Part shown: one piece after another, positions 1 through 64,000 of the stretch
Layout of the letters: the number at the start of each line of letters is the position of its first letter
How positions within the stretch are numbered: the first letter of the stretch is position 1
From: Blasia pusilla
Taxonomy: Eukaryota
Direction of reading: 5' to 3'
Length of the DNA: 64,000 nt
Assembly: GCA_050084515.1 (NCBI GenBank)
Contig: CM114271.1
Location: 15,066,001-15,130,000, forward strand
Made by a program: the position numbers and the translations under genes
Notes under the pieces: generated by a model
The model's database searches: none
What the model saw: only the letters and a program-made list of their open reading frames with translations
Told to the model about the DNA's origin: nothing

Positions 1-3000
1 AGAATCAGTGCTAGCTTCTTTCACTCATTTGACATGTGTGATGGAGAGTGGATTAATTAGTGTATGCACTCATTTGGCTAATATTATGAAGTCTATAATA
101 AATTTTAGTTAGCCTAAAAGACTAAGTACAACACCATTTTTTCACACATTTGTAATTTTCTTAATCTTATTTAATGTAATATGATTATATTTTAACTCCC
201 ATTACATATTTCAAATAATTACATTTAAGTAGATCACACGTTGCAAGGGATCCCATGTCAGCAATACAATACTTTCTAGATAGTAGACAATATATTTTGA
301 TCAAACACACATTATATGGTAGAACATGAAGTGTACTCCATTAGAGACGTAATATGGGATAAAATTGACTTTGCTCCTAGCTAAATTTCCCTCTAATATG
401 AGTTATCTACTCTCATGAGGCATAGTGAGGATCATGATCTTCTTACATTCATATGGTCCAGACATTAAAGAATTGAACATCAACCATGTTCAATTCTTTA
501 AAGTCAAAGTTCCATATGAGAATATTCTTGTTTGTGCTAGGGTATGCCATAATTGGACATAAGAGCCAAGGTCTAATTATGACAAGTAGTTGTCTTTTAG
601 TCACAAAGGCTACTTTCACCTCGGTCTTATATACATTATGCTCTCAAGAGTGAAACCTGGAACAAAGTTATCCATCATTGGTTTGTTAGTTCTAGTGGAT
701 AGGAAACATTACAGATTTTAGATTGCCTTGCATACTTGTGACGAATATTAAGTACATCTACACTATTACGGGAGAATGCCTTTTTGATTTACAAACACCT
801 CCCTGGTTGACACATGACAACTGAGCAAGCAAGAATAAAATATTTCACATAATACGGATAACAAAAACAAATTGTGTGAAGCACTATTAATCCCTTCCTT
901 TCATGAGCTATACTCTAGAAAAACTCTTGAAACAATTTTTTTATTTCAAGTGCATAGCATGGGCACTTTGAAGGATTAACAAGAGGATGTAGAAGGAGAG
1001 AAACGACTTCAAACTATATCATTATGGGAAACACGTCTATATACCCTGGGCTACAAACAAAAAAAATTCTTCAGTGCATCCCCATGGACACTTTACTAGT
1101 CTCTCCATATCTAGTATACGCACCACAAGTGTTTGAATATCGAGTATGCGCACGACGAGTGTTTGAGATGTTTGACGAGCAATATGTTGGACTTGATGTG
1201 AGAAGTGAGTCATCACAACTATCATACAAGCTTGAGCATTGCGTTGAAGATGATGCTCGGTATTTTGAACCAATGATTGCGGTGTTGTGATAGGATGGTG
1301 GTAGCTTGTCATCTGAGTTGTTGTCGCTTAGAAAATGGTTTTCGGTCGGACTCTTCAAGGGCGGACGACTGGAATGTTTCGGGTCGAATGAAGCGAAACG
1401 TTGCACAGGTCACAATGAGATCCGTTGCAGGAGCACATCTTTTCCATGGTGTTGTCGATGTACCTTTTCAGGATGCTTTTCTCCAGGTACGCCACCAATC
1501 AGGAGCTCCTAGACGGTGACGAGTTATAAGAGCACCGTGCTAGACAAGCGCCCGGGGCTTCGAACGTTGGTGAAATTTGTTATGCGTGGGCTTCTGCGAT
1601 AGGAGAAGAACAACAAGGAGCTGCAAGTGGATGCAATCGATCCATGGATGCTGATGGATGGATCTCACCAGGTACATAAGAAGCAAATCCCTTACTTGTA
1701 AAGAAAGAGAGGGATAGGAGATGGATGTAACCCTGACGCTGAACCGCTGTATCATACCGTGTTGCCATAAGAAAGACGACCTTGCGGCAGAACCTTAACA
1801 GCTGAGACGGTTTGCGATCAAAGCTGTAATGCATTTGCTGCACCAGCAGGGAGAGATTCTAGATGGAGAGATACTACGACAATCGATCCTCGATTCGGCT
1901 TCTGATTACTGTGATGCGATTTTTCGATGAGTAATTGGAAAGTAATATAAGTCATATACAAATATATAGGTAGGTATACGCGCCACGCGTGGCGAGTTTA
2001 GAGGATAGCGTTCTTGACTAGTTCCGTTCACTGACTCTAGCATATTGTTTCTCTCTGCTGCGTTCATTTCTGTGGGGTTGAACTGGGTAGTGCAAGCGTT
2101 TTCTTGTGCGAAGACGCGAGCAAGCTACGAATTCGATGCAGTATTAGTGTCCGTGTTAGTAGAACTGGTCGCGGCCTTTCTGAGTCTGTGTCCTGATACT
2201 GTTGTCCAACTGCTGCAAGACTGTGATATGCTTTCGGTAGTCTAGTCCTGTAATGGGTTGAAAAGAGAGTGTGACCGACAGGTCGTTTTACATATGCGTA
2301 GTTTCCACTAGATCTCGAAGAAGTAAATACTTGGAGGAAGATATTTGCCCCTTTCACATTTGATATCGAGTCAGTTGCTATTGGTGATGCCGTCGGGCAC
2401 AAAGCTTGTGTAAATATGATCAGATCTTCTCTAGCGCTCTAGTGAATATCTTATTCATCTAGAGGGAATAATGATTCGCGTATTGGAGGGTCATCGGTCA
2501 CCAAGGTCCGAGCGAAATCCTGGATTGTTCAACCACTCGATCGGTAGACCTCTGATGGTCATCTTTTGGCTGAAACCTAGCACGTGAAGTAACTATGGAC
2601 AACTCTTTGTCCCGTCGTTAGAACCTCTTTCTCGACGGATTTCCTCACCTTCATTTTTTTCCTGCCTCCAATTCCTCTCTCAGTTCTTCAATTCATGCTT
2701 CTGCGTCTTTCTATTGCGTTCCACCATTTCGTTCTCACTGAAAGTTCTGCACTTCTGCTTTCCATTGTCCTGCTTTCTTAGAGTTGCTGATCATTTCAAA
2801 ATTGTTGCGTATTGAGATCCTGTCGCAAGGGATCTGGAGAGGTGTGTTGTATGGATATTTTATGAGATATAGCGAATTTCGGTGTAGGTAAACTGAACAA
2901 TTGCCAAGGGCTACAAGATACATACACTGCCCAAGGCTGCCACAATTGTAAGCAATTTTTTTGGAACGCTGTTGTTTGATGTTTAGGTCTCCATTCATCA

Positions 3001-3433
3001 CTCTCTGACTCTCTGGTAATGAATTTGGGCTACAAACTTCTCTTACACACTGTGGATGAAATGAATATCTCTGTAAATTTTGGAATCCGGGTTCAGACAA
3101 GACCAGGGGAGAAAGTACCCTTTCTCTGCTCCTCCCACCTTTGTGCATTTGTGCCTGGCCTCAATCAGCTTTATAGGGGGTACTCTTTCTTTGCTGCGTT
3201 TGTCTTTCCTTTGTCCTCTCTCACTCGACTCCTGTTACATGCAATATAAGGCCACTATTGCCGTATCCTTCAAATCAAAGTGCCAGGCTGTGTAGGGATC
3301 TTTATGATGTGTTTCATTTTATTTTTTGTTTTTGCTTTTTACATACACAGTGGCAGGCCTTTAATGTGTTTTTGGTAAACTTTTGGTGGTCAATCGCATC
3401 GGTTTGTGTACATAGGGGAGGGGGCAACATCAC

Positions 3434-5288
3434 ATGCATCATCAGTTTTATCAGATCCAGCAGCAGTTACTGCATCATCAGAGTAGTGTTGGTCATGGGT
3501 TCAACGTATGTGGTGGTGGTGTCTCTGCTCCTGGTTCATCAATAGCAGAATGTGTCAGTTTGGCTCCTACTGCACTGCCCAAAATCACAACTGTTACACA
3601 TCCTCCAGCCATTGCTTACAGACCTATCCGGCCTTCAGATTTGGAAGTTCTACAAGAGATCCACGAAGCTCTATTTCCTATCAAGTAAGTTTCAGCAGCT
3701 GAGTGTGGATTGCATACTCGGAAGATCTTCTAGGGGTATCCTTCGCTTGTAGTGGTTCAGTCGAAATGCTCATCATGTTGGGTGACAGAAATTTCTAGAT
3801 TTTTAATCTTTTGATTTAGTGAAATAGTCAGATTTATTTGTTTTGGGAAAGTGAGAACTGATCAGATGTCAAAAGTAGAGCTTACTTATATTATGGAGAA
3901 GAGCCACTTATTTTGGATGATTATTACAGGTACGAATTGGAATTTTTTTCAAATGTAGTTCATGGTCATGGCATCATCTCGTGGGCAGCAGTTGACACAA
4001 ATAGAACCAATGAGCAGTGTGATGAGCTTATCGGTTTTGTCACAGCGCGGATTGTGGCAGCCACAGAAAGTGAAGTAGGTGGCATATCTTTAATTGGCTG
4101 CATGATTGCTGATTTTTCACAGATCAATTTGCCTTAGTAAGTCCCTTGTGGGGTGTTCCAGCAGATTGGAGGGATTTGGACTACGTTGCAGTCCTTTGGA
4201 GGGACCGTGAAAACTCCACCATGAAGAATATGACTTTTTACAGTTGTGAGCTTATGAGGATATGTGTGCTTTTGACAGGAAGTGGATATGCTGGGATATG
4301 AGATTGTTAACACAGAACGCACTCTTATCTACATCTTGACATTGGGTGTTATCAAACACTATCGAAACTTGGGAATTGGTGGGTGTTGTAAAGGTTCTTC
4401 CTTGTGGGCTGTTTTTTCTCCACTATATCAATTCTGTAGCAGTTGGTCATTATTGATTATTGACTTAATAAGTTATATGCCAAATGTGGAATGTAGTTGT
4501 TTGATCATATGCAAATAGTTGTTCATCTGGGCTTGTTGAGTTCAATTTCGCCAGCAATTCATTCCATCAGAACAGGACGCTGGTTCACAAGGTAGTAGAG
4601 TGGTTAGGTAGTATTTCAAAGACTCCTGCATTTTATCTCCACTTCGCACTTTATCTGTTCTTCATTTTGGGCCATGAGGTCTCTGTCTTGACAAGTGGAT
4701 GCTCGTATTGTGGGGCAGCGTCTGCACTAATAGGTGAAGTCATAGAATATGCGACAAGTCTTCCAAGCTGCAGGGGTGTTTACTTGCATGTCATCTCCTA
4801 CAATCACTCTGCTATTTTCTTTTACAAGAAGAATAAATTTCAATGTTTGAGGAGGCTTCGCAATTTCTACTATATCCATGGACAACACTATGATTCTTAT
4901 CTTTATATCTATTATGTGAATGGAGGCAGATCCCCTTGCTCTGCAATGTAATTTCTTGAACCCTTGACTTTCATGCACGAGACTTTCTGTAACTTTGTGG
5001 ATATGTTAATTCAAAGGGTTGCTTTATGGATGGATTCAACAAAGCCAAGTCTTTGAGCACAGGGGTGCTGATGATTCTTGGTTCCTACATTGTCAAATTG
5101 TTTCTCGCAGTGACATGCTGACAACTGCCAGTGCTTTTGTGCGGAGTTTATTCACCTCCTTGGCGAAAAGGATATTCTTAAGAGACGATGGCAAGACTTC
5201 AAAGTACTCCAAGTGCAAAGAAATTTGCGGACCTTTAAGTCCAGGCTCAAGTCATCGACTTCATATTTGTGACAATAACTTTGTGTGA
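3434..5288 (+). CDS. NAA60: GNAT-family N-alpha-acetyltransferase 60 / MCC1-like histone acetyltransferase; exons 3434-3684, 3930-4074, 4279-4378, 4719-4947, 5111-5288 (903 nt, 300 aa)
   Basis: Splicing at canonical GT-AG sites gives a continuous frame: IAYRPIRPSDLEVLQEIHEALFPIK|YELEFF...LIGFVTAR...LIYILTLGVIKHYRNLGIASALI...VYLHVISYNHSAIFFYKKNKF...NFYYIHGQHYDSYLYIYYVNGGRSPCS, then a C-terminal amphipathic segment typical of NAA60. The start codon is less certain. Confidence 0.92.
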
Positions 5289-6219
5289 GATGCTTTTATT
5301 ATATCCAGGTTGTCAGTTACACACAGAGTTTGTAAATTACGCCGGCAAGGCAGGAATCAATACAGCAGATGGCCCAAGTGCTCCAATCAAAAGTTCCTGG
5401 GCGACTGGACCAATGCAACCGGTCTGTATCAATTAGTTAGTCCTGCAGCCACAATCCAAATTTTCAGCAGTGAGACCTTGAGTCGAGTGGTCTTGGTATT
5501 AGTATAAAAAGGTTCATTTGGTTGGGGGCATGTGACTTGTTCTCCTAATTTAAGAAGGAAAATTTGTGGGAAGTACTTTGTTAGATCATTGATCCTATTG
5601 ATGGAGGGTTTTTTTTATGGGTTGGTGTTCAGAGATGTTCGATGTGATTTGAATTCATGGTTTGATGTGTCAATGGGAGTGCTCTTTAGTCCTATGAGGA
5701 AGTAAATGCTGATAATGAATGCTCACTTAGGAATCGACCAAGTTAAAATTTCAACCTAGACATTGTTTTGTGAGTCATGGAGTTTGATCATTTTCTATCC
5801 ATAAGAGTCTAAAATTACGCTTGGGAGCATTTAAAACAGCCACTCTCGGTTCAACTCAATGACTCAATTTCAACCTCTCACTTGGCATTTGTATGTAGCC
5901 CAATTTTATGACCTTGGTAAACATGTGTGCAGATGGGATGGGATAATGTAGGAATGTGTTGAGAAGAGGCACCTTCTTTGATTCAGAGCCCTCAATGCGT
6001 TTGTTGCACTCTATGTGATGTGATCACAGAGATAACATAGAGCAAGAGCATTTGCATTTGCAAATTGTAGAGATACCACAAAGAGCACTTGTTGATAAAA
6101 TTTTGTAGTCTATAGTCATTATCCAAAGTTGTTGCACCAGTAAGTAGTCAATGTTGACTGTGTAGAGTGATGGCATGTGTTTTCAAGTTTGTGTCATTTA
6201 GGGTGGTAGGTCTCAACTA

Positions 6220-8290
6220 GAATTTAGGTTAGATGGGTATCATGATGGCGATGGAGTGTAATTTCTTTGTGTGTGTAGCACGTTTATGGATATGCAATGA
6301 TCATGTGAAGGGAGCGGGGTAGTTCGAGCAGTAGTAGTGAAGTGATATCGAGTGGAGTGAGATATCGAGGGATTTTGAGTGAAGCTATCTTGATTCCAAT
6401 CTGCGTGTGTCTCATCTCTAGACAACGGAACAAATGATGAGATGGACGATATGGGCCATCAGGGTGTGCGTTGTTTCTCGGGTGCAATAGCCATAATTGA
6501 TTTTATGATTTCTACCAAGAGTTCAAACACATGGTGCAACTTCTAAGAGATATGAGTTTCATAGTGTGAAAAGGTTTAATCCAACATATAGAGGGATCTC
6601 CAATTGATAACTACATGGAGTTGTGGTTTTTATACTCGACAGAGATCAATACTTCATGGATAGATTGGGATCTAAGGTATATGTCCACTAGTGGTGGGGA
6701 GACATATGATGGGATAGTGAGAGTTGAGAGATCTACACCAACAGCCTAAGGATAAGATAAAGTTGATGTCAATGAGTGCGGTGATGTGGCAAGGACCTCT
6801 GGTCTTAGAGCACGACGTCGTTGTAATCCTATAGTGAATTTCTTTCGACAATTGGGGAGAAGTTATCGAGCCATCCAGATTGGTAAGTTGAAGAGTTTGA
6901 GAGAGGCCTTCACGGGCATGAGTCGACTGATCATTCCTATGGAAAGAGAGATTGAGGCTGCGCCAGCGAAGTTGGTAGATATGCAAGCTCGACCAACCAT
7001 AGAGTGAGTTGTGATGGCACAAAGTGTGGTGTTGTTGAATAGCCGAGGAGTGTATTATTCGTAGTGTCTCCTACTTGATTCGCGAGCACAACCCTTGACG
7101 TTAGAGAAAGCGGCATGTCTGACGTTAGGGTTACTGAAAGGCGTGTCACATCTTATTTCGACCTAGGTAGAGTTCTATTGCGTCGACGGCATAGAGAGTC
7201 ATCGGGTTGTTCGGGTGTAACTTCGTCTTCGTGTAAGTTGGCGACAAGTTTGTTGTGTCGGAAAAGTTGTTTATGGCGATTTCCGTATTTTGGTTTTAGT
7301 CTGTCAGATGATCCGTTGATCGGGTCCACGATCATCCGATAACCTGTGCACACAGGTTATCATTGATAGGGTTGTTTTTGGGGGAAGAGCTTTTTGGCTC
7401 TTCCCAAGGTTATAAGAGTGAGAGAGACGGCTTTTCAAGCCATCTTTCTCATGTTGAGCGTTAGGAGCGCCTCTCTTGCATAGATCTGGGTGGGTGTATA
7501 GGAGTTAGGGTGCTAGCATCCCTCATAGCAGACGGTGGATGTGGTTCGATATGCCGATGTAGATTCATGAGTGGAGTTTTAGGCCGTGTGAGCCATTTTT
7601 ACTACTCTTGATTCTACATGAGAAAGATGCGAGGGGGCAGGGAATTTGTTGGTTGCAAGTAGGCAAGCAAGTTGCCTCGGTGAGGAGCCCCTGGAGACGC
7701 GTGTGTGGCGTTTGCTTGTCGTTTTTCAGTTCAAGAGACGTTGCGCGAAAGCGTTGGCCGTGTTTGGTGGATTTCGCTGGTGCAGATCGACGAGAGAGAA
7801 CGGCAGAGTGTAGCGGGAAGTGTGGCGTTAGGAGTTCATGAGCGAGTGTGTCGGGAAAGAGAAAGTTAAGTCTTGCAGCCTTGGGGGGCTGTTAAGTCAA
7901 GGCGGCTAAGTTGGAGCCGTAGTCCTTTAGGTCACAAAGTACCCCTTAGGTCACGGCCAGATCAAGTTACAGGGTTAGGTCAGGGTAGATTTGCTAGGAG
8001 TCCGCGGGGGATAGCCAAGAGACGCGAGTCAAGAAGCGGCGCGCGAGGAGGCTAGACAATCGGAAGGGAGAGGAATTGGGTTGCGATAACTCAGAGCGGG
8101 AGCCGAAGGAGAGAGGACGGAGCCGCATAGGGCCGTGTGCATAATACGGGAGGTCGATCGTCGGCAACAAGAAGAGAAGGGGACGGGGAAGGGGTTGAGG
8201 GCATAGGGGCACGGGCCTGGGCCCCCCATCCGCAGGAGTTTCATAGGGACGTGGGCCAAGGGCCCATGCCCCCTTCCCTCCGGCCCCTCC
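6220..8290 (+). mobile_element. Degenerate copy of a gag/protease retroelement family ('family A')
   Basis: Blocks match other copies in the window: 6310-6910 ~ 12900-13560; 6950-7150 ~ 19910-20130; 7370-7610 ~ 36815-37060 and 22400-22630; 7600-8290 ~ 37050-37650. Confidence 0.6.
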
Positions 8291-8979
8291 CCGCATTCCT
8301 GGTGGCGCTTCTCGATTCTGACGCGATTTTGGGCGGGGACGGCGGGAGGCATGGACGGGGACGGCGGGAGGAAGGACGGAGGGCGTAGGGGACGAAAAGA
8401 GACGTGCTACATGTCGAAACGGAGAGCGTGACGATAGCTTCGTTTTGATCTGGACTTTGCTGCATGGCGTGAAGTATTTTTATTTTTATTCATCTTTTTA
8501 GAATTCGGTTCATATTAGGGTTCCAAATGTGAATATTAGGGCTTTGCTTATTGTCATTTGGAGAAATTTCCCAAGGTAACGTCCTCTATTCACCCACCCT
8601 TCCCCTCCTTTCCCAAGTCCTTTCTTGTTTGTCATATTTGTCGTATGTGCTTCTCATTTTGGTTCGATTCACGTTTGTATTTGTTACCCCTCCCGTACAT
8701 ACACTTTTCTTCTCATCTATTTTATCTCGAAGGGCCCATGATCTTTTCACACTCTTAGCAACTCTACGTATTCATGAGTTTATTTTTGGGAAGGGGTTGG
8801 GACTAGTAGTCCTAGGTGATGTCGGTAGGTGAGAGTTTATGTTAGAGGGAGCATTACCGTGGACGGGAAGAGAGTTGTTTGCCAGGACCGCTCGTTCGAA
8901 TGGGGATGATATGATTGTTATTGTGGGGATTGTCGACGATTTTATTGGAGGGGCCATGTCCTCTTCTTGGTGAGTTGCA

Positions 8980-11900
8980 TCCATGCCTCGACCCATCGGC
9001 TCCCCGTGTGGGGACCCGTGGGTCGCGTCTAGTCGGGATACTAAATGCCCATGTTGTCCCGAATTCTTCACTCGTTCAGGAATTCGGAACCACTTAGCGG
9101 CTAAACATCCTGACTTTGATAGATTTGGATGGGTGGTCCCTCCTGTCGACCATGGATGCTCTCCGATGCTTTCCGCATCATCGCCCCCTCCTGAGGCATG
9201 GGAGTAGTTGAGGTCCCACCAGGGCAGCATTATAGGTCTCTTGAGACCCGTTTTCCCCGCCGAGGTTGTTTCATAGGATCCCCCATGCTATTCGGGACGA
9301 CCTCCGCCACGCATTTCTCCTTCCCCTTGCTAGGATCGCTCTTGATCCTATGGATGAGCTCTCTTGGTACCTACTACTTCTCCTTCCACGATGGTGTCTT
9401 CGTTACACTCGGGGGGAAGGCCGGTCATAGAGAGGTTATAGCACGCGTCGAGACGCTTTCGAGGAGGTGATTGGGAGTCTCTGCAAAGTGAGTTTGTGGC
9501 ATTCGCGAGGTAGTAGTTCACTTGGTTTCCGGCGGACGATCCTGGAGCAGCCAGGTTGCGGCGATGTAGGACATCGGGCGAGCTGTGAGTACTCGCGAGC
9601 TGACGTGCTCTTCGCCCGATGGACATGGCTCCTTCTTCTTCACCGTTACCATCGATGCCCTCCGAGGCTACATCCTCGGCCCGCGGTTGACATTCCAGCT
9701 TTTGCACGTGACTTCCATCCCGACATGGCTATATGCCTTGACCCGTCCCTCTTTGCACGGGCACTCGGGCGTTCTCGAGGATTGCGGCGGAGGTTTTATG
9801 CGGTATGATGTACGAACACCTTCGTGATTGCTTTCCTTCCGAGGACACCGCTAGCGGCTTCTCCGAGTTGCTTTAGGTTGCCTCTCACCTAGCTCAGGGG
9901 AGAGTGCCAACAGCAGTGGCCCAAGTATTAGGGGCGGGGCGACTTTTGGCGTTGTCGAAGGAGGGTGGTGGTATCCGTCCGATTGCCATAGGTGAGCTGA
10001 TCTTGCGGTTGGTGAGTCGTACTCTCGCTTTGCAATTCGCGAGGCTTTCGTCATCCGAGTCCGCATCAGTTTGGAGTTGCCACGCCACCGGATGTGAGAC
10101 GATTGCCTTAGGTTTGAGGGCTTGTCTAGATGTACATCCAGTGGGTGGTTCTCCAAGTGGGCGTGGAGAACGCCTTCAACTCGATATCTCGGGCTACTAT
10201 ATTCACAAAGTTGAGGGACGCGGGTGGCCCCATGGCGAGCCTCATTCCCTTTGTGCAAAGGCTTTCTATGGGGCCCCTTCGGCCCTCTATTTCCACCATG
10301 GTCGATTCGAGGAGGAGGTCACGGTCTTGGAGTGCGCTACCGGGACTCGTCGGGGTGACCCCGGGTGGCGCGTTGTTTGTTGTGGCTCATCACCGAGCGG
10401 TTCTTTCTACGGTGGAGGCTTTCTCGGGTTGCATGTTCCCTTCGCTGGCAGATGATACTCATATTGTTGGTCCTGGAGATCTGGTTGTCCCTGCATTCGA
10501 GCACTTTTCAGCACAGTTGGCACGTGTCGGCCTGGCGGTGAAGGTGGGGAAGTGCAAGGCTTGGTCTCCATCAGGCCTACCTGATGATCTACATTTACCC
10601 GACGGCTTCTTGCGACCTGTAGGAGGGCTTCGAGTCTTGGGAGTCCCGCTCGGGAGCCAGGACTTTGTATCGAGTTTCGTGGCAGCGGCTCTTACCGAGG
10701 ATCTTCTCCACGTTGATGATCTTACGAGGATTGGTGACCCTCAAGTCGCCTTCGGCATTCTCTCTTCTTGTTTTGCTCGTAGACCTGGTTACCTCACTAG
10801 AACTGTCTGGACATCTAGTCACCTTTCTTCCCTATATAGATCCTTTGATAGGAAGCTCATGCAGGTGTTTGGGTGCCCCATGGGGGAGTTAGCTCGTAGA
10901 CAGGCCTCTTGGCCGATTTCTTTTGGTGGAGTAGGTCTTCTCTCGACCGAGTTAGTGGCGCCCTACGCTTTTTAGGGAGTTGGGCCACAATGGCATCCCT
11001 CCTTTGCTCCCGATTTTTGGTTAGAGATAGACCGCTCCTTCTACACTACGTCTCCCAGGTCGAGGATGGCTCTTTCCCACTTCAGTCTTCACTCACAGCT
11101 TGTAGAGATTCCCTTCAAGTCGAGGCCAGAGCCGTTCTCCCCACTTTCTCCTCCTTAGTTACCTCCGGTCAGTCTGGGCTCCAATCTTCCTTGATGGAAG
11201 CCCACTTTGAGGCAGTTTTTAGAGGCACTTTGTCTGACGGGAATATCCCCATGGAGGTTAGGGCCCGTATTCGCTCTTGCTCCGGAAAGGGGGCAGGCTC
11301 ATGGGTAGGGGTGCGCCCCCTTCTCCAAGCTTTCCGTATCGCACCACTTACCTATACCACAGCGATGCGGTTCCGCTTGGGCCTCCCCCAACCATCGGTG
11401 GTTGGTCCGACACACTGCGAGTGTCGCCGGAGCCTGGACCCACTTGGTGTGCATTTGGCACGTTGTCCAGTTGGGGGTGAGAGGATAGCCACTCACGATT
11501 CAGTGCGGGATATCATGTTCAGTATTGCTCGGGAGAGTGGCTTCCATGTGCAGAGAGAGAGGCACTACTCCATGCGGGATTCCCTCATTCGTGCCGATCT
11601 CCACATGACACGTGAGGCTGAGGTGGTTGTGGCGGACGTGGTAGTCACAGATCCTACGCGGGAGGCAGTGTGAGCCCAAGTGGTGGCCCAAGGGCGAATG
11701 CTACAAGGAGCGGCGGCGGCGGCGGCGAAGAAGACACATATCTACAGTCGACTACACGAGTGCATCCCCCTGGCCTTTTTATCGAAGTGCATCTTCCATT
11801 TAAGGAAGGAGGGTTGCGTCAAGGTGACCCTCTTCCCCCCCTCCCTCACACAATTAATGGGTGCATAGGGCACCGTGTAGGAGGTGGTAGGAGAGGTAGG
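8980..11900 (+). mobile_element. CRE-like (RLE-type) non-LTR retrotransposon, frameshifted
   Basis: N-terminal C2H2 finger (CPCCPEFFTRSGIRNHLAAKH, ~9045-9110). RT motifs GIRPIAIGELILRL, NAFNSISR, G.R.GDP, LADDTHIVG and LRVLGVPLG. C-terminal CECxxxLDxxGxHxxxC..HDSVRD knuckle and RADL..VVADVVV restriction-like endonuclease motif. Confidence 0.8.
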
Positions 11901-13733
11901 GCACGACATGGTTAACGGGCTGACGTGGTATGAGTGGATCCACACGTGGTTGGGTCAAGCTACCAGGTTGAGGGGGTCGGACGTGGTTGAGTTGAGTTAC
12001 GTAGTGGGAGATATTTTTGGGACGTGATGTTTTTCAGGCTATTGTGATGGAGACACACGTGTCGATGCCGACGGATAGTCCGCATCTTCTGACGAGAGGA
12101 TTGATGTGTGTTCGAGGAGAGTGTTTTGTTGCGGAGGTTGCCGTCATGGTTGCACCAAAACGGACAAGTCCTTTCTTAGGACGGCCATGGACGGACAAGT
12201 TCGGACATGTCCATAGACATGAGTTCTAAGAGGTGGGACCCACACTTATAGTCCATGATGGAAGGCAAGGCAAGGATGAGTGGAGCAATGAGGAAGGAGG
12301 GAGTGGAGGTGGAGGGATTAAGAAATGGGGGAGTATGGAACACCAAGGCAAGTAAGGGGAAGCAGAAAGAAGGGAAAGGTGGGGCCCATATGGACAAGTC
12401 CTTCCATAGGACGGACATGGACGTGTCCACGGATATGGATTTTGTCCACATGCAACCTTGGTTGCCGTATCACATGGAGAAGTGAGTGTTTACGGTGCCG
12501 TAGGTAGGAGGGTGTGATCAGGTTACCCATTCGAGTCCCTTTTCTCGCACTTATCTTGTGCGATTAAGAGTGTTGGGTATCGGATAGTTGTTGGTGTTAG
12601 ATGGGTGTAGGGATGGTGACGAGTGTAGACTCCTTTCATGTGTAGCATGTTGGTGGATATACAGCGGTTGCCGAATAGGGGTCACATGTACGACTCGAGA
12701 GTGTCGGTAGTTTAGGTGAGTTAGTTGGGAGGCTCATGATGAGCCCGAGTGTTGAGTGTGCTTAAGGCCGGGCGTGTCGTCACGGGATTACCATTAGCGT
12801 AGGTGAGCTAGTGAGGAGTGTGGGAGACTCTTGGTGAGTATGAGTGCTTGAGCGGAGGAGACAAGGTTGTCATCACGACGTTCTTCCAGGGTTTGGAAGA
12901 ACGGGGTAGTACGAGCAGTGGTAGTGGAGTGACACGAAGTGGAGTGAGGTATCGAGGAGTTTTGAGTGAGGAACCACCCCGACTTCCATCCGTGGCTGGA
13001 TCGTCATCACTAGACAACAAGTCTAGTGACGAGATCACGGCGGGAATAGTGATACGTGGAGAGAGATGAACGACATGGGCCATCGGGGCATGCATTGTTT
13101 CTCGGGTGCGGTAGGCACCATAGATCTAGATGATTTTATCCAAGAGTTTGACACGTGGATGACTTCCAAGAGATACGGACCCCTACACGGTTCAACCCTT
13201 TTATAGCATGGAAGGGGTTGTTCCAACACTTGGAGGATCCGCGGATGGATGACTATATGGAGTTCCGATGTCTATACTCTGTAGAGATCGAGGGTATGTG
13301 TCCACTAGTGGTCGCGAGGCGTATGATGGGATAGTGAGGGCGGAGAGACCTACACGATCAACCCGAGGACTAGATGGAGAGGATGGCAGTGAGAGTGGTG
13401 AGCTCGAGGTGGCAGAGATCTCTCGTGGTAGAGGACCATCGAGTTTCAATCCTACAGTGGAGTTCTTCCGACAGTGAGGGAGGAGCTATCAGGACGTGTG
13501 GACCGACAAGCTGAAGAGTCTACGGGATTTTCAGCGTTGAGGGAGGCGTTCACGAGTATGCGATGGTTGATCGTTGCCACATATGGAATGATTGAGGCGG
13601 AATCAGTGCAGTATTGGTACGGGATGCTGGATAAGGAGCTATGAAGGAGAGTTTGGGATGCGATATTGCTTCACACAGCGAAGCCCACATTGAAGTTGGT
13701 CTTCGAGTTGTCTGAGCGGGTAAAGCTCAACAT

Positions 13734-14046
13734 TGTGGAAAACTACTAAACAAGCATAATTGGTGGAAAACGGCTCTCTCACACACACACCACCATGGAG
13801 AACGAAATTTGCAATGAGAGAATTGAGTGGAGGTTGGTCTTCTTCTCAATTATATAGGGTATGTACAAGCAACCCTAACCCTACCCTTAACCATAGTCTT
13901 GAGTTAGACTAATTATGATTAATTAACTCTAGTTAAGATAATCGTGCTTAACTGACTAACCAAGATTAAGCTTCCCTACTTTGTGTGAGTACCAAATGTA
14001 GCAATTTAGGTGTCTCATGAGCTTGACTGTAACTCAATCTTCAATA
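13734..14046 (-). repeat. Copia 3' LTR (313 bp)
   Basis: Begins tgtggaaaac and is near-identical to 18730-18977; adjacent PPT (ttccccctc on +, 14047-14055). Confidence 0.9.
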
Positions 14047-14049
14047 TTC

Positions 14050-17000
14050 CCCCTCAAGCTCATATCGATATCTCTAACGCCTAAATCCTTTCTAAACATC
14101 TCGAACTTATCTCTAGACAATGCCTTTGTAAAGATGTCAGCAATTTACTGATCTGTACCTATATACACAAGATCAATTTCTCCTGCAAGCACTTTCTCTC
14201 TGATAAAATGATAGTGCACCTCAACATGTTTTGTACGAGCATGAAACACAAGGTTATTAGCAAGCTTGATACTACTAATATTATCTATATATATTACACT
14301 AGGTCCTAAGTTACTAACACCAGTCTCAACAAGTAATCGATGAAGCCACACCGCCTCACATGCTGCATTGGTTGCTCCTCTGTACTTAGCCTATGTTGAA
14401 GATAAAGCAACTGTAGGTAGCTTCTTTGAAGCCCAACTTATAGTTGCGCTCCCAAAGTAAAGGAATAACCAGATGTGGAGTGTCGATCAGACACGCTTCC
14501 TGCCCAATCAGTATGTGGAATCCCTGTAATTGAAAACTCGGAGAAGGTTCAAATTGAAGCCCAAATTGAATAGAGAATTTCACATATTGCATAATCCTCC
14601 TCGCATCATCAAGGTGAGGTTTTCAAGGTGCTTGCATAAACTTGCTCACTAGGCCAACAACATAGCTCAAATCTAGTTTGGTTATAGTTAGATAGATCAA
14701 ACTTCCAACCATGCGCATGTACATATTAGAATCTGCAAGCAGCTCTCCTTCGTCCACTCTTAGCTTCACGCTTTGGTCCAACAGTGTAAAGATTGGCTTA
14801 CAAGCTGTCATACCATATTTTGAAAGCATATGAAGAGCATATTGTCGTTGTAGTAACCACATACTCTCTCCAACCTTGATAAACTCAATTCGAAGGAAGT
14901 ACTTCAGTTCTCCCAAGTCCTTCATATCAAATTTTGCTTGTAACTTCAGCTTGACTTGTTGTACCATTTCTTGAGTACTCCCAGTAATCAAGAGATCGTC
15001 AACATACAACACAATGAGAACTGTATAATCTTTTTCTCTCAAGACATATAACGAGGAGTTAGAATCACATACCCTAAAACCCAACTCTTGTAGGACGTAT
15101 GTAATCTTGCCATACCAAGCTCTTGGAGCTTGTTTGAGCCTATATAGATCTTTCTTCAACCTGCATACGCAAAATGGAAACTTGGAATGCTCGTTTCCAG
15201 GTGGTTGAGTCATATATACCTCCTCATATAAGTCTCCATTCAAGAAGGCATTCTTGACGTCCATGTGATGTAATCTCCACTTCTTACCTAATGCAACTGC
15301 AACCACTATTCTCGTAGACGCCATCTTCGCAACAGGGCTAAATATTTCCTCATAATCGATACTATATTGTTGTGCATAGCCCTTAGCCACCAATCTTGCT
15401 TTGTATCTGTTAATTCTACCATCTTGATTGTGCTTGATTTTGTAAACCCATTTGCAACCAATAGCTTCCTTACCGGAAGGTATATCAATCAGCTCACATG
15501 TTTGTTGATGTCTTAATGCAACAAGCTCTTCCTCCATAGCTTCGATCCATTCAGCTTTACTCGCACCTTCTTCAAAAAAACTCCGCTTCTGCTCTTGAAG
15601 GATAGTCATCTTATATGCATGATGTGTTGCAAGTAAACCTTCATTTATGAATCTATGAATTGGATGTGTAACTCTAATTGATCTACGAAGTTGTTGTTCA
15701 GAGATAGATGCCTGTGACACGTGACTCGAGCTCTGACTAGTGTCAACAGACTGAATATGTACTCTTCCCATCCATAGACTCATAGATTTAATTGATGAAT
15801 CTAAGACCTCTCCTAATCCTATACTAGTACTTGGGAAAGTTGAAGACAATGTCTGGTTTATAGTCATATTCTCTCCCTCAACAGACAAGTTTAAAAGTGG
15901 AATAGGCTCAGATGGAGCATACAATGACTTTAGTTCATCAAAGACAACATCTCGACTAATAATTAGATGCCTAGAGGATGGAATATAGCACTTATATCCC
16001 TTAGTTCCATCAGCATAACCAATGAAGATACATCTTTCAGAATTGGGGTCTAATTTCTGACGTCTCTCAGAAGGAACATGAGCATAACAAATACAGCCAA
16101 ATACTTTCAAGAAGGAAAAATCAAGTTTACTTCCTATGAAGACTTCGAATGGAGTTTTATCATGAACTTCTGCTGTTGGAGTTCAATTGATTAAGAAGAC
16201 TGCACATGCTACATCCTCTGCCCAATACACCTTAGGCATGTTCTTCTCATTCAGCATAGCTCGTGTTGCTTCAGCAATATGTGGATTCTTCCTCTCATCC
16301 ACTCCATTTTGTTGTGGAGTGTAACGGCAAGTCACTTGACGTTTGATGCCATTCTGAAGTAAATAGTCATCAAACTCTGTTGAAAGATACTCTCCTCCTC
16401 CATCACAACGCAATTTCAGAATGTGTTGTCTAGTCTGCTTCTCTACTAGAACTCTGAATGTTTGGAACACTGAGAATACCTCTGACTTGGCTTTCAAAAA
16501 GTATACCCATATATACCTAGAGAAGTCATTAATAAATGAAATAAAGTACTGGCAACCACTAAGGCTATGTTGTGATGCTATCCACACATCATTGTGGATC
16601 CATTCCAATATCTTGGATGCTCTTCTACCTTGCTTTGGAAAAGGAAATCTAGCTTGTTTTTCAAATTGGCAAGCAGGACATACCTCTAACGTAGCAAGAC
16701 TCGCTAATTTAGGGAGTCTTATTACTATATTAGATGATGAAAGACTCTGTAATCTTTGAAGATTCATATGTTCAATTCCTTTATGCCACACATTTAGATC
16801 TGTGACTTATTGGCCGATTTGACCATACATTGTTGTTTGAATCTCTGGCATAGAAACAACTAATTTGAGCATTTTTCCAGATCTAGTTCCTTTGGCTATC
16901 ATAGTCTGGTCATCTATTGTTTCAATGAAACAACCATCTACGTTAAACTTCACTTGATAACCATGTTTTACTATCTCTCCTACAGAGATCAAATTTCTTG

Positions 17001-18214
17001 CAATGGTAGGAACATATAGAACATTTCCAAGAGCACAAAGACCATCTGATGCTATTGGAACTTTACATTGGTATACGTGATATAATGGTGATGTCATCTC
17101 CTGTGAGCACAATTACAAGATCTTTCACTGGCTTCAAACTACTGAACCATTTAGCTTGTGAGGTCATGTGATTTGATGCACCAGAGTGAATGTACCAATA
17201 TGTTATCAAGTCTTTCTTGACCATTGCTCTCATATGATGAGTCATGACCAAGAGATGCTCCGTTTGTGAATGTTGTTGTTCTTGGTACTGCTCTTGGTGT
17301 TGTTGCTCCACATAGTTTTATTGTTGTAAGGCTCATGTTCTCATATTTGCCTTTTTCTTGAAGAAAAAATTTGCATAGTGACCCTTTATCCCACAGTAAT
17401 TGCAAGATCCAGAGAGCCTTTGTTGCTGATCTCGACCCCAACGGTTTCCATCATCACCACCTTGTGATTGTGTCTAGTACCGATTTGTAGTTGATTGACT
17501 GACGTTATATTGAGTGCCTCTTCCTCCATATGCTTGATATCCACCACGACCATGGAATTTTATGCCATGACCTCTGCCTCTGTTTGATCCATAACCTGCA
17601 AATAGGGCACTCTCTTGCAGACTAGACGAGCTACCGCTGCCTGCTAGGTGCATCTCTCCATTGATCAACAGAGGAACTAACTCTTGAAAGGTTGGATACT
17701 TCTCTCTCATAGAGATAGAGGTCTCAAAGGACTTGTAATCCTTTGGAAGGCCTTGAAGAGTGAATAAAATCATATCATCATCTTCTACTGTCACTCCAAT
17801 GCTATTCAACTGGTCAACAATATGTCTGATACTCAAAATATAATCATTGATGCTCTACGATCTTTTTCGCACTTCGTTCAATTGTTGTTTCAATTGAAGC
17901 TTTCTGGCCTTTGTAGATGTGTGGAAGATCTTTTCTAATGCATCCCAGGCCTCCTTCGGAATATCAACATCTTGGATGTGACCTATCATTGGCGAATTGA
18001 TCGTTATTGAAATGTAGTGGATTACTTGCCTTGCGCGTTTGTTCCAAGCGTGAACATTCAAGTCTGTTGAGTCACCTTCTAGCTTGGCCTCATCACCTAT
18101 CACAAGCTCTCATAGTTCTTGACTCATGAGAAATTTTTTCATGCGAAACTTTCAGACATTGTAATTCTGCTCGTCTAACTTCTCGCCTGTGATTATTGTT
18201 GAGGAATACTCCAT
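14050..18214 (-). pseudogene. Copia gag-pol polyprotein with multiple stops and frameshifts
   Basis: ATG at 18214 (MEYSSTIITGEKLDEQNYNV*KFRMKNFL). ORF pieces 17855-18103, 17474-17836, 16807-17311, 16183-16791, 14623-16110 and 14145-14351. Confidence 0.92.
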
Positions 18215-18717
18215 GATAAATGATTTCACTCACAAAAACATAATTTCATGCTTTCTACTGCTCCAATTGGAGCATAGACCACTCCTATACAGAATTCGAC
18301 CTGAAATTTTCCGAAAGTGATGAGCTATATGAAAGAACTAGTCGAAATTGGTTTGTAGAGAGCAAATTGTACAACTTTTCTTCACTAATTGCTCTTTCCT
18401 ACACTAAAATTGCTACTGCATGAGCTCACAGTGTCAAAATCGAGCAATTTTGGGTGCGTTTGAAAGCTCTCGATAAGCTCTACAAGATGGCTACAACTTT
18501 CCTTCTAATTGTTCCAGTCAAAGCGGACCCAGACGGCTGAATCGACCGGGAAAGCCCTAAAAAATGCCTCCAAAGTTTTATCATCGTCAAAGCTCCACCT
18601 GAAATCTGCACCCATTAAGCTCTGAATTAAATTTCCTTCTTCCAAACTGAAAATTTTCCTTCTCTTGCCTCTCTTCTCTCTTCAAACACCAAGAATTTTA
18701 AGTGATATTCTCCTCCC

Positions 18718-18729
18718 GCTCTAATACCA
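18718..18729 (-). promoter_or_regulatory. Primer binding site (tRNA-iMet type)
   Basis: gctctaatacca is the reverse complement of TGGTATTAGAGC, one mismatch from canonical TGGTATCAGAGC, and abuts the LTR. Confidence 0.85.
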
Positions 18730-18977
18730 CGTGGAAAACTGCTAAACAAGCATAATTGGTGGAAAACGGCTCACACACACACACACCACCATGGAGAACG
18801 ATATTTGCAATGAGAGAATTGAGTGGAGGCTGGTCCTCTTCTCAATTATATGGGGTATGTACAAGCAACCCTAACCCTACCCTTAACCATATTCTCGAGT
18901 TAGACTAACTCTGATTAACTAACCCTAGTTAAGACAATCGTGCTTAATTGACTAACCAAGATTAAGCTTCCCTACTT
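18730..18977 (-). repeat. Copia 5' LTR, truncated at its outer end
   Basis: Matches 13734-13981 only; the last ~65 bp of the other LTR have no counterpart. Confidence 0.88.
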
Positions 18978-20859
18978 GTTGGATGTGTGGTGGGCCACAT
19001 AAGCAGAGGGACTACCCATAACATGGGAGAGGGTCACGGGAAGCTCCGATTGCTCAGGAGTTATAGAGGATGGCCCCACCACAGTTGCAGTGTGATCATT
19101 GTCACCGATATGGTCACACTAGGGATAGGTGTTATGATCTTTGCTAGGAGGTACATCCAGAGGTAGGCAGAGGACTTGGGGGCGAGAGCGTTGGTGGAGA
19201 TCGTGGTGGTAGAGTGCCATCACCAGTCACAAGAGATGGAGGACATGAACCCGATGCAGTGCTCCTTACGCGCATTGATCAGTTGGAGCAGAGGATTGCA
19301 ACCACGACAATGATGTAGCTGCATGCAAGCACGGAGCTAAGAGTAGCTAGTGTGGCACCAACCTCCACATCTTACCACGATGCTGGTGAGGATTCTACGA
19401 GGATGGGATTTATGTGTAGTGCGGCTGAGGTTGAGACTATTGCAGTAGTGACTAGGGGTGCTGCGAGAGTGACCAAGCCATTGAGATGTGTGATGGAGTT
19501 AGACCCACAGGAGGGGACCGATGGGCGACAAGCTAGGGTTCCCCAATCATTCACGATGTCAGAGGCATTGCATACACGATCGATGATGCCTCGACGACCG
19601 ACAATGTCCACAGGTGGGACAGGTGCGTCGACGTCATGAGGAGTTGGAGAGACAACTCCTATACCGGCTCGGGTGGAGCGAGTGTCGATCACATTGTTGG
19701 AGGTGGCCACTAGGATGAGCCATGCTCCATTGTTTTCCGCCATGGAGTTGGAAATGTTGGGAGTTGGACCAAAGGAGGTGTTCCGGTTGGCCGTCACGTT
19801 GTGTGAGCGTGGAGAGGTGATTGCCTCTCATTCACAGAGGTAGTTGAGGAGGTGGTGGACTTTCCCTCGAAGCAGGTGCTCGGGACCTCCCTTATTGAGT
19901 CATGACATGCGGCGACGGCGAAGTTGGTAGATATGTCAACTCGAGCCGCCATAGAGCGAGCCATGATCACACCAAGTGTGGTGTTGTTGGATAACCAAGC
20001 ATAAGTGTTTTGCTTGGTTAGTCCTACAGGTACGGTGTACCACCCACAACGTGTCCTACTTGATTCAGGAGCGCAACCCTTGATGTTAGGCAAAACAACA
20101 TGTTTGGCGTTGGGATTACGAAAAGGCAACATTGAGCGTTTTCGATTTCAGATATAGACCTCTATTGGGGGCGTATCACCCACGCAGTATATGACTCGTC
20201 AGGAGTTGGTGGTTTGACTCCAGTCAGAGCATGAGACAGATAGTGCGATGGTGCGCACTCAGGCGATTACGACACCGACAGATTTGTATGATGTGTTGGT
20301 AGGGAGTACGATGTTGTACCCTCTAGGTTTCATTCTGGATTTATTGGAGGAGACAATTTCTTATCGGCCAGGGTGGCGATCAGGTGATAGACAGGTGAGC
20401 TATCTACTAGTGCAGTTTGCAGGAGTTAGTGGCCGTCAACCACGTGAGGATACGATGATCACGTTGGCAGCATTCACAAGTGGTGTTTGCTAATCATGAG
20501 AGTTTGGGGAGAGGAGCACACATGCAGAGGATATTTCCATAGCAGATAGTCCCACTGAGAGACATGCTAGGGTGGGTGTCTCTTCCCATGGTGCAGAGCT
20601 TCTTTATTGTTGTTGGGAACGAGCGTTGAGATGTGTGGAATGTAGATGAGATCGTGAGGCAGACGTGAAGCCATGTCTATGTTTGGAGCAGGGTACGAGA
20701 GTGTTAGATCTCTTCGTAGGGATCAACACGGCGGATTGCTGCAATGTGGCAATGTTGCAAGGATGACGGCATCGATGGTGCTAGATGTGCATAGGATAGG
20801 AGATCTTGTCGAGTACATATGTGTGTGCTATCTAGAGTTAGGGGGACCCAACTACTAGC

Positions 20860-22770
20860 TAGGGGGTGGTTTTGGGGTCCCAATATATATGCGTGAATAT
20901 GTTTCATTTATGTGTGGATCTACCCGTATATTGGGGAAGATCGATGTTGTGTGGTATGTAGATGTGACCAGCAATGTGGGTTGTGTAGCGATGTGTATGC
21001 GCACGACAGCATTGTGGGGTCACAGTGTATACGCGTGAGTGTGTTTCATTTATGTGTAGATCTACCCGTATGTTGGGGAAGATTGGTGTTGTGTGGTATA
21101 TAGATGTAATCAACGATGTGTATGTGCACGACAGGCAATATTGAGCCCTTTCCCTTTCAGATACATATCTTTATTGGGAGTGTATCACCCACGCAGTATA
21201 TGACTCAACACAAGCTAGTTGTTAGATTCTAGTCAAAGCCTAGGTTAGATCATGCGAAGGTGCATACTCGGACGAGTCCTATGATGTGTTGGTAGGAAGT
21301 ATGTTGTTGTATCCCCTTTATTTCATCTTAATTTTTGGGAGGAGAGGATTTCTTATCGATCAAGATAGTGATCAGGTGATGGACAAGTGAGCCATTTACC
21401 TGTGTGCTTTGCAAGGCGTAGTGTACTAGTGGTGGATCACAATGTGATATCGTGATCATGTTAGCAAGATTCACATGTAGTGAGTGGCTAGTTGGATAGA
21501 ATCAACCATGCGGAGGACATCCTATGAGCAATTAGTCCCACAGAGCTACATGTCAGAATGAATATTTCTTCCCATGGTGCGGAGACCTCTTTACCGTTGT
21601 TGGGTATATAGGAGTGTTGAGCTCATTTGCATAAGAATGCAGATGAGCTCGTGATGTAGGTGAGGAGATGTGCCTGTGTTTCAAAGCAGACAGAGTGAGG
21701 TGACAATCATGCTTTTGGAGTATAGATTTGATATCTTCAGATACCACACTTGTTTTATGTGAGCATCTAGAGGAGGGCGCGAGAGTGTTAAATCTCTCTG
21801 AAGGGATCAACACAATGGGTAGGTGTAGTGTTGTAGGATTATATTTGGATACATTGATATCTCCAAGTAGAGTTAGATAAGATAGATACGCGGATGAGCA
21901 TATGTTGGAAGACGTATCTGATATGATGGCACCGACGGTACTAGATGATTATAGAGTGGTAGATTATCTTAACTAGATATGATGTTTGCTATTTGGAGTT
22001 AGGGGGATCCAAGTGCCAGCCAGGGGGACGATTATGTGGTCTTAATATATATGCGTGAATATATTTCGTTTATGAAATTATGAATGGATCAACCCGTGTG
22101 TTGGGAAGATTGGTATTGTGTGGTGAGTAGATATAACCAGCAATGTGGATTATGTAGCGATGTGTACGTGGACAACAACTGCAACATCTTAGTTATCTGA
22201 CAAGGAGTGTTCTATTGTGCCAATGACATAGGGATCAACGGGTTGTTTTGGTGTAATTTTGTCCAAAGATGTCGGATGAGGTTGGCAATATGTCGGTTGC
22301 ATCAAGAACATTGTTTTATAAGATTGCCCTATTTTGGTCTTTGTCACCTAGATGATCCGTTGACCAAATCAACAATCATCTAGTAACTAGTTTTGGAGGC
22401 TATTTATAGAGAAAGAGCATTTTGGCTCTTCACAAGCTATAAGAGAAGAAGAGAAGGCTTTCCCAAACCATCTTTCCTATATTCAGCCTTAGAGCACCTC
22501 ACTTGCTTTGTGTATAGTAAGAACTAGGGTGCTAGCGTCCAAATTCCTTGATAGCAAAGGATGGATGTGAATCGATGTTCTAATGTAGATTTTAGGAGTG
22601 GAGTTGGCCATGTGAGTCATTTTTTCTATGATTTTGTTATTTGATCTCGATGTACATGCGTGAGTATAATTTGCTTATAAGTGAATCGATCCGTATCTTG
22701 GGAAGATCAACGTTGTGTGGTGTGTAGATACAACCAACGATGTGGATTGTGTAGCGATGTTTATGTGCAC
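20860..22770 (+). repeat. ~130-bp subrepeat of family A (copies near 20890, 21035, 22060, 22660; also 37690-37820)
   Basis: Recurrent ...ttatgtgtggatctacccgt.t.ttgggaagat...ttgtgtggt.tgtagat...cgatgtgg.ttgtgtagcgatgtgtatg.gcacgaca. Confidence 0.75.
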
Positions 22771-23289
22771 GAAAAATTGATTGATGTGTGAGAGAAGCGT
22801 TGCCTTCGATATCCTCACTCCATCTCCTTCTGACTAGTGGTGGAACTCTACCACCATAATCATCAACTCCATTACCTCCACTAACTCTCTCGCCCTGGTG
22901 CCCTTGGCCTAGCTATGGACGCAACTTTGGACGAAGATCAAAACACCTATCTCTAGTATCACCATATTGGTCATAATGGTTACATTGCAATTGTGGTGGG
23001 GACATCCTAGGTGGCTTCTGAACATTGGGAGGCACCTTAGGCCCTCTACCATGTTGTGGAAAATCCTTTTGCTTATGGGGCCCACCACACGTCTATCAAG
23101 CCATCACATCTCGTATTTTCCTCTATAGCTCCTGGTTCAAAACTGTGTACCAATACTACATTTACTATGCCTCAATTATCCAATATGTGGCAATAATTAA
23201 TCGACGCATACGCATGAACGTCTCTCTCAGATTCTCACCCGATCTCCACTCAAAATCATGTAGACTCTTGAGATTTTCAATCCGCATGC

Positions 23290-23965
23290 CCTAGTAGCTC
23301 CTCTCCAAGTTTTGAAAGAACTTCACTATAGGACTCAAACAGGATGGTGCTCTAGCACCAAAGGTCTCTGGTGCCTCACCGCCCTCATAACCATCATCTC
23401 CATCTAGTCCCTGGGCAGATGTAGGCCTTTTCCCTCCCACTAACCTATCATACACCTCGCGGTCACTAGTGGACACATACCCTAGAGCCTAATATATCCT
23501 ACAAGCATCGATCTTTATTGAGTGTAAAGACCGGAACTCCATGTAGTCGACCATTGGAGGACCCTCTAGATGCTGGAACAAACCCTTCCACGCCAAGAAA
23601 GGGTTGAACTGCGTAGGGGCTCGTATCTCCTAAAAGTTGCACTTTGTGTCAAACTCCTGGACAAAATCATCTAAGTCGATGGTGCACCAAAGAAATGATG
23701 ATGGTGGCACCATCTAAGTCGATGGTGCATCAAGTCAAACTATCCCAATCTAGGTTGAAGAGAGGAAAATTTTCATATATTCCCTCACTAGCTCACCTAT
23801 GAGTTTTTTCCTCTTCCATTTATTTTGAGCCTCCCAAACTAGCTCCTAACACACTCTCGAGTCATACACATGACCCTACACATGCAAGGAGACTACACGT
23901 CACCATCACTACCCCCATCTAGCCTAAGATACTACTTGATATCGAAACACCCTAAAATAAAATGA
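23290..23965 (-). mobile_element. Inverted family A gag fragment
   Basis: ORF 23291-23476 (MSTSDREVYDRLVGGKRPT..GLDGDDG) matches 13268-13477; 23800-23960 is the reverse complement of ~12570-12760. Confidence 0.7.
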
Positions 23966-24334
23966 GAAATTGCATCACTCTATTGAGTGCAAAGGTAAAA
24001 AGAGAGGAAGAGAGGAAAGAGAGAAAAGAGAGAGGAAAAATCTAGGGAATCACTTTTTTTTTGAAGAGAGTTTCCATTGGGTTGAAGAGAGGAAAATTTT
24101 CATATATTGGAACCTTTTTTTTTTTTCCTCAATCACTTCGAGTCCGACGAGTTGCAAATTGCACAAAATTGAGAAAACTGAAAAATCAGTGGAATCATAA
24201 GTGTGGAACCAATCACTTTTTGCATCCAAGGTCTGGAAAAAATCTGTCATTTGCGCGGGGCTGAATAGAGTTCAAGCTCAAAGTGAAGGTTGAGAAAAAA
24301 ATAAAAGTACAATCTAAAACCTCATTTTCCATCC

Positions 24335-27300
24335 TCAAAGTGGTTTGTTTAAAATACTTCGAACTTCTTTGAGGGACAGAATTGGTTGGTGGATTCCTAC
24401 TCCTACCTCCGACTCTCTTAAAACTACCAGCAACACATAGTACATGTGCTTACAAGGGAAATACCTTTTGCCACTTGTCTCTCTTTGGACAAAGTCATCA
24501 CATGAACATGTGGGGAAGCAACAGATGTGCACCACATACACCCCTGTGACACTTGAATTTACAGTGTTGTTCTTGACCCAATACATCCTTCCTATTCCAT
24601 TGCCATTGTGGACATCTTTCGTGGCGATGATCTCCATTTTTGCCTCCCGAGCTGATGCAATTCGCTTTGCTCTCTCCACCGTTGGCCTGCACATTCTGTT
24701 TCTCTTCACCCCATTTCTAGACTCAAATTGAAATAGTGGATTGAGATCATCCACCTTCTACATGTTGACATCAATCTTGGGTTGAATACGAAATGCGAAG
24801 GTCTCTGTAATGCGAACATGCTCCGAACCTCCCCCGTCTACGAGTGTGAAACCGGCCGGCACTTGTAAGATTGTCCACTTCGTCTTGAGTGCAGTTCGTA
24901 CCTGCGGCGATGGGCCAAATCATGGGGGTATTCCCGGGAGCTCCAATGGCATCCGGATAAGACTTACGGAAAGCGCAAGATTCATTTGGGCAGAAGAAGT
25001 ACTTCAATTGATCCCCGGTCCTCGTGAAACGATCAAAAGTTTTGAGTCCCCAAAACCCAGACAGTGGTCGTCCAGTCCTTGTACAGTTCTTATTTAGGAA
25101 AGTGCCGCATGCTCTCCTTATGCCATCAGATCCTGCCCTGCAGGTGGGGTCCATGTCCTGGGTTGCTCCAAGATATATGCCACCGTTTTAGGTTGCAATC
25201 CACCTCCATTACCGGAATCCCATATTGTTGAACCACCCTAGTGATAGGATGTTGCGAACTTCCAGCAATGGAGGGCTTTTGAAATAAAAAATTCACTGAT
25301 TTTGGAGAAGTTACTCCATCACGGATTTGGGACGGGTCCGGGGTCCGCGAATACCTGGGCGGCGTAATTTCCTCATCCAAATCAATCACCGGATTTGTTC
25401 CTCGATCGCCTCTTCACCGCTCAAGTCAAGATACTTATCTGGTCTCCACGAGTCTCGCTCGAACTGCTCTACCACCATCTGTATGGGACATCTTGAAACC
25501 CGCCCACGAATATCCCCACCAATGTGTACGTCTTGCTCGAGTGGAGTTCCAGCTACGCACCGGTTGAAGGCTTCCCCATACATTTTTTCATCACCAGATC
25601 TCACAGCCGCCCTGACGTAGAGCTCATAGATCGACGGCCCCTTTCCTTTTGTTATGCCTTTTGTGAGGAAGATATGGGATGTCGCAGATCAGTAGCATTG
25701 CTCTTGCCTGGTCTTGTTGGCATGCCTCCACAAGTGAAATTCGTTGGCATGCTTGTGACGACCTCCAGGAGGAATGAACACTTTCTGCTCCACTTGTGTT
25801 GGGGCAGAGGGCATTTTCATGAACGTTCAATCCCTGCAACGACGGAAATGTTAGAAGGGAACGAAAATAACTCAGGAGTCAAAGAAATAAGCGACCTGTC
25901 GGAACCAGATGGGTTGTAGGCCCGAGATATCCCATGAACGACTCTGCGACCCGTCGGGTCCCGACGTGTTGTAACCTTAAATCCACCTACTGCAACCCAT
26001 CGGAACCAAACGGGTTGCAAGGTCAAGGCATCCCATGAACGACTCTGTGACCCGTCGGGTCTCGACGGGTTGCACCAAAAATCTGGATGCAACCCGTCGG
26101 TTTCCGTCGGGTTGCACACTCAGGCAACCCGTCGCATCCGACAGCTTGCTTGGTTTCTTCGGTTTGAAATCCATATAGTTCCCACGCTTCTCACCCTGAG
26201 CTACAACTTTACAAAAAATTCTCAGCGTGAGCTTGACAACACAAAATAGTGAACTCACTTGCCACATGAAGTTTCCCCATTGTCTCATACGTACAGTCCA
26301 CCAACTCAACCGAGAGCACAACTCTTTGTACTTCCCCTCAATCGCATGCTTCCTCCACCACCCATGAAGTTCTTCCTGGCATTCCATGGCCTGCTTCAAG
26401 GTTTTGTTGTCCTTGCAGTGTTGGAGTAGAGTGACATGCTCTGTCCTCTTATTCTCCTTGATGCAAGATTTGGTGTACCGGGTCACAGACTGTTGCCAAT
26501 GGGAAGCATCCGACCTTTCCCTCTCCGGTTGAACCTCTCCACCCCAGAACACTTCCCGGATAGCAATCCACCCAGGTTGTGCATTGTCTGCCATGAACCC
26601 ATAAATTTCCGAAGGAGGTGGTCTTTTTTTTCCTTCACCACCTCCAATAAGAGTAACCAAAGACATCTTCAAAGCGCCAACGTCTTACGCCTTTACTTCA
26701 CAGACAAATATAGTTTTGAGTCCCTTCTCCACATGGTCATAAACATGAGCACCCATCGTCAACCATCCGTTCAAGACTCAGTAGCAAATATCAAAGCTCA
26801 CCCAGCCTCCGTAAAGATCTTCCCCTTCCCTCATTCGATCTATAAGATCGAGGCCACTCGACGGACCTGTGGTTGACATTTTGAAGACATAGGCCCTGGA
26901 TCCCTCGCCTCCTTGGCCCATGAACTGCCATCTCTGAATGAATGGAAATCTCCAGTTGGCATTGATTCTGGCGATGGCATCCATTTCGGCCGTCTTTCCA
27001 TCCAAAACCCGTATTTGACGCAGAAAATTCCGGAAGCATTCAGGATCAGCGAGAAATGCGAGATTTTCCCAGAGTTGTTTCTCCTCAACCGCCGTGATCT
27101 CGCCTTGTCCAGGGATTCCAAGAAATTGTTCACAAATTTGTGATGCGGTTGTGAGCTTGATCACTCCGGGCTTTGAACCCGGAGAGTTTCTGTAGAACTC
27201 GGCTACTTTCTTCGCCACATCCTCCTTGATGTGTCTCTGAATTGCATCGATCACAGGATGAGTGTGGGAGCCAACATGAACAGCCAGCCTTGTGTACTCT

Positions 27301-28274
27301 GACGTGGAGCCCAAGTCGTGGACAATGAAAAATATGTATGCAGGACACGCTCCAACGCAGAAGGGCGATGCCTGACAATGAGGACATCGATGGCCTCCCG
27401 ACGGTATTGTGGCACCCACCTCGTATGGAGTTTCTGCATTCTTGGGGGGGAATTGCAACGTATTGACTCGCCAGTTGCGCTCTAGATACGGGCATGCTGG
27501 ACTTCTACACTCCAAGGCTCCCAGGCATTGGCGGCGGGAGACAATCCAAGGACCATCTGGAATGGAAGCACTGGTCCGTTGAAGCCTGCACCATCGATGA
27601 CAATCAGACTTTCTGTCCATACCCTTCAGGCATCCTCCATCCTTCTTTTGAGCACGAGCAGCAAGTGGAGGCAACTCAAAAATGCAATTACCATCGTACG
27701 TGGGCGGTAGCTCGTCGACAAGAATATGCTTGAACATTTTCAAGGCTAGAGACAAAAGCAAACTATTGCCTGATACTCGCAAGAGAAACGAGTAGGCGGA
27801 CAGAGGGGCCGATTGGTGTCCGACAGATCCACTGAGGTTGATAACATCCGGAATCTCTTTAGGAAGAAGAACATTGTTACGAGCGTGCAAAGTTGGAGTC
27901 GAAGCCGGATCTACCGAGCTAGGAGTTGCAAACGTAGAGCTCGGAGCACTAGGAAATTCTAGACCGTCTACTTGGGAAACAGAAAAATTCAGGGGCAGGG
28001 AGTAAACTCTGTATTGACCATTTGCTAGAGGTAGGAGATTCCATACTTTACGGTCCGAGGTCACTAGCTGGACCGTCTCACCTATTATGTCTTCCGTACC
28101 GTCCACCCTAACATCTCTGGATACAAAGATGGTTCCAATTTGGAGAAGAAATCGAACAGACAGAAAATTTTCATCCACTGCTATGAAAGACTCACGAGCT
28201 TAGGGTCGAATGATTTTTGATTGAGGAAGGGCCGCCAGATGACTGCCACAAGTGAGCTTAACATAATTATCCAT
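24335..28274 (-). pseudogene. MULE/Mutator-like transposase: GCM-like Zn domain, DDE core, C-terminal SWIM; intron 25834-26258
   Basis: ATG at 28274 is in frame with ORF 26778-28178 (RQCLGALECRSPAC...CPHC...C..HVGSHTHP). Core motifs WVSFDICY*..TMGAHVYD, FMADNAQPGWIAIREVF, DASHWQQ; after splicing (caa|gtgagt...tgcag|gga) NTSGAESVH; SWIM CSCDDF..PCKHMYYV. In-frame stops and frameshifts present. Confidence 0.85.
25891..26149. repeat. Array of 6 degenerate 27-bp palindromes in the transposase intron
   Basis: e.g. gcaacccgtcggtttccgtcgggttgc (26089-26115) and gacccgtcgggtctcgacgggttgc. Confidence 0.85.
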
Positions 28275-28554
28275 TCCCAGAAATTTCGTACGGGAGGAGG
28301 GTGAGAATGAGAAAGAGAATCAAAATGAGAATGAGAATTTTTAATTTATAGTGAATAGGAAACAGATACTCCTAACAGATTTTTACTGACAAGATGAATT
28401 CGGTGGGTGACATTGTCTGACACAATGGATCCATTCAGAACACATTCACTCGTTGCAATATGTTACCGGATTTGGGAAGCAGAGGGTTGCGCATCACACT
28501 TGGAAACCGTCGGAGTCCTGGTAACTCAAAGATAACCCGAAGCTAACCGAAGCT

Positions 28555-29031
28555 TGCAACCTGTCGGCTTCGGACGGGTTGCACGCTTCTGCCAAACATT
28601 GTCGAAGCGAGCAACCCGTCGCTCTCCGACGAGTTGCTCGGATACCGTTTCTTGCCCGAAGATGCCGGAGGCGTGCAAACCGTCTGTTCCCGACGAGTTC
28701 GCGGGTGCCTCGCTTATTTGCCCAAACACGGCGGAGACGCGCAAAATGTCGGTCTCCGACAGGTTGCGCGGGTACCTCGCGTTCTTTTTCGAAGAAGACA
28801 GAGGCGCTCAACCCGTCGGTCTCCAACGGGTTGCTCGCGCACGTGGCGACGTACCCAGGATGGCGGAGGCGCGCAACATGTCGGTCTCCGACGGGTTACG
28901 CGGGTTCCTCGCGTTCTTTTCCGAAGACGACGGATGCGCTCAACCCGTCGGAGACCGACGGGTTTCTCGCGCACGTGGCGACGTACCCAAGATGGCAGAG
29001 GCGCGCAACCTATCGGACTACGACGGGTTGC
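28555..29031. repeat. Array of 8 palindromes (~66-bp period, ~132-bp higher-order unit) between the divergent genes
   Basis: Copies at ~28556, 28611, 28675, 28741, 28807, 28873, 28939 and 29005. Confidence 0.9.
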
Positions 29032-29120
29032 CATTTTTCACGTTCGGACTTTCGTAACCTCCGGCACGGCGCGGTCGAAAGTACGACGAGACCCAATGGT
29101 CAGCCCAACGGCTAGAAAAG

Positions 29121-29128
29121 TATAAATA
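29121..29128 (+). promoter_or_regulatory. Putative TATA box of the accessory gene
   Basis: tataaata followed by a pyrimidine-rich leader, ~300 bp upstream of ATG 29421. Confidence 0.5.
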
Positions 29129-30635
29129 GGGCAGAAATCGCTCATTTCCGGTTTCTCATTTCGCGATCTTCATTTCTCACTCTCCCGCGCAACAGCTGAT
29201 CAGATACGAAGGGGCGTTTCACACGGTGACACATTGCGAGTCGATAGGAGGGAACGAGAGCGAGACGGTTCGACCAAACGACAGCGAGACGGTTCGACTG
29301 AGCGATCGCGGGACGATTCGAGCTACCCATCAAGGCGATTCGAGCTCCCCATCTCAACATCAGCAAGGTGACCGATCAAGGGATTCTTCGTGGACATAGG
29401 TGGAGGCATTTCCGGAAAAAATGACGAGGAAAAAATCACAAGCCAACAAGTCTGGGAGCTTCACTCCGAAGTCCATTAGGACTCCTACGTCAGCATCTCC
29501 TGGGCCTCGTTCGGCGAATGAAATTAGGCAGCAGGAAATCAAGGAGCGGGAAAGGGAAGCGAAGATGCACAACCAAGTGCTTCTTGCGAGACGTGTTCAA
29601 GAGGTGCTAGATAAACAGAACGTAGAGGCCGAGACGTCGCAGGCCTTGAAGAAAAGGATCGCCGAAGAAAAGAGAGAAAAGAAGCGTCTGGACGCGTCGG
29701 TGAGGAGGGCAGAATTGGCTAAAGCAAGGAGGGAAAAAGTGATAGCCATTGACGATAGCCTTGCCCATCCAACCGCTAGTGTTGAGATGCGGGAAATGTC
29801 CCCCACGAAGTCCGGGGACACAATCAACATAGTGGAAACGCCAAAAGTTGAAATCGATGACGACGAGGTCATGAGGACCGCCAGCGTGGAGATGGTGGAC
29901 ATGGCCGAAGAAGCCGGAGAGCGGTCATTCTCGACTCCAAGCCCGGCGGAGGACATCGACCTCTATCGGATCGACGAGTTTCCAGTCGATTTGCTAGCTT
30001 CATCTCGGACAAGTTAGTGGTCAAGAAACCGACCCCATTTTCGACCGGGTAAGAGAGGATGGGTTTTTGAATTATGTGAATTGCAATTCATTGGGAATTC
30101 AGTGTAGCTTATTCATCTTGTCCCGGTTCTGACAGGTGGTAAAGCAGATGGCACTCATGGAGGGCCACAACGCCCGAGGATTCCACTCTACCGATTGCGG
30201 ACAATGGAATACGTCCGCAAAATTCAGTCCGACGAGGACATCGGGAAGCTTAAACAATCAGCGGCGACAGCATCCTACGTCGACAACTTTCCTCCCTTCT
30301 ATATTCAGCCTTACGACGAGCATGGAACCCAAGCTTTGGTTACGGAGGAGGACTTGGAAAAGCTCGACACATTCTGGAGGATGCGAGACCAGGATTTTAG
30401 AACGCAAGTTGAGGGCACGGAATTCATCTGGATGAGGAATCTGCATTTCTTCATCTGGGATGGAAATCACAGGTTCATGGCATGGACCAAGTTTGCGGAG
30501 GAGCGGCCCAACTCATTGGAGGCACATTTCTGCGTGAAGGTAGTGGTCCTTCACCCATTCCCTCATCACATGGCGACGGTGGAGATGGCAATGCATGCCA
30601 TGAACACGTGAGTATCTTCTTGCTTTTACACTTAC

Positions 30636-31340
30636 GCAACTCGTCGGACTCCGACGAGTTGCTCGATGGATGAATGGGTTGGGTTTTTTTTTGCCGAAAG
30701 CAACTCGTCGGACTCCGACGAGTTGCTCGACAGCATGTTTTTTCGGATGTTTTTTTAACAATGCAACTCGTCGGACTCCGACGAGTTGTTTGATTGACCA
30801 CATATTTAATTAGTTTTTGGCCCAAAGCAAACCGTCGGAGTCCGACGGGTTGCTCGACTCGCCGCCTTGTCAGGATGGGTTTTGAAGAATGCAACTCGTC
30901 GGACTCCGACGAGTTGTTCGACTGACTACAGCTTTAGAAGGTTTTTTGCCCAAAGCAACCCGTCGGAGTCCGACGGGTTGCATTCGGAAGTTGGTTCCCC
31001 AAATTTCGCGTCAAATTGCAAGTTTACATTCAATTGCGCAACCTGTCGGACTCCGACGGGTTGCTATGTTCACGCTAGTATGTTCAGTTGCACAACGCGT
31101 CGGAGTCCGACAGTTTGAAACTTGGCATTAGCAAATCTGAATGCAATCCGTCGGACTCCGACGGGTTGCTATGTTCACGCTAGTATGTTCAATTGCACAA
31201 CCCGTCGGAGTCCGACGAGTTGAAACTTGGTATTAGCAAATCTGAATGCAATCCGTCAAACTCCGACGGGTTGCATCATTTAGCTCGTTGCTAGAATCTG
31301 ACCTTGAGCTGTGACGACCCGTCAGAGTCCGACGGGTTGC
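30636..31340. repeat. Array of 12 palindromes in accessory-gene intron 2
   Basis: Perfect 27-bp palindromes GCAACTCGTCGGACTCCGACGAGTTGC at 30636 and 30700; further copies at 30763, 30827, 30891, 30955, 31038, 31092, 31143, 31196, 31248 and 31314. Confidence 0.95.
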
Positions 31341-33447
31341 AAGAGAACATGTAATTTCCTGACGGGTTGAGTTTGGATGTGCAGGATTGTATCGGAGGGG
31401 AATGTCACCCACCACTGGATCCACGACTGCGATCGGGTGAGGAAGGTGCTTACGACGCACCCGGGAGAGTTCAGGGGGTTCTTGGGCGATGCCCTTGTCA
31501 ATCAAATGCTTGCAAAGGGTGCCCAGATTAAAAAGAAAACTTGGGCAAATAAGTTTACTTCCCAAGATGCAGCCATAACCATCCTTTGCTGGTCGAAGAT
31601 TCAGGCCGCGAAGAAGAGCGCTGCACTGGAGCTGGAGCCGAGGGAGAAGGTATCTGCGTCTGAGCACGCGAAATTCATCCAAGCTGCAGTATCTGCAGCA
31701 ACGAAATACACAGCGAGCAAGATGCAGCGATACATCAGCATTCTCAACCCCGAACTTGGTCCGGAGTTCTACAAGGAGCTAAAGGCGATTATCAAGCGCC
31801 AGCGGAAAAGGGATGAAGATCCGCATGGTCGGATTGGGGAGAAAGTGTCCTGGATTGCATGCATCGGTTTGCGTTGTCCGGCATAAGCGAGTTTAGAAGG
31901 ATCCGACTGATGAAAATCAGTCTCGAGGGCACAAAGGCCCAGAAGAGGGCGGCACACCATCCTCCGGGTGTGTCCGATCCAGTGATCTCCCAATAGCTAC
32001 GTGAATGGTCGTTCAGGGACGCGTTGCGGGTTATCGGGAAGTCCGTGGTGGAGGGTCTGCAAGCGGAGCTCAGAAGATTAGAGCCCATCCCGGATGAAGC
32101 AAACCTTGAAAGTTCTGGAGATTTCGAGGTTTGGCTCGACGACATCCGGACAAGCCAACCAAAACCAGGATTCAAGACCATGTTCAAGGTTTGCGTCCTC
32201 CTCGGCAGAGCTTGACGAAGAAGTAGAGGGGAACAAACGGGATCAAGCGAAGAAGAAGCGAGATCTCTGAGGGAGCATGCACGGGCGGATTCGTTCGCTC
32301 GCTAAAAGCTACCCAACGGATGGTCTTCATGTACCTCGCCCGGTGTAAGAATGCAGTACGTGGGGAAAATTACCGGCGACCTTGAAATTGTGGGCTTCGC
32401 GCACGGATGCGAGACATTCTCCATGTACGACATGGAGATGGGGCAAAGACATGTCCGATTGGGAGGTGGAGAATTTCCCCATTTGGCTCGACTTCAACGA
32501 CCTTGAAGACATCACCGATAAGGATTTACGAGTGCTTCATGATGCAAAGTGGCCTCGGGACAAGACGACATCCCCAATTTCGTCGGCCAAGACTTCTTCG
32601 GAGGGAGATGAAGAGCAGCCACGAGACAGTTGAGTTGGCTTCCAAGGTCCGCACGACCAAAGACAAATCCACAAAGATGTCTCAAAGGCAAGGCGAGGGG
32701 AGGGAAAAATTCAGAGGCCGAGTCTTCCCAAAGAGAGGTCAAGATTCAAGGCCGAGGCGGAATCGTCCCGCGGCGGGGAGAGAGGGTCGGACCAGGTCCT
32801 CGCGAAAAAACCCCACGAGTCCGAGGTCATAGAGACCCGACAAGCCGTCCGCAGACTAGGGAGAAGCGGAAGCGAGAGGTGCCCGGGTTGTCCCAAGGAG
32901 AATACAGTCCATCATCCTTGGGAAGACACAGACAAACAAACGACCGGACAAGCGTCCTCCTTCAATTCACTCCTTTACTGGATGAGCTGAAGAGCTTCAG
33001 TTCTCAAGCGTCGACACCAGCCATCGAAAAATTGACAACGCTGGGACGGAAGCTCCAACGAAACGGGCACGCTACGTGGACGGTGAATGGAGTGGTCAAA
33101 GAGATTGCGGTGGATCTCTTGATCGCCGATCTGCCCTCGGGGTTGCAACTTTGGGGCGAGAATCCGTCGGACGAGGTACCTGAGTGGAATGTGCCGCTCT
33201 CTTATGACTAGATTGCGCTTTTGTTCTCCTTTGCAGACGCCTATCTGAGTGACAGGGGCTGCTTCTTGGTGTTGACTGGAGGGAGAGAGGACGAGCTCTT
33301 CAACCTCCAGTGGGTCAAGAGGTTGCTAAAGTGGAGGACGGCGCAATCGTGGATCATCAAAAACGAGTACCCACTCCGATCCACGACGAGTCAGATTCGG
33401 GTAAGGCTCAATTCCTGTACTATAATGAGTATAATGAGTGTCAATCT

Positions 33448-33759
33448 GGGTTTCTTTTGTCCGTGAGCAACCCGTCGGAAGGTGACGGGTTGCTGGATTA
33501 GAGCAGCCCATGCTCGGATGAGAGCAACCCGTCGGTTTCCGACGGGTTGCATCTTTCCCACATACACAGGGAAAACCGCGGTGTACCTGCAACCCGTCGG
33601 AACCCGACGGGTTGCTCTTGCTTTTGGTTTTTCCCAGTTGCTTTTGGTTTTTGGATGCAACCCGTCTGATAGTGACGGGCTGCTCTCAGCTTTAACATGG
33701 GCTGCTCTAGGCAAAGCAACCCGCCGCCTTCCGACGGGTTGCTCACGGACAAAAAACCC
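33448..33759. repeat. Fold-back inverted repeat containing 5 palindromes in accessory-gene intron 3
   Basis: 33448-33550 is the imperfect reverse complement of 33657-33759; central palindrome at 33589-33615. Confidence 0.85.
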
Positions 33760-34439
33760 GCGGACTCGACAGTTGATCCAAAGTCGATTATTGAAAATGT
33801 TCTCAAGCCGACTTCTTTAGTTTCGACATTGTTTCCAACGTCTGATTTATTCTGAGATGGACCACTTCCTACGTGTTGCTTCATTCGCCCGAGCACACTT
33901 TCCAGGTGTTCAAGATCTAGGATCCTGTGGATCCATGCTCGATGGGTAGCTTAGATAGTTTGTACAATTCCCGGAATTTACATGCAAGACAAGACCCCAC
34001 CGGGAGGAAGGAAAAGTCGCCGCCCTGATGCAAATGCTCATCGAGCTCTGCTCAAGGCCGGGTGACTTGGTGTTCGACTTAGTGGGACTTTCAGGGGCAA
34101 GTATCAAAGGCGTCTGGCATAGTGGCAGGAACATTCTCTGCCTCGAGGGAAGGCAGGAACTGTTTGACCTTTGCAAGGAGGCAAAGGCAGAATACGAAAG
34201 GCTCGTTGGGGCGTACAACTCTCCACCAAAGCCGAGAGCACCGGTTCCAGAGCCACCCTTGGTAGTGACTCCATCGTCACTTCCAACGATTCCAAAAATC
34301 GGGAGGGCAAGGCCGAAAGTAATTTTGCAAGAGCTCTCGGACAATGACGAGTGAGTTCAAAGAACTCAACGACCCAGCTTGACTGCAGCGTTTGGAATAG
34401 GGAGTTTTTTTATAATGAGGCAAAAGATTTCATAGAATA

Positions 34440-35550
34440 GATCAAATGTACAGTTCCGAGCTATTTTCGGATGATATAAAGCAGAAGATTTTTTCGAACG
34501 ATGGTGGTGCTTGTAAAAGTTTGCTACTCTGCTAAGTGGTAACACGATGTATAGAGTCTGACACCTGCCCGGTGCTGGAAGGGTGAAAAGGATCGTCTAT
34601 GTACTCCGCGGACTTCTATTTTGCAACCCGTCGGATTTCTCCTGCTTGCAACTTTTCACTTTTTGACCACTGCACCCTTTTTACCACTTCCAGGAAACCT
34701 GTCTGATTCCGAAAGGTTGCCTGATCAAACTCTTTCCATGTTGGTCCAACTTAAGAGGCAGTCTGGCGGGCTTCTTTCCTTGGCACCTTCCCCTCAACTC
34801 GTAAAGGCAGGCGTAGGCTTCTTTTCTTCTCTCAGACGTGTTGGATTCCTACTACCTGTGCGATTGCCATAATGGTATTACCGGGGACGGAGCAGATATT
34901 GATACTGGATGGGTGTCACATTGCAGAGCGTACAAGGTATACTGCCGAGAAAGGCGGTGGGACTCAAAACAGGTTACATGGGACCGTTATGGTGTACCTA
35001 GGGGGGGGCCTAGGCTCTCGAATTCGCCAACATTTTCGATCCCCGTCTACAATCGGCCGGAGGAGCCACTTGTATCCCAGGACATTCCTTTGGTATCACA
35101 TCGTCAGGAGAGTTAGGAGTAAATTTGTAGATGACGAGGTGAAGAAATCATAGACTAAGTCAAATGTACATTTCGAGGTTCCTTCGGAGGTAATAAAGGG
35201 CGAGATTTTTCAACCCATAATGGTGTTTGTAAAAGTTTGCTAGAATATTTTTTGGACTTGTGGATTGTGTTCTTTTAGCTACTCAGAATTACATTACGCA
35301 ACCCGTATGATTCGACGGGTTGCAAGTTTTTGCTTTTGCCCACCGCAACTTTTTTTTACCATTTCGGACAACCCGCCGGATTCCGACAAGTTGATCGCTT
35401 GAGTGATCGGACTCTATCCCGGTGAGACCAACCGGCGCATTGTGGCGGGCTTCTTGACTTTTGGCTGCGTTCCCTTCATTCGTCAAACCAGTTGTAGGCT
35501 TCTTTTCTTGTCTAAGATGTGCAGGATTCCTACTACCTGTCGGATTGCCA
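34440..35550 (+). repeat. Diverged tandem duplication (~700-bp period) downstream of the accessory gene
   Basis: 34443-34527 ~ 35161-35242 (caaatgtaca...tgtaaaagtttgcta); 34622-34870 ~ 35298-35551 (palindromes...gtaggcttcttttctt...ggattcctactacctgt..gattgccat). Confidence 0.75.
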
Positions 35551-36639
35551 TTTCGGATTCCCAACCTGTTAGATCGTCGTGGGTGCAGGGTGGAAGAAAA
35601 TCACTTCTAAAAATCTTTCCTTTCTTATGGTGAGCTTTCTTACGGGTTGGGAGGGGTGCAGCTTCTCGGTTTCTCAGCCTTAGGATCTGATGTGTTCACA
35701 TTTCACAAAGTTGGTCTTGAGCAGACACCATTCATAACCAACAGAAAGTTGGTTATGGGGCAATTTAGGGGAGGCCATGATGCAGGCAACAATCCCTGCA
35801 AAAAGAGAGGTTGGCATCCGGGTGGTCCTCTAACAAAAATACCAAGGGCACTAATTTTTGTTGACCGAGACAGGGAATGTTAAGAAACTTAGGCTCACAT
35901 GGAGAGTGATGGAAAATGTTTAGGGTGGTCTTATGATGTCTCCTTTTTTCTCGCCCCCAGGAAAGAGGAGGTTTTTTTAGGGCCAAATGTGAACCACTAA
36001 ATACTCTCTTCTAAAGATTTCATGAATTTGAAAGCAAACAAAAATTTCAAATATGTCAAAAAGTTTTGAAGAGAGGAGGCGGATTTGGCCCTTTTTTTTT
36101 AAGAGAGACTCTCCTCTCTTCCTCTCTTCCTCTCCTCTCTTACTCTCTCCTTCCAGAATACCAGCCCCCATTCTATTGCATGGTCAACACTGATTGTTCT
36201 ATATAGTGCGGCAATCTCTGCGGCAAGACAATCCACTCAAACATAAAGTCAAACCTCCCATCAACATATGCGGACTATCCATCGACATCGGTGCACGTGT
36301 CTCCATCTCTAACACTCTATTGCAGACCGTCAACATGGATCATCCATCTCACCTCCAATTGGAATAATGCTAGTGAGTCAAACTCTTTTAACGGCTCTTA
36401 AGGCTCATCAAGCTCGTCACAAATCACAGTCCCCTCTTGGAAACAACAAGTTGCGAAAATCTCTCCTTACACTCTGAAACCATCCTCCATTCACTACAGA
36501 GGTTTTGTGGTTGACCACCTACGATGTAGTCTTTGCTAACCTCGTATTGCCACAACTCACGACATCATATGCGCTCTCCAACCTCATAGCTTTGGCCTAC
36601 TACATCTCGTTGGCTTTGTTACATCTTAGTAGCCGATAG

Positions 36640-37820
36640 GTAGAGATCTATTGTGGTGACGGCATAGAGAGCCAACAAACTATCTTGGGTGTAACTTTGT
36701 CCCGAGATGTTGGATAAGGTTGGCGATAGGTCTATTGTGTCGGGAATGTCGTTTATGGCGATTTCCTTATTTTGGTTTTAGTCCGTCAGGTGACATGTGG
36801 ACGTTGGCAGGGCTATTTTTGGGGGAAGAGCCTTTTGGCTCTTCCCAAGGGTATAAGAGTGAGGGAGATGACTTTTTCAAGCCATCTTTCTCATGTTGAG
36901 GCTTAGGAGCACCTCTCTTGCATGTATGTTTGTGGGTGTGTATGAGCTAGGGTGCTAGCATCTGGATTCCCTCATTGCGGAGGGTGGATGTGGCTCAATA
37001 TGCCACTGTAGATTTTGGAGTGGAGTTTTAGGCCGGATGAGCCATTTTTACTACTGTGTTTTACATGAGATAGATGCGAGGGGACAGGGAATTTGTTGGT
37101 TACAAGTAGGCAATCGATTTGCCTCAATGAGGAGCCCCTGGAGTAGTTGGTTGGCATTTTTAATTTTTTTGTTCAGAAGGTTGTGCGCGGAAATGCTATC
37201 TATTTTTCTCAGATCTTGGTGGTACGGGTTGATGGGGGACAGTAGCAGAGTGTAGCAATAGGAGCGCTCAGGTGTAACATGGAGAGTGTCATCGGTGGGT
37301 GAGTAGTGAGTGTCAAAAAAGGCGGGAAGAAAGAGAGAAACCATAGTTAGGTCGTGCAAACCGTCAAGATGTTAGTTAGGTTGCGGTCGTGCTAGGTTTA
37401 GGTTGCTTGTTAGGTCGTATGTAGAAGACAAGAGTACAGTCATATGAGGCAAGAGTACAGGCATGTGGACGGCCGAAAGGAGTTGGGGGCGTAGAAGGGT
37501 GTGAGCGGGGCATACCGGGTACTACCGGAAGTAGAGCGGATGGAGGAGGAGATATGGCCATAGGGGTGCAGGCCAAGTGCCCCCCTCCCCTCCCCTCCCC
37601 ACATTTATTACTCATAGGGGCACGGGCCAAAGCACCCACCCCCCCCACTTCTAGTCATTATTTCCCCTCCTTGTTGTGGGGTCTCGATGTATATGTGTAA
37701 GTTTGCTTGATTTATGGATGGATCGACCCGTGTGTTGGGAAGATCAGCATTGTGTGTTGTGTGATGCGTTGATGTGACCATCGATGTGGGTTGTGTAGCA
37801 ATGTGTATGCGCACAACAGC
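36640..37820 (+). mobile_element. Family A fragment
   Basis: Colinear similarity to 7165-8290, plus the 130-bp subrepeat at 37690-37820. Confidence 0.7.
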
Positions 37821-38629
37821 TTCCTCCAACCTACGTCCGCTCCCTACGTGCGTCCATGCACACTTCCCTATGGGGCCTTGTGCAACCGTGCTCTCGACAC
37901 TCCTAGCTCCGCCTCATTAAGGCGACCTTCACGGCCTCCTATGTGCATTTGTACTCCCTTCCTCTTGCATTATTTATGTCTTCTCTTCCTCCTCAGGTCT
38001 GGGTCCTCTTTGCCATTACCTCCCTTCCTAACTTCACTCCCAGATTTTGGCTACGTGCGTACGCATCCCTATGGAAACGGACTCCTTACCCTCGACTTTC
38101 TCACCTAGCTTTGTTGGTTAGGCTCCTTAAGTGGCCTCCACACTCCCCTCTTGGATGCATGGCCCTCATCCCTATGATGTTGACCTCCTCTTTTCTTTGA
38201 CTACGTGTCGTACGATGGCCACACCTCGTCTGTCCTCGTTCTCAACGGCTTCCTCTCGGCCTTGTGGCTTTCCGCCCTATGCGGCTAGCCCTTGGCATCT
38301 CAAACTAAGAGCCCCTTATGCAAGGTTGCACGAAAACGGACATGACGCCCGGATCCAATCCCTCCCATCGTGTAGACCCAGGCTGGCCAAGCCTGCACCC
38401 GTTTTGTGGCCCATGTGCAACCCATACCAACCAGCACGGCGAGCTCAGGCCTACGCTCCATTTCATGATTTGTGTGACATAGTTGGGCTGGCCTATTCTT
38501 GATGAAGAGTTCTCTAAAATTGATTCATTTTTCTTTGAATGGTCTCAAATGCAAGTGTCGGCCAATTTTCTATCATGCACGTCATTTCTCAGCCAACAAA
38601 ATCGATTGAAAAACAAAATTATGTTACAA

Positions 38630-39888
38630 GTGGACTCCAAAAGAAAGTAAGGTGCCTCTCTTGAGAAGAGTTCTACGACATTTCCATGTTATCCCTAGGT
38701 TGAAGCGGATGTTTAGATGTAAGACCTTATCTGAATTATTAACTCGGGCACCAGATAATAGGAGCAAGGATGGATTAGTGAGGCAAATTTCTGACACCAA
38801 GGCGTGGCAGCTTATGGACAATTTATATCCCGAGTTTATGCGGGAGAAGAGAAATTGTAGGTTTGGGCTATCTTTGGATGGTGTAAATCTTTTTTTGACA
38901 AATCAAGCTCATGGTCAATTAACTTGGCCGGTGCTACTGGTAAACTAGAATTTGCCTTATTGGCTACTAACAATACTTTTTTTCCTGAACTCCTCCGTTT
39001 AATCGGGAACTTCAACTAAAAAAAATCAACAAGCAACAACACACCCTAAGCGTCAAGAAAATCTTTTATTTCCTGCTAGGGGTTGTGAATTTAAACTTTC
39101 TTACATGATAGATTTTTAAAATTATTGATTAGAAAAACATTTATCTTATAGAATCTTTCCTTATTGACCATAATTTGTGCAAAGACAATGTAAGTGTGCA
39201 CAGAAAAATAAAGTCATCTTTGGAAAAGGAGAAAATCAAGGCTACAACCTAATGTGGCAAATGAGCAAGAAAGTGAGACACGTTGAGGCTCTTCAAAAAA
39301 ACAAACCAAAGTAAGGTCTTCACATGCATATAAATTGGCTTGTACAATCTCTTTTTGTACTCATGTGGCTAACCTATACCGGCGTGGACAACTATCTGAT
39401 TTTGTAGGACTTGTGAGATTTTCTCACCTTATTCCAAATTGGGGATGGTCATTCAGGAAGGTAAATTGATGTGTATTTTCCGTTTAGCACGTGAATGCCA
39501 ACTATGTATTGCATGAAAGTGACCTTGAATTGTCTTTTATTTGATTGTAGTTGCAGATTGGAGATGATATCCTACTCACATAACCAAAGTTCAGTAGGAC
39601 AATCCTTGGATCTGGAGTTATAGCATGATTTGGTGGAAAGCTGGTGGAAAGGAGCAATTTCATGGAAAAAATATCCCTTTGGGAATGGTACGGGTGGATT
39701 GGAAGGAAGTTTATGATCCAGATTATCCCTTGTGGACACTTAATCTGATTGATGAGGCTCTACACATGACTTTTTATAATTTGCTTGGCTCAAGCATCCT
39801 TTGGCCGGAGATGCGTGTGATGAAGGAAGGTGATCCACTAGGTGTTTTGTGTAATAAATATGAAGCTTGCAAAATTTATATATGGTAG
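38630..39888 (+). mobile_element. CACTA/En-Spm transposon remnant (TnpD/Transposase_21 fragment and accessory ORF fragment)
   Basis: VLRHFHVIPRLKRMF...ISDTKAW...YPEF..EKRNCRFGLSLDGVNLF...TWPVLLVN*NLP is the tnp2 signature; 39625-39888 FHGKNIP..VRV...LGSSILWP resembles CACTA ORF2 C-terminal domains. Confidence 0.8.
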
Positions 39889-39938
39889 ATTTACAATAAC
39901 TCTTTACTGACATTGTATGGAGCCGTGACCCACACATA

Positions 39939-41720
39939 GTAAATGGTAAATAAATCAACTGCGTGGGACCCAAAGGTTCAAAATGCTAAAAGAACACGTC
40001 ATAAGTAATAAACCGAATCAGGAAAAGACCCTATAAGCCTTATCCTAGCCAATGCCTAGAGCACTTGAGCAATGAATAATGATATCCCAAGTGTAAAAAC
40101 CTAAATCATAAGGCACTCGCTATAGTAAAGAATAGAAATTTCCCACATCTATTTTATGAGCTAGTCTAATCTCTTTATACTTAGAACACGTAACAAACAC
40201 ATGATCTTCATCTTCAATACTTCCTACGTCAAAAAATCTACATATTTGTTCGCTTCAATCAATGTTGAGCCATGGTCCTTCTTCAATTCCATGGCAAGTT
40301 TGCAACTAACCCAATTGCTCAAGAACACTGCATCCAAATTCTTTTCTCCAAATAGGGTTAGAAGTGCTAAAAGGCTACCTTGTAATGGGTGGTTTGACTC
40401 CGACTGCAAGCAAGCAAGGTTAAGATCAATGGAAAAATCTTTGGATATGCCAAGCTAGTTGGCTTGTCGTGACGAATCTTTACAAACACTTTGTGAAATC
40501 TCATAAATGAGCATTCTTGCGGCACAAAGAGTAGTCTTTAACAAGGTAACTCTACAACAACCCCAAATTATTTTGGAAATGGTTAGAAGTATGGTCATCA
40601 AAACCTACTCTTGATCCCAAGTCTTTGATATCTTTTGCCGAAAAGTTTATTTCTTTCCTCATGCTACATCTATGCCCCATTATGAAGGCATACCAGGATT
40701 ATTCTGTGAACCAGTGGTGATGACTCTACTTAGAAAACTAGCAAATGTGAATGGTAAATGGTAAATAAATCAAGCTCGTGGGACCCAAAGGGTCAAAAGG
40801 CTAAAATAACACATCATAAATAATACACCGAATCAAGATAAGATCCTATGAGCCTTATCCCAGCCAATTCCTAGAGCACTTCAGCGATGAATAATGATAT
40901 CCCACATATAACAATCTAAACCATAAAGTACTCTTAGTAGTAAAGAATAGAAATTTCCCATATCAATTTTATGATCTAGTCTAATATCTTCATACCTAGG
41001 ATACGTAACAAATACATGCTCTTCATCCTCAATATTTCCCTCGTCACAAAACCTACATATTTTTTCGCTTCTATCAATGTTGAGGCATCGTCCTTCCCCT
41101 ATTCCTAGTCTATGAGATCTAGTCCAATGTGGTACGATAAGATTACGTAAAAAAAGGGGAGATCCCCACAAGTAGAAATCCTTGTTCATAATATAAAAGC
41201 ATTGGATTAATATGAAGTTGATAATATATACTCCATTTTTAAACGCGAGTTCTTCCAAAGAGAGCTGAGAAATTGCTTTTGTAGATGCTTGCAGAGTGCC
41301 ATCGGTTTCGAGTCTCAATCTTGTTCAACCACATTCCACTTTGTAGACCAAGTCACCACATCTGTAATCCATCCTATGAAGATCGTGGCTCGTAAAGCTT
41401 AATGAGGGAGCCGAGAAATATCAAGAGATCTCACCTTTGCGATATAAATGATGGTCAAGTAGAGAGCTTTCGCCTCAAGAGAAAGACAACCTATTTCCGC
41501 AAGAAGAACAATATAAGGGATTTGGTTTCTCACACCTAATTCTTCTTGTAGAAAGATCTTTTGTAGCCTCTCCACGCCCTCCCAACTTATCTTCTTGCAA
41601 GTAGGGTCCCATATAAGACCAAAGGGAGAACTAAGTTTCTAAATAAGAACTTCCTAAGATTCCAAGATACAAGATGAGTTTTTTTACACCAATTTTAAAA
41701 ACATCAATTATGATAAATGT
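39939..41720 (-). mobile_element. LINE remnants: two copies of the 3' end plus an inverted internal fragment
   Basis: Minus-strand SHRLGIGEGR...ICRFCDEGNIEDEEHVF...YEDIR (ORF2 C-terminal Zn motif). 39939-40270 duplicates 40754-41085. Plus-strand GWFDSDCKQAR at ~40390. Confidence 0.7.
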
Positions 41721-41789
41721 GGTCTTTTAGAAAACCCGGTTTTGTTCTAATATGATTATTCATTAATATGACGTTATCTAAGTGTGTGT

Positions 41790-42700
41790 GACTTAGGGTT
41801 TAAGGCTTAAGACTTAAGGTGTATGGCTTGGAATAGTAGATACATTCTCCCTTTAGTTGTTTGACATTCCAAGGGAGGGAATGACCCTTGAGAGTGATCT
41901 ACATTTTGTGTGAATATGGCCAAATTGAATGAATTAATAGGATCTACTATACTTATCCATAACTTAGGATGTAGGGTTTTAAGTGTTTAGGCTTAGGGTT
42001 TAGGGTTTGGATTTTAGGGGGCTTAGGTTAATGAATTAATAGAATCTAGTGTAATGATCCATGACTTAGGATCTAGGATCTTAAGTGTTTAGGCTTAGGT
42101 TTTAGGGTTTAGGTTAATGAATAAATAGGCTCTAGTATAATGATCCATGACTTAGGATCTAGGCTCTTAAGTGTTTAGGCTTAGGGTTTAGGGTCTAGGA
42201 TTTATGGCTTAGACCTAGGGTTTAGGATTTTGAATGTTTAGGTTTAGGGTTTAGGATAATGAATTAATAGGATCTAATGTAATGATCGATGACTTAAGGT
42301 CTAGCCTCTTAAGTGTTTAGGCTTAGGGTTTAAGGCTTATGGCTTACACTTAGAGTTTAGGATTTAGAGTATTCAAGGTTTTTGCCATAAACTTAGGGTT
42401 TAGGGTTTATGACTTAAGTTCCAGGGTTTATGTCTTAGGGGTTGGGGGTTATGAATTGTTATTCTTAGGGTTTAGGATATACGGCTTAGACTTAGGGTTT
42501 ATGTTTTAGGGTTTAGGGTTTTTGGCTTGGGTTTTAGGGCTTTTTCGTCCGATAATTATGCTAGGTCTATTATTGACAATTGGGCATATTACTTATTATT
42601 TATAATGGCCAATGAATAATAGGATTATATAGTAAAAGGGTGTATGATAGGGAGTTTAGGATGCATGGCATAGGGTTTGGGGTTGGGATTTAGGGCTTAA
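41790..42700 (+). repeat. Degenerate interstitial telomere-like (TTTAGGG) satellite
   Basis: Many ttagggtttaggg variants, partly in ~90-140-bp units beginning aatgaattaataggatcta (~41927, 42029, 42115, 42257). Confidence 0.75.
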
Positions 42701-42999
42701 TCATTAGGTACTTGTGTTGAGTTGAATAGCATTTGGACAAAGTGCTTTAAGCAGTAAGTCTTTAAGGTTGTAAACTAATAGGATGTGGGACCTACTCTTA
42801 TGTACGTTGTAGTATTATGTAGGGAAATCTTATGTCCAAATGGATGAATTCTACTACTTCATGCAAGTTGGCAATAGATACTAAATAAGAGTTAATTCGA
42901 AATGACATGGAATCCGATTCAAACAATAAAAGCTTCAACACAACCAATTATTCATCATAATAACATTATAATTATTAAACTTTATATTGATTTGTACTC

Positions 43000-45145
43000 A
43001 AAATTGAGTAATATAACTATTACAGCTTTCAAAGTAAATCTTGTAGTAGTAGTAGGTTAGGGTGAAAGGTTATTCTAGAAATCTAAAAAATTTGCCACAT
43101 CGGTATGGATACTCACTTGTCCACCCTCCACTGCATATGTTGAAATCGCAAAAGAAGCTATCACTAAGTCATGTGGACATAACATTGGTTTTTCACTTGT
43201 ATTCTTCTCCCATTTCTTTATATCCCAATTTTAATCTCTCCTCGTTGGAGCAATGTTGCCTCATCCAAATGTATTCAATGGCCATCAATATTAAATTCTG
43301 AAATTAGTATCTGCACCAACTCCAACTAGAACTCTAGAACTTGTCCCATTCATATGGGATATTTGTTTCTTTCTTGTCATGGTCTAATTATGAGTCTTAT
43401 GATAAAGTCTCCAACATTGAAATCTACCAATTCACCTTTTGTTTTCTTCATTGATAATATATCAACTCTAGGCGTGAATCTAGTAGACCCACAATAGTGA
43501 TCCCAATTCTGAAGAACTTCACTTCCAAAGACAATAGGAACTTGAGTGTAGCTTTGCTTGGTTAGAGGCCAAATGTTCTCAAGAAGCATACATCTTGATG
43601 TTTGATGGTAGTTTTTCCAATTACATATAGGGGTTAGGGTTCTAGGATGTGATCTAACTCTATCTCCATAAAGCTTCCACTCTCGGATCTTCCTAGTTTT
43701 TTTCTCCAATCTAACTGTGGATTATACCGTTCCATCCAAGGCATCCCCAAGATAACATCTTAACGTGCTAATCGGATAACCGTCAACTCCAACTCTTCAT
43801 GATATTTTCCTATCCTCAACTTTACATTTCAAGGAAGCTTCTCAAGCCTTTCTATTTGCGTGTTTGGAAATTCTACCTCTTCGTATTGATCGCTCTATAA
43901 AGCTAAGACCCACTTCATAGCTATGGCTCTTGAAAGGAAGTTTTTTGTTGCACCAAGACAAATCAACACTCTAACTCGGGACCCTTCTACTTCCCCATCT
44001 ATGATAATAAGACGGGTTTATCCTTTCTTCAAACCATTTTCCTCCACATCTTTGTGTCCATCCTTGCCTTTTTCTTCTTTTTTTAGAACGAGCATATCCA
44101 CGAGATGAGATTACTAGTGGTTGGCGTTTCGTGAGGTCCACCTTCTTCATCATCTTCATACATGTGTCCCCTCTCAAGATGATTAAGAGGGCGATGATAT
44201 CGATATAGCCTATTTTTTGTCCAATGAAAGCGAAAATTTATGGCTATATGACCATATCAACCACACTCAGAATATTGACGTATATCTCTTCAGACTTCAC
44301 ATTCTCTCCCTTCTCTAAGAAACCCCGAGCCCATCAATTCCAAGAGCTATTCCTAGCATGTTGGGGTTTTGATCTCTCTCCATTGGCATCCTTCCATTAA
44401 ACCTTCATGGTCGATAATCATCTCGTGCTCAAAGATTATCCAACTCCATAGATATGGGTCCATAGTGATTGTTTATGGAAGCAATTACCTCTCCTCCTCC
44501 TTCACACATATCTGCCATACATATATTAGGAATATGCAATTGGGTAATTGATATCCTTCGGATAATCTTGAATCACTTCTTGATGCACCTTCCTCTTCAA
44601 ACCTCTCTTGAATAGATCGAGGGCTTGTGCGGAAGTTGTGCCCTACTAATGTCGCGGATTTGTATCTGTAAATCATAAAACTCCTCGATGTAGTCCTTTA
44701 CACTATCTTTTTGCTCCAATCGACATAGTTTCATTCTAGCAATGAGGATGCGATCCACAACTTGGAAATTCTACAGTAGCCCTTGCTTCATTCCGCTCCA
44801 TGTGATTTGTTGACTCATTTCAATTAGGATCTTTCCCTTCCTTGATATCATGTCAATGTTTGATCTATTAACCAAGATCTTTCAAACATCCCTACAATAT
44901 GATCATTGATGTTAAAAAGGGATAAGTGGATTTCCATACGAGCGATCCAACCCTCTTATACCCCCATGACTCAACTTGTTTTGTTCAGTTCTATTTTATA
45001 CGTCTATATCATTTTAATATAAAAAACGTTTGGGCATTCATCTCTATTACTCTTTGTGTTGCTTGGGCCTCCAATGCTCGTGCCATTAAGGTTTCCTCAC
45101 TTTCCCCAAAAGTCAAGGCACTCGTGGTTTCCATCTCCATCCCAC

Positions 45146-45213
<68 letters not shown>

Positions 45214-46327
45214 GACTGAAGCAACTTCTTGCGCTAATTCTTGGACTTGGTTTTGACTTTGATAGAATGCAACTCTTAACTCTCTCAATTCATAAATCAT
45301 ATCCCTCAAAGTTTCTTCCATGATCACTCTGACTTTCCCATGGCTCTTTACTATCATATTAATATAAGATCAAGATATACACATTCCAATTTCGCACAAA
45401 AGAGATTACAAAAGGTGATGTCGACGAAATGACTTCATCATAATACTCTTGACCAAACTTCCTCACCATAAACTCTCCATATGCTATCTTGGGTTGACAA
45501 ACCACATGGACAATATATTGAGTGTTAAAAGACACTTGCAATGGCCTATTCAAATCTATTCCCCATATCCTATTTAAAAAATATATAAATAGTGCAAATC
45601 CACACGCAAACATATATATATCAATTAGGAGGATCACCGAGAAATGACACTGTATCATTTTTGTGATGAAAAATTTGCCGAAGTGATATACAATGTACCT
45701 CACGAACCAATCTGGATCTCCATCTAAGAGTTTAATGATGAATCGATTTAGAAATGGAAAATTATGAGTCACTCTCGCTCCTCCTCCATCCATTACCTAT
45801 AGAACAACCCTTTCCCCTTACTCTACTTGTAGTTCAATAGCCATTGCCAACCTCTAAGAAGCCTATCTAACTCTCAACAATGTATCATTACTTTGTTGTT
45901 CTTCCAAGAGGGATAGTCCACTCTCGTTAGAGAAGCAAACTCGCTATGGTACCATTGTAATTCTCAATCTCAAAAGACTAGGCTAGAGTTGCTTAAAGGT
46001 AGAATGCATATGCCCCTCGAGGTCTCTTCTTTTCCTTTACGTACTTAGAGATAGGTACAATGAAAATAAATTAACTCTACCCATCCTTATACCACGTATC
46101 ATATTTTCATAGTATTAGAGGATTTTCTTTGGACTCTAATGCCCCTATCTCATCTTATCACATCTATCCCCAACCTCATCTTTATCTTACTTTTTCACCA
46201 ACCTATGTCCCCACTCTCATATTTATCTCATATTCTTTATCTTTTTTCTTTTTGGCTAGTTTTTTCCTACTCATACACTACATATCATAGACTCTAACTT
46301 AACTATGACTAATAAAGGATGGTTACA
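43000..46327 (-). mobile_element. Highly decayed LTR retrotransposon fragment with putative 5' LTR 45956-46327 and PBS ~45943-45954
   Basis: TGTAA...TTACA-bounded segment next to gctatggtacca (degenerate tRNA-Met PBS on the minus strand). Internal ORF remnants are not confidently assignable. Confidence 0.45.
45149..45210 (+). repeat. (TC)n microsatellite
   Basis: About 31 perfect TC units. Confidence 0.98.
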
Positions 46328-49300
46328 CATACACGGGCTTAAGATGCGAGAATGGATGCGGGCTCAGATGAAGGGAGGAGGGTAGGAATCGAATGAGTGT
46401 GCGGCTACAAAACGTGAGCCGTCACCTTACCTAAATCAAGGCCGTGCATGGCCAGCCTTATGGGCCTTGTGGCGTAAGCCTACCATATCCATCTCACTCT
46501 ACGGGCTTTGTGTGGGGTAGTCGCGAGCTAGTGTGGGCTTACGAAGGGCGGGAGTAGGCTACAAAATGGGTGGCAAGAATGGGCAACAAGTTTCTAAACT
46601 GGAACATGTCTACGAGCACATACTCTGTTTGTGTGCAATCTTGATTTATTGCTGCCTAGTGTGAAATTAAGTGGTTAATTGCAACTTCTGCTCATGCAAG
46701 GCAAGGGATATAATGAGAGCTTAATCCTATGATCTCATGAGTAGATTTTTAAGTGAAAGTTGCCATAATATGAAAGTGTTTATCTCTCAAACTTTAGGTT
46801 TCCTACATGGATATTAACATGAATTTTGTAGGTTTTGTGTTTAATAGGAAAGTCATCACACATATTAATTTTTTCTCCAATTATTGTGCTTAAGTAGCAC
46901 ACACAAATATAGCAAACTATTATTGCCTCACTAATGCCAAAGTCTCTTACTTCTTAAATAGGCCATCTCCATATAAGGCTACTATGTATGACTTGTTGAG
47001 GAACCTCCAGTAATATAATTTTGGTGCATATTCTTCTTTATTGATAATTCCACTAGTTATTTGCTTAAAAGTTTATCACGACACTAAGCACTTTAAATTT
47101 GCATTGGTGTGTGTTTCATTAATTAAGCATGTGGATGTATACATTGTTGTTTGATTTTCATCTTACAACAATGATTGAGATTAGACATAATTAAATTGTA
47201 TAAATGGCTCAATTCTCAATCTACATCTAGTTGTCAAAGAATCAATATGTTGTTGGGTTTTGTATTTATTATTCTATAATTTCCTACATGCATAAGTGAA
47301 TTTGTTGAATTATAGCCAAACTATGTAAGTCTATTCAAGTTGTACATATTGTAAACCATTATATACTAAAACCTAATAGTGTGTGGTGATGTTGGAGGCT
47401 ATTGTAGAGGACTCAAATAGTAGTGGCTACCGGACACCAATTCTAAACATTTTGATCCTTTGCGGTAGACACTACAAAAGACAGTGGCCAAAAAATAATA
47501 TTACATGCCAGAGATATGGGTAATCCAACATGTTCAGTTGATACTATGCAATTTTTCTTATTTGATGCAACCCTCAAGAACATTGAGTTTGTGCAAGGTC
47601 AACTAAATAATTTTGAAGAATGTAACAATATTTTGAGAGAAGTATGGAATATGACGGCAAAGATTAAGGCCACCACATAGACAAAATCATATGCATACAT
47701 CAATGACTAAGGGTATTTTCTACATAGCTCCATGTATGTTGGGGAGCATTGTGTACATCAATATCATGATGATACTGAGTTGGCCATGTACATTTCACAA
47801 TTTCTGTACTTTTTCATTGTGAAATAGTTAAGTCTATGGTTTCAAAAAGTCTTTGTGTATAAGGCAACTTGATATGAGTTTTTCAACTCCTAAGATTGCA
47901 ATGAAGTATGTTGTCAAACATACCCTCAGGGGATAGGATGTGAACTTTATGTTATGTATGTTGCTTTCAAACACAATAGTATCCGTTGTTTTTTTTTTAT
48001 ATACTTCTCTTGGAAAGTTGTATTATTATTCTTATTTCATATTATCTATAGATGAACTCAAGAAGATATAAGCAAAGTGTTTGTGTTTTGTGATCCTCAA
48101 AGTAATCTAGTTCCATATATTCAGTATTTTGAAAAATTGTAAAATTCCTACTTGAATTCATGTACCAAACTTAGTCCAATTAACTTGTTTTGAATTTGTA
48201 GCTTATTGTTGTCAGTTCATAAACAAAATAGTGGATGTTACAGTTTGTTAAATTCCCATATATATTTGGTGTCCTGTAGCTAGTGTTCTTGCCCGTTGCA
48301 CTACTAGTACTACTGAAAATATCAATTTTGGCAGACTTTCGATATAGCTAGGTATCTAGACAACTAGCTATATCGAAAGGTTGGAAAACTACTTAATACT
48401 AGTTGAAGTTTTGTTTAAAGAAATCCATTCTCAAAAAATACATTGACCACGTACATTGTACACATGCTTCCATACTCAAATTTTTAGGCTAACTTTCATA
48501 CTTAAAGGCTAATAGCTTAACAATTTACATTGCTACTGTCCCCAAGCAGACAAATAACCCAGAAGGTTCAATTGTGGTTTCCACAACTAAATTTTTGGTT
48601 CACACAATGCCTTTGCACATGTCAGCTTGTGAGCATTAAACTTTTTCCTTACATATCACCACAATAGTGCTCGCTTATCTTGCACTAAAAAATGCACAGT
48701 CAAAATTTTTTTACGCGTATGTCATGAAAATGTGTAGCACTTTAGGAGTAAAGTTGTATACTAGTAGACACATTCATCCTCGGGTTTTTCTAACATGAGG
48801 TTGGGTTTGTTAACCATGATCCTTCTCCGAAATTCTTCTGTAAAATAAGAACAAATTATTTATGTTCTCTTCACTATAGACTGTAGCACAATGGGCAACT
48901 CTAACCTTGCAAAATAGTAGGTGGTGCATTCGAATCTGAATATGGATGCTCACTTTTGCCCATGTGTCCCTCTCGCTTAACTCGACTCTCACCTTCCATG
49001 ACCTAACCCGAGGATAAATAGGCGCAAGGCTTAGTATGAGTAATTCAAAATTATACATTCGTGCATCTCACGGGCACCAGCTAGTAAGTATTATTACAGC
49101 CCCTACAATACTCGATTCCGTGCGCAGAGGCCGTAGAACGCAAGATACTCTACAGAATTTTTGACCTTCGGATATGAATTTTTGAACGGATGGATGTGAA
49201 TAGATTCCATGTTAGCGTTAATGCTCTCATTATTCTTGTCACAGTGTCCACATCGGATTAGGATCAATCGTGTTCTTCAATCACTATATTAATTTTCTCT

Positions 49301-49449
49301 AACCTCCGGAGTCCGAATAAACTTTCAGCTTTAAATCAAAAAAACTGGCCGCATACTTATTGTTTCCCTTCTACCCTAACCTTCGTACACCAAACCCTAT
49401 AAGTTTATGAAGTTTAAGCCTAAGCTAAGACGTTGAACTCCTCCTAGAA

Positions 49450-50862
49450 GAGCGATATTGCCAAAGCCCGGAGCACTAATTGCTCCGGGCTTAGGGGCTC
49501 CCACTAATTGGGAACCCCCAAGCGCCCTAACCTACCCGTTATCTCCTAACCCACCCGCAAGTCCCTAACTAATTGCTAACCCTAGGATTATCCCGACGTG
49601 CTCTCTCCGCCCCCGTCAATCAACCCTTCTCCGGGATACTGTGTCGACCAGACCGCCACAGATATCCGTCGTAGACATCCCCATGGCATGGTAATGTACA
49701 TAAACTTACATGGGGACCATACCATGTACACGATCCCCACTGTTTACCCATGGCCTCTGACATCGTCCAATGACCTCGTTCCTTCCGAAGCCCTAAACCC
49801 ATTCGGAGCCGTTTTTTTTTGGGACCACTCGTGGAATGGCTTTCGAATGAAGGAAGGAATGGCTTCCTTCGCACATTGCACCTTCCCTTGATGGCCTTCA
49901 TTCTTTGCAACGTTACGGGGCCTCCAGGGTTCGTTGTCTCGTGCATTTCTGAGTAGACGACTCGACTACACACCGGGGAATGGAAAATGGAAAGGTTAAA
50001 CGTTACGTCCGACCGAAGACAATTTTCGACGCATCAAGCGGACAAAATGCGAGAACGTGAGACCTAAGATGATCGCGATAAACACTCGCTGTTGAAAGAC
50101 ATGGCCATCAGATGAGGAAGTACCCGTTGTAGCATTGATCGCGAAAGAATCGAAAGAAACACCCGGAGTGCGATAGAGGGAAAGTGAGGCGGACGGGGCG
50201 CAGAGTCTTTTCACAAAGTTGATCATGGCTTTTCTCAACATGACGCCGGAAATCGCGACCATTCGTGCAAAGCATGGCGATGACCAGCGAGGCCAACACG
50301 TTTGGGCGTATTGCGTTGCGGTCTTCGTCTCCAGGCATGGAACAAAGCAATGTCACCGCTTACCCTAGTAGAAGGTAATCGCATCCCATTGTTCATCTCG
50401 TCCTCCCATGGGCGCGTCGCCAAATCGTGGTCGAATTCATGAGGCCACGGCCTTGTTCCATCGTCTGTCGGTATCTGCTCTTCACTACCAATTCTAGACT
50501 GAACTTCCTCTCCTCACTCACTGCCCGAGAACTCCGCTCTCACAAAATTCAATTCTAGAAAGAGCCTATTCATGTATCCGATGAATACCTCATGACCGGC
50601 GGCCACGGATTAGCGAGAAAGCTTTGAAATAGACACGATCCGTCCGTCACGAGTTGTGGTTGGAGTATTGGGCTCCAAGAATTTGCTGTGAAATTGCGCT
50701 CGGTTTGTGTCGCTCTCGCGTTTAGGGAGGGGTTTGCTGTCAGATCGACATTCACTTTGCAAGTTTCTACAGGTGCGTTACTGTCACTCACTTGTCTTCT
50801 GTCTTGCCTCTGAGCCCCTAAGCACGGAGCAATTAGTGCTCCGGGCTTTGGCAATATCGCTC
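49450..50862. repeat. 51-bp inverted repeat pair (49450-49500 and 50812-50862); partial third copy at 58945-58977
   Basis: gagcgatattgccaaagcccggagcactaattgctccgggcttaggggctc and its reverse complement, with one mismatch. Confidence 0.9.
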
Positions 50863-51757
50863 TCCGAATGTCATAAGCGACAAGCAAAACAAAAGAAAGA
50901 CGTTTGATCGATGCCATGAAACTCCAGTCTCGATGTTGAGATAATCTTCACCTATGAAGATCGAAAAATGAACTTCAATAAAAACGCTTGATGGAAAGGG
51001 CTAGCTCAACGTGCGAATGAGAAAGATCGTTCAATGTTTATGAGTCATTTCATTCTCGATATTACAAGAAATGACAGGTTAAGTAACGGTTGTAAGTAGA
51101 ATGTGTATCAGCTGTTGTCATTGATTGGCATAAGATTTGTAGTGACTAAGACATGGCGTTCCAGCGTTGTTCTGTTCCATCTAATAAAATATCTGAGCGG
51201 GGGGGCTCCTTAGTTCAGGATGGCCATTGTGAGTATCGTCGTGTTAGCTCGTACTTGGAGAGTGAGTGAAGACTTCTATTCCAACAAAGAGGACTCTGGC
51301 GATTATGCCCACCTTTCCTGAATGGAATCTCATGGACTTCTTTGCCCTGGATACCATTTCTTAACACGAGGTCTACGCGAAGTGTAATGCATGAGTGGTA
51401 GAAATAAGACCGGAAGCAGTGGATGAGTACAGTAAGCTTCTATTCACCTGGAAATGTGAGGGTAAGATTGTGATTATGCTTTGTTAACACTCGTGTACTT
51501 GAAAACTCCAGGGGGTAGTTCGGATCAGAGGCTGAAGGATCGCTGAGAATACAGACTCGAGGGAAGCAAGGGCAGTTGGGAACTGGTATGTTTGGTCTAT
51601 TTCTTTCTCCTTCATAGCATGGATTTCTTATCAGGCCTGATGTTTGAGTACTACTCTATTGTTGAAGTGCTTATGAAGGAGCTTGTGTGGTGTCAGTTTC
51701 GCAGTCGTAGGTCTCGGTATATCTTCCGTCAGAGTTCAATCGTAGCAGCCACCAGTA

Positions 51758-53683
51758 TGAATCGAGTTGTGTGGGGTGTTGCTCTTGGGGAGAACACATA
51801 TTGGAGATACATAGAGGATGGGGAAAAGTGGATGTGCATGCTTTGTAATCACATCCTAAAGGCCAAAAATAAAACCAAGTGCAATTAGCACATGATTAAA
51901 AACCACCCTGACTTGGACGAGGCATTGCTAGTCCCACTAGAAAATCCAGGTAGGCGCGCCAATGACCCAGTGATGGGTCGTAAGAGAGAAGTGACAGATG
52001 CCCAGAGAGAGAGAGAGCTCCTTAGGAAATCCGGGGATGCTCATAGGAAGGAGGCTAAAATCAGGAGGGAGAAAATGTACAGGTTGTGTCAATTCCACTC
52101 GTAGAGGTGGTTGTCTATGCAGAGGAGTCCTCATATCCCGATACTAGGGAAGAAGCCATCTTTGGTGGCTTTGATGGAGTGTAATTTGGTGAATTCCTTG
52201 CATATTCGGGAATTGGGATGGCCTCCTAGACAGGAAACAATACCGTGAGTGCTTGGTGAGAGTTCATGATTGCCAAAATAGTAACTCCATGATGGAGCAT
52301 GTAGTATATGGTTGCTTGGCAGCCATAGATAGAGCAAGTCTATAAGGTTCTAAGGACTTGATAGGGAGGGGTAAGGGTTACTTCACACATCTGGAGATGG
52401 TTAAAAAGTTGTGGGGAGTAGTTCAAAAAGGCGACGTTGTGTCTCTACAGGAGCTACCTACCGAGTTTTTTGTCGAAAGAGAGGCACAAGTCAAGCAGAG
52501 TGTTGCGTGGATAGCACGCAAGAAACAAAATCTAATGGGTTGGCTTGAGCGAGATCAAGCCAAGTACTCTGAGTTTATGGCCAAGCAACAATATGAGGAA
52601 TGGTTGGCCACTAGAGATTCCAAAAAAGCAAAAGATATTTGTGAGGAGAGAGTTGGTGCATATGTTCCAAGTCAAAGGAAACATGACAAAGACACCTGGT
52701 GTAAGAAGGGAAAACAGGGCTTGAAAGTGAGAGCAGAGGAGACGGGTGGAGACTTACATAAGTCTTCGGAATCACATAGCAGGGATTTCCAACCCTTGCC
52801 ACCCCGACGTCATCGCTTAGGCGACGACGCGGGTAAGGCTGTTAATAGTAAAGAGGCGGGAAAGGCTTCTAATTGCAAAGTACCACAGCGTTCAAAGGGC
52901 CAAAGGAAGGCCGAGACACCGAAATTGAAGAGGAAGATTGTTACAGCAGCAGCCGAGTCCCCCTGTACACGATCTAAAAGATCTCTCCCACCCCCGAGAG
53001 AGCGTGAATTGGTGGAACCCATTCCACCAGGTGGGGAGGCTCCAAGGGTAGAACCCACTCCACCCCCTAGAGAGAGTGAATTGGTGGAACCCATTCCACC
53101 AAGTGGGGAGGCTCCAAGGGTGGAACCCACTCCACCGCCGAGAGAGAATCAAATGGTGGAACCCATTCCACCAGGTGGGGAGGCTCCAAGGGCGGATCCC
53201 ACTCCACGACCGAGAGAGAGTCAGTTGGTGGAACCCATTCCACCAGGTGGGGATTCTATAAATGCGGATGCCGCTCCACCTCCGGGACTTGAGCCTAATG
53301 CGGAATTCATTCCACTAGAGGGGGGAGCCGAAAGTGTGTATGCACAGTGTCGAGGTGATACGCATGTGGAACCCATTCCACACACTCCATGTGGTGAGAA
53401 TGGGGCAGCCATCCATCATGAAGGGGTTACAGACGATCCACATTTGGTCAAGACAACCGGCTCTGCATTTCGCACCCCTATTCATGAAGACGTGCAGATT
53501 CCTTTTGCAAATCCGGAAACATTGGAGGATCATGAAGATGCTGATGATGACACCCTTCTGAAGAAAAAACTATCCTCTAGAGAATTGAGAGCTTTGAAGA
53601 AAAATTTGGGCAAGACGTTGTTGAATGATATCAATGACAACATTAGAAGTGAGTACCTAAACTTAGCACTCACTCACAAGTGA
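51758..53683 (+). pseudogene. Transposon-associated ORF remnant with a C2H2/BED-like finger and Pro-rich tandem repeats
   Basis: WMCMLCNHILKAKNKTKCN*HMIKNH (C-x2-C...H-x4-H); ORF 52358-53683 has four 20-aa repeats (RESELVEPIPPGGEAPRVEPTPPP-like). Confidence 0.5.
52985..53250 (+). repeat. 60-bp coding tandem repeat (~4.3 copies)
   Basis: gagagag.gaattggtggaacccattccaccaggtggggaggctccaaggg recurs every 60 bp. Confidence 0.95.
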
Positions 53684-53899
53684 CCAAGGCCAAGAACGTG
53701 AAGTCCACACGAACAGGTTTGACACCTACTGTCGAGGAGTGCAGGGAATTAGGAAAGTCGAAGTTTGAAGTCCTCCAACAAATGATGGCAACCCCCCCAC
53801 AGCCTGAGCCCGCCGCAAAATCCCATTAGCATGGGCACGCTGCAACGCTATGGAAACCCGCTGCCTACAATACAGAATTGCAGTAGAGAATTCCTGTTC

Positions 53900-54110
53900 C
53901 TTCCCATGCTTAGGAGGAAATCATCACCGAAGCATTCCACGGGTCTGATAAACCATTCCAGCTCCCAGAGAAGCCATTCCACCTTTGTTGAAGCCATTCC
54001 ACAAAACAGAGAAGCCATTCCATGTGAAGGGAAAGCCATTCCATGTCTATGGGAAGCCATTCCATGACAATGCAAAGCCATTCCATATGTCAGTGAAGAC
54101 ATTCCACTGG
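53900..54110 (+). repeat. ~21-bp tandem repeat built on aagccattcca
   Basis: Copies at ~53971, 53991, 54012, 54033, 54054 and 54075, plus weaker flanking ones. Confidence 0.8.
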
Positions 54111-54288
54111 TAATGGATAGGAGTGGGATCTGTTTGAAAGCAGGAATGCAGAATGGGCACCTAATGCAGACTTCTTCATTCACATAAAAACCCAATACAT
54201 GCCATTTGTTAAACCATGTCCAACTAGATTAGTAAATGTTTGAATAGCACCTTTTGACACCTGTTCTTTCTGTCTTATTAACATACAG

Positions 54289-57200
54289 GGAAACATTGAT
54301 CACAGAATTGGCCTCCCCGCCATGGCCACATCTGATATGCTTGCAAGTGGAAGCTCTTTAACAAGGAGGATATTATCCATGAACAAGATTTTGTTCAAAC
54401 TGATATTCCTCCAGGACTTATCTCAGCCAACAAGCTTTCCTGGGATGACGATCATGTAGCATACATACCTTGGGAAAGATTACATGATTTCATTCTTGGC
54501 GAGGGGCATGGCGATGGAAGGAACCCAACAACATTCTGGAAAGGAATGTCAAGATTGGGCAAGGGCTGCTCCAGAGACATGGATGGAGGGGGTCCATTGT
54601 ACACAATATACTATTGTGCGTATGGCCCAACTGATCTGCGCCAAATGCATCAAGAGATTGTGCATAGGTGCCCACTATCTTCTCCTATCCATTCACATAT
54701 TTCAAACTTTGATTATTGAGGAGAGTGGATGACCATTCAGTTAGAAATGGTTTAGTGTGTTAATTTCACATCAACTCCTTTTGTTGTGTTTACAGGTCTA
54801 CTGTCCCCAAAAGTGGAAGAGGTAGTAGGCCGCGAGGACAAATCATAAGTAGAGGCGATTGTTGCAAACGTGGGTGTCAATGTCGTTTTACAGTCCTTGA
54901 AATCAACACTCCTCCGCATGTTGCAAAGATCACCTACAAAAATAGAGCTCACGTGGATAAAGCCAACAAGCCATGCCATGGAAAGGACGACAAAGCATGC
55001 ATAGATACACCGAAGATGTTTGCTCCTAGGATTTCAGATGATCTAAAGAATTATGTGAAAGAGAGGCTTCGCAGGGGTTAAGCCCCACAGATCAAGCCGA
55101 GCATTCAAAGATGTTGAAAGAGCGTTCGTTGACGGATACCAACTTTGAAGAGAGTTTGACTGAGATGACTTCATGCAAATGCATGATATACGAAAACATA
55201 AAAACAATTCAATCAGAGACATTTCTATATGCTAGGAGCGAACGAGTCCTTGAGCTTGTTTGTTGAGTATTCTTCGAGAAGGTGTTCATTTACTGAGCCT
55301 TACATGGATGAGACACATCCATTCATTTTGGGATTCCAAAGCCAATGGCAGTTGAATGCTCTTGTAAAGTATGGACATGGCAGCGCCTTGAGCATGGATA
55401 GCACATTTGGCACAAATTGCAACAGGGTTCTTGCTCTTACTTATTTTGTTGAAGAGATATTTCATGTGAAGTAAGTCTTTTTATTACTTTCATTCATGTA
55501 AAAATGATTCCATATAATCATGGTACTAACACTTGTATTGATGTTTTGTAGTTTCCCTTATATACTTTGCTGGTGTTTGATGATCACCACTCAGGGATAC
55601 CCATGGCCTGGGTTCTCACATCTAGTGCAAAAGAAGTGTATTTGGGAAAGTGGTTGAAAGCTATCTTGGATAAATGTAGAGTCATCCAACCAAATTGGGA
55701 ACCAAATGCGATCATTGTTGACGACGCTTTGGCAGAGCATAATGCATTAAGGTGAGAATAAATTCCTCTATATTCATTTACGAAAATTGGCATGATGGGT
55801 TAACTGTAGATTTGGATAGGATAATCTTCTCTTATTTACTCTCACGATGGAAGAAACCATTCCACCGTTGCAAAAATCGTTTCCGCCAACAAACATCAAT
55901 ATCCTTCTATGGTATGAGTGCTTTAAGCAGCATTAGCTATGCATATGAAGTTGTATTCATTATTTTTCCAACATGTAGGAAACCAGTCTTCCTCAAGAAG
56001 GGAAACCATTCCATCAACATAGAAGCGATTCTATCTGTTCCTAATGCAGACTAAATGATTGGAACCCTTTGAACAGGGCAATATTTACAACAACACACAT
56101 CATTCTATGTCTACGGCATGTACGACATGACTGGTTAAAGCAGTTGAAGAAAAAGGTGCGTAGTCATGGCATGAGAGTTGAAATGTCGCGAAGGTTAGGA
56201 GACATCATGTATGTGAATCGATGTGGCACATACACACGACAAGTCATTTTGAATGACGCAAAGGGGGACCTAGAGAAATTCTATGAAGACTATCAAGCGG
56301 AGTCAGAGTTTGTAAAGTACATACAAACATATTGGGAACCCAAGATTGGTGAGTATCATTGTTGTTTCTTGACTTTGAGTTTGGTTGTCGCATTCAATTA
56401 TGCATTCAAATTTGAATTAACATTTCCTCATTGGTGCAATGACTTCAGCAAAGTGGGTAAAAGCAGCAAGGGACTATCCTCATGCAAATCAAGACACGAA
56501 TGCGCAATTGAGAACTATCATGGAAGCATGAAGGCTATCTTACATGATGACCACAAAACATTATCACAGAGAAGAGGGACTACCTAGTTTGGAAACTCAT
56601 CAATGACATTGAGGCATGGTATTTCCACGTCCACTTGTTGAAAAGGAGAGGATTTGTGATTATGCGACACATGAAAATACGTAAACAACGCTGTTTTGAA
56701 AGGGAAAGCAATTTTGGTAGTGATGTAGAGATCATACGCACTGGGGAGGTGAGTATGGCAAGAGTTAGGAGTCGACATTGGAGAATAAATGGTATGAAGT
56801 CTACAACTACGATCAGAGTGGGGTCATTGATTTATCCATGGTCTCTGAAGGGGAACATTTGCAAGCATATTGTAAGGGCCTCTTACATTCTTTTATTCTC
56901 CTTCTTTTCAAAGTGAATTGAACATATTACTTTACATATGTACTAAAATTGGTATTATATTATACTGACTTTTTTTTAAAAGTATGCCAAAAGATTTCTT
57001 TGCCTTATTGAAGGAAAATTACAATGAAGCAGATTTGGTGAAGATTCTGGGAATAAGGTTAGGAACAAGACAGGGTGGAATGGCTCATCTCAAGCTCATA
57101 ACACGACAATCGAATGAGGAATTGGAGAATGATCCATGCCAACCTGAGATGTTTGACATGCATCCAAATGGAGGTAAATAACAATAGTGAACATCGAAAG

Positions 57201-57958
57201 TGATGTATACAAGGTGGATCAGTCATGTAAACTTCAGGAATCAAGGCATGTCTACTTCTAGGACCATGTCATGTTTATGTCATGGATCAGGTAATGTATA
57301 CTTCTAGGATCAGGTCTAGAACCAGGTCATGTATACTTCAAGAATCAGGTCATGTATACTTCTACATGCAGGTCATGAATACTTCCAAGATCATAAAAAT
57401 GTTCGTATTTCAACATGGGATTTGATATTAGTGGTGGCTATTGCTAAACTAATTGTTTTCCATCTCTGGTGTTGGCACATAGACACCATTCCACCAGGAT
57501 GTCGATTATCATCGGACTGTGCAAACCCTGTAACAAACTCCAGTATTGAAGAAATTGACAACTTGTTCTCAAGCATACGACTTTCCTGTGTTCACAATGC
57601 TCGCCTTCTTACTTTAACTGCAAGGGCTTTGAAGGAGCTGAGCAAAAGGATCGAGTCTGAAAAAATAGAAGCTGAAAATGGGTTGACACCTCAACCAGGT
57701 AATCCATTCTCCAATTTTCAAGATGGATTCTTGAACAATAATTCCATTAGACGAGTTCAATCAAACATTGAACGTTGGTCCCGACGTAGAAGAAGATCTA
57801 CAAGATCCATGACAGACCAGAATGATAGGCAAAACCCAAATTCATTCATTGACCTACCTTTATTCCCCAGAGCAAAGTCTAGAAAGACAAAGTTGGGCCC
57901 ACAAGCCCAACTTGATAGAGAAGCAGTCATTGCCTCATCAACGTGTACAAACACGTAG
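54289..57958 (+). pseudogene. MULE-type SWIM zinc-finger transposase (multi-exon, frameshifted)
   Basis: FILGFQSQWQL..YGHGSALSMDSTFGTN|FPLYTLLVFD..GIPMAW...IIVDDALAEHNALR|AIF..IILCLRHVRHDWLKQL...HANQDT..AIENYH...WSLKGNICKH; introns 55427-55551, 55752-56076, 56349-56448. Confidence 0.82.
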
Positions 57959-58824
57959 TGTAAGTGGAGTAGGCACGAAGAATTTTGAATATCACATGAC
58001 ATTCTATCCTTTTAGGAAATAATGGATGAAATTTTGTAGCAGAATTTTCATGAACATTTTGGAGTTGGGACATAAAGGAGATCAAAAATTGTATTTATTC
58101 TATTATTTTTTGTATTTTTTTCAATATGAAGAAAGACGTCTTCTGAATTGTCGCATGATCATCCGGATGTGATGGACACCATTCCACGGTACATTATAAT
58201 GTTCAATATATCTATTTTTGTTCCTTGCATACTTCAGAAGTTGTCCATAATAAAATATCTTCTGTGTGAGAACCACATGTCATCTTAACTCAGGATACGA
58301 TTCTTAGGTTACCATTGTATGGGAATGTCATCCTCCATGCAGAACTACCTCACGGAACTTCACCATTCTCTGTTCCTTCCTTCGGGGATTTTAAGCTACT
58401 CTGAAACCACCTGTTCTGTGTGGTGAACACAATGCCATAAATCCTAAAAATCATTCAAAACAATGCATGTGGCATGGTTTCCAATCCCGAATTACCTTCC
58501 AGTAGTGGGCAATACTCCACTTCCCGAGGACACCATTCCACTTCATCTTTGAGGGATTACAACAGGGATTCCATATGCAATGAAATTGATTCTTAGGTTA
58601 CCTATCCAAAAAGGAAATGATCCAGCAGATACAAGTGTAACAACATTTCTACTTATGTATGTTCAATAATAAATGGTGTGAAGTTGTAAAGATAATAAGG
58701 TTTTCCGGGCCTTGGAGCCAACTGCTAGTGCTTCATCAAAGCTACGGACCAATAGGAGTTGAGCAGAGTAGCAACGTTAACGTAAACCATAGGTTGTGGA
58801 AAGGACTCTAGCCAGGATAAGGAA

Positions 58825-59092
58825 TGTGGAATGGTTGCTGTAGGATTAATGCAGAACGCATTCCGCTCGAGTGTCAGGCAAAAACAAATCCTAGCCGAAA
58901 AAATGAGGACGCAAATAGAAGCGCATAATAGGCGCGCCGCGGGAGAGCGATATTGCCAAAGCCCGGAGCACTAATTGGTTGTGGAATGGTTGCTGTAGGA
59001 TTAATGCACAACGCATTCGCTCGAGTGTCGTGAAAAAACAAATCTGGCCAAAAACGAGGGACGCAAATAGAAGCGCATAATAGCGCGCGCGG
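58825..59092 (+). repeat. Tandem duplication of ~115 bp separated by the partial 51-bp IR unit
   Basis: tgtggaatggttgctgtaggattaatgca...acgcaaatagaagcgcataatag occurs at 58825 and 58980. Confidence 0.85.
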
Positions 59093-62000
59093 GCGTTGGC
59101 AAATCTCTACCGAAAAAACTCAATGTGGGGATGTGGATGTTTCTTGCTGGGACGGTGTGATGCATATGAAGAAGAACTGCAAAAATATAGGGCCCGTAGA
59201 TGGAAGGAAGAACCATGGTCGATTAACATTCTTCCATCGTTTGAACAATACGGGTCGGAAGTATGAGTGAAAAAAAAACGCTACTAAAGAACCCGAGTTC
59301 TGACCGGATTGTTGCCCATGTCCGAGCCTCAAATTTGAAATCGATTGAGCTCCCTCGTCGAAATCTGAAGTGGAGAGAATGGATAGAGAATGCCAGCGTG
59401 GGTCGTTGCAAACACTTTTGATTCAAACAGAGGAGCTGCAATGCAAATCCGCTGCAAGCAAGGGTGCAGGAAACATACGCAAATCCGCTGCAAGCAAGGG
59501 TGCGGAAAACATCCAAGGTGAGCATCCAAGGTGAGCAAAAAAAATCTGAGCAGAATCAGAACTACCTCGATGAATCACGTGAGCAAAGAAGAACGTTGTA
59601 TGATGGAGAGCGACCATGTACGAGCAGCGATAGGGAGGAGCACATGGTGGCGACAAGCAGAAACGAGGTGGCCACCAAATACCCTGTCCCAGCGTCCCCA
59701 AACCTTTTTAAACCTTTCAAATTTGAATTCTGCCACACATGATGATGGAGGCAAGGGCATGATCCAAGATCAACCATGATGGATGCATGTAGATGCATTC
59801 CGTACTCATGACCATGGTAAATGACGGAACTGGCAATCCCCGTTCGGATATCGGAGGCAAGCGATCGGTGTAGCCTAAACCCGCTTAAAGCTAACCCATC
59901 TACGGCTTAAGCTAACCCGCGCGGGGGAACCCGTCCATGTAGGGCGACCGGGGCTGCAATCAATGCTACGGGCTTTGGCTCTAACGCCCAGGCTCCTCCT
60001 ATGCTTTGAAACCCCCCCTGAACATGAACCCCTCCTCTCATTTGAGACATACTTATATATTTTTAAATAACCGTTTATTACACATATTCCGAGGTTTTCA
60101 CTTTTCCTTCCACGTGTCGCTACCAGTTTTAAGAGAAATTCAGTTCTCCAGCCAATGAAAATGCACAACCGTAGAGACGATTGTATGACGTGTCCCCTGA
60201 GCCTTAAATTTTTTTTTCCAGTCTCAGGGAAACTCAGTACGACAGCCAATGAAAATGCCCGACCAAAGAGACGATTGCATGACGTGTACCCCTACGCCTC
60301 CTCATCAGCCCGCCTCCCTCAACGTCCCGACCTAACGTTCGGATAGCCTCGGACCTGCGGTTAGGGCCGGCGTGCCCCACGCATCTCCAGGTAGGATCGG
60401 ACTTATCTGGAGTCTTTTGTTGACTGTGCCGAGTTAGTGGCGGCCCGGTTAGTCTGACCTGCGCGGTTTAACAGCGCGGGCAGTTAGTGAACGGGGCGGA
60501 CTTTTCGCTTGTATTTCCGTCATCCGTATGTGAAGACGTGAAGTTGATCTTTATTAATATGGAGATAATAATATTGTTCATTTGCGTCTCACATTCCAAA
60601 TTTAAACACTCAAAATACTAGTTAAGGACCGTGAGGGCTGAACGTCCTCTGGCCCACGTCTTCCGGATTAAAAAAGACACGTGTATCCTTTTTCCCATGT
60701 CGCCATTGAAAGTACTCCTACGTTAAAAATATAGATTATAGACTTCTGCTAACAATCGAAATTTGGACGAATGCATATTTTGTGCTTGGTTTATTTTTTG
60801 GCATATAATGGCTTTGGTATATTATTTTTTTTAATTTCTTAAGAAATTCACATTATTTCAATGATTTTTCAAAATTGCGGGTTGAATGAAAATCTTATTA
60901 GCTTCCTACTAGTGCTACACACTAAGAGGTACTTATTATTATTATTATTCCATACCCATATTAAATACTTTATTTTATCCCAAAAAATTTAGTGGCCATT
61001 AAATTATTATTGTTCCATCCCCATATTAAATATTCCATTCCTTGTGTTCCTATTTTGTCTTATTTTACATGCCATTTTGACAGTAACGATATAAATGATG
61101 AACCCAATTTATGTCTCTTTAGTGGGAATCATGAAGGAAGTGACATATAGTGGTTTCATTTTATGCTCTTTTAGAATAATAGTGTTACTAAAAAGCTTTT
61201 GATGACGACCATCGTAATTGAGACAATTGTCCTCTGGCCAAGACAGAAGAGTTTTTCTTCTTTTGTTTCATGTGATGTTTTTCAATCACCAATTGAAATC
61301 ACACCCATTGTTTTGGTTTTTCCTCCTTGGATAGCCCTAATAGGGTGTATCATGAATATACGATAAGAGAAAATGTTGTATATACATGCAAAAATTGAGG
61401 CAATAATCTCATTTAAAAAAAAAGCATCCAACATACAACTTTTTTTTCATAATATTATTACCCATTGTTTCCATAGTTTGCTAGAATGGAGTCTAGTGAC
61501 ATCAAATAGGGAGAGTGTAAGTCCCCATATGAACCACCTAGATGGTGGAAGAGAAAAATGGATGAATATGGTTAGAGGAGGGCCATCTTTTGCCCACCCA
61601 AATGGTAGTTAGTGGCCCCTATTTTCGTGTTTAAAAAAGGGTCTCATACGAGATTTTGATTTATGAAATACCGCTTGAGAAAGGAAACGTGTCTAAAAAG
61701 ATTGTCATGCAAGATTAAGATTTTTGAACCTTGAAATGTGAACTAGAAATCAATAGCTCACACAAAACATTTTGAATTTATACATAGAAAGGTGAACATA
61801 TGGGAAGACATAGAGGATATAGCCATACAATACGGGGGTATAGCTATAGCCAAATGGCCAATGTGTATACTTCTCCCAATCCAAGGTAGATTATAAAAAA
61901 CCGATGTACAGCCCTTTGAAAGGGGTGGGGGAGAAGGTAATTAATACACACGCATGATGGAGATGTGGATAGCCTAGATGGTGAGAAAAAAAATGATGAA

Positions 62001-64000
62001 TAGATGTGAGGGCCGTAACTAAACATATAAAGCCCAAAAATATAGATATGCTGAAAAATTAAGGGGTTGTCTTCCAAAATCTCCACTAATCCATTGTGGA
62101 AGGGTAAGTAAGAGGAGGTGATGCCCACACTACTTTTCATTATTCAATCGGCATGGTTTTGGCTAGCTAGGAGATAACTTTGTGGTGGGATTCTCATACC
62201 AACGGGGATCTTAACTTCAAAGTTTGTCTTTTTAGAAGTTTTTGGATCTTGAATCATTCGTCACTTCCAAAAATCTGTCCTTTCCTATCACTATTTTTCC
62301 ATCCTGCCTAAAAAAATGTATATATTACAAAAAATTATAGATAAAAATGGAACAAAACATGGAAGCATTAATTTGAAAGAAAAGTCAATAAACGCGAAGC
62401 CCAACTCTGAAAAAGAAAGAAATAAAAATAATCAGATATGCAATGGTGTGAAATCTGCTCCCTATATGAATCCCTACCAGGGTCGGTGAGGCTAGATTTT
62501 TATTAGGGTTCAAGGTCAGATTAGCCTCCCCTCCTTGTACTTAAGTCCCCAACTCGCTTTGCCCTTGGCACTTATTTTCTTATCATTAATAAATAATAGT
62601 AAAATAATTATTATTAAGTAATAATTGTGAAATACTCTTTTTTTAAGAACAGAAAAGACCGAAACGTCGGTGGCAGGGTCGACAGAAAGGACGTTACGGT
62701 GGCGACGACGAGGCTCGGCGCTTTGTCGCTTGCTCCGTAAAGGTCCAGTTGTCACGTAGTTTGGGCAGCTTCGTGGCTTCGGGAAGACGCTCGGTCTGAA
62801 GAAGAAACCGCAACAATGATGAAGAAGATTTCACGAAAAGCGGGAGGCAGGGGACGGGAATCGCTCGGCGCCGCAGCGAAAGTATCCGGTGTTCTTTTTC
62901 GTATGCGTCGGCAGATGATCGCAGGAGCATCTGGAGCAGTTGGTGTGGGAGGAGGGTAGTGGAGTTTGCAGAGGAGAGTGCTGGAGAATGTTGTTGTGTA
63001 GGCGCCCGCATGTTGTGGCGCGATGGCTGAGATCGGAGGTGTAGGGGAGTTCGCGGGAGGAACACGGTGGTGAGGATAGAGCTGCTCGCGGGTATGTGTG
63101 ATTTGAGAATTCGTCGGTTCGCCTGTGGTGCGTAGGCGTCATCGTCGACATCTTCGTCGTGTTGGTGTGCGTGTGTGGAATAACTATGTACGTCTCCACT
63201 CTGTGCGGCTGATGCGATCTCTCGTTCTTTCTTAGCGCGAGTGAGGGTTTGATTGGATCTCCTGGTGATGCGGCTGCTCTTACGGCGAATTGGCGAGGGA
63301 GCCACTAGGAACAGGGAGTGGTCGAGAGTGCCGAGAAGTTCCGAAGCAATTTGAGTAGAGAGGACCGCAGGCGTCCTTTGGAAATGAGTTTAGGCGACGG
63401 CGTGCTGAATTGTGCTGTTATTGTTGTTGATGTTGGTGGTGGTGGTGGACAGTTGACAGTAGAGGACTTTGGACTGGATGAGCGGGATTCCTCCACGCTG
63501 AAGGCGGTCATGGTTGGGAATATTGTTCGGACTCCTCTCGCGGTGATGAACTGACAGGAGAAACTTAGGTCGACGCTGACATGGGCTGGGAGAATGGCGG
63601 CGAGTCTAGCTGCCGCGGTTTGAATCTGGTCTCCGACGGTGAAAAGGTAGGCCTCGTGACGTGCTCTATGCCGTGAAGAAATTGTGGCTGGATGGGATTT
63701 CTTTGCAATCCGGTGGCAGAGAAAGGGGCATGAACATCCCCTGGCGACGTGCCTTGTCTAGAATCATACGGAGCATGTTTACAGATTTTCACCATTACTC
63801 GGTGCCTTTTTTCTCTCTTAATAGAGCTGACTTGACTTGACACAACACATCGGGTGGTACAAGTGGCGCAGTCTGAGAATTTAGAATCGTTACCGGAAGC
63901 CATTGTCGACCTGCTAGGAATTTATAAGACGTGTGCGACCGCGCGATGAAGAGGGTGTTGATGGGATTAGGTTTTTCTATAGCATTGACAACCTGGTCTT

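Follow-up and report, generated by a model that had tools for sequence, protein, structure and literature searches.

About 36 copies of a 27-bp palindrome lie in the window, the whole 64-kb stretch of Blasia pusilla DNA analyzed here, and all of them are in non-coding parts of one element, a divergent pair of genes consisting of a transposase pseudogene on the minus strand and an accessory gene on the plus strand. We suggest that the palindromes are clustered, putative cognate sites for a DNA-binding protein encoded by the element, amplified by tandem duplication, a reading to which we give a probability of roughly 0.55. The genes and palindromes are arranged as follows (the palindromes have no strand).

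24129-24155: one degenerate palindrome, flanking the transposase gene on its 3' side (PWM score 17.2 bits; half-site scan)
24338-28274, minus strand: Mutator/IS256-like transposase pseudogene (homologue alignments, structure matches)
25834-26258, minus strand: inferred transposase intron, phase 0 on both sides (splice signals, homologue alignments)
25891-26149: six palindromes in the transposase intron, at 25891, 25946, 25992, 26047, 26089 and 26124 (half-site and PWM scans)
28502-29031: intergenic array between the divergent genes, a lone arm at 28502 and eight palindromes at 28556-29031 (half-site and PWM scans)
29422-34354, plus strand: accessory gene, inferred model (splice sites, frames, homology)
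30636-31340: twelve palindromes filling accessory intron 30608-31384 (exact-pattern and PWM scans)
33467-33742: five palindromes in accessory intron 33401-33958 (exact-pattern, half-site and PWM scans)
34623-35394: four degenerate palindromes, at 34623, 34694, 35298 and 35368, flanking the accessory gene on its 3' side (half-site and PWM scans)

The palindrome consists of two 12-nt arms, GCAACCCGTCGG, flanking a variable 3-nt centre. An exact-pattern scan of the window at up to 3 mismatches found 21 matches, all within 26089-33742, and none in any of 100 dinucleotide shuffles at the same tolerance. From these 21 matches a symmetrised PWM was made and used at a cut-off of at least 4.3 bits; the highest score across five Markov shuffles was 3.3. 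The PWM scan returned 34 matches, every one in 24129-35394, and none in the remaining ~52.7 kb, an enrichment of 34 to 0 inside the element over outside that applies within the window only. Half-sites with up to 2 mismatches (28 left and 28 right arms) all fall within 24143-35368, and the same scan added two 26-nt variants, at 26124 and 35298, to reach the total of about 36. Single matches at chance level were obtained from metagenome, prokaryote-genome and viral collections, where 7, 8 and 0 stretches have the motif.

None of the 36 copies overlaps an exon of the gene models, whose exons were drawn from splice sites, frames and homologue alignments. The earlier note, which had placed no full copy in exons or elsewhere in the window, was thus correct, and its counts for each compartment agree with ours: six in the transposase intron, eight in the spacer (to which we add the lone arm), 12 and five in the accessory introns and four in the 3' flank, where two copies it had put at 34622 and 34695 start at 34623 and 34694. 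The half-site it noticed near 24140 is the right arm of the copy at 24129, located at 24143-24155 and matching at 12 of 13 positions; the left arm is lost. The arms have 0.9-1.8 bits of information per position, the centre 0.1-0.6 and the flanks at most 0.18, with a steep fall at the palindrome edges. Every arm includes CCGAC/GTCGG, and the outer part of the arm (GCAAC/GTTGC) is conserved equally to this core. Conserved arms around a poorly conserved 3-nt centre have the layout expected of a protein target with two half-sites.

Each array has its own periodicity. In the transposase intron the centres are spaced 35-55 bp apart, with a higher-order repeat of ~101 bp. The intergenic array, which is rich in GC and CpG, has a period of 64-67 bp and a 132-bp higher-order unit at 87% identity, and is located between two TATA-like boxes read by eye, at 29122-29129 (plus strand) and about 28340-28350 (minus strand). 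Intron 30608-31384 has 28 nt before its array and 44 nt after it; the first sub-array has a period of 64 bp and a 128-bp unit at 80%, the second a period of 51-54 bp and a 105-bp unit at 93%. Intron 33401-33958 is 558 nt long (3 x 186), a 40-nt inverted repeat at 95% identity (33455-33494/33715-33754) encloses its array, and a relic arm is present at 33867-33879. Introns without arrays measure 60-123 nt. The 3'-flank copies lie in two tandem units of ~715 bp, 34424-35140 and 35142-35850, which are 71-76% identical. The centre triplets are specific to each array and the higher-order units are 80-93% identical, indicating that the arrays grew by tandem duplication.

Palindrome identity is 0.71-0.85 within and between arrays, and 0.71-0.79 between arrays only. 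Spacers from different arrays are no more alike than shuffled sequence (0.41-0.49 versus 0.42-0.49), in agreement with the earlier observation that spacers differ while the palindrome persists. Within an array, spacer identity is 0.43-0.63; since these spacers are partly alike, part of the palindrome identity reflects recent common descent. The data support the conclusion that the conserved entity is the palindrome and not the surrounding repeat unit. The earlier note took this pattern to suggest selection on the motif as a site for a dimeric protein, which is partly supported: the motif itself, as against its flanks, is conserved. That the copies keep to non-coding parts says little taken alone, since any array landing in an exon would be fatal to the gene; counting 5-6 independent clusters, the placement has p = 0.02-0.04.

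Variants that change both arms symmetrically had been noted as keeping the dyad, perhaps through covariation. Four copies of one array, with the CTCG/CGAG form, do so (30636, 30700, 30763, 30891), but at least three others (28611, 31197, 24129) have a change in the right arm alone, and the covariation did not survive analysis. Dyad positions are paired in 83.7% of cases, compared with 83.3 ± 0.7% after shuffling (167 of 500 shuffles equal or exceed the observed value), and the covariation score is 0.124 versus 0.117 (121 of 500). Eight double-change cells were counted versus 4.7 ± 1.9, a number reached by 36 of 500 shuffles, and four of the eight are one array's variant. No compensatory change keeping pairing beyond arm conservation was found in the pairing and covariation shuffle tests. 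The match of each arm to the consensus fully accounts for the dyad pairing and, as there is no covariation, it is the sequence that is kept and not the pairing. CpG is retained in the arrays: the observed/expected ratio is 1.35 in palindromes, 1.52 in the intergenic array even without its palindromes and 0.64-0.67 in the rest of the window. CpG positions do not decay faster than others, being off consensus in 22 of 240 cells compared with 51 of 480 for other positions, in a count that took in 30 of the 34 copies (24129 and three 3'-flank copies were left out).

The transposase gene begins with an exon in one frame, 28274-26259, interrupted by in-frame stops at 28202-28200, 26777-26775 and 26687-26685. 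The intron that follows opens with GTGAGT after TGGCAA at 26258 and ends with TTGCAG at 25834. It is supported by homologue alignments, which break at 26247 and restart at 25842 in a matching frame, and ORFs on related contigs are interrupted at the same residue, between QWGGYMQL and VS. Later exons extend as far as 24338-24757, where SWIM is matched weakly, with an E of 0.007 that falls short of the Pfam cut-off; one homologue carries the name SWIM-type in its source. The nearest named relatives are liverwort proteins. For the catalytic ORFs no Pfam family, including the MULE transposase domain, was matched at E≤10, the 15 homologues likewise had no family match at E≤0.01, and family profile searches of the window ORFs gave no match to a CACTA-type transposase family. 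Structure models were more informative. With a homologue, P0151 (model pLDDT 78.5), the top Foldseek match is the IS256-family ISCth4 transposase (E=6.4e-4, probability 0.99), from which the catalytic core is predicted to be RNase-H-like DDE and IS256-related. IS256 is the bacterial relative of Mutator.

The 'GCM-like' domain proposed earlier is backed at the level of fold. It occupies approximately residues 136-320 of the 473-aa transposase ORF, and the top Foldseek match of this ORF is a GCM domain on DNA (E=5e-3); P0151 also matches a GCM domain (E=3e-3, probability 1.00). By VIA, GCM scores Z 6.4 over 135 residues and WRKY domains score 5.4-6.1, where Z of about 6 is in the common range and an unrelated helical match reaches 6.5 on another part of the model. 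The modelled domain thus has a GCM/WRKY-type fold, with moderate match scores. We assign an N-terminal WRKY-GCM1 zinc finger and a C-terminal SWIM finger, the latter below cut-off. A search for long terminal inverted repeats and a target duplication of 8-11 bp, as expected of Mutator elements, did not find the true ends of the element, yielding only a 17-nt low-complexity inverted match (24000-24016/36112-36128) and no convincing duplication.

The accessory exons are 29422-30012, 30136-30607, 31385 to ~31886, one ending at 33176, 33237-33400 and 33959-34354; the middle part, ~31887-32970, is broken, which together with the three transposase stops marks this copy as decayed. Intron 30608-31384 runs from GTGAGT to TGCAG, and the join is frame-consistent. 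For what had been called a ParB-MTase, the methyltransferase half stands. The final exons are similar to a beta-class DNA methyltransferase, the motif I region matching PHROGs DNA methyltransferase (E=1.5e-5) and, below cut-off, Pfam N6_N4_Mtase (E=0.0015); the match to M.RsrI has E=0.07, and the presumed motif IV, read by eye, is DLPS in this decayed copy versus (D/S)PP(Y/F). The ParB label has weak leads: a weak ParB/Srx-like DGNHR motif in exon 2, where a DGQHR domain matches at E=0.09, and one Atlas cluster with 11% ParB_N members. Among the accessory ORFs there is no Pfam ParB match, no helix-turn-helix was identified and exon 3 has no matches.

Protein binding, the identity of the binder and the effect of binding are what we infer. 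The favoured binder would be the GCM/WRKY-fold zinc domain of the transposase, with two subunits on the pair of 12-nt arms, and the alternative candidate is the accessory protein. The sites would multiply by local tandem duplication where the element tolerates extra DNA, in short introns, the spacer between divergent promoters and terminal non-coding regions. A high density of sites may guide the protein to copies belonging to its family, and once bound it could switch on the divergent promoters or relieve their silencing, or assemble at the element's ends, or do both. We regard as improbable a version in which the palindromes are the cis half of an undescribed anti-silencing module: the ParB/Srx-like, methyltransferase-like accessory protein, with or without the GCM-type transposase, would recognize the CpG-rich dyads and keep host 5-methylcytosine off, by occupancy or by an N4-C/N6-A mark, so that the divergent promoters stay open. 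Such a module, put together from phage or bacterial components, would be a functional analogue of VANC. In this lineage a prokaryote-type enzyme, Marchantia MpDN4MT1, is described as methylating cytosine at N4 (bioRxiv 10.1101/2021.02.12.428880).

The arrays could instead be functionless passengers, a minisatellite or a nested foldback/MITE-like derivative spread by slippage at a hairpin-prone palindrome and surviving only outside reading frames. They nearly fill otherwise short introns, the inverted repeat around the intron-33401 array is foldback-like, the higher-order units speak of recent slippage-type growth, single-stranded DNA of the palindrome has a folding energy of -15.2 kcal/mol, and exon avoidance requires no function. 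Slippage, however, copies the whole unit, and here the 27-mer is conserved between arrays whose spacers are at shuffle level. Conservation ends exactly at the palindrome edges, CpG positions are not decaying faster than others, and inspection of the flanks revealed no target-site duplications beside the copies. We consider this explanation unlikely.

A fold of the nucleic acid, rather than a bound protein, could also be what the palindromes provide, either as pre-mRNA hairpins and inter-copy duplexes (splicing, Dicer siRNAs, RdDM) or as DNA cruciforms. Single palindromes fold as single-stranded DNA at -14 to -15 kcal/mol, the whole of intron 30608-31384 reaches -375.7 kcal/mol (z = -14.6, 20 shuffles) with ~27-bp duplexes between copies, and the VANC target repeats of Arabidopsis are described as RdDM targets as well (PMC10398659). 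We doubt it strongly: compensatory change is not beyond chance, pairing is lost in decayed copies (-5.8 to -8.1 kcal/mol), copies are found in the intergenic spacer and on both transcription orientations, and structure alone does not need the specific sequence that is conserved. Nor do we favour a host transcription factor acting on an enhancer captured by the element. The DRE/CRT-type CCGAC core is read by AP2/ERF factors, CCGAC/GTCGG is in each arm and could form paired sites of this type, and the largest CpG-rich array is placed between the two divergent TATA-like boxes. Yet the equally conserved outer arm makes the palindrome longer than a host site needs, copies are also in introns and 3' flanks, and the remaining 52.7 kb of the window contain none, making this explanation improbable too.

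Judged by sequence, the Blasia element shares the cis architecture of VANC, TnpA and AtMu1, in which family-private motifs accumulate as tandem repeats in introns, in the promoter spacer and in the end regions; its site is dyad-symmetric and much longer. To our knowledge, the transposon proteins whose sequence-specific self-recognition has been worked out to date (VANC, TnpA, the AtMu1 transposase) are from flowering plants. In the present element a transposase with a GCM-type domain is accompanied by a methyltransferase-like accessory gene, and the element's nearest named relatives are liverwort proteins. If the proposed binding is true, this strategy would extend deep into land-plant evolution, and studies of DNA reading by the WRKY-GCM1 fold of a transposase would have a candidate domain and a clearly defined 27-bp site to work with.

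ParB-read plasmid centromeres are similar in outline. F sopC has tandem 43-bp units, each with a short inverted repeat, and RK2 has dispersed KorB operators. Here, too, regularly spaced tandem palindromes are beside a gene with a ParB/Srx-like motif (a weak lead), but the setting is eukaryotic, with no partner ATPase and no helix-turn-helix identified. Known transposase sites are usually at element ends, and the TnpA motif of maize En/Spm is 12 bp, subterminal and contains CCGAC, as does the present palindrome. In En/Spm (CACTA) and AtMu1, as here, many element-specific motif copies occur in both orientations with unrelated sequence between them; TnpA and the AtMu1 transposase are described as sequence-specific activators of cognate copies, reading a motif through which the element-encoded protein regulates the promoter and methylation of the element (bioRxiv 10.64898/2026.08.24.746577). 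Their sites are in the subterminal few hundred bp, whereas the largest Blasia arrays are internal, in introns and the central spacer. The DNA-binding region of the transposase is structurally closest to GCM on its octamer, published as ATGCGGGT (PDB 1odh; PMC2172107). This site and the palindrome arm TCCGACGGGTTGC have CGGGT in common, a core of only five bases that may be chance, and the fold scores are moderate, with WRKY nearly as good.

The closest parallel is VANDAL21 (Hiun). No window ORF matched any family marking a VANC-like protein, the accessory gene is methyltransferase-like, and the transposase relatives are from liverworts, not flowering plants. For VANC the motif is an asymmetric word of nine bases, YAGTATTAY (PMC5735166; PMC10398659), unlike the 27-bp dyad with its two 12-nt arms. 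The two are alike in several respects: both are Mutator-superfamily elements with accessory gene(s) and a short family-specific motif piled up in non-coding regions. VANC21 is reported to bind a motif amassed in introns, intergenic and terminal non-coding regions (PMC5735166). This motif is often in tandem repeats, which in VANDAL21 grow and shrink, and is linked to local CG hypomethylation (PMC5735166; PMC10398659); the Blasia palindromes are likewise largely in tandem repeats, and their arrays retain CpG.

We scanned the window for the 27-bp palindrome, which consists of two 12-nt arms around a variable 3-nt centre. The pattern GCAACCCGTCGGA-N-TCCGACGGGTTGC has 21 matches at three or fewer mismatches, compared with none in 100 shuffles, and the half-sites found at two or fewer mismatches (28 left and 28 right arms) all lie within 24143–35368. 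A symmetrised position weight matrix (PWM) was then built from the 21 matches, with a cut-off of 4.3 bits; the best score in five Markov shuffles was 3.3. At or above this cut-off there are 34 positions, all in 24129–35394, and none in the remaining ~52.7 kb of the window. The half-site scan adds two 26-nt variants (26124 and 35298) and a lone arm (28502). We recover the same distribution as the earlier note: six copies in the transposase intron, eight in the intergenic spacer, 12 and five in the accessory introns 30608–31384 and 33401–33958, four in the 3′ flank of the accessory gene, and one half-site.

The copies are arranged in arrays, for which Tandem Repeats Finder reports periods of 64–67 bp (higher-order 132 bp, 87%), 64 bp (higher-order 128 bp, 80%) and 51 bp (higher-order 105 bp, 93%). 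Between arrays, palindrome identity is 0.71–0.79 and spacer identity 0.41–0.49, the latter at the level of shuffled controls (0.42–0.49), which bears out the claim that the spacers differ while the palindrome persists. Within arrays the values are 0.75–0.85 and 0.43–0.63. The arms carry 0.9–1.8 bit per position, the three central positions 0.1–0.6 bit, and the twelve flanking positions on each side at most 0.18 bit. Taken together, the identities and the information profile indicate that conservation is confined to two 12-nt arms, with the centre free to vary, and does not extend to a larger repeat unit. GANTC at the centre, a methyltransferase site, was considered as a conserved feature and rejected: it is present in no more than 14 of the 34 copies, and no part of the palindrome is less conserved than the centre. 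A 40-nt inverted repeat (33455–33494 and 33715–33754, 95%), made up of 12 nt of flank plus a palindrome, encloses the array of intron 33401–33958, so that the array resembles a foldback in outline. Within 34424–35850, 3′ of the accessory gene, lie two tandem units of ~715 bp (71–76% identical), each with two decayed palindromes ~70 bp apart.

Is the dyad itself maintained? In the 34-copy alignment 83.7% of cells are complementary, compared with 83.3 ± 0.7% when the 3′ letters are shuffled, and 167 of 500 shuffles reach the observed pairing or higher. The covariation score is 0.124 (0.117 shuffled), and eight cells show double changes where 4.7 ± 1.9 are expected; four of the eight come from the CTCG/CGAG variant of one single array, and the right-arm change occurs alone in at least three other copies. 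Since pairing is at the shuffled level, the symmetry follows from both arms fitting one consensus, and the dyad symmetry of these 34 copies, judged against 500 shuffles, gives no evidence of selection on pairing. The earlier suggestion that symmetric variants keep the dyad stands only for four CTCG/CGAG copies of one array, and covariation is not supported. Among 30 of the 34 copies (four degenerate ones were left out), departures from the consensus are not more frequent at CpG positions (22/240) than at others (51/480). The observed/expected CpG ratio reaches 1.35 in the palindromes and 1.52 across the remainder of the intergenic array, compared with 0.64–0.67 elsewhere in the window.

Features of the palindrome-bearing element and of a retrotransposon (window positions)
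28274 (ATG) to 26259, minus strand: first exon of the transposase, a single reading frame of ~670 codons
29422, plus strand: start of the accessory gene, 3′ of a TATA-like box
13735–18977, minus strand: copia-type LTR retrotransposon (gag, integrase, RVT_2)
13735–13981 and 18731–18977: LTRs of this retrotransposon, 94% identical

The first transposase exon is interrupted by three in-frame stops (28200–28202, 26775–26777 and 26685–26687); the copy is non-autonomous. Screening 1.84 billion representatives with a full HMMER scan gave 215 relatives at E ≤ 1e-3. Ten were looked up, and the nine with names are all from liverworts (eight Riccia sorocarpa, one Calypogeia fissa); the tenth is nameless. 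None of 15 transposase homologues has a Pfam match, and a word-based homologue search at longer lengths found no match to the transposase ORF. The AlphaFold model of this 473-aa ORF (pLDDT 77.7) has as its top Foldseek match a DNA-bound GCM domain (E = 5e-3); with VIA-align, GCM reaches Z 6.4 over 135 residues and WRKY domains Z 5.4–6.1, and an unrelated helical match on another part of the model scores Z 6.5. For an intact homologue, P0151, the model (pLDDT 78.5) has matches to ISCth4, a transposase of the IS256 family (E = 6.4e-4, probability 0.99), and also to the GCM domain (E = 3e-3). Homologue alignments span 28193–26247 and resume at 25842–25684, 25242–25147, 25037–24837 and 24787–24347, the last of which includes a weak SWIM match. 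Splice signals (GTGAGT at 26258, TTGCAG ending at 25834) flank the first gap, and two ORFs in related contigs are interrupted at the same residue. Based on the alignment gap and the splice signals, we place the six palindromes at 25891–26149 in an intron. A search for palindrome-encoded peptides in homologous ORF tails gave one spurious match among 154 proteins and was uninformative.

In the accessory gene, canonical splice sites and consistent frames support introns at 30013–30135, 30608–31384, 33177–33236 and 33401–33958. From about 31887 to 32970 no frame stays open throughout, with coding-like stretches in two frames and stops between them, reflecting either further small introns or decay; this middle part also contains an opposite-strand 169-aa ORF (31792–32301). 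The last exon resembles phage families of DNA methyltransferases (E = 1.5e-5) and has a match to Pfam N6_N4_Mtase below the cut-off (E = 0.0015) and a weak one to M.RsrI. At 33130–33150 the presumed catalytic motif IV reads DLPS, the usual form being (D/S)PP(Y/F). In this copy the methyltransferase-like enzyme may have lost its activity, or else it is atypical. Exon 2 encodes a DGNHR motif with weak ParB/Srx-type leads; it had no homologue in longer or near word-based searches, and a PDB sequence search returned chance rows. An Atlas search with exon 3 gave no usable match. Of the labels proposed earlier, GCM-like transposase (fold matches) and methyltransferase (family matches) hold up, and ParB is a tentative label with weak leads. 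In this copy decay has affected both element genes. A 24-nt unit unrelated to the palindrome, AACGACAGCGAGACGGTTCGACCA, is repeated 1.9 times at 29253–29298, in what is probably the 5′ leader of the accessory gene.

On these gene models all 36 copies lie clear of exons, in agreement with the proposed confinement to non-coding parts. With 47% of the span coding, p is 0.04–0.02 for five to six independent clusters all avoiding coding sequence. This avoidance is weak evidence, because a working element would not retain arrays in its exons. The introns, otherwise short, are almost filled by the arrays; the splice sites were placed from sequence, reading frame and homology.

The window as a whole is eukaryotic, with many mobile elements. 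A search of the window for the ends of the palindrome-bearing element found none. Purine-rich (AAAGAGAGG)n repeats at 23999–24032 and complementary CT-rich repeats at 36109–36148 share a perfect 17-nt inverted match and are candidate, low-complexity outer limits of an element of ~12.1 kb. The idea that palindromes are abutted element termini (16-nt inverted match, 24143–24158 and 34620–34635) was rejected, because the palindrome at 34623 can be aligned with a complete one in the adjacent duplicate unit and the pair lacks a target duplication. Another repeat of ~450–550 bp has three copies (7144–7696, 22184–22628 and 36617–37143; 67–76% identical), two of which lie on either side of the element as direct repeats. 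A 445-aa ORF without a family match (52346–53680) contains a tandem repeat with a period of ~72 bp (52988–53327, units 80–88% identical). Beyond the window, motif scans gave seven single matches in metagenome contigs (58–70% GC), eight stretches with one full match apiece in prokaryote genomes, and no match in viral contigs.

What, then, are the palindromes? Centre triplets peculiar to single arrays, together with the higher-order units, show that the arrays grew by local duplication. They could be passive minisatellite or foldback passengers, which we consider unlikely, the arms being conserved between arrays of dissimilar spacers. A role through structure, for example in siRNA production, is improbable given the shuffled-level pairing, even though predicted single-stranded folding is strong: −15.2 kcal/mol for one copy as DNA, and −375.7 kcal/mol (z = −14.6) for the 777-nt intron as RNA, with inter-copy duplexes. 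We attach similarly little probability to enhancer sites for a host factor. The cis layout, the GCM/WRKY-class fold in the transposase and CGGGT in the arms lead us to favour, by analogy and with a probability of roughly 0.55, the reading that the palindromes are putative clusters of cognate sites for a protein that the element itself encodes.

The published GCM site is ATGCGGGT (PMC2172107), and it has the CGGGT pentamer in common with the palindrome arms. The closest documented system is VANDAL21/VANC21, in which a short motif is bound by the accessory protein of a Mutator-like element (PMC5735166). A 2026 preprint describes sequence-specific activation of cognate copies by the AtMu1 transposase and Spm TnpA (bioRxiv 10.64898/2026.08.24.746577). 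A literature search of main texts found neither this palindrome motif nor comparable arrays described for liverwort transposons. The principle is already known, and in cis layout this element agrees with VANDAL21/VANC21. What is new here is a dyad of 27 bp, the internal placement of arrays, a GCM-type domain, a partner gene that resembles a methyltransferase, and the lineage.

Follow-up and report, generated by a model that had tools for sequence, protein, structure and literature searches.

Host element and gene model

The window analysed here is a 64,000-nt stretch of the Blasia pusilla genome (GCA_050084515.1, CM114271.1:15,066,001-15,130,000, forward strand), and all positions are window-based. 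A DNA transposon extends from about 24 to 36 kb in the window and carries a transposase gene and an accessory gene in divergent orientation (Table 1). The element is very high-copy; 78,708 DNA contigs of run X1 align to 9 kb of it, and DNA depth varies several-fold along the region. The N-terminal region of the transposase is rich in Cys and His, DDE-like motifs can be made out by eye, and the C-terminus carries a SWIM zinc finger (PF04434, E 0.0071; 16.3 bits, below the cut-off of 19.6); Pfam and NCBIfam gave no further match. It is a divergent, probably Mutator-like enzyme. The candidate terminal repeats share a 17-nt exact inverted match (E 0.003) in low-complexity sequence, and no target-site duplication was found at them. 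Copia, LINE and other repeats are also present in the window.

Table 1. Features of the transposon and its accessory gene, in window positions
Feature	Position	Strand	Description
Possible left terminal inverted repeat	24000-24032		GA-rich; inverted match to 36112-36134
Transposase gene	24338-28199	-	Several ORF pieces (26781-28199, 25980-26684, 24338-24757, others); divergent from accessory gene
Palindrome array A	25946-26115		4 copies between transposase ORF pieces; arm pairing 9-11 of 12
Palindrome array B	28556-29031		7 copies, period ~66 nt (132-nt dimers); intergenic between the divergent genes
Exon 1	29421-30012	+	ORF from ATG, 197 codons; charged, low-complexity, coiled-coil-like N-terminus
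Donor of exon 1	30013	+	GTTAGT; predicted, without read confirmation
Exon 2	30136-30607	+	Candidate ParB/Srx-like domain; 3' end fixed by spliced reads
Intron 2	30608-31384	+	777 nt, GT..AG, read-confirmed; contains array C
Palindrome array C	30636-31340		11 copies, periods 64 and 105 nt; within intron 2
Exon 3	31385-31844	+	Helical-looking region; acceptor fixed by reads, donor predicted
Exon 4	31997-32188	+	Predicted; GT..AG introns 31845-31996 and 32189-32356 hold the frame open
Exon 5	32357-33400	+	Broken K/R/E-rich linker, then putative N-terminal methyltransferase half
Last intron	33401-33958	+	Predicted, GTAAGG..ATAG; contains array D
Palindrome array D	33467-33742		4 copies; within last intron
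Last exon	33959-34354	+	Motif X-I-II/III methyltransferase end, Pro-rich tail, TGA
Possible right terminal inverted repeat	36109-36148		Partner of 24000-24032

The accessory gene model runs on the + strand from the ATG at 29421 to the TGA stop at 34352-34354 and comprises 1,051 codons in six exons separated by five GT..AG introns, and from the ATG the modelled reading frame remains open over its first 621 codons, crossing four introns. That the gene contains introns, as had been proposed from the sequence, was borne out by a GT..AG joint from 30607 to 31385 in five RNA reads (two from run X19, three from X20 and none from X21, all three runs carrying the same species label as the window), and one of the five introns is read-confirmed. 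RNA depth is also zero at 33526-33826 in all three runs and covered on both sides, which fits the predicted last intron. Exon 3 matched no known family in Pfam, PHROG and PADLOC profile searches.

The window copy is a pseudogene, its reading frame shifting near 32445 and again somewhere between 32631 and 32950, with in-frame stops at 32631 (TGA) and 33209-33211 (TAG). The need for frameshift correction was therefore rightly anticipated, and intact copies would have to supply any function in trans. Members of the family are transcribed on the sense strand: sense-strand RNA extends along 31.4-34.4 kb, and the first mate lies on the - strand over the accessory gene and mainly on the + strand over the transposase gene. 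The majority of RNA reads match the window copy at only 90-95% (167 of 209 in X19) and so derive from other element copies.

We infer that one transcript joins all exons of the accessory gene. In the three RNA runs the exon 2-exon 3 junction was seen, but no read joined the ParB-like exon to the methyltransferase exon. Pack-MULE-type capture, in which the exons are not one gene and the ParB-like and methyltransferase-like parts are separate non-functional pieces or transcripts, would accommodate this single observed junction, the broken middle of the window copy and the several-fold differences in DNA depth. We regard such a capture as very unlikely, since canonical GT..AG introns link all pieces with 621 codons open across four of them, a 1-base variant at ~10% of DNA depth lengthens that open frame further, the parts share one strand over which sense RNA extends, and the length of 1,051 codons matches a 1,104-aa fusion published from a brown alga (PMC12477816). 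An intact gene would yield a six-exon spliced mRNA and a protein of ~1,050 residues in five parts, namely a disordered N-terminal part, a nucleotide-binding domain of ParB/Srx-like type that bears DGNHR, a helical middle, a long charged linker and, at the C-terminus, a domain resembling beta-class (N6/N4) DNA methyltransferases and descended from bacteria or phages. Homologues of any part of the gene were found neither in the protein collections searched nor in the viral, metagenome or prokaryote contigs searched.

The methyltransferase end of the gene

All motif strings quoted in the sequence-only reading were recovered on the + strand where that reading had placed them. In the last exon, LMQMLIELCSRPGDLVFDLVGLSG at 34025-34096 would hold motifs X-I and is followed by GRNILCLE at 34124-34147. 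This exon matches Pfam PF01555 with E 0.0015 and 18.9 bits, below the gathering cut-off of 26.7 bits, over profile positions 168-220 of 221. Four of its five PHROG matches are (DNA) methyltransferase families (best E 1.5e-5, another 2.9e-5), and all 11 PADLOC matches are MTase_II or MTase_III. A tblastn search returned 103 phage records (best E 3e-4) and 45 plasmid records; among the 25 phage matches listed, 24 coincide with annotated DNA methylases and one falls in an unannotated record, and among the 40 plasmid matches listed, 39 lie under DNA methyltransferases. The top four of six sequences in the PDB search are M.RsrI and DpnA. Seven comparator enzymes are all PF01555 members, and the last exon matches their C-terminal end. 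These searches agree, so that methyltransferase homology of the last exon is evident at the sequence level, and they support the proposal that the C-terminus of this intron-containing transposon gene is the remnant of a bacterial-type beta-class amino-methyltransferase. The permuted motif order proposed with it holds as well: the last exon corresponds to the final 53 positions of PF01555, and DPP[YF] stands at the N-terminal start in all seven comparators.

The upstream half of the putative domain lies in exon 5, with the candidate motif IV VDLLIADLPS at 33110-33139, YLSDRGCFLVLTGG at 33242-33283 and SWIIKNEYP at 33347-33373 (all +). It gave no significant profile match with Pfam, NCBIfam, PHROG, PADLOC or a custom HMM. 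The best local alignment of the custom HMM pairs "ipdgsvdliitDPP" with "VKEIAVDLLIADLP" in the correct motif IV register, and the block scores -4.1 bits (E 0.39 with Z=1). In the spliced model ~125 codons separate DLPS from PGD downstream of it, and the equivalent spacing in the two smallest comparators is ~142-153 residues by hand count. The candidate motif IV is thus correctly ordered and spaced but has no statistical backing. It should be mentioned that DLPS replaces the DPP[YF] of all seven comparators, and that motif I reads VGLSG, with Leu where all seven have the first Gly of GSG. On account of these two replacements, the methyltransferase-like domain of the window copy may be weakly active or inactive. 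The suggestion of a dead enzyme fits this copy, which is, however, itself a pseudogene.

The DGNHR region of exon 2 and published relatives

Exon 2 contains IPLYRLRTMEYVRKI at 30180-30224 and FFIWDGNHRFMAW at 30447-30485 (both +), the latter with DGNHR at 30459-30473 preceded by a hydrophobic strand. The sole Pfam match of the exon is DUF1015 (E 0.029-0.034), over the DGNHR motif, and its sole NCBIfam match is the TIGR03187 DGQHR domain (E 0.092), over the same region; we take both families to belong to the ParB superfamily. With this motif and the two weak profile matches, a ParB/Srx-like domain in exon 2 is plausible, and the front of the accessory gene probably carries a ParB-like domain, which would adopt the ParB fold. 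Other searches did not second the original claim of such a domain. PF02195, the profile named for checking it, had no match in exon 2 in Pfam scans at E<=1 and E<=10, and PHROG and PADLOC profiles gave none either. The best PDB matches are amylases (E 0.44-0.49). Searched by tblastn against 50,697 phage records, exon 2 gave nothing at E<=1 and at E<=10 one phage (two records), annotated as a virion structural protein; plasmids gave four unrelated genes. The AlphaFold check neither confirmed nor supplied a fold, as the single-sequence model reached a mean pLDDT of 34.4, too low to use.

It could be, then, that the methyltransferase remnant alone is real and that the N-terminal region is another domain, in which DGNHR and its flanks look ParB/Srx-like by chance. 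That no ParB family matched significantly in profile, structure or pairwise searches would fit, as would the dependence of both weak matches (E 0.03 and 0.09) on one short motif and the unusable AlphaFold model. Nevertheless, a six-frame translation of the full 64 kb contains DG.HR at a single place, inside the accessory gene, and each of the two families that exon 2 matched, one in Pfam and one in NCBIfam, bears DGxHR. The two-domain architecture, size and orientation are moreover published for a brown-algal transposon (PMC12477816), and palindrome arrays occur in the element as they do beside red-algal ParB accessory genes (bioRxiv 10.1101/2025.02.11.637652). We consider a chance resemblance rather unlikely.

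Transposon accessory genes with ParB and methyltransferase parts have already been published from brown, green and red algae (PMC12477816; bioRxiv 10.1101/2025.02.11.637652; PMC4738411), and the Blasia gene is a further member. As described for the Ectocarpus giant DNA transposon Sola1-1_Ec32, a gene opposite the transposase encodes a 1,104-aa protein with ParB-like and N4C/N6A methyltransferase parts, and it is proposed there that proteins of this kind bind the element from which they come and modify it (PMC12477816). The Blasia gene resembles it, by description rather than by sequence, in lying inside a DNA transposon opposite to the transposase and in its size (~1,100 aa), whereas the host element is Sola1 there and probably Mutator-like here. 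Because the same architecture is already published in Ectocarpus, the novelty is lower than the sequence-only reading judged.

Petroll et al. (bioRxiv 10.1101/2025.02.11.637652) describe from red algae the Plavaka gene PAG3, which has an N-terminal ParB-like domain and adjoins tandem inverted-repeat arrays proposed as its binding sites; Mutator, Plavaka and Zisupton elements are reported to carry PAG homologues, and the copies are mostly degenerate and weakly expressed. Like PAG2 and PAG3, the Blasia gene is a transposon-borne accessory gene of prokaryotic flavour with inverted-repeat arrays nearby. In the red algae, however, ParB is fused to a 2OG-dependent oxygenase (PAG3), and an N6-adenine methylase and a SET domain are found separately in PAG2, whereas the Blasia gene unites ParB-like and PF01555-type parts and has arrays in its introns too.

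Published phage and prophage fusions likewise pair a ParB-CTPase fold with an N6_N4 (PF01555) methyltransferase, but are described as short and intronless (PMC12704722). Among the relatives that could be detected, those closest to the last exon are PF01555 enzymes of phages and plasmids, and ParB_N matched none of the seven nearest comparators. The chlorophyte and chytrid adenine methyltransferase is, by its description, also eukaryotic and fused to a ParB-derived N-terminal module from phage ParB-terminase loci, but it belongs to the Dam/M.EcoKI-like group instead of PF01555, and the fused module is the ParB HTH, not the DGxHR nucleotide-binding domain. Marchantia MpDN4MT1a/b (bioRxiv 10.1101/2021.02.12.428880) and rotifer N4CMT (PMC8885841), eukaryotic N4-cytosine methyltransferases of bacterial origin, resemble the Blasia gene by description as prokaryote-derived amino-methyltransferases in eukaryotic genomes; unlike this transposon gene they are host genes with shown activity, and the term ParB is absent from the text of the Marchantia paper. 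A bacterial or phage origin of the accessory gene with later intron gain is reasonable and agrees with this literature.

Palindrome arrays within the element

The new observation here is a set of arrays of a 27-nt palindrome within the element. The window holds 28 copies against 0 expected, and all of them fall within 25946-35394, so that within the window the palindromes are restricted to the element. They are arranged in tandem and form stable hairpins (z -4 to -7.4). Such arrays are not mentioned for Sola1-1_Ec32 in the passages of PMC12477816 considered here.

Being confined to the element and lying in the intergenic promoter and the introns, the arrays are candidate ParB sites. We propose that the ParB-like part of an intact protein would recognize these 27-bp dyad-symmetric sites, arrayed every 64-66 bp in the bidirectional promoter and introns of the element, and that binding would concentrate the methyltransferase-like domain on the element, which it would then mark or shield. 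The accessory protein may bind or methylate DNA. Alternatively, binding would tune the two divergent genes, in the manner of KorB, a ParB-family regulator that tunes genes on plasmid RK2. As a whole, the explanation that 29421-34354 is a decayed accessory-gene copy of a very high-copy DNA transposon, with the ParB-like/methyltransferase architecture, is one that we hold with moderate confidence.

A possibility that deserves weight, though we would not favor it, is that the gene is as described and the arrays are unrelated to it, being transposase-binding repeats, nested miniature elements or sources of small-RNA hairpins. The region of the transposase gene itself contains one array (25946-26115). 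Joints in DNA and RNA lead from one array to another (25988 to 33589, 28876 to 31043 and 28583 to 30955), which shows that the arrays recombine or cross-map like ordinary repeats, and RNA reads with foreign flanks match the palindrome at 30689-30731, which is therefore present elsewhere in the genome too. Against this stand the confinement of all 28 window copies to the element, with none in copia, LINE or other repeats, and the internal placement of the arrays, in promoter and introns and not subterminal. In red algae, too, inverted-repeat arrays are reported to accompany a ParB accessory gene (bioRxiv 10.1101/2025.02.11.637652). In addition, paired changes preserve the dyad symmetry, the arm variants CTC...GAG and CCC...GGG both keeping it.

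Gene model and transcription of the accessory gene

The accessory gene on the plus strand is a spliced, sense-transcribed gene of a high-copy transposon and ends in a remnant of a bacterial-type methyltransferase, and the element that carries it is studded with its own palindromes. The gene was modelled with 1,051 codons and five canonical GT..AG introns, the splice sites being picked for frame preservation (see table). All strings quoted in the sequence-only reading were found on the plus strand of the window. The frame open from the ATG comprises 621 codons and spans four introns. The copy in the window is broken by a frame change near 32445, a TGA at 32631, at least one further frame change before 32950 and an in-frame TAG at 33209-33211. 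It is a pseudogene, from which the full protein could not be produced. One base at 32445 is absent in ~10% of the depth of the DNA run X1, and omitting it leaves the frame open to 32631, so that some copies of the family are less decayed than the one in the window.

Positions of the accessory gene, its motifs and the palindromes in the window
Feature	Position	Strand	Basis or count
Start codon ATG	29421	+	
Exon 1	29421-30012	+	gene model
Exon 2	30136-30607	+	gene model; 3' end = read-supported joint
FFIWDGNHRFMAW	30447-30485	+	translated window
Exon 3	31385-31844	+	gene model; 5' end = read-supported joint
Exon 4	31997-32188	+	gene model
Exon 5	32357-33400	+	gene model
VDLLIADLPS	33110-33139	+	translated window
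Exon 6 (last)	33959-34354	+	gene model
LMQMLIELCSRPGDLVFDLVGLSG	34025-34096	+	translated window
GRNILCLE	34124-34147	+	translated window
Stop codon TGA	34352-34354	+	
Palindromes among transposase ORF pieces	25946-26115		4 copies
Palindromes in intergenic region between the divergent genes	28556-29031		7 copies
Palindromes in intron 2	30636-31340		11 copies
Palindromes in last intron	33467-33742		4 copies
Weak single palindromes, downstream	34694 and 35368		2 copies

Three RNA runs bearing the same species label (X19, X20 and X21) and the DNA run X1 were matched to the locus at >=90% likeness. The GT..AG joint 30607 -> 31385 was crossed by two reads in X19, three in X20 and none in X21; these reads fix intron 2 and join exon 3 to the exon with DGNHR. 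In the three RNA runs the remaining introns of the gene stayed below the reporting threshold, and no read reached from the ParB-like to the methyltransferase exon. Over 31.4-34.4 kb the first mate of the RNA reads lies almost exclusively on the minus strand, and over the upstream transposase gene mostly on the plus strand. Assuming that the first mate is opposite to the RNA strand, as in most stranded libraries, these opposite orientations indicate that the two genes are divergently transcribed, each in sense. Expression of the accessory gene region is low and comes chiefly from other copies: of the 209 reads matched in X19, 167 reached only 90-95% likeness. A total of 78,708 contigs of X1 matched 9 kb of the locus, which indicates that the element family is very high-copy.

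It should be mentioned that the RNA depth at 34526-34582 and at 30185-30228 comes partly from other sources. The former, a fragment of ~55 nt just 3' of the gene, is similar to positions 1820-1851 of RF02541 (E 0.048), large-subunit rRNA of the bacterial (organellar) type; it collects rRNA reads with loose ends, inflating the depth in the 34429-34700 bin. The latter, 43 nt of exon 2 coding IPLYRLRTMEYVRKI, is common to a far more abundant foreign transcript. Each run has 28-48 reads of it; their first mate lies on the plus strand, and at either side their loose ends agree on a consensus. This transcript departs from exon 2 at two positions, 30209 and 30212, in each case without changing the residue encoded in that exon's frame, and it may be an expressed, diverged paralogue.

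The methyltransferase-like and ParB-like parts

The sequence-only reading placed a beta-class methyltransferase of permuted motif order at the C-terminus. The last exon matches the PF01555 N6_N4_Mtase profile of Pfam (E 0.0015) at positions 168-220 of 221, where the domain ends C-terminally with the motif X-I-II/III block; the scores of the last exon alone (18.9 bits) and of a read-through of both halves (16.2 bits) fall below the gathering cut-off of 26.7 bits. In PHROG, four of its five matches are (DNA) methyltransferase families (best E 1.5e-5 and 2.9e-5), and all 11 PADLOC matches are MTase_II or MTase_III. NCBIfam PRK13699 was matched at E 0.16, and among six matches to PDB sequences the top four belong to M.RsrI (E 0.07) and DpnA (E 0.24). 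A tblastn search with the last exon reached 103 phage records (best E 3e-4), with annotated DNA methylases under 24 of the 25 matches listed and an unannotated record under the other; 45 plasmid records were also reached, where 39 of the 40 matches listed fall under DNA methyltransferases and one has no feature. Pattern scans of viral and genome contigs yielded no relatives of the last exon, and a homologue search restricted to long proteins found none for this region within the read-through carrier.

Seven comparator enzymes, fetched among the best matches of the last exon, are all PF01555 members (E 3.7e-24 to 1.2e-46). In each of them the region matched by the last exon is C-terminal, with DPP[YF] close to the N-terminus, which directly supports the permuted beta-class order. 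Judged by its sequence, the last exon is a real remnant of the end of a bacterial-type beta-class methyltransferase.

For the stretch 32951-33400, in which the TAG was translated as X, Pfam, NCBIfam, PHROG and PADLOC gave no profile match, and 32612-33208, mostly low-complexity linker, gave 0 matches in a full HMMER scan of protein collections. An HMM of our own was built from the seven comparators; the 42 bits that the last exon scores against it are circular, since the comparators were selected as its best matches. Aligned locally to this HMM, the upstream half scores best exactly on motif IV, "ipdgsvdliitDPP" versus "VKEIAVDLLIADLP", at a non-significant -4.1 bits (E 0.39, Z=1). In this non-significant alignment the flanks and position of the motif fit, with VDLLIADLP set against vdliitDPP. 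By eye, YLSDRGCFLVLTGG and SWIIKNEYP resemble motifs V-VIII of the family, and DLPS and PGD are ~125 residues apart after splicing, where a hand count gives ~142-153 in the two smallest comparators. The upstream half may thus be described as a putative N-terminal half of the methyltransferase, with which its features agree.

The catalytic motifs are altered in the window copy. At the position of motif IV there is DLPS (33128-33139), which departs from (D/S/N)PP(Y/F), versus DPP[YF] in 7/7 comparators. Motif I (D-x-F-x-G-S-G, or FxGxG) appears as DLVGLSG, in which Val stands for Phe and Leu for the first Gly of GSG, a Gly in all seven comparators, while Ser and the last Gly are retained; motif X has K-V instead of K-P. 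The altered DLPS and DLVGLSG residues fit the earlier suggestion of a divergent or dead enzyme, but they belong to a pseudogene copy, and with 40 of 310 variant positions covered they may be either features of the family or decay of this copy.

The N-terminal part had been read as a ParB/Srx domain. Exon 2 contains LHFFIWDGNHRFMAW, in which DGNHR follows a hydrophobic strand, in agreement with the GxxR pattern, or DGxHR in the DndB-like branch; across all six reading frames of the window DG.HR occurs a single time, in the accessory gene. We take GxxR or DGxHR, with its arginine, to be the diagnostic phosphate-binding motif of the ParB/Srx fold. The sole Pfam match of exon 2 is DUF1015 (E 0.029-0.034, 13.5-13.7 bits versus a cut-off of 25.8) and the sole NCBIfam match is the DGQHR domain TIGR03187 (E 0.092, 12.5 bits versus a cut-off of 58.85). 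Both matches cover the DGNHR motif, and the two families presumably share the ParB/Srx fold. Against these motif and weak profile matches stand several other searches: the Pfam scans at E<=1 and E<=10 gave no match to PF02195 ParB_N in exon 2, there was no PHROG or PADLOC match, the best PDB matches are amylases (E 0.44-0.49), and tblastn found no similarity in phages at E<=1 and, in phages and plasmids at E<=10, nothing but unrelated genes. An AlphaFold2 model of exon 2, made from the single sequence with no alignment, has a mean pLDDT of 34.4 and a pTM of 0.22. A protein-homologue search against longer proteins returned nothing for exon 2, nor did a pattern scan of viral and metagenome contigs reveal relatives. 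Mostly on motif, context and precedent, we consider that exon 2 quite probably carries a ParB fold.

The host element and its palindromes

The transposase ORF pieces run on the minus strand from 28199 down to 24338. They have a Cys/His-rich N-terminal region and, by eye, D...D...H patterns, which to us recall Mutator transposases; the C-terminal CxC...CxH matches the SWIM finger of Pfam at E 0.0071, below the cut-off. These ORFs have no MULE or DBD_Tnp_Mut match in Pfam, and the 473-aa ORF found nothing in a protein-homologue search. The host element of the accessory gene is probably Mutator-like. A retroelement origin of the gene is unlikely, since its introns are kept and one is spliced.

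The G+C content is elevated across 24-38 kb of the window. The only candidate for a terminal repeat is a low-complexity, GA-rich 17-mer at 24000 with an inverted match at 36134. These 17-mers may mark the ends of the element. Mutator-like (MULE) transposons have long terminal inverted repeats and a target-site duplication of 9-11 bp; no such duplication was found here. Directly oriented copies of an unrelated dispersed repeat, with 67-78% identity, occur at 7144-7696, 22184-22628 and 36617-37143, and also at 20869-21010, 22634-22770 and 37671-37820. They lie to either side of the element and are not its terminal repeat.

The pattern GCAACYYGTCGGNNNCCGACRRGTTGC, with <=3 mismatches allowed, has 28 matches in the window versus 0 expected, and all 28 lie within 25946-35394, inside the element. 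The copies are arranged in tandem, at periods of 64-67, 105 and 128-132 nt, and give hairpins of 12 bp (z-scores -4 to -7.4). The arm variants CTC...GAG and CCC...GGG both retain the dyad; given the tandem duplication, few independent events would lie behind them. A genome-wide miniature element was rejected as the source of the palindromes, since none occurs outside the element within the window. Metagenome, prokaryote-genome and viral contigs contained 0 exact matches to the pattern. The element-specific palindromes are a new observation, and they are candidate sites for the ParB-like domain.

Joints from array to array (25988 -> 33589, 28876 -> 31043 and 28583 -> 30955) were seen in DNA contigs and RNA reads; they are most readily explained by cross-mapping among the repeats or by deletion derivatives. 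It is noted that the DNA depth of X1 over 28710-29010, in the intergenic array B, is 126 versus thousands in the neighbours, and this portion of the element may be variable between copies.

Published precedents and a possible role in self-recognition

An accessory-type gene has been described in the 21.5-kb Sola1-1_Ec32 family in a study of Ectocarpus transposons (PMC12477816). The study of Bostrychia Plavaka elements describes PAG2 as an N6-adenine methylase with a SET domain and PAG3 as a ParB-like domain with a 2OG oxygenase, proposes the tandem inverted-repeat arrays that adjoin PAG3 as its sites, and reports homologues of the accessory genes in Mutator, Plavaka and Zisupton elements (10.1101/2025.02.11.637652). 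Dam enzymes fused to a ParB-type HTH are reported from chlorophytes and chytrids (PMC4738411), and fusions of the ParB fold with N6_N4 methyltransferases are described as enriched in phages and prophages (PMC12704722). The N4 methyltransferases of Marchantia are said to cluster with prokaryotic enzymes, in text on these enzymes from which the term ParB is absent (10.1101/2021.02.12.428880). With these Ectocarpus, red-algal, chlorophyte/chytrid and phage precedents, the gene is a further case of a kind of accessory gene already published from transposons, and the kind itself is not new. Set by description beside the Sola1-1_Ec32 type, the gene shares with it a position inside a DNA transposon, here a high-copy one, on the strand opposite to the transposase.

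Taken as a whole, the observation made in the sequence-only reading was confirmed in part, and its interpretation is likewise supported in part. We propose that the N-terminal domain could be a ParB-like, nucleotide-dependent DNA binder that recognises the 27-bp palindromes. Its binding would bring the methyltransferase-like domain to the element, where the recruited domain could mark or shield the element, or regulate the bidirectional promoter that holds one of the arrays. A stronger version seems rather improbable to us: a plasmid- or phage-type module for self-recognition, complete and working in a eukaryotic nucleus, in which an NTP-dependent ParB-like clamp would load at the parS-like palindromes of the element's own promoter and introns, spread over the element, and carry a degenerate, no longer methylating methyltransferase domain as a reader of DNA or SAM or as a shield against silencing by the host. 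If true, the element would have a ParB/parS system in a eukaryote and a new form of discrimination between self and host DNA.

Transposons with a DNA-binding and DNA-modifying protein of their own could mark, protect or regulate themselves, as was recently proposed for algal giant transposons. The present locus adds a family in which the ParB-like and methyltransferase parts are fused in one gene and the candidate site is sharply defined. As the 27-bp palindrome is present 28 times in the window and in the element only, binding and methylation assays could test this idea directly; fusion in one gene, a probable Mutator host and defined candidate sites together make the current hypothesis testable. 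Literature searches gave algal and prokaryotic cases only, and if the host is a land plant, this type of gene would reach beyond algae.

Several other features of the window were recorded. Rfam and tRNA scans gave nothing at gathering level. A Ty1/copia retrotransposon occupies 13735-18977 on the minus strand (RVT_2 E 3.4e-74; integrase and gag-pre-integrase at 14623-16806), between two direct repeats of 247 bp (13735-13981 and 18731-18977; 94% identity), which are presumably its LTRs. The G+C-rich (~55%) stretch 9877-11673, with overlapping ORFs and a weak RVT_1 match (E 0.0022), is probably a LINE remnant. At 52346-53683 there is a 445-aa open frame of tandem Pro-rich repeats (VEPIPPGGEAPRVEPTPPPRE...), without a Pfam match and with a DNA period of 72 nt.
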